The position numbers and the translations under genes are program-made. A stretch of DNA of 20,000 bases from an uncultured virus (IMG/VR IMGVR_UViG_3300014043_000005) (taxonomy: Duplodnaviria; Heunggongvirae; Uroviricota; Caudoviricetes): IMG/VR virus record IMGVR_UViG_3300014043_000005; one strand, 5' to 3'. Each line of letters starts with the position of its first letter. Position 1 is the first letter of the stretch. Positions 1-20,000 of this stretch are shown here, piece by piece. The notes under the pieces are model-generated. The model was not told where the DNA came from, ran no database searches, and saw only the letters and a program-made list of their open reading frames with translations.

Positions 1-20
1 ATCAGGTCAAGCATCACGCA

Positions 21-959
21 TCATTCCTTATCATTCATGCTACCATTGTTATCATACTCTATCATATCATTAATCATGGACATTATGAATTCAATCATGC
101 TATTGCATGCTGGACTCCAATCATGCTTTTCCAACAAGTCCTGCGCTTTAATGATTTGCTGACTTATGTTTTCATTGTTCTCATTATGCGCGCATGATAG
201 GAACCAGTTGATTTCATCATGATTATCAGTGATGAGCATGGTTGCCATCATGCTGGTTATTGTGCGGATCCAATCCTCACCGTGTGCTTTCACTGTTTCC
301 ATGTCCATATCATTTTTGATTATCCATTCCGCGTAATAATCCTGTGCTTGTTTGAACGCATTGGAGCCAATGATTCCACGGACATGCCGTTCGGTTTCCG
401 GTTTCACAGTGTCAAGGAAACCATGTTTGCGGATGAATGCAATGGATTCATCAGAATACGGATCGTTAATCATGAGCAGTCTCATGCAATCATTAATGCT
501 CATTGTCCGCATGCATCCACTGTTGCAGATGGCAGTGAAAACATTCTCATTATGAGCGATTGCAATTAGTTTAATCATTGAAATGCATTCATCATGTTTC
601 CATTGTGCGTTCATGAGCTTGCGTCGGATGGCAAGAGTTGCATCATAATCCGGTGTGACACCATGTTGTTTCAAGGATTCCAATATTGTTTTATCATCCA
701 ATGCTATCATGTCATGCGTGTGCGCGTGTGCGTTCATGAGTTCAATGATGCCATCAGTGTTCATGTTCCCGCCATCATGCCATGATTCCCATAGGCATCG
801 TGCTTTCCACAGGTGATGTTCATCCAATGTGAACATTGTTATCAGGATTGATTGCAATAGTTCATCCAGTTCCGGATAATTCTCATGAGCCATTCTATTG
901 ATTGTACTCATGTTGATGGTTTCAGCGCTGGTTTCATCATTCTCACTATTATCAGTCAT
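21..959 (-). CDS. Hypothetical protein (312 aa), probably leaderless transcript
   Basis: Long ORF; extended -10 TGCTATCAT (minus strand, 967-975) lies 7 nt before the ATG; no recognisable domain. Confidence 0.75.
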   Translation of the reverse strand: MTDNSENDETSAETINMSTINRMAHENYPELDELLQSILITMFTLDEHHLWKARCLWESWHDGGNMNTDGIIELMNAHAHTHDMIALDDKTILESLKQHGVTPDYDATLAIRRKLMNAQWKHDECISMIKLIAIAHNENVFTAICNSGCMRTMSINDCMRLLMINDPYSDESIAFIRKHGFLDTVKPETERHVRGIIGSNAFKQAQDYYAEWIIKNDMDMETVKAHGEDWIRTITSMMATMLITDNHDEINWFLSCAHNENNENISQQIIKAQDLLEKHDWSPACNSMIEFIMSMINDMIEYDNNGSMNDKE

Positions 960-1126
960 GATTGCAATGATAGCATGTGTTCACAATTATGGTTATTATT
1001 AATTAATGTTTTGATGGTTAACGCAAACTGGTTCATGATAGCAATGCACGCATAAATGATTATTAATGATAAAATAATTGTAATAATGATTTATTATATT
1101 TTCAGTCAGAATCGGCGTGTCATGAT

Positions 1127-1155
1127 TTGAAAAACATGCTCGCATATGTTATCAT
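1127..1155 (+). promoter_or_regulatory. sigma70-type promoter TTGAAA-17bp-TATCAT with extended TG
   Basis: TTGAAA 1127-1132, TGTTATCAT 1147-1155. Confidence 0.55.
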
Positions 1156-1192
1156 GAACACAGTTGAAAAACACGGGAAGGAAACCGCTATC

Positions 1193-2167
1193 ATGTGGAC
1201 GGATGACAATGAACTCATTGAATGCGACTGGTGCGGTGAATCATTCAATGATTATGAACTCACTGAATGCAAGGAACCCATGTGCAATAAACAGTATTGC
1301 TCGGATTGCATTGAACGGCATTGCCTGCAGTGCGTGTCCTGTGAACGGACTTATTGTCTGGATGAACTCATTGAATGCAGTGAATGCGGCGCGTTTGTAT
1401 GTGAACGCTGCATTGAAAAATGTGAAATCTGCGATGCGTTCCTGTGCCGTTATTGCAATAACGAACATGATTGCGAATACATTGAAACAGTGAAACCGGA
1501 ATATACTGCCACACCGGAGGGTTTTTCAATTGGAGTGGAAATTGAGGTTCCTGGCGTGCATGATCACTGGAGTTTTGCTAACAGCGAACTCATCGCCGGA
1601 TGGGAACATGATGGTTCACTCGGTGACATCGGCGCGATTGAATACCAATCCCAGCCGTTCACATATGATGAGAATGCCATCAATGAACTCACCGGACTCA
1701 TTGATTCAGTGAGACTGGATGTTAATGGGAATCCGAATGACGCTGGCGGTCATATTCATGTTCAGCGCACGCCGCGCCAGAATGCGGATGCGTGGATGGA
1801 AGCATTGCTTGCATTGAATGCGGATGAATGCAATGCGTTCAACATGCGGCATGCTGATTGCGAACGGAATTATTATTGTATGCCGATTCCATCACATACC
1901 GGTAAGCATTGTCTGGTGAATGATGAGCATGAGAACACCATTGAAATCCGTTCATTCGGATGCTGGTGGCATGAATCCAGCGCGTCATTCGCGCCTGCCG
2001 TTGAATGGTTGCATGAAATGTGGGAATGGTTTGAAACGCCTAACCCTGTCATTGGACACAATGGAATCAGGAATCATGATGCCGCGATGCGCGCGATCCG
2101 TGAACATGCGCATGAAACAGCCGAACGCATCTTGAACCCCAAGCCTCCATTAAGGCGACGGGCGTAG
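1193..2167 (+). CDS. Putative amidoligase (COOH-NH2 ligase type 2-like) with N-terminal Cys-rich CxxC repeat region
   Basis: Motifs IGVEIEV, WEHDGSL, IEYQSQP, AGGHIHV and TIEIRSF are typical of phage amidoligase-2 proteins; ~19 Cys in the first ~95 aa. Start moved to ATG 1193 because of the upstream GGAAGG RBS and promoter. Last ~10 codons and the TAG come from an IS remnant. Confidence 0.75.
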   Translation: MWTDDNELIECDWCGESFNDYELTECKEPMCNKQYCSDCIERHCLQCVSCERTYCLDELIECSECGAFVCERCIEKCEICDAFLCRYCNNEHDCEYIETVKPEYTATPEGFSIGVEIEVPGVHDHWSFANSELIAGWEHDGSLGDIGAIEYQSQPFTYDENAINELTGLIDSVRLDVNGNPNDAGGHIHVQRTPRQNADAWMEALLALNADECNAFNMRHADCERNYYCMPIPSHTGKHCLVNDEHENTIEIRSFGCWWHESSASFAPAVEWLHEMWEWFETPNPVIGHNGIRNHDAAMRAIREHAHETAERILNPKPPLRRRA

Positions 2168-2201
2168 GAATCCCCAGCCTTCAGGCAGGGGAGGAAGTCA
2201 A
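2134..2201 (+). mobile_element. Orphan IS200/IS605 right end / TnpB omegaRNA 3' remnant
   Basis: 61/68 nt identical to 19189-19256; GGAATCCCC..hairpin..GGGGAGGAAGTCAA terminus resembles the end of the tnpB element at 5559. Confidence 0.8.
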
Positions 2202-2484
2202 TAGAACCTATGTCCGGCATGGCGATGTTTGAAAACAGTGAACGTTTTAATGATGCGTTTCCCTGATTATTCTCACTGGATGCTTATGATATGCGACAAG
2301 TGTCAACATGATTCCAATGATGAAACCAATTATGTTCATGTTAATTAAACTTTCTTCCAAAACTTATAATAATAATTATAATCATAGAATATGATTCTTA
2401 ACAGGAATAGTATAATTAATAATGATTATAATGATTTCACGGGATATTCACATTATGGTGATTTTGCAGGAAGGATAAATCATA

Positions 2485-2958
2485 ATGGTTGATTTGATTG
2501 ATTGGAAAACAGCATTGAAAGCGAATCCGGGTGCGTTGGATGGCAAATGGGCGTCATTTGACTCATTCACCGGCCAGCACATGGAAGGCATTGTATTCAC
2601 TGATAACAGGAAGAACCTGCTATTGCAGACAGCGGCGGATGCACCAGCGGATGGCACTGACGATAAACGCCAACCGGGGTTGAACACGAAACCTCATGGC
2701 ATTCCGTTCATGCAGCATCTCGGCGGTACGTTCGTTCCTGATCCCACTGTGTTCACTGCAAGCATCCGTGTCATTGAACCGTTCAGCATGCCTCGCATCC
2801 TGCTATTGGACGGAACTAATCTGAGCGGTGATTTCAAACCTCATGGTGATAATGCGTATGATGTCATCCTGTTGGATGGCAGGAAACTTCTGGTTCCATT
2901 GACGGCAGTGAAATATGTCGTTCAGACGGTATTGGATGAAGGGAATCCTTTCGCATGA
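2485..2958 (+). CDS. Hypothetical protein (157 aa)
   Basis: ORF with GGAAGG RBS; stop overlaps the next start (ATGA). Confidence 0.75.
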   Translation: MVDLIDWKTALKANPGALDGKWASFDSFTGQHMEGIVFTDNRKNLLLQTAADAPADGTDDKRQPGLNTKPHGIPFMQHLGGTFVPDPTVFTASIRVIEPFSMPRILLLDGTNLSGDFKPHGDNAYDVILLDGRKLLVPLTAVKYVVQTVLDEGNPFA

Positions 2959-3530
2959 TTGCATTCATTATCCCGCCATTAATGTTGAAGGAAAACTGGA
3001 CGCCGATTGATGTGTTCGCTGAGGCATTCAAAAACGAATGGTCGTTAACGAATAAACCTGCGTTTTTCATTCTCATTGCCAGCATAGTCTCATTAGCAAC
3101 ATTATATAAACGTGCGAACAGCAAAAAAATCAAGGTGGAATCAAGAAGAACAGCGGCACGCATGCTGAAATGGCTTCTTGTTCCATTGACTATCGCGATT
3201 TTCATCACCGGATGGATTAACCTGACTCATATAGGTAATTTCATACTGGGAATATGCGGTGCGATTGTTCTCGTTTTCATGCTTGGAGCAGTTGCGTCGG
3301 ATTGGGGCAAACCATCGGAACCAGTGAAATATGCGTATCGTGATGGTTATGCCACACGGGAAACTGGACGCATTGTGAACACGTATACAGGGGAAGTCCG
3401 TTACATGAGCGATCTGCATGATGGACGGAAACTTCCATCCGGGTTTGTTATCGCGGATGATTTCACCAAGGTTGATATTGATCCCGGTTTGAAACTGCAT
3501 GATGCGCCATTAAGCAAACGATTCATGTGA
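2955..3530 (+). CDS. Hypothetical membrane protein (191 aa, ~3 TM segments)
   Basis: Hydrophobic stretches (AFFILIASIVSLA, WLLVPLTIAIFITGW, FILGICGAIVLVFMLGAV); translationally coupled to the upstream gene. Confidence 0.75.
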   Translation: MIAFIIPPLMLKENWTPIDVFAEAFKNEWSLTNKPAFFILIASIVSLATLYKRANSKKIKVESRRTAARMLKWLLVPLTIAIFITGWINLTHIGNFILGICGAIVLVFMLGAVASDWGKPSEPVKYAYRDGYATRETGRIVNTYTGEVRYMSDLHDGRKLPSGFVIADDFTKVDIDPGLKLHDAPLSKRFM

Positions 3531-3543
3531 ATAATACTCCTTT

Positions 3544-3600
3544 AACGGGAATGAACACAATGAGAACATGCCGTGTTCATTCCCGTTTTAGTTTTTTTTT
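3544..3600 (+). terminator. Intrinsic terminator
   Basis: Perfect 15-bp stem AACGGGAATGAACAC (3544-3558) / GTGTTCATTCCCGTT (3573-3587) followed by a T run. Confidence 0.8.
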
Positions 3601-3686
3601 CAGATGAACCAGTATGGAATAATTTGAATGATTATGGTTTCCGTGTTGGTTCGCATAATCCGATTATCATAAATGAGCCTCTATCA

Positions 3687-3717
3687 TGCTGTCTCAAAAA
3701 AGAATCGCCGCCGTCAC
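3687..3717. repeat. Outer imperfect inverted repeat (partner 6080-6111)
   Basis: TGCTGTCTCAAAAAAGAATCGCCGCCGTCAC versus the reverse complement of 6080-6111, TGCTGTTTTCAAAATAGAATCGCCTCCGTCAC. Confidence 0.8.
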
Positions 3718-3864
3718 TGGTCGCTCATGTGAATGTCCGTAAGCCTGTAATCATTCCCGTGTCCTGCTGCATGCGTATCCTGCTGCATGCATGTGAACAC
3801 CAGTATCTCTAACCGTTCGAGTCGCGCCGACACATAACCGTGCCCTGATGCTCGCGCCCCCGTA

Positions 3865-3919
3865 TGCTCACCCTGAAACTCACACGGGTACTCCCTGCTT
3901 GCTTTCAGGTGAACCAGGT
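3865..3919. repeat. Left arm of 55-bp perfect inverted repeat
   Basis: Exact reverse complement of 5924-5978. Confidence 0.95.
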
Positions 3920-4116
3920 CAGAATGAGTTTTTGAACAGTATGATTATATAATGATAATCCATGATAATATGATTATATTGCAAACATTAACCTTATGCT
4001 ATTGAAAAATGTTAATCTTTTTTGTTGCAAGCATTGAATACAATCATCATCAGATGCGGTTCCATTATTTAATTATTAGCGCATGTCTTGAACGCATTTG
4101 CAAACATTCAATAACC

Positions 4117-4131
4117 GGTTCACCTGAAAGC
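4117..4131 (+). repeat. Iterated 15-mer GGTTCACCTGAAAGC (also 5612-5626, 5928-5942, inverted 3901-3915)
   Basis: Four exact copies in the non-coding region. Confidence 0.9.
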
Positions 4132-4139
4132 GGACTTAT

Positions 4140-5559
4140 CAAATTATTGTGCTGGAATACCCCTATTTTTAAATATGAGGGATGACAGCGCAATATCTAA
4201 CTAAAAAGTTAAAAAATAACATTTAAAAGTTGCATACTAGTGGGAGAGTGTGATATCATAGTAAGTATGACAACAGCAGGTAATAATATGCAGACTGTCA
4301 GGTATAATTACCGATTGTACCCGACTAAAACTCAAGAGACTGTGTTGAACCGCCTCTTTGGGTGCTGCCGTGTTGTCTATAATGATACTATTGATTTCTT
4401 TAATAATAATTTTAACCCTAATAATCAGAGTAAACTACCAACCGCAGCGAATGCTAGTAAACAAATACTAACAAGTGCTAAGAAAACCGTTAAGAGAGCC
4501 TTTCTGAAGGAAGTCTCCAGTGTCGCACTTCAGCAGGAGTTCCGTAATGCTTGGTTAGCTTGTTTGCATGGTGTAAGTCATACTAGTAATCAGAAACCAG
4601 CAAAGCGTAAGACTAAGAAGCATAATCCAGTGAACTCAGCTAACTTCACTAGTAATGGTTTCAGTATTAACCAGCATGGTGTGTATATATCGAAAATCGG
4701 GGTTATTAAAACCAAGTGGTCACGCCCCATGCCTAGTGAACCAACTAGTTGCACTATTAGTCATGCTAGGAATGGTCGTTGGTATGCTAGTTTTGTTGTT
4801 AAGCGTCCTAAAACACCATTCGCGCAGTGTGATAATAATGCTGGCATTGACATGGGACTCACTGATATGGCTACGATTGTTAATACGAAAGGTGATAGGT
4901 GGAAGATAGCAAACCCGCGTAATTACGCTAAAATACAGGATAAGATTGGTCGTTTACAGCGACACCTTAGTAAGCAGACTAAAGGTTCTAAGAGGTATGA
5001 GCGAACCCGCCATCAGATAGCATTACTCTATTCTAAGGCTCATGATGCCCTTGCTGATTACCAATGGAAGAATGTTCTCAATATCATACGCGAGACCCAA
5101 GCTATTGGTGTTGAGACACTTGACATTAAAAGTATGACTGCTAAGCATGGTAAGAGTGTACGTGATGCTTCTATGCGTTCATTCCTTAATAAACTGGGTT
5201 CTAAGGCTGATGAGCATTGTAGGGTTATTATCCGGCTTAATCAGTGGTTGGTTACGACTAAAGTGTGTGCTCTTTGTAAGCATAAGTTGAAGGTTGGGTT
5301 GCCTGAGTATGCTAGGCATTGGGTGTGCCCGAAGTGTGGGGCTCACCTGGATCGTGATTATAATGCTGCTCTTAATATCCTCGACGCGGCAGGGCTTGCC
5401 GGGTCGTTAAATGCGCGTGGAGGGAGCGTAATATCATTCTTAGCTTCTGCTGAGAATGGCTGCTCTCGTAGAACCGCGTACCACCCTAATTTCTAGTGAT
5501 TAGAGTTCGCTAGTATACGGTTAGGAATCACCCGACTTTAGTCGTGGTGAGGAAGTCAA
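4140..5559 (+). mobile_element. IS200/IS605-family tnpB-only element (IS1341-like)
   Basis: tnpB ORF; left-end hairpin region ~4150-4191; right-end hairpin 5528-5550 ending GGAAGTCAA (5559); composition differs from the flanks; left boundary after TTAT (4136-4139) is inferred. Confidence 0.85.
4267..5496 (+). CDS. tnpB: RNA-guided endonuclease TnpB
   Basis: N-terminal RYNYRLYPT...LFGCCRVVYN; RuvC-I GIDMGL; RuvC-II GVETLD; zinc finger CALC/CPKC; RuvC-III DRDYNAALNI. ATG 4267 lies 7 nt after the promoter TTGCAT(4230)...TGATATCAT(4251-4259), i.e. leaderless. Confidence 0.95.
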   Translation: MTTAGNNMQTVRYNYRLYPTKTQETVLNRLFGCCRVVYNDTIDFFNNNFNPNNQSKLPTAANASKQILTSAKKTVKRAFLKEVSSVALQQEFRNAWLACLHGVSHTSNQKPAKRKTKKHNPVNSANFTSNGFSINQHGVYISKIGVIKTKWSRPMPSEPTSCTISHARNGRWYASFVVKRPKTPFAQCDNNAGIDMGLTDMATIVNTKGDRWKIANPRNYAKIQDKIGRLQRHLSKQTKGSKRYERTRHQIALLYSKAHDALADYQWKNVLNIIRETQAIGVETLDIKSMTAKHGKSVRDASMRSFLNKLGSKADEHCRVIIRLNQWLVTTKVCALCKHKLKVGLPEYARHWVCPKCGAHLDRDYNAALNILDAAGLAGSLNARGGSVISFLASAENGCSRRTAYHPNF

Positions 5560-5579
5560 AATTCATATGGATTAATTTG
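5380..5579 (+). ncRNA. Predicted TnpB omegaRNA (scaffold to 5559, guide from 5560)
   Basis: Known architecture: the omegaRNA overlaps the tnpB 3' end and the right end; 5' boundary is approximate. Confidence 0.6.
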
Positions 5580-5923
5580 AATAACATGTGGCATTATTCA
5601 AATTTCACAGTGGTTCACCTGAAAGCGATACTGCAACAAGCGGATAATTCTGATTGCATTGTTAACATAATCAGTATGATTTTTTCATTGAATTCATGAA
5701 TACGGGAAACCGTGAAAATCGATGCCGTTCACAGAGCGCAGAATAATAGGCTCTGTGGACGGCTGTTTTAACCGGAATCACGGAAAACCCTGTTTTCGAT
5801 GCGTGTCTCATGAAACATATAGAATCGCCGTCAGAATCGAAATAAGAGTTTTTTATGATGTGAAAAATCACCATGAATACTCTGAACAACGCATCATCCT
5901 GAACTCTTGAAAATGGCTTTTTA

Positions 5924-5978
5924 ACCTGGTTCACCTGAAAGCAAGCAGGGAGTACCCGTGTGAGTTTCAGGGTGAGCA
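5924..5978. repeat. Right arm of 55-bp perfect inverted repeat
   Basis: ACCTGGTTCACCTGAAAGCAAGCAGGGAGTACCCGTGTGAGTTTCAGGGTGAGCA = reverse complement of 3865-3919. Confidence 0.95.
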
Positions 5979-6242
5979 ATCAGCGCGACCAGTATGGCTG
6001 GCTCCGACTGGTACAGTGGACAGTATTCATATACGGGCTGGCATCATGCAGGCAACAACGTGATGGATACGGGCAACATGTGACGGAGGCGATTCTATTT
6101 TGAAAACAGCACTTACGATAGATGTGATTTGATGTGGTTTCAGCCCTGCTCTGCTCAGTTTGCATCTATGACGAAAACCGCGTAGTCGTTGCCCTTGCGG
6201 TAGGAACTGCGCATCGTACACGTCGCATTCGGAGCGAATGAC

Positions 6243-6497
6243 ATGACAGCGGAACTATTGGATGGTTTGCTGTCATGTGATTTCGGTGAATGCATGAAAC
6301 CTTGTTCACAGGGCGACATTGGTTATGCGAAGTCACTCATGGGTGTTGCGCGGAATGAATTGAGCATGGATGATTTCCGATTGTTCATTTGGATGCGAAC
6401 AATGAATGCATGTGAGCGGTACGCGCCGGTTTTGCGCGTAATAATATGCTTGCAATGTTTGATGATGCGATGCACAATGAGATTGCTTATATTATGA
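6243..6497 (+). CDS. Hypothetical protein, possibly decayed
   Basis: 84-aa ORF with GGAG upstream; C-terminal part looks out of frame. Confidence 0.35.
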   Translation: MTAELLDGLLSCDFGECMKPCSQGDIGYAKSLMGVARNELSMDDFRLFIWMRTMNACERYAPVLRVIICLQCLMMRCTMRLLIL

Positions 6498-6542
6498 GTC
6501 ATGGTTTGAATGCTTATCGGTTCTCATGCTATCATTGGCTGC

Positions 6543-7421
6543 ATGATATCAAATGATGAAATGCAGGAAATTCGGGATTACATTGACAGTTTGATGCATG
6601 AGCATGGCGGAAACGGGTATTATGATAAGATGTATGCCGTCAGTGAGATTCCCGCGTTTGAAACCATTGTTAATTACAGTAATGCGAACATTGGACTCAT
6701 TCATGAGTATGTGAATGATTATGTGGAAACCGGTAGGGTGAGGTCATTCCTTGCAGGTTCGGACATTTATAATTCAGTGTCATTTTTCAATGAGTTGAAT
6801 ATTTTCATTTATCATCATCATGATTATGATAATCTGGTTCCTAAGAATATTCGTGATGCAATGCGCACATGGACAATGTTATGTGTTCCACATGGTATTA
6901 TGAATGCTAATGGGTTCAAATTGACATCATCTTTTTCATCTATGAGTCAATACATGCATTATCTCATGCGTAAAAATGATATGAATAACAGTGAAATCAG
7001 TCATGCTCTTGCTGACCCGTCATATTATCCGCGTGTCATTCGTGATGAAACCGATGCATTCATTGGGGATGTCATTAACGGGAACCGTCGTAATACTGAA
7101 ACCTTATTGAAATTCATAATGAAATATAATGAACCTGTATCATCATATGATTTGGATACATTGGTTTCAAATGAAACCATTATGAGCATATCATATGACG
7201 ATATGCTTCCCGGTATTCTCATGACTGATAATTGGAATGAACGCCTTGCATTCATGAAAGCATTCAATATTATGAAAACATATGCTGATGTCATAAGTGA
7301 TTTCAATGGGAACATGACATTGAATGATGCGATGCCAGCATTAATAGAAAATATGAATGGAATGCCTTTTGAATACACGTTGGAAATAATGAAAACCGGT
7401 ATGCCTGATTGCGTATCATAA
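6543..7421 (+). CDS. Hypothetical protein (~292 aa), leaderless
   Basis: Long ORF; TTGAAT(6506)...TGCTATCAT(6527-6535) lies 7 nt before ATG 6543. Confidence 0.75.
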   Translation: MISNDEMQEIRDYIDSLMHEHGGNGYYDKMYAVSEIPAFETIVNYSNANIGLIHEYVNDYVETGRVRSFLAGSDIYNSVSFFNELNIFIYHHHDYDNLVPKNIRDAMRTWTMLCVPHGIMNANGFKLTSSFSSMSQYMHYLMRKNDMNNSEISHALADPSYYPRVIRDETDAFIGDVINGNRRNTETLLKFIMKYNEPVSSYDLDTLVSNETIMSISYDDMLPGILMTDNWNERLAFMKAFNIMKTYADVISDFNGNMTLNDAMPALIENMNGMPFEYTLEIMKTGMPDCVS

Positions 7422-7429
7422 TTGATGGC

Positions 7430-7940
7430 ATGCATTCAAATGTTGGCATTATGAATATGGAATTGAAAACAGCTGGTGAACGCGGGATGCCAATGGAATT
7501 GAACGCAATATCGGTGGATGCGCATGATTATGATTTCAAGTATTTGCATGGATTCGTTGATGACTATGAGCATATCTCATACTGGACGCATTGAACCGAG
7601 GAGATTATTGATGAGTCCCATCATCGCGGAATATCATCAGTATGTCATGAATCATGATTAGCGTGAGAATATTGATGACGAATCCGAATTATTTGAAAAC
7701 ATGGAATGGCATTCTGGATGAAAGCAAAATGATTAAATTGGATTATTATAATCATGATTCGATGCGTGCGTTATTGAATCCTATGAACAATCATTGAAAA
7801 CAATGGAATCATAATGCATCAATTCATTGCAGGTACCATTGAATGCTTTATTATTGCGTGATTGCAAACAGGTGATTAATGATTACTCAATGGAATATTG
7901 CACGGGAACAATCGAAAATTATTACTCATTCATGATATTT
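7430..7940 (+). pseudogene. Probable decayed gene
   Basis: Coding-like composition but broken into short frames by TGA/TAA stops and frameshifts. Confidence 0.35.
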
Positions 7941-8121
7941 ATATGCTATCATTGTAGACAAATGAAATCATTCTGAAAGGAACATGATATGACTGTTAAT
8001 ATTATTCTCATGTTCCATGCGTCCCATCATTGAACATGAAACTATTCCATGTGAACAATGATGATAGCATGGAAACAACATGATAACAAGCATTTATTAT
8101 ATTTTTTGATGGGAGTTTAAC

Positions 8122-9264
8122 ATGATTGATTTAACTGATTTGGATACTGGTTTGCGTTCGATGGAAACCAGACTTGATGTGAACGAATTGATTGCACGTA
8201 ATGATGCTATTCGTTCAATGATGGATTCATCGGATTATTGGGTACGGCGTGGTGATGATGCCAGCATGATAGCAAGTGAACTCACACGGAACCAGAAATT
8301 ATTGGATGATTACACTGGTTTGAAAAACGACATCGCTGGTTTGCATGATTACACTGAACTCATGAATGATGATGAACTCACGGATGATGACCGCAATTGT
8401 CTCATTGCGGAACATGATAGGCTCATGAACGCATTGAATGCAATGCGATTGGACATCGCAGTGAGCGGCATTGATTATGCGGACAGGGACGCGATTATCA
8501 CGATTCATGCTGGTTCAGGCGGAACGGAATCGGAAAACTGGTGCTGGATGCTATCACGAATGTATATGCGTTATGTTGAAACCAATGATTACAATTCGGA
8601 CATTGATGATGTCGCTTATGGTGATGGCGGCGCAGGTTATGATTTATTGCGTTCAATCAGCATCCGGATAAGCAAACAGAAGAATCACCATTATGATGGC
8701 ATGTATTCATTTCCATTTGCGTTATTTTCACGGGAAGCGGGACGGCAGAAACTCATCAGAATCTCACCTTTTGACAAGAATCATCGCAGGCAAACCAGCG
8801 TGTGCTCAGTTGATGTGATTCCTGTTTTAGATGAACACATTACAAGCATTAAAGACATTATAATCGATCCGAAAGATTTGAAAACCGATGTGTTCTGCGC
8901 ATCCGGGCCGGGTGGACAATGCGTGAACACTACGTATTCAGCTGTCCGTCTGACGCATATTCCAACTGGTATTGTAGTCAGTCAACAGGATGAACGTGAT
9001 CAGCATCGTAATCGTGAGAAAGCAATGCTTGTATTGAAAACGCGGTTATTATTGTTGAAACAACAGGAACAGAAGGAGAAGCTGAAATCACTGGGCAATG
9101 ATGTTGGTACTACAATGGGTGGAACAATCCGGAATTATGTCCTGTATCCTTATGAACAGGTTAAGGATACACGGACTGGATGCGTTGCAACCAATGTGGA
9201 CATCATGCTGGAAACAGGTGAAGGATTAGATGATTTCCTGCGCACGGAACTATTCGTTTTATAA
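8122..9264 (+). CDS. prfB: Peptide chain release factor 2 homologue
   Basis: AGSGGTES..W..ML.RMY, SPF specificity motif (RISPFDKNHRRQTS), GGQ (SGPGGQCVNTTYSAVRLTHIPTG), C-terminal IRNYVLYPYEQVKDTRTG. Confidence 0.92.
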   Translation: MIDLTDLDTGLRSMETRLDVNELIARNDAIRSMMDSSDYWVRRGDDASMIASELTRNQKLLDDYTGLKNDIAGLHDYTELMNDDELTDDDRNCLIAEHDRLMNALNAMRLDIAVSGIDYADRDAIITIHAGSGGTESENWCWMLSRMYMRYVETNDYNSDIDDVAYGDGGAGYDLLRSISIRISKQKNHHYDGMYSFPFALFSREAGRQKLIRISPFDKNHRRQTSVCSVDVIPVLDEHITSIKDIIIDPKDLKTDVFCASGPGGQCVNTTYSAVRLTHIPTGIVVSQQDERDQHRNREKAMLVLKTRLLLLKQQEQKEKLKSLGNDVGTTMGGTIRNYVLYPYEQVKDTRTGCVATNVDIMLETGEGLDDFLRTELFVL

Positions 9265-9321
9265 TCAATGCATGTGATATTTCCACATTGCGTTCAATGA
9301 GAACAGGAAAGCAGGTGGATT

Positions 9322-9693
9322 ATGTCGAATGATGAGATTTTCAAGATGCATGGAATACTGGTACCATTTATTTTCATTGCGTTTCATCTTGTCGGTTCAC
9401 TGACTGCGGTTCATCCATTATGGCTTGCGATAATAATCGGATTCATTGACATCATTGGAGGCAGTGTGTTAATGTCATTCATCATCACCGTTACATGGTT
9501 GAATGGACATTTGGATAAATTCAGGAATGGTATTATAATCAGTGTCATCATCATGCTTGCAGGTGCATTCACTTTCATGCCGCCGAGCTGGATGGGAGTT
9601 TTGACAACCGTGCTGCTGGCAGGTGAATACGCGCTCATATGGGCGTGTGCGACGAATAATCCAGTGGATGAACAGCCAACTGAGGAATGGTGA
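9322..9693 (+). CDS. Small 4-TM membrane protein
   Basis: Four hydrophobic segments; AGGTGG RBS. Confidence 0.75.
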   Translation: MSNDEIFKMHGILVPFIFIAFHLVGSLTAVHPLWLAIIIGFIDIIGGSVLMSFIITVTWLNGHLDKFRNGIIISVIIMLAGAFTFMPPSWMGVLTTVLLAGEYALIWACATNNPVDEQPTEEW

Positions 9694-9852
9694 ACTAGTG
9701 ATGCCGTTAAAAGTGAACATATTGTGATCATTTGATGGCGGTGCCATTCATGATTGGCATTTCATATGAGTGTTTTGCTGTAATCATAATGTTGACATGA
9801 GCGCATAATCAATGAACATACCATTGGCTGTTGCATGTGATATAATGCTTAT

Positions 9853-10332
9853 ATGATAACCGGTATTGATTACAATGATTCCAATGCAATCATTCATGAT
9901 GATACGCATGGCGATGTAACCGTGCGATTGGATAACATTGGGAACATGCGCATGGATGGTTTCAATATTAACGGGAAACCATTGGATTGGATGCATCGCG
10001 CGATCATTTGTCGTGAAATCATCGATTACGCGAACAAACATGACATGGATGTTGCCCTCATTGATTCAAGTGGAATCATACGATACGCAAGCATTGAAAA
10101 CATGCTGACACATGTGAAACGCAGGCTGATGATTGACAAACAGGATAGAATGCATGAGCAACTACGAATGGGAGCCGGTTATAGCATGGATGGAGCGAGC
10201 ATAATCAATCAACTCATTGACAAGCTGCGTTCACATGATGACATCAGCATGGAACTCATGGCGCTGGGTTATGATGAGGTTCCATCATTCATTATCAAAT
10301 GTATTAATAGTATTCATGGAAAAACCAATTGA
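9853..10332 (+). CDS. Hypothetical protein (159 aa), leaderless
   Basis: TGATATAAT (9838-9846) lies 6 nt before the ATG. Confidence 0.7.
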   Translation: MITGIDYNDSNAIIHDDTHGDVTVRLDNIGNMRMDGFNINGKPLDWMHRAIICREIIDYANKHDMDVALIDSSGIIRYASIENMLTHVKRRLMIDKQDRMHEQLRMGAGYSMDGASIINQLIDKLRSHDDISMELMALGYDEVPSFIIKCINSIHGKTN

Positions 10333-10341
10333 ATTTTTCCT

Positions 10342-10349
10342 GATAGATT
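10342..10349 (+). promoter_or_regulatory. Shared upstream motif GATAGATT (also 12239, 13390, 14985); candidate element-specific (late) promoter
   Basis: Identical 8-mer 34-51 nt upstream of four leader-bearing genes. Confidence 0.6.
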
Positions 10350-10383
10350 CAATTGGATGCATTGTGAACATGGAAGGAATAAC

Positions 10384-11481
10384 ATGGCTGGGAAACGGAC
10401 GCCTGCTGGAACATGGTATGAGGGCAAGGACGGGAAACCTCATCCCTGCATGACAGAGAACGGCAAACCATGTTCCAAGCATGCTAAGAACCAGCATATT
10501 GGTAATTCCTATGAGGAAGCCGAACAAGCCATTGAAGCGAAATATGACGCGGATATGAATTCAATGGGGACAGGGCTCACATCCGAGCAAACAGCAATGC
10601 TAACCAGCATTCTGAATGATGCTAAGCATGATTCCAATGACCGCATTGAAAGCATTCTCGGTGAACCGGTTGAACATATTGGTTCTATTCCAGTGTATGA
10701 GGATAAGCATGCTTCGCCGGATGGCGTTGCAGCGTTATATTACCCGCATGTCAAGGATGGTACTGTCCATGTGGATTCATTGCGTTCAATCGCGGACGAT
10801 GCAAGTATGAATGATGATGAATCACATGGTGTGAGGCAGTATACTGGTTATGGCGCGTATGATATGAATCGTGTTCTGCGAGGTGATGAAATGACGGATC
10901 ATTCACCGGATGAACAAGGTGGAGTCGTGCATGATTTGAACTCATTGACTGATCTGCTGGATAGGACTGAATCACCGGATGACATGATAGTGTATCGACA
11001 GGAACGCTTCATGGTTGGTGATTCCCCTGAATATAAAGCAATAGTGAATGCATGCAATGAGAACAATGATGACATGTATGATAAACATGATTTCACCAGC
11101 ACGACAATTAATGGCGGGAACCGTCGTGGAATGGAGGAATCGACTGGTTGTGTGGATTATGTGATAATGATTCCAAAAGGCACGCACGGAATGCTGGTGG
11201 ATTCACAATCATATCATGCTGATGAACAGGAATTCCTTGTCCAACAAGGACAATCATATAAGGTTAAGGCGATTGTGAACAGGGGTTCTGGTTATAGGTT
11301 GAATCAGCGGAAACCTATTGTCATAATGGAAGCAGTGCCAGCAGAGTCACATCCAGTAAGAATCAATGAGGATGATTATGGTTTTGATGGTTCCATGATG
11401 ATGACGGAGGATGATGTTGACGCCATGATGAGTGAAGACATAATAAGTGATAGTTTTTTCGAAGATCTATTGGATTATTAA
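10384..11481 (+). CDS. ADP-ribosyltransferase ART1 (VIP2-like) with N-terminal CCH leader and acidic tail
   Basis: YDMNRVLR, DMIVYR, FTSTT, IPKGTHG, EQEFL (R-S-ExE); start ATG 10384 after GGAAGG. Confidence 0.85.
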   Translation: MAGKRTPAGTWYEGKDGKPHPCMTENGKPCSKHAKNQHIGNSYEEAEQAIEAKYDADMNSMGTGLTSEQTAMLTSILNDAKHDSNDRIESILGEPVEHIGSIPVYEDKHASPDGVAALYYPHVKDGTVHVDSLRSIADDASMNDDESHGVRQYTGYGAYDMNRVLRGDEMTDHSPDEQGGVVHDLNSLTDLLDRTESPDDMIVYRQERFMVGDSPEYKAIVNACNENNDDMYDKHDFTSTTINGGNRRGMEESTGCVDYVIMIPKGTHGMLVDSQSYHADEQEFLVQQGQSYKVKAIVNRGSGYRLNQRKPIVIMEAVPAESHPVRINEDDYGFDGSMMMTEDDVDAMMSEDIISDSFFEDLLDY

Positions 11482-11639
11482 CTGATAATAATTTTTATAA
11501 TATAATGCTCGCATGATGAATATCGGCTTCTTTGCTTGCCTTGACATCCGGCATTTTCAATCGGAATTCATCAGCTGTGTAATCATAATATTTTTTCATG
11601 ATTACAATAATATAATACGATGATTATGCTGCTAACATT

Positions 11640-12096
11640 TTTAATTGGATGACGGAACCATATTCGATTCCATCATCCAATTATGTTACTATACAATCAC
11701 ATATTTCATCATTCCGTGATATGCATTTCAAATGCCGCGCAACGCGAATCATCCATTTCAATCAATGTTCTCATCATGCCATCATCGAGTCCATAACGTC
11801 CACCGCATGGAATGAAATATTGCATGCCGGGCAAACCAATCATGTCAGTTTTACCATGATAAATGAAGTTCCTTATTTCATAACCATCATTGATGAGCAT
11901 GCCCCTTACGGTGATTACATATCATAATCATCCAATGTGAATATTTTATCATATTTTCTTATTGAACGCATCACGATTCACGGAACTATGATAATCATCA
12001 CCATGTGCAATGATTACTGGCTCCTTATACCCGCTCTGCATCGTCAGCCATTTCACTGTATCCAATGTCATTATAAACATTCTCAATGGTATTCAT
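11640..12096 (-). pseudogene. Frameshifted remnant gene
   Basis: TATACT -10 followed by ATG (MNTIENVYNDIG...); coding-like fragments in shifting frames, including the 63-aa ORF 11709-11900. Confidence 0.4.
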
Positions 12097-12296
12097 GATT
12101 ACAGTATACTACATGATATGAATCCATACAAGAAAACAGTCATAATGATGATAATATTGAATGCATGAATAAGAATGATATGCGTGAACCGAACCTGACG
12201 AGTTTCATCAGTGATTTCGGAAATTCTGATGTTTTCACGATAGATTCCATGTGAACATGAATGCAAATATTACCATAATCACGGAGGTGAATCATC

Positions 12297-13328
12297 ATGC
12301 GAAAGCCAGCTGGAACATGGTATGAAGGCAAGGACGGGAAACCTCATCCCTGCATAACCGAGAATGGCAAACCATGTTCCAAGCATGCTGGCAGTGAACA
12401 CATAGGAACCACTTATGAGGAAGCCGAACAGTATATCCAAAGGAAATATTCCGATACCGTTTTCATTGGAATGTCATCATTGAATCCAATGTTTTCAGAT
12501 AGAACGAATAATAATGATGAATCATTCAAAATGACTGACATGATGATTCGGCGCGAAAAACTGAACAATGATGGGAACATGCCGATACGCATGAAAATAC
12601 CAGTTGATTATCCAACCGAACGCATCTCACAGATAATGTTTCCATCCACGCCGGATGCACGGAGCATGGAAAATGAACTCATGGATTCAGCGAATGCATC
12701 ATGGAAATCAATGACGGAACATGAGAAGGATTCCATTCGCGCTTATTGTTCCGATGCGTATGAGGCGATGAATGAGTATCAGCGTGGGGATGATGACATT
12801 CGTGCGGACATTGACAATGACGAATTCGTGAAAGCGGATTTGAAAAACTATGGTTTCAGGACTGTTAAAGGCGCGATAAGCACAATGAGCCGCGCTTTAA
12901 GGAAAACAAGCACAGGCAGGGACATGATAGTGTATCGTTCCAGGTTCACGGAAGCATCCAGTGGCGGACGTGACATGGAAGAGAGAACATTCTATGATGC
13001 TGGCATGAATGCATTGGAAACAGGCGAACCGGCAATCATCCGGAAAGCCGGGTTCTCATCAACGACAACGGATTTGAAATCATTGTTCTCAGGATTGGGG
13101 GGAGCACCATCGGACACGCCTCATAATGTGAAATACGTGATTAAAGTGCCTGCCGAGACTCATGGAATGTATGTCGGTGGGCTGTCACCGAATCATGAGG
13201 AGAAGGAATTCCTCATGAATAAAGGCATGAAATACCGGATCGCGGGAATTTTCGAACGCGGAACATATGATGATTATGAGAATGACTGGGATGCCGCGCC
13301 GATAATCGCATTGGAAATCATGAAATGA
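12297..13328 (+). CDS. ADP-ribosyltransferase ART2 with CCH leader
   Basis: YEAMNEYQR, DMIVYR, FSSTT, VPAETHG, EKEFL, PIIALE; GGAGG RBS. Confidence 0.85.
   Translation: MRKPAGTWYEGKDGKPHPCITENGKPCSKHAGSEHIGTTYEEAEQYIQRKYSDTVFIGMSSLNPMFSDRTNNNDESFKMTDMMIRREKLNNDGNMPIRMKIPVDYPTERISQIMFPSTPDARSMENELMDSANASWKSMTEHEKDSIRAYCSDAYEAMNEYQRGDDDIRADIDNDEFVKADLKNYGFRTVKGAISTMSRALRKTSTGRDMIVYRSRFTEASSGGRDMEERTFYDAGMNALETGEPAIIRKAGFSSTTTDLKSLFSGLGGAPSDTPHNVKYVIKVPAETHGMYVGGLSPNHEEKEFLMNKGMKYRIAGIFERGTYDDYENDWDAAPIIALEIMK
12305..12389 (+). repeat. Leader-encoding direct repeat (80/85 identical to 10401-10485)
   Basis: Direct comparison; differences are mostly synonymous. Confidence 0.9.
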
Positions 13329-13448
13329 GCACATGAGAACATGATGCGTTCACATGCTATTATTATTCAATATAAGTATTGAAAACACGGATAGATTGAC
13401 ATCAGGAACATAATTTGTTAACATGAATGCATGGAAGGAAAACATATC

Positions 13449-14912
13449 ATGGCGACTAAAACATATGGTTATGACAGGAACGGGAATGTAAGTGAATGCA
13501 CCGCGCAGGAACGGAATCGCGGTAAGGGACGCTGTAATCATTACGGTCATTTCAATACTGATAACAAACAGGAACTCATTGAGAAGACAGAAGCGATTCA
13601 AGCCGAACTGAACAATGATGTGAACGCCGGAATGATTGCGCACAATGTATCCAAAACCGGTTCGGCGGAGCGGGAATTCGAACGAGTGCATGCAGTTGAA
13701 ATCAGGAATGCGGAACAGGAATATGAGAAAGCGAAAACCGCTTATGATGCCGTCCGCATGAAACCTGATGCGATTGAAACCGAATACAGGACGCTGGTGG
13801 ATGCGAATAATAGGAAATACGCGGAATTGGATGCACGCATTGACAACATGAGTTATCCATCCGGTGATAAGGAACTGGATGAACGGTTTGAACGAGCATT
13901 CAATGATTCGCTCACTGATAAATCCGATTTTGATGTTGATGATCTTAAATCAGGAGGAAGAATCATCCTGCATAAAGGCGATATCAATGAATTCATTCCT
14001 GAAATCAGTGAAATCCCGGCAGATGAACGTGTGTATGCTGATGATGAGGGATTGGATTATTATGATGCATCGGATGATGAACCGGAAGGATGGTATAGGA
14101 ACGGTGAATATTACGCTGATTATGATGATCCGTCAATCATTGATGTGAATGCAATTCAGGATGCTGTTGTCAATGAGGATTCATTGGATATAACCGATCA
14201 TGCGATTTCATCCACTAAATACACTATGCATCAGGAACTTAAACAGGAACATGCGGAAGCGGATAAGGAAGCGTTGAATACCGCAAAATCACATCATCCT
14301 ATGACCGAGAATGAGGAAAAACAGGCGCTTGACGCCAGAGTTAGATTCATGAACGCATCCATGAGGTTGAAAAAGCTGAATGATGCGAAAAACATCGCGG
14401 GAATCGCAGGTTTTGATGTCATCAGGAAAATCAATGAATCCAATGATGGTGTGAAAACATATGAGAACAGACTGAAAACGGAATTATCATATGGCGGTCA
14501 TGTTGATTATGACTATGACTATGACTATGACGCTGGCGGAACCAGCCGGAAAATGCCGGGCGATTATTACACGTCCAGTATCACGAATGCGGATCCTGAT
14601 AATTGGTATACAGTGGATTCAGTTGAATACAATGATAGTGGGCTGAAAAAGAAAGCGTTGATTGACAGGGAAACCGATCCATATGTCCTGTCGAAAGCGG
14701 AGAAACAAAATGGTTTTCAGGAAGGATGGATGCGTGTCATTGATGATGATAAACATTCACCTGAAAGCCGTTACAGGATGATGATAACGCAAGCATATGA
14801 CAGCAATGGTTTCAATGATTACCAATTGAAGCAAATCCGTAAGTCAAAACTATATAAAACAGGAGGAATGCCTGATTTTGATAGGATAATCAGTATTATC
14901 CGCAGGAAATAG
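13449..14912 (+). CDS. CCH-leader protein without ART domain (coiled-coil and acidic, ~487 aa)
   Basis: N-terminus YGYDRNGNVSEC..........CNHYGH; heptad-like helices; Asp/Tyr-rich core; GGAAGG RBS. Confidence 0.8.
   Translation: MATKTYGYDRNGNVSECTAQERNRGKGRCNHYGHFNTDNKQELIEKTEAIQAELNNDVNAGMIAHNVSKTGSAEREFERVHAVEIRNAEQEYEKAKTAYDAVRMKPDAIETEYRTLVDANNRKYAELDARIDNMSYPSGDKELDERFERAFNDSLTDKSDFDVDDLKSGGRIILHKGDINEFIPEISEIPADERVYADDEGLDYYDASDDEPEGWYRNGEYYADYDDPSIIDVNAIQDAVVNEDSLDITDHAISSTKYTMHQELKQEHAEADKEALNTAKSHHPMTENEEKQALDARVRFMNASMRLKKLNDAKNIAGIAGFDVIRKINESNDGVKTYENRLKTELSYGGHVDYDYDYDYDAGGTSRKMPGDYYTSSITNADPDNWYTVDSVEYNDSGLKKKALIDRETDPYVLSKAEKQNGFQEGWMRVIDDDKHSPESRYRMMITQAYDSNGFNDYQLKQIRKSKLYKTGGMPDFDRIISIIRRK
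14505..14531 (+). repeat. Hexanucleotide tandem repeat (GAYTAT)4.5 encoding DYDYDYDYD
   Basis: gattat gactat gactat gactat gac. Confidence 0.8.
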
Positions 14913-14929
14913 AATAATTCAATTAATTT

Positions 14930-14981
14930 AATGCGTGCATTGTAAATATGAATTGCATAATGCACGCATTTGTATTATTTT
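14930..14981 (+). terminator. Probable terminator hairpin
   Basis: 12-bp stem AATGCGTGCATT / AATGCACGCATT with a T-rich tail. Confidence 0.6.
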
Positions 14982-15031
14982 CCCGATAGATTACCATAAG
15001 AGAAGAATGACATTATAGAAGGAATAGCATC

Positions 15032-16516
15032 ATGGTAGGCATGGTTGATAATGCTCCGAAACAATTGAAAAATAAGAAACCGGATGAATCATGGCCGCAT
15101 CATCAGGATAAGCATGGTAACTGGGTTCCCTGCGCTTCCAATCCATGTAAAATGCATGGCGGAACGGAAATCATGGCTAAGAATCCGGAGGAGGCATTTG
15201 AGAAAGCGAATTCAGTATCATGGGGTTCATTCGGAATGAGCATGAATCAGAAGAACGATAACATTGATGAAACTGATAAAAATTCAGAAACTGATAATTC
15301 AAATGCTAATAATCACAAAGTGAAAGAGCATGCGTTGGATGGTGTTTTGAAAGCTGGAATGACATCATTGAATGCAAATGATAACAATGATGACATGAAT
15401 GACAAGCAGAAAGCGGCATGGGATAAACTGCAATCCGCAATGGATGATAATTCGCATGATGAGCATAAACCGGTGAAGAAACATGTGAAATTGACTAAAA
15501 AGAAAACTGTAAAACCAGTTGAAACCAGCGATGACAATATGAGCAAAACCGGGACAATCACCGGATCACATGAATCGAAACAGACTGAATCATCAACTGG
15601 AACCACTTCCAGTTCAAATGCGTCCAATGCTGGCATTATAACATCAAACAGGCATCTTATGAAACAACGCGCCGTGATTGAACAACGGTTGAAAGATGCT
15701 GGCATTGATATCATTGAGCGTCCTGCGCCATCACAGGAAGTAATTGATGAAATGCGTAATAATGGCGAGTATATTCGTGATAATCCGCTTGTTTTCAATG
15801 TGGACAGTAAAGTGAACACGCAGGAACTTGCGCACGCCATTTTCAAGGGAGCGGATTTCGGTGATGAACATTATAAGGAACTTATTCAGCGTTCTAATGA
15901 GGCGTGGGATTCAATGACATCAGATGAACAGGACGCAATTTATCAGTATACCGGTTCCGCATATAGTTCGATGAATAAGGCATTATATAAGAAAAACTAT
16001 AAAGCGGAGAAATCATTAAAAAAGATCGCTGACATGAGTTCGGGACTGGCGAAAACAGAGAATGTATGCCAACATGATACTGTGTTGTATCGTCGCCGTT
16101 TCCTGAAAGAACAGGACGGCGAGTATACACGGAGCAGGGAGGAGACCGCCGCATTTCAAGCCCTTGCGCGTGTTACCGGTAAGAAAACAGCGAAACCTAC
16201 TTTCACTCGTGCCAATTATATGAGTACAGCTAATCGTGGTTTCAATAATAGCTATCATGATCAAGTTAGATACATTATAAGCATTCCGAAAGGCACGCAT
16301 GGTATTTCAGTGGAGGAACATAGCATTCATAGCAGTGAGGATGAGTTCATCATTGACAAAGGCTATGATTATGAGGTTGTCGGCGTGTTCCAAACAAGCG
16401 AAATACGTAAACACAGTAACGGCATTACCAATTGGGAAACAGGATGCAGCCCGATAATCGCCTTGCGTGTAATTCCGAAAAAGAATAAATCCGTCAAACC
16501 GGGAATGACAGCATGA
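15032..16516 (+). CDS. ADP-ribosyltransferase ART3 with CCH leader and low-complexity linker
   Basis: YSSMNKAL, DTVLYR, YMSTA, IPKGTHG, EDEFI, PIIALR. Confidence 0.85.
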   Translation: MVGMVDNAPKQLKNKKPDESWPHHQDKHGNWVPCASNPCKMHGGTEIMAKNPEEAFEKANSVSWGSFGMSMNQKNDNIDETDKNSETDNSNANNHKVKEHALDGVLKAGMTSLNANDNNDDMNDKQKAAWDKLQSAMDDNSHDEHKPVKKHVKLTKKKTVKPVETSDDNMSKTGTITGSHESKQTESSTGTTSSSNASNAGIITSNRHLMKQRAVIEQRLKDAGIDIIERPAPSQEVIDEMRNNGEYIRDNPLVFNVDSKVNTQELAHAIFKGADFGDEHYKELIQRSNEAWDSMTSDEQDAIYQYTGSAYSSMNKALYKKNYKAEKSLKKIADMSSGLAKTENVCQHDTVLYRRRFLKEQDGEYTRSREETAAFQALARVTGKKTAKPTFTRANYMSTANRGFNNSYHDQVRYIISIPKGTHGISVEEHSIHSSEDEFIIDKGYDYEVVGVFQTSEIRKHSNGITNWETGCSPIIALRVIPKKNKSVKPGMTA

Positions 16517-17569
16517 ACGCATTGAAAACAACCAGCGAATGGCCGCATCATCAGGATAAGCATGGCAACTGTGTTCCCTGCGCTTCCAATCCATGTAAAA
16601 TGCATGGCGGAACGGAAATCATGGCTAAGAATCCGGAGGAAGCGTTTGAGAAGGCAAACAGCGCATTCACTGAATTTATTAAAAAGCTGAATAATGCTGG
16701 CATTAAACTGGCGGATCGCACGCAGAATGACGAGGACATTATTAAGGAACTGCGTGATAACAATGAATACATTGATGATAATCCACGGTGTTTCCATGTG
16801 AATGGTGATGATGTGAGCGCTTATGATATCGCGCATGCATTATTCCCCGATGCTGATTATGGTGATAATGATGACATCATGGAAGCATTGAATGAACGTT
16901 CGGAAGCGATATGGCATGCGATGTCATACGATGAAATGATTGCATTGAATGATTATTGCGATCGTGGTTATCAGCAAGGTTAACGGCACTCTCATTAAAG
17001 GACGGAATGTGCTTGAAGATGATGATGGACAGATATTGACATCGGAACAGGTTCATGATGAGATTAATAACATTTCATCCGCATTATCAAGAACCGGGGA
17101 TGTGATAACTCATGAAACCATTGTGTACAGAAGACAGGGAAATGCATGGAAATATGGCATAGGCGATGAAACAATGGCAATCATGAATTCCCTCATATCC
17201 AATGATGGCGTTCCGGTTGTCCGCCGTCCGAATTATGTCAGCACATCAATGCAGGCATCATTGGATACGGCTGATTTCAACTCATCCGCTCATCATGAAA
17301 CACAATATGTGATTAGCGTTCCAGCTGGCGTCCGTGCTTTATCAGTCGCGAATCATAGTGAATTCAGTGAGAATGAACTTATCATTGATAAAGGCTATAA
17401 ATTCGAGGTTATAGGCGTTTTTCAAACATCTCAATTGGGACATCAGGATGCAGTCATTGGAATCAATGAGGATGGTAAGAAACAGCATGATGGAATATTG
17501 AATTGGAAGCGTGATGGCAATCCAATAATCGCGTTGCGCGTCATCCCTTATTTCAATGTGGATAAATGA
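16513..17569 (+). pseudogene. ADP-ribosyltransferase ART4, split by a +1 frameshift near 16978
   Basis: Removing one G in CAA-G-GTT joins ORFs 16513-16983 and 16949-17569 as GYQQVNGTL (cf. GYKQVNADL in ART5); ETIVYR, YVSTS, ENELI present. Confidence 0.8.
16539..16652 (+). repeat. Leader-encoding direct repeat (110/114 identical to 15091-15204)
   Basis: Direct comparison. Confidence 0.9.
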
Positions 17570-17633
17570 ACGCATATAATATGGAAACATGATGCATTAT
17601 CAACAATAATAACATGATGTTGGAAGGATTTGA

Positions 17634-18776
17634 ATGATGGCGGATTATGGTTATCCGGGAACATGGTATATTGCAGCTGATGGAAGAAAACGCAGATGCA
17701 GGACAATCGGTGGTTCACCTTGTCATCAACATGCCAATGGCGGTCATATCACTGATGATGCTGGCAATGTCATCATTGCTTCCAATGAAACTGAATTGGA
17801 AGCGAAACTGCATGCCGGTTTGAAAACCGGCATGACTGGCGATGCTCATATGAAAACAAATGATGACATGATGGAAACGCAAGCATCTGATAAGGTTAAT
17901 AAACCGGCTGTGAAACCGCATGAACCGGCGATTCCAATGCCGGGAATGATGATGAACAGCAGTTTGAAGAAAAACATCATGATGAAACAAGCACGAGAAC
18001 GGAAACGTGAGCAAATCAAATTGGAACGCGCCAAACCAGAAACAAGCATTGATGACAGCATTAAAATACGTAATGGACTTGCGGATGAACTTAAAAAACA
18101 TGGTTCATGGATTTATGATTCCAATGTGTTCAAGGGATACACTGATAAAACAACCAGCCAGCTTGCTCATGAACTATATCCTGATGCGGTTGAGGGTGAT
18201 GTGGCGGAAAACCCATTGACACGCGACGCAAGGAACGTTTATCATAAACTGGATGGCAGAACACGATTCGCCGTCAAGGATTACACGGAAGTCGGTTATA
18301 AGCAAGTGAATGCGGATTTACGTGATGGGAACAAAATGGATACACGGAGCCATGAACTCATGGTAGGAATGGACAGGGCGATTCATGCGAATGCGCCATT
18401 GGAACATGACACTGTATTATATAGGACAATTGAATTGAACGATATGACAACCACTAACCGTGGAATTGAGGAGAAACGCGCGTATGACGCCATTGCATCC
18501 GGTGATGGCATTGTGGATAATCCGGCGTATATCAGCACATCATTCAAGGGGAGCCTGTTCGCGGCGGGTGAACATGAAAACACTGAAATCATCATTCTTG
18601 CGAAAGCGGGAACTCGTGGAATCGCAATAACTGACAGTCAATATGATGAACATGAGTATGTGATTGATCGCGGAACTCGAATGCGCGTGAAAGCGATTTA
18701 TGAAACAGGTGATTACAGGGATGCGGATAATTGGCGTTTGAAACATCCGGTGATAATCATGGAAACCATCCCATAA
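17634..18776 (+). CDS. ADP-ribosyltransferase ART5 with CCH leader
   Basis: YKQVNADLR, DTVLYR, YISTS, AGTRG, EHEYV, PVIIME; leader GTWYIAADGRKRRC.......CHQH. Confidence 0.85.
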   Translation: MMADYGYPGTWYIAADGRKRRCRTIGGSPCHQHANGGHITDDAGNVIIASNETELEAKLHAGLKTGMTGDAHMKTNDDMMETQASDKVNKPAVKPHEPAIPMPGMMMNSSLKKNIMMKQARERKREQIKLERAKPETSIDDSIKIRNGLADELKKHGSWIYDSNVFKGYTDKTTSQLAHELYPDAVEGDVAENPLTRDARNVYHKLDGRTRFAVKDYTEVGYKQVNADLRDGNKMDTRSHELMVGMDRAIHANAPLEHDTVLYRTIELNDMTTTNRGIEEKRAYDAIASGDGIVDNPAYISTSFKGSLFAAGEHENTEIIILAKAGTRGIAITDSQYDEHEYVIDRGTRMRVKAIYETGDYRDADNWRLKHPVIIMETIP

Positions 18777-18928
18777 ATGGCATCATATGCTATCATTGTG
18801 AGCAGGAAAAACGAAATTGAAAGGTGAATCTGATGCCGTTATTGAATGAGGAACTAATGAGCGCATGATAACAGCATTGAAATCATATCGCAATCATCAT
18901 AACATGATATGATAATACGACACGCTAT

Positions 18929-19256
18929 CAATCATGTGAGAGGGCGGCGGTGAATCACGCACACGCATAACCGACTCTCTATGTAGTGCTTTCAATCGAG
19001 AATTATATGATATTTTTAAATCAAATTTTGCATTATCCAAAAGAATATGATATTATAGTAAGCATGAGTTCATACAGGCGTTATAATTATCGGCTGCTTT
19101 GAATATTCTTGACTCCGTAGAGGTGATGTAAGACGAAGGCTGGCGCAAGCCAGTCGCAACGTTAACGCCAATGAAGCGGGAACCCACCGAACCGCAATCC
19201 TCCATTAAGGCGACCGGCGTAGGAATCCCACGCCTTCAGGCGTGGGAGGAAGTCAA
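18929..19256 (+). mobile_element. Miniature, internally deleted tnpB element retaining promoter and omegaRNA region
   Basis: Promoter TTGCAT-17-TATTAT; ATG 19064 MSSYRRYNYRL fused out of frame to AALNILD (19093-19113); right-end hairpin ending GGAAGTCAA at 19256; left boundary inferred. Confidence 0.8.
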
Positions 19257-19360
19257 TATGATTGACATTGTTTCATTAATATGATAGTATAATTATGTAA
19301 ATAATATTTTATTCATGTTAACATTGTTATCATGAACCGTTCTGGAAAGGATGATTTGAA

Positions 19361-19564
19361 ATGGCTGATAAGAATCTTGTGTATGGTGAATGCATTGTAT
19401 GCGGGCGTGAGGACACGATGAATCTGACTGACTCGCAGAAAACCGTGTATGATGCGCTGCGTGAAAGCGATGCCGATCTGAATGAATACAAGACCGCTTT
19501 CCCTGAATTCAATGCCGCGCAATGCGCATTCCTATGGGCCGGACTCTGCCCGCAGCATGCTTGA
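19361..19564 (+). CDS. Small putative Zn-binding protein (67 aa)
   Basis: CIVC and CPQH motifs; TGTTATCAT promoter (19325-19333) and AAAGGA RBS. Confidence 0.7.
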   Translation: MADKNLVYGECIVCGREDTMNLTDSQKTVYDALRESDADLNEYKTAFPEFNAAQCAFLWAGLCPQHA

Positions 19565-19650
19565 TTGAAAACATCATGCATACAGTTCACCACATGATGC
19601 TTTCAATGTCCGCGCGATATAATTGCGTTGATGATTCTCTGGAAGGAAAC

Positions 19651-19886
19651 ATGAGCATTATGAGTGAAATCATTGATGTCAGTGTTGCCAGTGTCAATTC
19701 AGGTGTCGCCGGAAGCGGTTTGCCGATTCTCGTGGGAGTTGACGGCAGTGATGCCAGTTATCGCTCGGTTCCATGAGCCAATCCCTCATTCAGCATTCCA
19801 ACATTCCGGTGTATATCGTTCCTCGTAAATATGTTGATTACCAGAGTGTTGTGGGAATTCCCCTGCTTATGAAGCATGAGGATTAA
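19651..19886 (+). pseudogene. Universal stress protein gene collapsed by internal deletion
   Basis: N-terminal ILVGVDGSDASYR joined out of frame (~19763) to C-terminal LGSMSQSLIQHSNIPVYIVPRKY, the first and last Usp signature motifs. Confidence 0.75.
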
Positions 19887-19987
19887 AAGCACAACCTGCT
19901 TACAATTAATAACATAATTAATGTAATCAACCAGCATGATTGATAATGTGATATCATTGAGAACAACACCGGGAAGGAGGAAACGTG

Positions 19988-20000
19988 ATGACACCAGAGG
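19988..20000 (+). CDS. Start of a gene truncated by the window edge
   Basis: TGATATCAT (19949-19957), GGAAGGAGG RBS, ATG. Confidence 0.45.

Follow-up and report, generated by a model that had tools for sequence, protein, structure and literature searches.

A dispersed mosaic repeat module with a near-invariant 18-bp box, interrupted in one copy by a TnpB insertion sequence

The symmetric region at positions 3687–6111 of the window (the whole 20,000-nucleotide stretch of DNA analysed here) consists of two superimposed layers, namely a TnpB insertion sequence (IS) and the repeat module that it interrupts. The module is a dispersed, mosaic, non-coding intergenic unit, and the IS sits in one of its copies. 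What looked like a unique, origin-like symmetry thereby resolves into a repeat family whose parts are defined and named (A, B, C, and D) and which carries an invariant 18-bp box. The replicon itself looks like an uncultivated bovine-gut phage-like or extrachromosomal element.

Inverted repeats, boxes, and the insertion sequence in the window

The repeats named in a sequence-only reading of this DNA are real and far beyond chance (Table 1). The inner inverted repeat (3865–3940/5903–5978) spans 76 nt at 89% identity, its first 55 nt being the perfect repeat of that reading (3865–3919/5924–5978; 100% match), and the outer one (3694–3724/6073–6103) spans 31 nt at 84%, about 7 nt away from where it had been placed. 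GGTTCACCTGAAAGC, hereafter the 15-mer, has the four exact copies that had been counted (3901 −, 4117 +, 5612 +, and 5928 +); at up to three mismatches, we found six matches against 0.29 expected, a number that none of 200 shuffles reached. Likewise, AGAATCGCC was present at 3701 (+), 5821 (+), and 6088 (−), three matches where 0.12 were expected (0/200 shuffles reach 3), and the AT-rich core indeed lies between GC-richer arms (GC 0.35–0.39 at 4001–4600 vs. 0.45–0.49 on the arms). The arms had also been described as imperfect hairpins; such a hairpin exists, but single-stranded DNA folds into it only weakly (−7.6 kcal/mol, z −0.72), 42 of 200 shuffles doing equally well, and across the family it is not conserved.

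Positions 4140–5559 are a TnpB-only element of the IS200/IS605 family, situated 3′ of TTAT. Its protein matched the Pfam families OrfB_IS605 (1.2e-21), Cas12f1-like_TNB (1.2e-15), and HTH_OrfB_IS605 (6.9e-14), and aligned over essentially its full length (residues 6–392) with the ISDra2 TnpB structures 8exa and 8h1j (E 4e-40); the alignment to the top structure match, 9yyg, spans the query motifs GIDMG, VETLD, and DRDYNAALNI. In IMG/VR, the only relative of this TnpB was 27% identical, and the omega-RNA-like region of the IS had no Rfam match at E≤1. The element contains no tnpA, and a Pfam scan of 79 ORFs (20 from the window and 59 flanking related loci) reported no Y1 transposase domain. TnpB-only, non-autonomous elements make up the IS1341 group; lacking tnpA, the present one would be non-autonomous as well and need a transposase provided in trans. 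IS200/IS605-type elements are abundant in the replicon.

The bounds proposed for the IS proved exact: relatives skip 4140–5559, and in contigs assembled from public sequencing runs the joint 4139→5560 omits exactly 1420 bp (X7 contig; 180 nt on the shorter side). The empty site, GGACTTAT followed directly by AATTCATATGG, is contiguous in the related locus L029 (related loci carry L numbers) and in the X7 contig; among assembled relatives, L029 and L027 have the empty site and L014 covers it in part. The IS is polymorphic in natural populations, filled and empty alleles coexisting in the same samples, as contigs crossing the filled junctions are present in the same public runs as the empty-site joint. 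These coexisting alleles provide a clean natural case of TnpB target-adjacent motif (TAM; TTAT) and guide logic.

With the IS removed, 584 bp separate the 55-bp arms (the sequence-only reading had given ~585 bp) and the inner 16-mers lie 75 bp apart, as is seen directly in the IS-free locus L029 (4318 and 4393). The repeats are conserved in relatives lacking the IS. The view that the IS interrupts a pre-existing symmetric non-coding core is supported; the accompanying proposals of a single origin or packaging site and of an invertible segment lack support.

Table 1 Features of the interrupted module and its surroundings (window coordinates).
Feature	Position	Strand	Remarks
Perfect 15-bp stem hairpin followed by a T run	3544–3600 (stem 3544–3558/3573–3587)	+	100% complementary; terminator-like; after ORF 2955–3530; outside the module
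A box, left arm (outer inverted repeat)	3694–3733	+	Family consensus roughly TTTTCAAAAAAnGAATCGCCGCCGTCACTGGTCGCTCATG; loose ends of other copies begin at 3696
Variable A–B spacer, left arm	3734–3864	+	Holds tandem 16-mers at 3758–3789; 79% identical to the ortholog L029 (flanking genes ~99%)
B core, left arm	3865–3940	+	55-bp perfect repeat 3865–3919; 15-mer 3901–3915 on the minus strand
D element, AT-rich, promoter-like	3941–3977	+	−10-like TAATAT 3966–3971, preceded by TGA; would fire rightwards into the centre
Free 16-mer box GGTTCACCTGAAAGCG	4117–4132	+	Direct-repeat and motif matches
TTAT directly 5′ of the IS left end	4136–4139	+	Presumed target-adjacent motif
TnpB-only IS200/IS605-family insertion sequence, 1,420 bp	4140–5559	+	No terminal inverted repeats; no target duplication
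tnpB gene, 402 aa	4288–5496	+	Pfam domains and ISDra2 TnpB structure match
IS right end, omega-RNA-like 3′ scaffold	5470–5559	+	AGGAATC, imperfect hairpin, GAGGAAGTCAA; two solo ends of the window are similar in alignment
IS right flank, would-be omega-RNA guide	5560–5579	+	Directly 3′ of the right end; guide role presumed from the known TnpB mechanism
Free 16-mer box	5612–5627	+	Direct-repeat and motif matches
C element	5710–5853	−	14-bp hairpin 5724–5763, then TGTTTT on the plus strand; A-like AGAATCGCC at 5821–5829
B core, right arm	5903–5978	−	15-mer 5928–5942 on the plus strand
A box, right arm	6073–6103	−	Outer inverted repeat
87-nt stretch replacing ~960–1050 bp of relatives	6147–6233		Loose ends at 6146 and 6234

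A family of mosaic intergenic modules

An exact 19-mer from the B core matched 31 stretches spread over 23 metagenome contigs; further arm sequence is shared with the window by 18 of these contigs. On these 18 related cattle-gut contigs, the module arms comprise 26 distinct sequences at about 17 genomic sites; retrieval by this 19-mer inflates the apparent conservation of the core and leaves that of the free boxes unaffected. Exact 19-mer matches cluster at one to two sites per 20–90-kb contig, and module counts per genome are estimates. Each arm is built from an A box, a variable spacer of 120–200 nt, and the B core, and a complete module has two arms, inverted relative to each other, on either side of an AT-rich centre of ~0.5 kb. 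Plus/minus arm pairs are spaced 528–702 bp apart in six other loci and 603 bp in the window minus the IS. The region is symmetric because two family members sit head-to-head; comparison among the arms shows the perfect 55-bp repeat to be the B core common to the whole family.

In all four public runs, depth over 3792–3965 and 5880–6053 was 13–22 times that of the flanks, with 24 contigs per run fitting both arms; depth and joints come from assembled contigs, which are blind to RNA ends and minor orientations, and the run-contig gaps at 3895–3930 and 6147–6233 carry no meaning of their own. A single bidirectional origin or packaging site, as the symmetry had first suggested, is unlikely given that the same arms and boxes recur at ~17 sites on 18 contigs and at such depth. 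Nor does the GC skew point to one: its cumulative value rises through the locus and shows no switch. No DnaA box was found within 3687–6111 (10 matches in the whole window vs. 8.4 expected).

The box, a nearly invariant sequence of 15–18 bp that includes the 15-mer, has the consensus yCCGCTTTCAGGTGAACC, and each module centre holds one to four free copies. In the loci examined, 42 distinct copies of the 15-mer were exact, compared with 3, 4, and 8 that had one, two, and three mismatches, respectively, and the sequence around free copies is unrelated from one copy to the next. Near-invariance amid unrelated surroundings argues for selection and not decay, and in this the 15-mer has the behaviour expected of a recognition site under selection. 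Spacing between boxes is irregular (46–101 bp) and both orientations occur, free boxes running opposite to D in the window and L029 and co-directionally with it in L005/L006; this variability would fit a DNA-binding site and no simple polar mechanism. In a replicon with mostly unrecognisable proteins, the box gives a search for its binding protein something concrete to start from.

One arm of each module is followed by D, which has its −10-like hexamer at a constant spacing, and the other by C. For 12 of the 14 AT-rich arms (eight picked by script and four read by eye from the script output), TAnnnT is located at +50/+51 relative to the 15-mer; a generic promoter scan of the region gave 10 sites vs. 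8.9 expected, i.e., no enrichment. The C element folds at −31.3 kcal/mol (z −6.57), and its helix shows covariation across 14 copies: 92% of cells are paired, three pairs show compensatory changes, and none of 500 shuffles reached the covariation score. Stand-alone copies of C, in matching orientation, are located just past gene 3′ ends in L016 and L022.

Other types of content were considered and dropped. The idea that the arms encode a small protein was abandoned, as B-core reading frames (19–116 aa) are not conserved across the family; so were small ORFs in the module centres, none being conserved along with a ribosome-binding site, and RNA structure in the B core, which has no consensus structure and a covariation term of ~0 on both strands. 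By rough ORF calls, the genes beside the arms run outwards on ~9 sides and inwards on ~5, so the module is not simply a divergent promoter region.

Searches for relatives returned little. Positions 3400–6400 had no match in plasmid, phage, and E. coli collections; IMG/VR held neither a relative of either flanking protein nor a match to a 48-mer or 22-mer from the B core; and five single 19-mer matches among GTDB species genomes, in unrelated soil MAGs, were taken as chance. The window contains no tRNAs, and Rfam gave four sub-threshold chance matches over its length, none of them in the region. Stop-codon recoding, prompted by a release-factor gene, was likewise discarded: standard-code ORFs are clean, and reading TGA as W fuses frames implausibly.

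Close relatives differ from one another at the modules. The left A box and spacer are 79–83% identical to those of the ortholog L029, the B core and flanking genes ~99%. L022 is without the 75-bp unit between two direct 16-mers, and the presence of this unit and of C-containing segments varies between close relatives. Indels of ~1 kb and 322 bp adjoin A or C elements; at 6147–6233, the extra ~960–1050 bp of relatives includes an 81-aa ORF, an omega-RNA-like end, and a truncated 3′ end of tnpB. Being homologous and dispersed, the arms may also serve as recombination points, and this would account for both the indels and the converted patch at arm edges; such recombination and the TnpB elements apparently drive, between them, the indels that set close relatives apart.

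A possible regulatory cassette and its alternatives

The reading we favour, at about even odds, is that the module works as a regulatory cassette in which the box is recognised by a sequence-specific protein, a function read from its anatomy. D would be a sigma-70-type promoter firing into the centre—in the window also into tnpB—and C, a predicted terminator, would end the D transcript before the right arm. The predicted D-to-C unit measures ~330 nt without the IS, and its transcript encodes nothing recognisable. The box, whose centre lies ~70 nt before the predicted start and which recurs further downstream, is a putative protein-binding site, through which a protein from the replicon or its host would switch the cassettes together. 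No candidate for this protein was identified.

That the arms and boxes are instead selfish mosaic repeats, non-autonomous and of the BOX, BIME, REPIN, or MITE kind, scattered into intergenic DNA with incidental promoter and terminator activity and no dedicated role, seems to us rather unlikely. Their make-up has much of this character: the composition is mosaic and modular with a varying number of boxes, B cores are internally duplicated (L015 and L024), C and 75-bp-unit segments come and go among close relatives, in 14 of 26 arms the 15-mer can fold onto its 5′ flank into a hairpin of at least 8 pairs, using several different 5′ sequences, and the replicon abounds in IS200/IS605-type elements. 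However, the 15-mer stays near-invariant in unrelated surroundings, alignments of arm edges show neither target duplications nor sharp terminal repeats, no Y1 (TnpA/RAYT) domain occurs among the 79 proteins scanned by Pfam, and no case was seen of close relatives differing by a whole module.

Somewhat more doubtful is that the modules are multiple origins of a large replicon, in which the promoter beside AT-rich DNA would prime replication and the 18-bp boxes would be iterons for an initiator such as a PriCT/Replicase-domain protein. Multiple origins with promoter priming are the T4 style, and the AT-rich centre (GC 0.35–0.39), the one to four direct boxes per module, the promoter-like element adjoining AT-rich DNA, the one to two exact 19-mer sites per 20–90-kb contig, and a Replicase/PriCT_1 gene directly downstream of one arm (L020:1845–3413) would all agree with it. 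It fits less well with the irregular spacing (46–101 bp) and varying orientation of the boxes, with the lack of a DnaA-box cluster or a skew change, with a number of arm sites (~17) that is large for origins, and with a strong predicted terminator inside the module. A related scheme, previously undescribed, is more speculative still: the box arrays, in about one to two clusters per 20–90 kb, could form a genome-wide control system under one replicon-encoded protein, possibly the PriCT/Replicase-domain protein whose gene adjoins one arm, as multiple origins or chromosome-organising sites that couple replication to cassette transcription.

An inverton or shufflon, in which a site-specific recombinase would flip the segment between the 55–76-bp inverted arms and redirect D, is very improbable. 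Long inverted repeats (76-nt arms with a perfect 55-nt core) do flank a 0.5–0.7-kb segment with an asymmetric promoter-like element, and flanking genes are divergent in several paralogous modules; but no serine or tyrosine recombinase domain was found in the 20 window ORFs or the 59 ORFs flanking related loci, the orientation is the same in the window, L029, L022, and L014 (4/4 arm-spanning assemblies) and also in L005 vs. L006 and L010 vs. L017, and the C terminator would stop the D transcript inside the segment. Of the joints listed for run contigs, none changes strand, although these contigs end within the 55-bp core and so give no phase for it. Structured non-coding RNAs encoded by the arms or centre are just as improbable: the region is non-coding and has a predicted promoter-to-terminator unit, but the B core lacks a covarying fold, paralogous centres have only boxes in common, in either orientation, and no Rfam match was obtained at E≤1. 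A family name for the module should stop its copies from being annotated singly as origins or invertons.

Comparison with known repeat and cassette systems

The insertion sequence resembles TnpB-only members of the IS200/IS605 family (IS1341-type, with ISDra2 TnpB as reference) in the HTH, RuvC-like OrfB, and zinc-ribbon TNB domains of its protein, in its location 3′ of TTAT without target duplication or terminal inverted repeats, and in an imperfect hairpin near a right end that finishes in GAGGAAGTCAA. It differs in that it has no tnpA and in that its omega-RNA-like region matches no Rfam family.

For the module, a close parallel is found in the PeSL cassettes (promoter-early stem-loops) of T4-type phages, described as repeated intergenic combinations of a sigma-70-like promoter and a stem-loop terminator, concentrated in plastic regions where close relatives differ by indels or replacements at the cassettes (PMC2839356; PMC4122927) and numbering roughly 50 per phage genome (PMC2839356). 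The present modules are similarly intergenic and repeated, with a predicted promoter and terminator, and lie in plastic regions with indels at cassettes; they are unlike PeSLs in that the unit is ~0.8–1 kb long, with two inverted 250–300-bp arms and arrays of an invariant 18-bp box, and in a density below roughly 50 per genome; the comparison is one of layout.

BOX elements (PMC3049150) and REPINs (PMC3116915) are modular extragenic mosaic repeats with variable sub-boxes and inverted, hairpin-forming doublets. The modules share this layout, being modular and extragenic, with a variable number of sub-boxes and inverted doublets able to form hairpins. They depart from it in that the box is kept exact while its context diverges, and in that the replicon looks phage-like or extrachromosomal and not like a bacterial chromosome. 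BIMEs belong to the same class of mosaic interspersed bacterial repeats. From REP and REPIN sequences, the modules differ further in the hairpin missing from 10 of 26 arms when at least 6 pairs are counted, a consensus fold without covariation, and no RAYT or TnpA in the proteins scanned.

Origins of the iteron type and of the T4 oriF/oriG type combine direct box repeats, an AT-rich stretch, and a promoter. Here, too, direct repeats of a 16–18-bp box lie beside an AT-rich stretch and a promoter-like element, but in many copies per replicon, with irregular box spacing and orientation and with neither DnaA boxes nor a skew change. Finally, the stoperators of cluster A mycobacteriophages occur as single, dispersed sites that follow the direction of transcription, whereas the boxes described here cluster in modules and occur in both orientations; in common with stoperators, they are short asymmetric sites repeated near-exactly in tens of intergenic copies, a pattern that implies one DNA-binding protein.

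Symmetric arms and their dispersal

The symmetric non-coding DNA around the TnpB insertion sequence (IS), here called the module, bears out what the sequence-only reading had described. Its perfect 55-nt inverted repeat is present as the core of a longer one, accompanied by the outer repeat and embedded in a diverged inverted duplication (see table). GGTTCACCTGAAAGC occurs exactly four times, with the observed match number reached in none of 200 shuffles, and AGAATCGCC three times against 0.12 expected; the centre between the two arms is AT-rich.

Window sequence occurs in 20 public runs from 14 studies—the labelled ones mostly from bovine gut—and 0.75 of its words were found in several of these runs. 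Contigs from four public runs were aligned to the window. Arm depth was 13–22 times flank depth in four of four runs, and 24 contigs per run fitted both arms. An exact B-core 19-mer matched 31 stretches on 23 metagenome contigs, 18 of which have arm sequence in common with the window; the other five, having no other sequence in common with it, were taken as chance matches and rejected as family members. About 17 genomic sites contribute 26 distinct arm sequences to the family. The arms usually face each other at a distance of 528–702 bp (603 bp in the window minus the IS), with one to four free copies of the box yCCGCTTTCAGGTGAACC between them at spacings of 46–101 bp. An exception is locus L024, where arms 2.77 kb apart enclose two convergent genes. 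No likeness to the module was found in Rfam or in collections of plasmid, phage, E. coli, IMG/VR, and GTDB species genomes, the repeat giving nothing beyond chance in the latter.

Coordinates of features in the window and in related loci (L-numbers)
Feature	Position	Remarks
Inverted repeat with 55-nt core, 76 nt	3865-3940 / 5903-5978	89%
Outer inverted repeat, 31 nt	3694-3724 / 6073-6103	84%
Inverted duplication, ~300 bp	3600-3960 / reverse complement of 5880-6240	Indels flank perfect core on both sides
A box		Roughly TTTTCAAAAAAnGAATCGCCGCCGTCACTGGTCGCTCATG; outermost part of arm
Spacer between A and B		120-200 nt; variable
B core		Roughly AAACTCACAGGGGTACTCCCTGCTTGCTTTCAGGTGAACCAGGT...TTTTCAA
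D hexamer	3966-3971	Within TGATAATAT
C hairpin	5724-5763	14 bp; -31.3 kcal/mol, z -6.57; then TGTTTT
TnpB ORF	4288-5496	Pfam HTH_OrfB_IS605, OrfB_IS605, Cas12f1-like_TNB
Solo omega-RNA-like right ends	2134-2203 / 19189-19258	GAACC...AGGAATC-hairpin-GAGGAAGTCAA; 90% alike; resemble IS end 5470-5559
Release-factor homologue	8122-9264	380 aa; PCRF and RF-1 domains; phrog_19918 at 1.5e-58
Five ADP-ribosyltransferase exoenzyme-domain ORFs	Within 10357-18776	Starts 10357, 12297, 15032, 16949, 17634; one direction
Their common N-terminal DNA repeats	10396-10545 / 12300-12449; 15091-15210 / 16539-16658	81%; 95%
20-nt motif similar to CATGAACGCATTGAATGCAA	Nine sites, 1208-16897 (e.g. 8424-8443)	80-100% identity
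Same-frame neighbour ORF pairs	5980-6165 / 5671-5979 (minus strand); 6243-6497 / 6510-7421; 9853-10332 / 10357-11481	One or two stop codons between; no frameshift
Six genes on related contigs, as a group	L002 5321-6691; L010 1918-3108, 4856-6217; L016 6676-7509; L020 1845-3413, 4249-5754	SecY to NAMPT (see text)

Origin, inversion, or regulatory cassette

An invertible segment, one of the proposals made from the sequence alone, is not supported: a search of 79 ORFs brought up no recombinase domain, four of four assemblies spanning both arms have one common orientation, and no strand-change joint was listed among run contigs, which break inside the 55-bp core and are blind to rare inversion. 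Nor is a unique replication origin, given the multi-copy arm family, a GC skew that shows no switch, a region with 0 DnaA-box matches, and the irregular spacing and orientation of the boxes. Multiple origins, distributed with the copies of the module, are a live rival.

What is conserved among the arms is a short box, whose 15-mer is near-invariant: 42 distinct exact copies stand against 3, 4, and 8 with one, two, and three mismatches, respectively, in loci that overlap in part and total 120 kb. Conservation around 24 free copies is limited to about 18 nt; that of the B core is inflated because loci were retrieved through it, which leaves the free boxes unaffected. The arm hairpin described by the earlier reading is not a family-wide feature, its 5′ half not being conserved in the 26 arms. 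It forms at least eight pairs with the 15-mer in 14 of them, via several different 5′ sequences, and fewer than six in ten, eight of which have none. The hairpin of the window itself does not exceed shuffles in stability, folding of the B-core consensus revealed no covariation on either strand, and frames through the B core (19–116 aa) are unrelated to one another. Box conservation follows the pattern of a DNA-recognition site, not of a structure or a decaying repeat. A selfish repeat is a second live rival.

Behind the B core, 14 of the 26 arms continue into AT-rich DNA (D type); a TAnnnT hexamer lies 50–51 nt after the 15-mer in 12 of these (eight picked by script, four read by eye from its output), often preceded by TG. 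The region showed no enrichment in a generic promoter scan taken alone. The remaining arms run on into C, a hairpin with 92% of helix cells paired across 14 copies, compensatory changes in three pairs, and a covariation score reached in none of 500 shuffles. Stand-alone copies of C lie just 3′ of gene ends, in matching orientation, in loci L016 and L022. From the hexamer, the covariation, and these post-gene copies, we therefore read D as a putative promoter and C as a putative terminator. D would be directed into the centre—in the window, into tnpB—and C would end its transcript; the centre has no conserved ORF. Taken together, the module is most likely a dispersed regulatory cassette with a putative protein-binding box, interrupted here by the TnpB element.

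The TnpB element and turnover around the module

The interrupting element joins the TnpB-only IS200/IS605 elements as a new, ordinary member, its ORF being matched full length by ISDra2 TnpB structures (E 4e-40). We place it at 4140–5559, because a joint 4139->5560 in contigs from the four runs leaves out precisely 1,420 bp (its shorter side measures 180 nt in one X7 contig) and assembled relatives are uninterrupted at the same point; in L029, window 2197–4139 directly abuts 5560–6146. The IS is preceded by TTAT, lacks a duplication, and has the right end GAGGAAGTCAA behind an imperfect hairpin. Filled-junction contigs occur in the same public runs as the empty-site joint, and the insertion is therefore polymorphic. 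A loose end behind 5559 in the X4 contigs suggests a second insertion site elsewhere.

Two solo right ends lie in the window outside the module. At the 2134–2203 site, relative UMDH01030804.1 has ~1.9 kb that includes a gene for a 389-aa TnpB, against 59 nt in the window.

Comparison with L029 gives about 99% identity for the flanking genes, 99–100% for the B cores and only 79–83% for the left A box and spacer, which points to conversion of the latter by a paralogous arm. L022 lacks the 75-bp unit between two direct 16-mers. Immediately beyond the right A box, relatives have ~960–1050 bp (L029 2838–3797) in place of 87 nt in the window (6147–6233). The ~1 kb of the relatives comprises a truncated tnpB 3′ end (...DQDVNAALNIL...), an omega-RNA-like end, and an 81-aa ORF. 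The 87 nt are unrelated to this DNA, and window ORF 6243–6497 is shorter than the 114–149-aa ORFs of relatives. A 322-bp intergenic segment of L022 (515–836) is missing at window 9765/9766; it includes a terminator hairpin of the C type and another hairpin, which is perfect.

The replicon and known repeat cassettes

Searches of plasmid and phage collections, of E. coli, and of IMG/VR brought up no similar sequence, and most ORFs of the replicon are without Pfam or PHROG family. Recognisable are a release-factor homologue, five ADP-ribosyltransferase-domain paralogues, NAMPT, dUTPase, an HNH protein, a Replicase/PriCT_1 protein, several TnpBs, SecY, class II aldolase, and triosephosphate isomerase; virion genes were not seen in the window and related loci. 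The replicon is tentatively called phage-like or extrachromosomal.

Related contigs of the same replicon carry, among mostly unrecognisable ORFs, SecY, class II fructose-bisphosphate aldolase, a 200-aa-extended triosephosphate isomerase, a histidine phosphatase, the Replicase/PriCT_1 protein, and NAMPT—an odd mix for a phage. Standard code yields clean ORFs in the window, which thus shows no sign of stop-codon recoding; the number of same-frame ORF pairs (three) is within chance. Met, Asp, Asn, and His are unusually frequent in the window proteins, and the CATGAACGCATTGAATGCAA-like motif lies mostly within ORFs, alongside other CATTGAATG-like words.

Among known repeats, the module would be closest in its putative working to the PeSL of T4-type phages, which are described as promoter-terminator cassettes repeated in plastic regions and mediating shuffling (PMC2839356, PMC4122927). 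In build, it resembles the bacterial mosaic repeats BOX (PMC3049150), REPIN (PMC3116915), and BIME. Paired long inverted arms and arrays of an invariant 18-bp box set the module apart from all four.

Follow-up and report, generated by a model that had tools for sequence, protein, structure and literature searches.

A tandem row of six related genes occupies positions 10384-18776 (+ strand) of the 20,000-nucleotide stretch of DNA analysed here (IMG/VR IMGVR_UViG_3300014043_000005; hereafter the window), which belongs to a mobile element whose source habitat is the cattle gut, uncultivated. By sequence, and by the predicted fold of one of them, five of the genes encode ADP-ribosyltransferases (ARTs); the sixth is a non-ART paralogue, and all six proteins open with the same short N-terminal module (N-module). 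We propose, with a probability of roughly 0.55, that the row encodes six modular effectors of a very large mobile element of cattle-gut bacteria and that the N-module serves them as a common delivery or handling tag. The habitat evidence sets aside runs with small word shares.

Table 1. Features of the gene row, with positions counted from the first letter of the window.
Feature	Positions	Strand	Evidence
ART1: N-module ~10399-10545, linker, ADPrib_exo_Tox domain (DMIVYR, STT, EQE), acidic C-terminal tail	10384..11481	+	PF03496 E 2.9e-18; N-module HMM match; P0002 start
Variable spacer, ART1-ART2	11482..12296	.	Other sequence in near-identical locus L001 (blastn, window vs L001)
ART2: N-module ~12300-12446, disordered linker, helical region, ART core (DMIVYR, SSTT, EKE)	12297..13328	+	PF03496 E 1e-20; Certhrax phmmer E 2.4e-8; AlphaFold2 pLDDT 72.3; Foldseek
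ORF3: N-module ~13449-13595, ~430-aa cargo without R-S-ExE set	13449..14912	+	N-module HMM E 8e-11; N-terminal alignment
ART3: N-module ~15083-15214, long low-complexity linker, ART core (DTVLYR, STA, EDE)	15032..16516	+	PF03496 E 2.9e-21; PHROG 802 Alt-like E 1.3e-7
ART4 N-piece: N-module ~16534-16665, beginning of ART region; stop after frame change	16513..16983	+	Translation; P0009 match
ART4 C-piece, different frame: ART core (ETIVYR, STS, ENE)	16949..17569	+	PF03496 E 6.6e-14; P0009 identity
ART5: N-module ~17646-17798, linker, ART core (DTVLYR, STS, EHE)	17634..18776	+	PF03496 E 7.5e-12; PHROG 802 E 1.8e-7

The identity of the ARTs was evaluated using a Pfam scan of 19 window ORFs, with the curated cut-off of 23.4 bits for PF03496 (ADPrib_exo_Tox). 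This family was matched by five of the seven region pieces scanned (45.4-76.1 bits, E 7.5e-12 to 2.9e-21), and the ART4 N-piece and the ORF at 13431-14912 matched no Pfam family. The R / S-T-x / E-x-E residues were present in the translations of all five ARTs, and Y213, R214, S255, E302, and E304 (ART2 numbering) were invariant in an alignment of eight relatives. In addition, phmmer aligned the E-K-E of ART2 opposite the Q-x-E of Certhrax (E 2.4e-8). The fold evidence for the array comes from a model of ART2 (AlphaFold2 pLDDT 72.3), for which the best Foldseek matches were Certhrax, CDTa, C3bot, C2-I, VIP2, and iota (E 1e-12 to 1e-10), with a TM by target of 0.58-0.70 against single-domain chains of ~180-211 residues. 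Moreover, weak matches to PHROG 802 ('Alt-like') were obtained for ART3 (1.3e-7), ART5 (1.8e-7), ART2 (2.6e-6), and ART1 (1.1e-3), and none for the ART4 C-piece. By sequence and by the predicted fold of ART2, the five genes are R-S-ExE ADP-ribosyltransferases of the VIP2/C3/Alt clade. Since the five cargos keep an intact R / S-T-x / E-x-E site, the enzymes most likely ADP-ribosylate arginine residues of host proteins at the expense of NAD+, an activity and specificity that we infer from that site.

A sequence-only reading of the same DNA had described five co-oriented, strongly divergent, VIP2-like ART genes, each with a full R-S-ExE set, that share a C-terminal PIIAL/PVIIM strand. Every motif that it quoted was found in the translations, the common strand is beta-strand 336-342, the final one in the ART2 model, full-length identity to ART1 is only 17-35%, and the VIP2-like assignment agrees with PF03496 in the five genes and with the Certhrax/C3/VIP2-type predicted fold of ART2. 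All five ARTs and their setting as diversified paralogues on a mobile element therefore stand, but that reading overlooked the sixth, non-ART paralogue, the common N-module, and the splitting of ART4 by a frame change in this copy.

The ART4 coding sequence is interrupted in the window, its frame shifting within the overlap of the two pieces at 16949-16983. An intact orthologue (P0009, 332 aa) was found elsewhere; the N-piece matches its residues 1-136 except for one 19-residue gap, and the C-piece is identical to residues 136-332 at 195 of 197 positions. Among related copies ART4 is broken in several independent ways, indicating that at least one paralogue is dispensable. The cargo of ORF3, the sixth paralogue, is homologous to that of P0042, a protein from a distant element. 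ORF3 matched no Pfam or PHROG family, a PDB sequence search returned nothing meaningful, and the ESM Atlas contained no usable match. Its interpretation as a degenerate ART was rejected, as hhalign gave a probability of 0.2 against the ART profile and no similarity was seen.

The start of ART1 was placed at the Met at 10384, as in its orthologue P0002, which does not use the longer start at 10357. SD-like GGAGG/GGAAGG sequences lie directly 5' of the ART starts, and the host bacteria use Shine-Dalgarno sites and are probably Gram-positive. The genes following ART2, ORF3, and ART3 are separated from them by 119-120 bp or overlap. An alternative genetic code was considered and rejected in favour of the standard one: readthrough of TAG, TGA, or TAA gave no convincing gain and all three stops close plausible genes. 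The window gave no match in tRNA and Rfam scans. Contigs from an RNA library span ART2, ORF3, and part of ART3, which may reflect DNA carry-over.

The N-terminal alignment revealed that a module of ~45 residues, W/F..G..C..PC..H followed by a helix, opens all six proteins. Its Gly and both Cys are invariant and its Pro and His near-invariant; the model comprises three short strands and a helix with a moderate pLDDT of 76.7. This probably metal-binding unit has no Pfam family and is described in no database; its fold had no Foldseek match at E<=1e-3 (best VIA-align Z 2.1), and no usable match was found in the ESM Atlas. A profile of the six N-termini, searched against 1.836 billion proteins, retrieved 65 cluster representatives at E<=1e-3 and 11 at <=1e-10. 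Nearly all of these matches fall on the first residues of the proteins, and in 96 of 99 proteins the module begins no later than residue 30.

The sequences behind the module are highly diverse. A Pfam scan of 64 profile matches assigned 13 cargos to PF03496, 2 to PolyA_pol, 1 to Zeta_toxin, and 1 to NT5C, and left 43 without a family; one relative (in locus L003) carries a borderline HNH_4 cargo (22.2 bits vs. a cut-off of 22). The cargo types thus include ARTs, a zeta-toxin kinase, a 5'-nucleotidase, CCA-type nucleotidyltransferases, and many without a family, and the 86 cargos of at least 120 aa form 30 BLAST clusters behind one module. The module itself is nearly constant where the cargo is not: ART3 and the ART4 orthologue are identical at 41/41 module residues and at 34% of the ART part, and ART1 and ART2 share ~85% of the module vs. 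32% overall. A disordered linker follows, usually beginning with a G-[M/L] dipeptide. G-[MLIF] occurs after the module His in 59 of 69 proteins (counted within 18-42 residues), mostly at 23-28 residues, compared with a mean of 19.9 and a maximum of 30 in 500 shuffles. G-[ML] is mostly missing from the CCA-type nucleotidyltransferase and 5'-nucleotidase fusions.

Because the N-module is near constant while the cargo diverges, and because it heads at least 30 unrelated cargo families, we read it as a shared handle. Each protein would then consist of three parts, namely the N-module, the disordered linker, and the cargo domain, with the N-module routing all six proteins to one common place. The proteins might be loaded into a particle, might pass through a transfer channel so as to reach a newly entered cell early, or might bind a common docking site in that cell; the ARTs would subsequently reprogramme or disarm the host, with one target per paralogue. 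Both the delivery role of the N-module and a different target for each ART are what we infer from this plan. In a bolder and tentative form, the Cys-Cys-His module may be an unrecognised loading or translocation signal that defines the delivered effectorome of huge (0.2 to over 0.55 Mb) ruminant-gut elements, its bearers being sent ahead with the DNA, the leader possibly being removed at G-[M/L], and the five ARTs representing a lineage-specific expansion. It speaks against a delivery role of the N-module that the T4SS signals known so far are usually C-terminal. The cargo list under such a signal would comprise ARTs, zeta-type kinases, nucleases, nucleotidyltransferases, and some 25 families without assignment.

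Effector status is not obvious for the CCA-type nucleotidyltransferase and 5'-nucleotidase cargos, which would fit equally well with a module of general regulatory or docking function. The N-module could be a small zinc knuckle: the element would express the proteins in the ordinary way, and the knuckle would then dock every cargo onto a single host structure or a single nucleic acid (RNA polymerase, the ribosome, tRNA, and incoming DNA are examples), bringing different enzymes to one site of action. The compact strand-helix unit with its invariant Cys-Cys and near-invariant His is what such a knuckle would look like, most cargos (ART, CCA-type nucleotidyltransferase, 5'-nucleotidase, HNH, zeta-type kinase) are directed at nucleotides or nucleic acids, and fusion to housekeeping-like enzymes suits docking better than injection. 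However, the N-module resembles no known zinc finger or nucleic-acid-binding fold, and its strict N-terminal place (96/99), followed by a disordered linker and G-[ML], is more leader-like, whereas a binding domain could sit anywhere. We therefore consider docking after ordinary expression unlikely.

The locus lies on a mobile element. Copies that are 97-99% identical (window vs. L001) differ by the presence or absence of TnpB and RF2 segments, and relatives bearing the module reside on contigs of 553,788, 402,434, and 375,007 bp, the last length being listed for three different module-bearing proteins. Short palindromes are depleted in the window (GGCC 0.21 and GATC 0.27 of expectation). CRISPR-like spacers match the locus: contigs of two other runs have CRISPR-like repeats on either side of positions 11439-11473, and stretches near 11921 and near 12230 are likewise flanked in contigs of other runs, all three lying at or next to the ART1-ART2 spacer. 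The window contains no capsid, portal, terminase, or T4SS genes; virion, terminase, and portal families were also absent from a further 5.7 kb downstream in L001 and from ~54 kb of distant relatives, and no virion genes were found across about 75 kb of element plus relatives. The label 'phage-like' given to the element by the sequence-only reading is thus not supported by these searches. Distant relatives carry TcpC, class C sortase, and pilin instead: in L003, a module-bearing gene has a TcpC-family gene 1.3 kb upstream, and in L004 one is closely followed downstream by pilin and class C sortase genes.

DNA and protein searches of INPHARED phages gave no match for the region, ART2, or ART3; tblastn against 50,697 phage records gave none, and PLSDB plasmids held no match to ART3. 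IMG/VR scans found no relative of ART2, the type-A module, the type-B module family, the ORF at 6510-7421, or RF2, and a type-A motif scan of GTDB species genomes yielded 11 pattern matches, 1 tblastn relative, and 0 loci, an absence that fits a mobile element. Two candidate loci were discarded: an IMG/VR locus with one weak Cys-repeat match lacked the module, and a locus from the metagenome scan was a false positive, being a cellular cytochrome region of 58% GC.

The TcpC, pilin, and sortase genes near module-bearing genes in L003 and L004 bear on a further explanation, that the proteins are polymorphic-toxin-like weapons exported against competing bacteria and that the N-module is the trafficking domain for a T4SS- or pilus-type secretion system of the element. 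The plan, in which the N-terminus stays constant and C-terminal domains of toxin type vary (ART, zeta toxin, HNH), does recall polymorphic toxins. Nevertheless, none of the six genes is followed by an immunity gene, for which the intergenic distances (119-120 bp, or an overlap) are too short. The window also lacks ARH and macro families, searches for signal peptide-like and known trafficking domains gave nothing, and cargos such as the CCA-adding enzyme and 5'-nucleotidase are non-toxins. Export as weapons is thus quite improbable. An anti-phage or abortive-infection defence island whose ARTs are toxic effectors released on infection can be set aside as highly improbable, for although mobile elements carry defence islands and ART-based systems exist (DarTG is named in a passage of PMC9503650), none of the 13 window proteins matched a PADLOC model, partners of the antitoxin, sensor, or chaperone kind were absent, the R-S-ExE VIP2/Alt clade is distinct from DarT-type ARTs, and six genes with one leader are not a known defence layout.

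Phage- and plasmid-borne ADP-ribosyltransferases are a known means of host takeover or disarming. The novelty of the present genes lies in their organisation, an 8.4-kb head-to-tail array whose members carry one conserved leader without a database family. No fewer than 30 cargo families stand behind this leader on elements that span hundreds of kilobases and that the searched collections of reference genomes, phages, and plasmids do not contain. Should the leader be a delivery tag, the early-delivered proteins of a whole group of giant elements could be listed by a sequence rule, and a portable tag for protein delivery would be at hand; should it be a docking domain, one host structure would be the meeting point of many enzymes. 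In both cases, the evolution of target choice could be mapped with the five natural ART variants of the array.

Among known systems, the Alt/VIP2 clade (T4 Alt, ModA, and ModB; C3, iota, C2-I, CDTa, and Certhrax) shares with the array the HMM match, the R / S-T-x / E-x-E set, and the predicted fold. The Alt-type ART of T4 bears a short capsid-targeting peptide, in place of which the array proteins carry the new N-terminal module. The PHROG 802 similarity to T4 Alt is weak (E 1e-3 to 1e-7), and, unlike the setting of T4 Alt, no head or baseplate genes adjoin the ARTs in the window and L001 flank (PHROG/Pfam). Carriage on a mobile element and several ART paralogues per genome are features that T4 and the array have in common, according to passages of PMC9503650 and PMC5512222. 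Binary toxins (iota, C2, CDT, VIP1/VIP2) share the catalytic-domain fold; no binding/translocation (B) component or duplicated adaptor ART domain was found by Pfam among the 19 window ORFs, and the genomic context points to a bacterial, not a eukaryotic, target of the ARTs.

Polymorphic toxins, reportedly set out by Zhang and colleagues in 2012, are said to combine a constant N-terminus with variable C-terminal toxin domains. The array resembles them in its constant N-terminal part, swapped C-terminal enzymatic domains, and mosaic conservation (30 cargo clusters), but differs in being without immunity genes and a known trafficking domain and in that some cargos are non-toxins. MuF-ART fusions and polyvalent proteins of phages and conjugative elements, in passages of Iyer et al. 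(2017, 2022), embody the same idea of effectors delivered with invading DNA, and ART is given there as the commonest protein-modifying cargo of such effectors (PMC9503650, PMC5512222). In the array proteins, Pfam found no MuF (Phage_Mu_F) domain N-terminal to the ART, only PF03496, and the PHROG 595 matches were confined to profile positions ~324-500 of 513, which is the ART part. Polyvalent proteins need at least two effector domains, whereas the array proteins have one Pfam domain each; moreover, the ARTs of polyvalent proteins are assigned in a passage of PMC5512222 to the H-Y-D clade, unlike the R-S-E clade ARTs of the array.

The sequence-only reading had regarded an array this large as unusual, a view weakened by multi-ART genomes in print: Iyer et al. 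(2022, PMC9503650) report that more than 40% of jumbo phages encode ARTs, that Bacillus phage G has no fewer than 10, and that Bodo saltans virus has 12. The number of ARTs alone is therefore not new. Phage G and Bodo saltans virus likewise gather many ARTs in one very large element, comparable to the contigs of up to 554 kb that carry relatives of the array. Section 3.3.1 of PMC9503650 describes no tandem array or common leader for phage G, whereas the present array places its five ARTs and the sixth paralogue head to tail within 8.4 kb with one leader module in common, and it is this common leader that is new.

Six genes lie head to tail in the array (see table), and five of them (ART1–ART5) were confirmed as R-S-ExE ADP-ribosyltransferases (ARTs), as a sequence-only reading had proposed, on evidence far beyond chance. 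Pfam assigned ADPrib_exo_Tox, well over the cut-off, to ART1 (E 2.9e-18), ART2 (E 1e-20), ART3 (E 2.9e-21), the C-terminal piece of ART4 (E 6.6e-14) and ART5 (E 7.5e-12), and weaker PHROGs matches named the 'ADP-ribosyltransferase exoenzyme toxin' and 'Alt-like RNA polymerase ADP-ribosyltransferase' families. All motifs quoted in that reading were found in the translations, and alignment with relatives showed no variation at the Tyr-Arg, the Ser or either Glu of E-x-E. The closest solved structure by sequence was Certhrax (ART2, E 2.4e-8; ART3, E 7.6e-6). Moreover, an AlphaFold2 model of ART2 (8-row alignment, mean pLDDT 72.3, pTM 0.68) matched Certhrax, CDTa, C3bot, C2-I, VIP2 and iota toxin in Foldseek with E values of 1e-12 to 1e-10, and the common PIIAL/PVIIM stretch forms the final strand of this predicted fold. 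The ART domains were filed as members of the R-S-E ADPrib_exo_Tox clade; all five have full catalytic sets, one of them in a disrupted gene (ART4). SD-like sequences precede the ART genes. ART1 alone carries a strongly acidic, Met-rich tail of ~45 residues beyond the last ART strand, which is conserved in its orthologue P0002.

Coordinates of the array and of the other features described
Feature	Sequence	Position	Strand
Array of six genes	window	10384-18776	+
ORF3	window	13449-14912	+
ART1 C-terminal tail	window	11353-11481	
ART4 frame overlap	window	16949-16983	
ART4 C-part replaced in L001	window	16839-17606	
TnpB unit	window	4133-5611	
TnpB ORF	window	4240-5496	
Inverted repeat arms	window	3865-3940 / 5903-5978	
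Release-factor segment	window	7631-9245	
Release factor 2-like gene	window	8122-9264	
Repeat-bordered stretch	window	11439-11473	
Further repeat junctions	window	near 11921; near 12230	
Cys-rich protein gene	window	1127-2167	
Non-coding element of ~170 nt	window	~19090-19258; 2134-2203	
Non-coding element of ~170 nt	L004	~4870-5020 and 18700-18860	other strand
Second tandem family	L004	691-6679	
Second tandem family	L005	16207-19984	

The sixth gene, ORF3, lies between ART2 and ART3 and gave no ART signature and no family in Pfam, PHROG and profile searches. It opens with the same N-terminal stretch as the five ARTs; the sequence-only reading had overlooked both this gene and the common stretch. 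Aligned across all six proteins, this unit of ~45 residues (the N-module; the remainder is termed the cargo) consists of an aromatic residue, an invariant Gly, a Cys, 4–11 residues, Pro-Cys-x-x-His and an acidic helix, and it matched no Pfam family even at E 5. A profile built from the six N-termini detected 65 proteins at E ≤ 1e-3, 11 of them at ≤ 1e-10, among 1.836 billion cluster representatives, nearly all matching at the very first residues; these proteins range from 37 to 640 aa and show three sequence flavours. An N-module HMM was positive in 99 of 101 collected proteins (including 33 added later), a figure with some circularity, as these proteins also served to build the HMM; in 96 of these 99 the module begins no later than residue 30. 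Modelled alone (59-row alignment, pLDDT 76.7), the N-module is predicted to form a helix and three short strands; Foldseek returned nothing at E ≤ 1e-3, and the highest VIA-align Z was 2.1. In the ART2 model, residues 52–78, after the module helix, are disordered.

All 41 module positions agree between ART3 and the ART4 orthologue, against 34% identity in the ART part; the corresponding DNA shows 95% identity over 120 nt. Similarly, the ART1 and ART2 modules show ~85% identity, compared with 32% for the whole proteins. A G-[MLIF] dipeptide, counted 18–42 residues after the module His, was present in 59 of 69 proteins, mostly 23–28 residues on, compared with a mean of 19.9 and a maximum of 30 when these tails were shuffled 500 times; the exceptions include nucleotidyltransferase and zeta-toxin fusions. 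A Pfam scan of 64 N-module proteins (the 65 matches minus P0001) revealed ADPrib_exo_Tox cargo in 13, a poly(A) polymerase/CCA-type head domain in two, and Zeta_toxin, NT5C, a TnpB chimera (P0008) and a marginal RecG_N match in one each; two had sub-threshold matches and 43 had none. In addition, a distant relative (locus L003) has HNH cargo by a borderline match. BLAST grouped 86 cargos of at least 120 aa into 30 clusters, the largest being ART (n = 37, inflated by near-identical ART3 orthologues), and the ORF3 orthologue P0011 clustered with P0042 of a distant element.

The strict N-terminal position, strong conservation, disordered linker, conserved dipeptide and interchangeable enzymes suggest that the N-module is most simply a common routing or handling tag. 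Judged from this anatomy, its most plausible purpose would be to send cargo enzymes early into a newly entered cell. The main rival is that the N-module is a docking domain that brings all cargos to one host structure. A classical toxin-immunity arrangement is argued against by the lack of immunity-type genes among the families searched in the window and by the tight spacing of the array genes. PMC9503650 and PMC5512222 describe arginine as the usual target of E-x-E ARTs in this clade and T4 Alt as an enzyme that is packaged and then injected; by this family knowledge, the array ARTs may likewise modify arginine.

ART4 is split over two frames. Its intact public orthologue (P0009, 332 aa) matches the N-piece save one 19-residue gap and the C-piece at 195 of 197 residues. 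A contig from an independent run (X3) spans the frame change with no length difference from the window, and another run (X2) shows single-base length changes nearby, indicating that the broken ART4 is not a one-off assembly slip. In L001, a metagenome locus 97–99% identical to the window, 220 bp replace the ART4 C-part, and contigs of X3 and X5 break off at the same junctions (loose ends); in the P0008 variant the ART4 N-part runs into a TnpB C-terminal domain. Taken together, the frame split, replacement and chimera indicate from sequence comparison that ART4 is undergoing repeated loss. The other five array genes are intact in L001, and in locus L002 over the extent that it covers.

The TnpB unit and the release-factor segment are each present or absent among 97–99% identical copies. 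Short palindromes are scarce in the window, and GGCC, GATC, GACC/GGTC, AGCT and ACGT occur at 0.21–0.49 of expectation. Moreover, contigs of two other runs carry a short stretch of the window bordered on both sides by a 27–28-nt repeat with a palindromic core, apparently in the manner of a CRISPR spacer, and similar junctions were found at two further sites; an RNA library is one of the runs with repeat-flanked stretches. The presence-absence pattern, palindrome depletion and CRISPR-like flanks argue that the element is mobile. The earlier term 'phage-like' gained no support from gene content: no virion gene was found in the window, a further 5.7 kb of L001 or ~54 kb of three distant loci.

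The window, or most of it, was recovered in runs of 13 studies (one possibly its own source), mostly bovine gut metagenome. ART3 relatives and other N-module proteins are encoded on contigs as long as 553,788 bp, and a 375,007-bp contig is listed for each of three different N-module proteins, which, given the equal length, presumably share it. The family was not found in IMG/VR, INPHARED or PLSDB, and a type-A motif search of 185,579 species genomes returned 0 loci. The further 5.7 kb of L001 encodes a Bax1-I/YccA-like protein, an HD protein and a Usp fragment. The distant loci encode a TcpC-family protein (above threshold), a class C sortase (E 1.5e-51), an LPXTG pilin, RadA, SSB, a TopA fragment, an oligoribonuclease-like exonuclease and a PD-(D/E)XK nuclease, a set more suggestive of a conjugative or plasmid-like element of Gram-positive type, though also compatible with a huge phage. 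We assign a probability of about 0.45 to a huge plasmid-like or conjugative element. A huge phage is somewhat less likely (PMC11662467 describes rumen megaphages that reach 717 kb), and an element of another kind is less likely still.

Several neighbouring features were also observed. The IS605-family TnpB ORF has OrfB_IS605, Cas12f1-like TNB and HTH domains, and its segment is missing from L001; a 76-nt inverted repeat (89% complementary) flanks the insert externally, so the insertion sits between the arms of an older palindrome. The divergent release factor 2-like gene has SPF and GGQ motifs, matches NCBIfam prfB at E 8.6e-87 (under the cut-off) and shows ~35% identity to anything in the phage collection; its segment is absent from L001 and present in L002, and nothing in the window points to stop-codon recoding. 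The most frequent trinucleotide across the window is CAT/ATG; Met accounts for 4.3% of all residues and reaches 7.9% in individual proteins, and the contents of His, Asn and Asp are high. A non-coding element of ~170 nt is 85–90% conserved between the window element (42% GC) and the distant L004 element (33% GC), their only DNA similarity, and matches no Rfam family. Its 3′ part (GGAATC, a hairpin and GAGGAAGTCAA) resembles the sequence right after the TnpB stop, which makes the element a probable remnant of an IS605 right end or guide-RNA scaffold. The last codons of a gene for a 346-aa protein extend into this element; the protein, which fell into no family of Pfam, PHROG or NCBIfam, is rich in Cys in its N-terminal half, with repeated C-x2-C pairs and a total Cys content of 6.9%. 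L004, and also L005, carries a second tandem family comprising four or five paralogues (413, 377, 268, 103 and 417 aa; 26–60% identity; no known family), in L004 upstream of an N-module gene, the pilin and the class C sortase.

ARTs occur in over 40% of jumbo phages, with at least 10 in Bacillus phage G and 12 in Bodo saltans virus (PMC9503650). Large ART complements thus have precedents, which weakens the earlier view that an array this large is unusual, the count alone being ordinary for giant elements. The same source places ~44% of phage ARTs in contexts suggestive of head packaging. The array proteins were not filed as Alt-type packaged ARTs, MuF fusions, polyvalent proteins, binary toxins or polymorphic toxins, since in each case they lacked a defining feature that was tested. 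No description of the N-module or of a leader-sharing tandem ART array was found in open-access article text. The locus is real, well defined and worth follow-up; what sets it apart as new is the undescribed common leader, the wide cargo range and the restriction to very large uncatalogued elements.

Follow-up and report, generated by a model that had tools for sequence, protein, structure and literature searches.

Six adjoining genes carry a common N-terminal domain

The window, a stretch of 20,000 nucleotides, derives from an uncultivated element from cattle gut, and six adjoining genes in it share a small N-terminal Cys-Cys-His domain of ~60 aa, here called the leader or the module (Table 1). 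Five of its bearers are tandem ADP-ribosyltransferase (ART) genes, one of which is frameshifted, and the sixth is a non-ART gene. The leader follows the pattern W-x-(Y/H)-x-D-x-x-G-x3-4-C-x4-11-C-x2-H, which leads into a capped acidic helix and then G-[M/L]. A leader common to the six genes had been proposed in the original prediction, and the four leader peptide strings quoted there were all located in the translations where they had been placed. The acidic helix described after the Cys-Cys-His region was likewise present, with a conserved S-x-E-[E/D]-A that reads as a helix cap.

Table 1. Leader-bearing genes of the window and the extents of their leaders.
Feature	Position	Strand	Content	Evidence
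ART1 gene	10384-11481	+	leader + linker + C3/VIP2-type ADP-ribosyltransferase	PF03496 E 2.9e-18, residues 150-309
ART1 leader	10390..10563	+	HMM envelope	external-only model E 1.7e-12
ART2 gene	12297-13328	+		PF03496 E 1e-20
ART2 leader	12297..12479	+	HMM envelope	external-only model E 9.4e-14
Non-ART gene	13449-14912	+	ORF from 13431	homologous to P0034, P0046
Non-ART leader, divergent	13449..13643	+	C-x10-C-x-H-x2-H	column match to P0046 leader
ART3 gene	15032-16516	+		PF03496 E 2.9e-21, residues 276-454
ART3 leader, WPHHQD type	15068..15247	+	HMM envelope	external-only model E 4.4e-25
ART4 gene	16513..17569	+	two frames, ORFs 16513-16983 and 16949-17569; frameshift near 16976-16983	
ART4 leader	16513..16668	+	HMM envelope	external-only model E 2.3e-23
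ART5 gene	17634-18776	+		PF03496 E 7.5e-12
ART5 leader, YGYPGTWY type	17637..17843	+	insertion after C-x2-H	HMM; external-only E 2.5e-11

For a non-circular test, a leader model was built from 48 external sequences, with the window sequences excluded. This model found the five ART leaders at E 4e-25, 2e-23, 9e-14, 2e-12 and 3e-11. A six-frame scan of the window with the leader HMM placed the module in exactly six ORFs and nowhere else, the next-best score in the window being E 1.1. The shared leader was therefore present in all six genes, in the five ARTs by the external-only HMM and in the sixth as a divergent copy recognized by whole-protein homology.

The divergent leader of the non-ART protein was not found by the external-only model (-0.5 bits). 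With hhalign the alignment covered 14 columns only (P 0.039), and in Smith-Waterman tests between 3 and 31 of 300 shuffles scored as high. Residues 6-486 of the non-ART protein aligned with P0046 (E 8e-16, 25% identity), which bears a canonical WPYHED leader, and in this alignment Y, D, NGN, both Cys, His and AG[M/L] were in register, with a 7-residue insertion between the cysteines. Given this whole-protein alignment with the bearer of a canonical leader, we counted the non-ART leader as a copy of the module. The protein gave no Pfam, PHROG or NCBIfam match at the thresholds used.

The gaps between successive genes, from ART1 to ART5, are 815, 120, 119, -4 (an overlap) and 64 nt, and the sole ORF in any gap (11649-11927, 92 aa), located in the first one, is without family match. 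A longer ORF of ART1 begins at 10357; the start at 10384 is likelier because relatives begin MTGKR. The second piece of ART4 shares 92% identity with P0030, an intact relative of 376 aa, and the truncated form was seen again in P0007 (11 member sequences, 3 contigs). TAG-to-Gln recoding, suggested by an RF2 gene, hardly altered the ORF map, and the standard code was kept. Terminator scanning gave 7 hits against 7.4 expected, and a promoter scan was likewise uninformative. The window contained no tRNAs and no Rfam family at gathering score. Parts of ART2 and of the non-ART gene, together with the start of ART3, are represented in contigs from RNA libraries, which is not proof of transcription; a CRISPR repeat was noted in the same comparison.

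The leader is predicted to fold as a separate unit

AF2 modeling of the ART3 leader (54 sequences) gave a mean pLDDT of 75.4, with core blocks at 80-89, and predicted strands E9-13, E19-21 and E35-37 and helix H40-54. The full-length AF2 model of ART2 contained the same order of elements (strands 4-10, 16-22 and 35-37, helix 40-53), followed by a region of pLDDT <50 over residues 52-77 and then a confident ART. The module is an apparently undescribed, independently folding N-terminal domain of ~55-65 aa that is copied in six genes. It begins with a beta-hairpin on W-(P)-Y/H-H-x-D-x-x-G-x-M/W-V, continues through a Cys...N-P-Cys-x-x-His knuckle and a short strand, and ends in an S-x-E-E-A capped acidic helix and a closing G-[M/L], and it is tied to the variable enzyme by a low-complexity, low-confidence linker.

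Searches for known relatives of the leader returned nothing significant. Pfam at E<=1 gave no match for four leaders, NCBIfam gave none, and the best of the PHROGs families was matched by 6 of 54 leaders, with a best E of 0.0016. The best match of the leader profile to the PDB was an NPC2 loop (E 0.013), Foldseek on the leader model found none at E<=1e-3, VIA-align reached a best Z of 2.2, and the ESM Atlas contained no usable match. The first hairpin, aromatic-x-Y/H-x-D-x-x-G-x-M/V, reads like a YG (cell-wall/glucan-binding) or YD (Rhs) repeat. However, in the leader this hairpin stands alone, with a Cys/His knuckle and a helix behind it, and the leader profile matched glucansucrase repeats at E 0.45, with no stretch over threshold alone. 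The likeness is probably a shared local hairpin motif and not homology.

Across 54 leaders, G, C and C were invariant, P was conserved in 53, H in 52, W in 48 and the upstream H in 46, and the G of the closing G-[M/L] was present in 46 of 51. From this pattern, a single zinc ion would be bound by both invariant Cys, the near-invariant His and one more His, which most members have upstream and which ART1, ART2, ART5 and the non-ART gene have downstream. The G-[M/L] may mark the end of the domain and hold a processing site.

The leader is attached to many unrelated cargos

The PF03496 (ADPrib_exo_Tox) scores of the ART cargo were 66.4, 74.4, 76.1, 52.1 (second piece of ART4) and 45.4 bits, above the gathering cut-off of 23.4 bits. 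The catalytic Arg, Ser-Thr-Ser region and E-x-E of this family are present, and R214, S255, T256, E302 and E304 (ART2 numbering) are invariant in a 25-sequence alignment (A6). The top Foldseek matches of the ART2 fold were Certhrax (E 4e-11), C3bot1 (E 2e-9) and VIP2 (E 5e-9), with probability 1.00, and matches of the window ARTs to PHROG 'Alt-like' families were weak (E 1e-7 to 1e-3).

An exhaustive hmmsearch of 1.84 billion representatives with the leader detected 81 clusters (50% identity) at E<=1e-3, including 12 at E<=1e-10. In 115 of the 120 proteins collected, the module begins no more than 30 residues from the N-terminus, and the 112 cargos of at least 60 aa fell into 37 BLASTP clusters. 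Among 72 new representatives, Pfam identified PF03496 in 10, PolyA_pol in 2, and Zeta_toxin, NT5C and GmrSD_C/HNH_4 in 1 each; two further matches were weak, and 55 proteins had none. PHROGs, searched with 57 cargos, added HNH endonuclease (2) and tRNA nucleotidyltransferase (2) and left 48 without a match; the zeta domain cargo matched a phage 'minor head protein' family. No protein with a significant match had more than one cargo domain, related overlapping families being counted as one. These results bear out the proposal that one module is attached to unrelated cargo, non-ART enzymes included: the HMM extends beyond ARTs, and it matched no known domain significantly. As also predicted, no known delivery domain accompanies the leader, since MuF, Rhs, LXG, WXG and PAAR were not found by Pfam in the window proteins or the 72 representatives. 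Two proteins, P0109 and L004:5459-6661, contain a lipoprotein-type signal (a basic stretch, a hydrophobic stretch and L-S-A-C) between the leader and a DUF1524/HNH nuclease.

The leader is selected as a protein

The leaders of ART1 and ART2 are 80% identical and their bodies 32%, and those of ART3 and ART4 are 89% identical and their bodies 44%. Counts of synonymous-only to non-synonymous leader codons in five comparisons were 6:1 (ART3/ART4), 9:8, 13:5, 9:7 and 8:5. Because codon differences are mostly synonymous, the leader is selected as a protein, and a role of the leader region at the DNA or RNA level was rejected on the same ground. The module is under protein-level purifying selection, and the cargo meanwhile diversifies or is swapped.

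The tandem array, with its leader DNA identities of 95% for the ART3/ART4 pair and 81% for ART1/ART2, would also be expected if the genes were duplicated paralogues whose 5' ends are kept alike by gene conversion, with no specific function for the leader. This explanation, already disfavored by the 37 unrelated cargo clusters, is very improbable: the module occurs in loci of 33%, 37% and 42% GC that have nothing else in common, and synonymous changes prevail even between loci in which 21-23 of 72 nucleotides are changed.

Leader genes reside on large uncultivated contigs

Leader genes were found on large uncultivated contigs of up to 554 kb, several of them together on single contigs of 553,788 bp (P0009 and P0021), 375,007 bp (P0037 and P0112) and 178,014 bp (P0117 and P0120). 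Loci were sought with the narrower alignments A4 and A5, the wide A3 having proved too diverse for this purpose. Genomic context was sampled at three external loci. In one (L004), two leader genes adjoin a TcpC conjugation protein, SSB, a RadA-like protein, DnaB and a PD-(D/E)XK nuclease, and in another (L002), a single leader gene has a SpaH-type pilin and a class C sortase as neighbors. Neither the window nor the surroundings of the leader genes showed a gene for a capsid, portal, terminase, relaxase or coupling protein.

These elements do not show up in the collections of viruses, plasmids and species genomes searched here. Among reference phages, positions 8000-20000 of the window had no DNA match, and tblastn found nothing for ART2 or P0053 and matched P0075 in the ART domain only. 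PLSDB plasmids contained no match for ART3, and L004:5459-6661 was matched there in its nuclease half only. IMG/VR gave nothing for the non-ART protein or WPYHED leaders; its sole FAGTFH-type match (L005) proved spurious on reading. No leader was found in GTDB species genomes, a short match (L001, 12.4 bits) being spurious. Inocle elements and Lak megaphages were weakly excluded by GC content, which is 42% in the window against 24-32% for the former in the accessible part of PMC12340149 and 26-31% for the latter in that of PMC8346664.

The original prediction had likened the family to polymorphic toxins, and the analogy held for the joining of one module to varied cargo and failed for the absence of an immunity-type gene between the toxin genes. 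Like the polymorphic toxins and phage effectors (MuF/SPP1 gp7 fusions, LXG, Rhs/PAAR), the leader family combines an N-terminus with unrelated C-terminal enzymes, the N-terminal part being the better conserved of the two, and ARTs, HNH nucleases and zeta-type kinases are cargo types common to both. The leader differs in being much smaller (~60 aa) and Cys/His-based, and the immunity gene that directly follows each toxin gene in polymorphic toxins is not seen in the window.

The leader could be the recognition domain of an unrecognized Gram-positive export route, and its bearers interbacterial or extracellular toxins of a new polymorphic-toxin class. The conserved N-terminus joined to a variable toxin-like domain (ART, HNH, zeta), the signal or lipobox after the leader in two members, and the pilin, sortase and TcpC among the neighbors are consistent with export. 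We nevertheless consider it improbable, given that no immunity genes adjoin the toxin genes of the window, that LXG, WXG, Rhs, PAAR and MuF domains are absent, and that no leader turned up in the searches of GTDB species genomes, where chromosomal polymorphic toxins are expected. One cargo only passed a simple transmembrane hydrophobicity screen, which is insensitive and missed P0109.

The leader as a candidate address module

The best explanation as a whole, which we favor tentatively, is that the leader is a docking or address module for the DNA-delivery machinery of the element. The leader would dock rather than catalyze, and its partner would belong to the element's own machinery: the inside of the procapsid or, alternatively, a type IV coupling apparatus of Gram-positive conjugation. 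Effectors tethered in this way would enter the next cell along with the DNA. There, the C3-like ARTs, tRNA nucleotidyltransferase, zeta-type kinase, phosphatase and nucleases would act ahead of element gene expression. In the part of PMC5512222 available, the set of effectors that phages and conjugative elements deliver together with DNA matches the leader cargos.

Several observations count against an address function, the first being that genes for virion parts, a relaxase or a coupling protein did not turn up in the window or, at the three external loci, near leader genes. The signal after the leader in P0109 and L004:5459-6661 suggests that the protein is exported through the membrane of the producer itself, with the leader left in the cytoplasm, and a tRNA nucleotidyltransferase or phosphatase could be of use without delivery. 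The signals of known conjugative substrates are internal or C-terminal, and that of T4 capsid targeting is a short peptide; neither precedent is a close match for a folded N-terminal putative zinc domain. We hold it possible, with more reserve, that the module is the address domain of an unrecognized delivery route in giant (200-550 kb) uncultivated mobile elements of animal-gut Gram-positive bacteria, in which case the HMM would read out the full co-delivered effector set of each element.

The leader might instead act within the producing or infected cell as a shared partner-binding or regulatory module, either tethering its cargo to a common platform (a host machine or a scaffold of the element) or serving as an inactivating prodomain that is cleaved at G-[M/L]. 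A folded unit on a flexible linker, as modeled, is typical of recruitment domains, and cargos resembling repair or housekeeping enzymes, such as tRNA nucleotidyltransferase and the NT5C phosphatase, would suit an intracellular role. The lack of immunity genes between the ARTs would be tolerable if the enzymes were held in check or were target-specific, and the domain boundary coincides with the conserved G-[M/L]. On the other hand, a recruitment domain needs no strict N-terminal place, which the leader occupies almost throughout (115/120). The WPYHED-type leaders are acid-rich, which argues against nucleic-acid binding, and in the AF2 prediction the leader does not pack against the ART, a stretch of pLDDT <50 lying between the two. 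We judge an intracellular role unlikely, yet deserving of weight.

For the address module that we favor, the comparison with the T4 capsid-targeting sequence drawn in the original prediction applies loosely: both signals are N-terminal, but the leader is a folded ~60-aa domain. The T4 signal is cut off by the prohead protease at L/I-x-E, and no such conserved motif was seen in the leader. An ART that enters with the DNA and works immediately in the newly entered cell is what T4 Alt would have in common with the leader effectors. The packaging of the Alt ADP-ribosyltransferase is stated in the accessible portion of PMC5512222; the ART cargo of the window is instead of the C3/VIP2/Certhrax type.

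Polyvalent proteins, as described in that portion of PMC5512222, contain 2-15 domains per polypeptide, usually including a zincin peptidase. They share with the leader cargo the effector repertoire (ART, zeta kinase, nucleotidyltransferase and nucleases) and the predicted logic of enzymes entering with the DNA via a capsid or conjugation channel (PMC5512222, same portion). The leader effectors differ in that they are separate genes, each with a small common N-terminal domain, and no peptidase was seen.

If the leader is an address tag, the 60-residue HMM would provide a handle on the delivered effector repertoire of poorly known, very large elements, which would take in dozens of unannotated enzyme families, and the leader would be a portable tag for loading foreign proteins. 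Even as a recruitment domain only, it would be a new, widespread small Cys/His fold with clean modularity.

A common leader precedes six consecutive genes

The window has a GC content of 42% and carries an array of six genes that share an N-terminal leader of ~60 residues (see table). Five of the six encode ADP-ribosyltransferases (ART1 to ART5), with PF03496 scores of 45-76 bits (Pfam cut-off, 23.4). Their catalytic R, S-T and E-x-E residues showed no variation across 25 aligned sequences, and the fold predicted by AF2 for ART2 resembled those of Certhrax, C3 and VIP2 (E 4e-11 to 5e-9). The sixth, non-ART gene matched no family in the Pfam, PHROGs and NCBIfam searches.

The original prediction that a Cys-Cys-His leader is common to all six genes was confirmed. 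The peptide strings it quoted were all found in the translations, and a scan of all six reading frames with the module HMM matched exactly those six ORFs in the window. Since this first HMM included the window copies, it was rebuilt from 48 external sequences only, and it then detected the five ART leaders at E 3e-11 to 4e-25. The non-ART leader scored -0.5 bits with the rebuilt HMM, aligned over only 14 columns in hhalign, and was equaled in score by 3 to 31 of 300 shuffles in pairwise comparisons. Clustering of the cargos, the parts behind the leader, grouped the non-ART cargo with that of P0046, a metagenomic protein with a canonical leader of the WPYHED type at its N-terminus. P0046 and the non-ART protein aligned end to end (E 8e-16), with an inter-cysteine spacing 7 residues longer in the window copy. 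Because the Y, D, NGN, Cys, Cys, His and AG[M/L] positions of the two leaders coincide in this full alignment, we conclude that all six genes contain the module, the sixth as a divergent copy.

ART4 is split between two frames. The intact relative P0030 shares 92% identity with the second piece; other assemblies, too, contain the truncated form (P0007, with 11 member sequences and 3 contigs), and in-frame alleles were found elsewhere in P0030 and in one low-depth contig of sequencing run X3. The frameshift looks like a real polymorphic pseudogene and not a sequencing error. Two ART4 relatives from other assemblies (P0006 and P0095) were fused to TnpB C-terminal fragments, so insertion sequences of the kind present in the window disrupt leader genes.

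Features of the window and of two external loci with leader genes
Feature	Sequence	Coordinates	Content
CxxC protein gene	window	1127-2167	346 aa; N-terminal run of CxxC pairs
IS200/IS605-type TnpB element	window	4140-5559	TnpB ORF 4240-5496
RF2 gene	window	8122-9264	
Leader-gene array	window	10.4-18.8 kb	six + strand genes, head to tail
Pieces between palindrome-containing sequences	window	11440-11472 and 12230	
Non-ART gene	window	13449-14912	
ART4 frame break	window	near 16976-16983	
GC-rich stretch	window	19115-19256	~140 nt, inside an AT-rich gap
Leader locus	L004		two leader genes; neighbors TcpC conjugation protein, SSB, RadA-like protein, DnaB, PD-(D/E)XK nuclease
Leader-nuclease gene	L004	5459-6661	
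Leader locus	L002		one leader gene; neighbors SpaH-type pilin, class C sortase
Tandem paralogues	L002	700-6688	four or five genes

The leader is attached to diverse cargos

When 1.84 billion representatives were searched exhaustively with the profile, 81 clusters were obtained at E<=1e-3. In an alignment of 54 leader sequences, one G and two C residues were invariant, and near-invariant positions were the P preceding the second Cys (53/54), the His of C-x-x-H (52/54), a W (48/54), an upstream H (46/54) and an S-x-E-[E/D]-A helix cap. A G-[M/L] pair follows ~12 residues past the helix, its G present in 46 of 51 sequences. Of 120 collected proteins, 115 had a leader beginning no more than 30 residues from the annotated start.

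The cargos (112 of at least 60 aa) formed 37 BLASTP clusters, in agreement with the expectation that the leader is carried by unrelated proteins and is confined neither to ARTs nor to a known domain. Among 72 new representatives, Pfam identified ART (10), PolyA_pol nucleotidyltransferase (2), Zeta_toxin, NT5C and GmrSD_C/HNH_4 (1 each) and 2 weak matches, leaving 55 without any. PHROGs, applied to 57 sequences, added HNH endonuclease and tRNA nucleotidyltransferase and left 48 without a match; the zeta domain was linked there with a phage family named "minor head protein".

ART1 and ART2 are 80% identical in the leader and 32% in the body; the values for ART3 and ART4 are 89% and 44%. Leader differences were mostly synonymous, both inside the window (synonymous:non-synonymous, 6:1 and 9:8) and between loci without other shared sequence (13:5, 9:7 and 8:5), indicating constraint on the protein. 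This excess rules out a DNA- or RNA-level element as the cause of leader conservation, and its presence between those loci argues against gene conversion alone as the cause of leader likeness.

Predicted structure of the leader

The ART3 leader modeled by AF2 with 54 sequences (mean pLDDT 75.4; core blocks, 80-89) was predicted to contain three short strands and a 15-residue helix. The full-length ART2 model had the same element order, followed by a segment with pLDDT below 50 (residues 52-77) and then a confident ART domain. Together, the models depict the leader as a small, separate domain tethered flexibly to the enzyme. No significant leader match was found in Pfam, PHROGs, NCBIfam, PDB sequences, Foldseek or VIA-align (best Z 2.2). 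The first hairpin resembled a single YG/YD repeat in a PDB profile search (E 0.45), which we take as a local motif.

That one shared N-terminal module can precede variable effectors is already known. The libraries searched gave no match to the leader module, to its fold or to the elements that host it. Literature searches directed at host elements and delivery precedents turned up no paper on a module of this kind; a sequence motif is not searchable as text.

Leader genes probably reside on large mobile elements

The leader was not matched in the reference phages, PLSDB, IMG/VR or GTDB species genomes searched. Its relatives came from metagenome assemblies, on contigs of up to 553,788 bp, and several leader proteins sit together on the same large contigs. 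DNA near-identical to the window was found in bovine-gut metagenome runs (20 rows with a partial stretch, from 13 studies); one of these rows may be the origin of the window DNA itself. The gene context of two external loci, L002 and L004, suggests large mobile elements with Gram-positive hosts, and the TcpC homologue at L004 hints at conjugation. The tandem paralogues at L002, which share an N-terminal "...TFDTAFTKAYNLI..." region and matched no Pfam or NCBIfam family, are a second expanded gene family of a related element.

A possible role in delivery

Alignments and models together show a conserved Cys/His domain that is strictly N-terminal, predicted to fold independently on a flexible linker, and swapped among many enzymes. 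We tentatively propose that the leader is a zinc-binding domain by which the enzymes dock to the DNA-delivery machinery of the element, either a capsid or a conjugation apparatus, so that the docked enzymes would enter the next cell together with the DNA. The basis for the proposed zinc binding is the conserved Cys and His residues. Delivery would follow the logic of T4 Alt, MuF fusions and polyvalent proteins, enzymes that enter with the DNA, as outlined in one account (PMC5512222).

Against this proposal, two members, P0109 and the L004 leader-nuclease, possess a lipoprotein-type signal behind the leader, made up of a basic segment, then a hydrophobic one and then L-S-A-C; a DUF1524/HNH nuclease follows. 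Any leader model must account for this odd topology. Some cargos, moreover, could be of use even without delivery, and to our knowledge neither the known capsid signals nor the known conjugation signals resemble the leader. The main rival, in which the leader is an intracellular recruitment or prodomain module, we consider less likely.

Other features of the window

Every large gene from 1.1 kb onward lies on the + strand, and the coding strand of 10000-19000 has a strong purine excess (GC skew, +0.05 to +0.20; AT skew, up to +0.23). The CxxC protein had no family match in the searches made. The RF2 gene is divergent (TIGR00020, 291 bits; cut-off, 370), with best tblastn identities of 31-38% among the phage and plasmid matches listed, and TAG recoding was not evident within the window. 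An RF2 gene is also known from huge phages, according to one account (PMC8346664). X3 contigs lacked the RF2 gene in one case (a DNA contig joining 7626 to 9245) and the TnpB element in another (joining 4139 to 5560).

Short pieces of the window occurred in RNA-library contigs of runs X17 and X18 between identical 27-28-nt palindrome-containing sequences. These look like CRISPR repeats around spacers matching the window element, and the repeats could identify the host.

The bin with the GC-rich stretch (18677-19343) reached a depth of 117 in an RNA library, where the bins up to 18.7 kb otherwise had 0-11; in DNA its depth was 203. A search of the stretch against Rfam gave nothing "above E 0.2", and its fold z-score was -2.0. 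Loose ends on both sides place it in many contexts. Candidates for its identity are a repeated small RNA and an insertion-sequence end.
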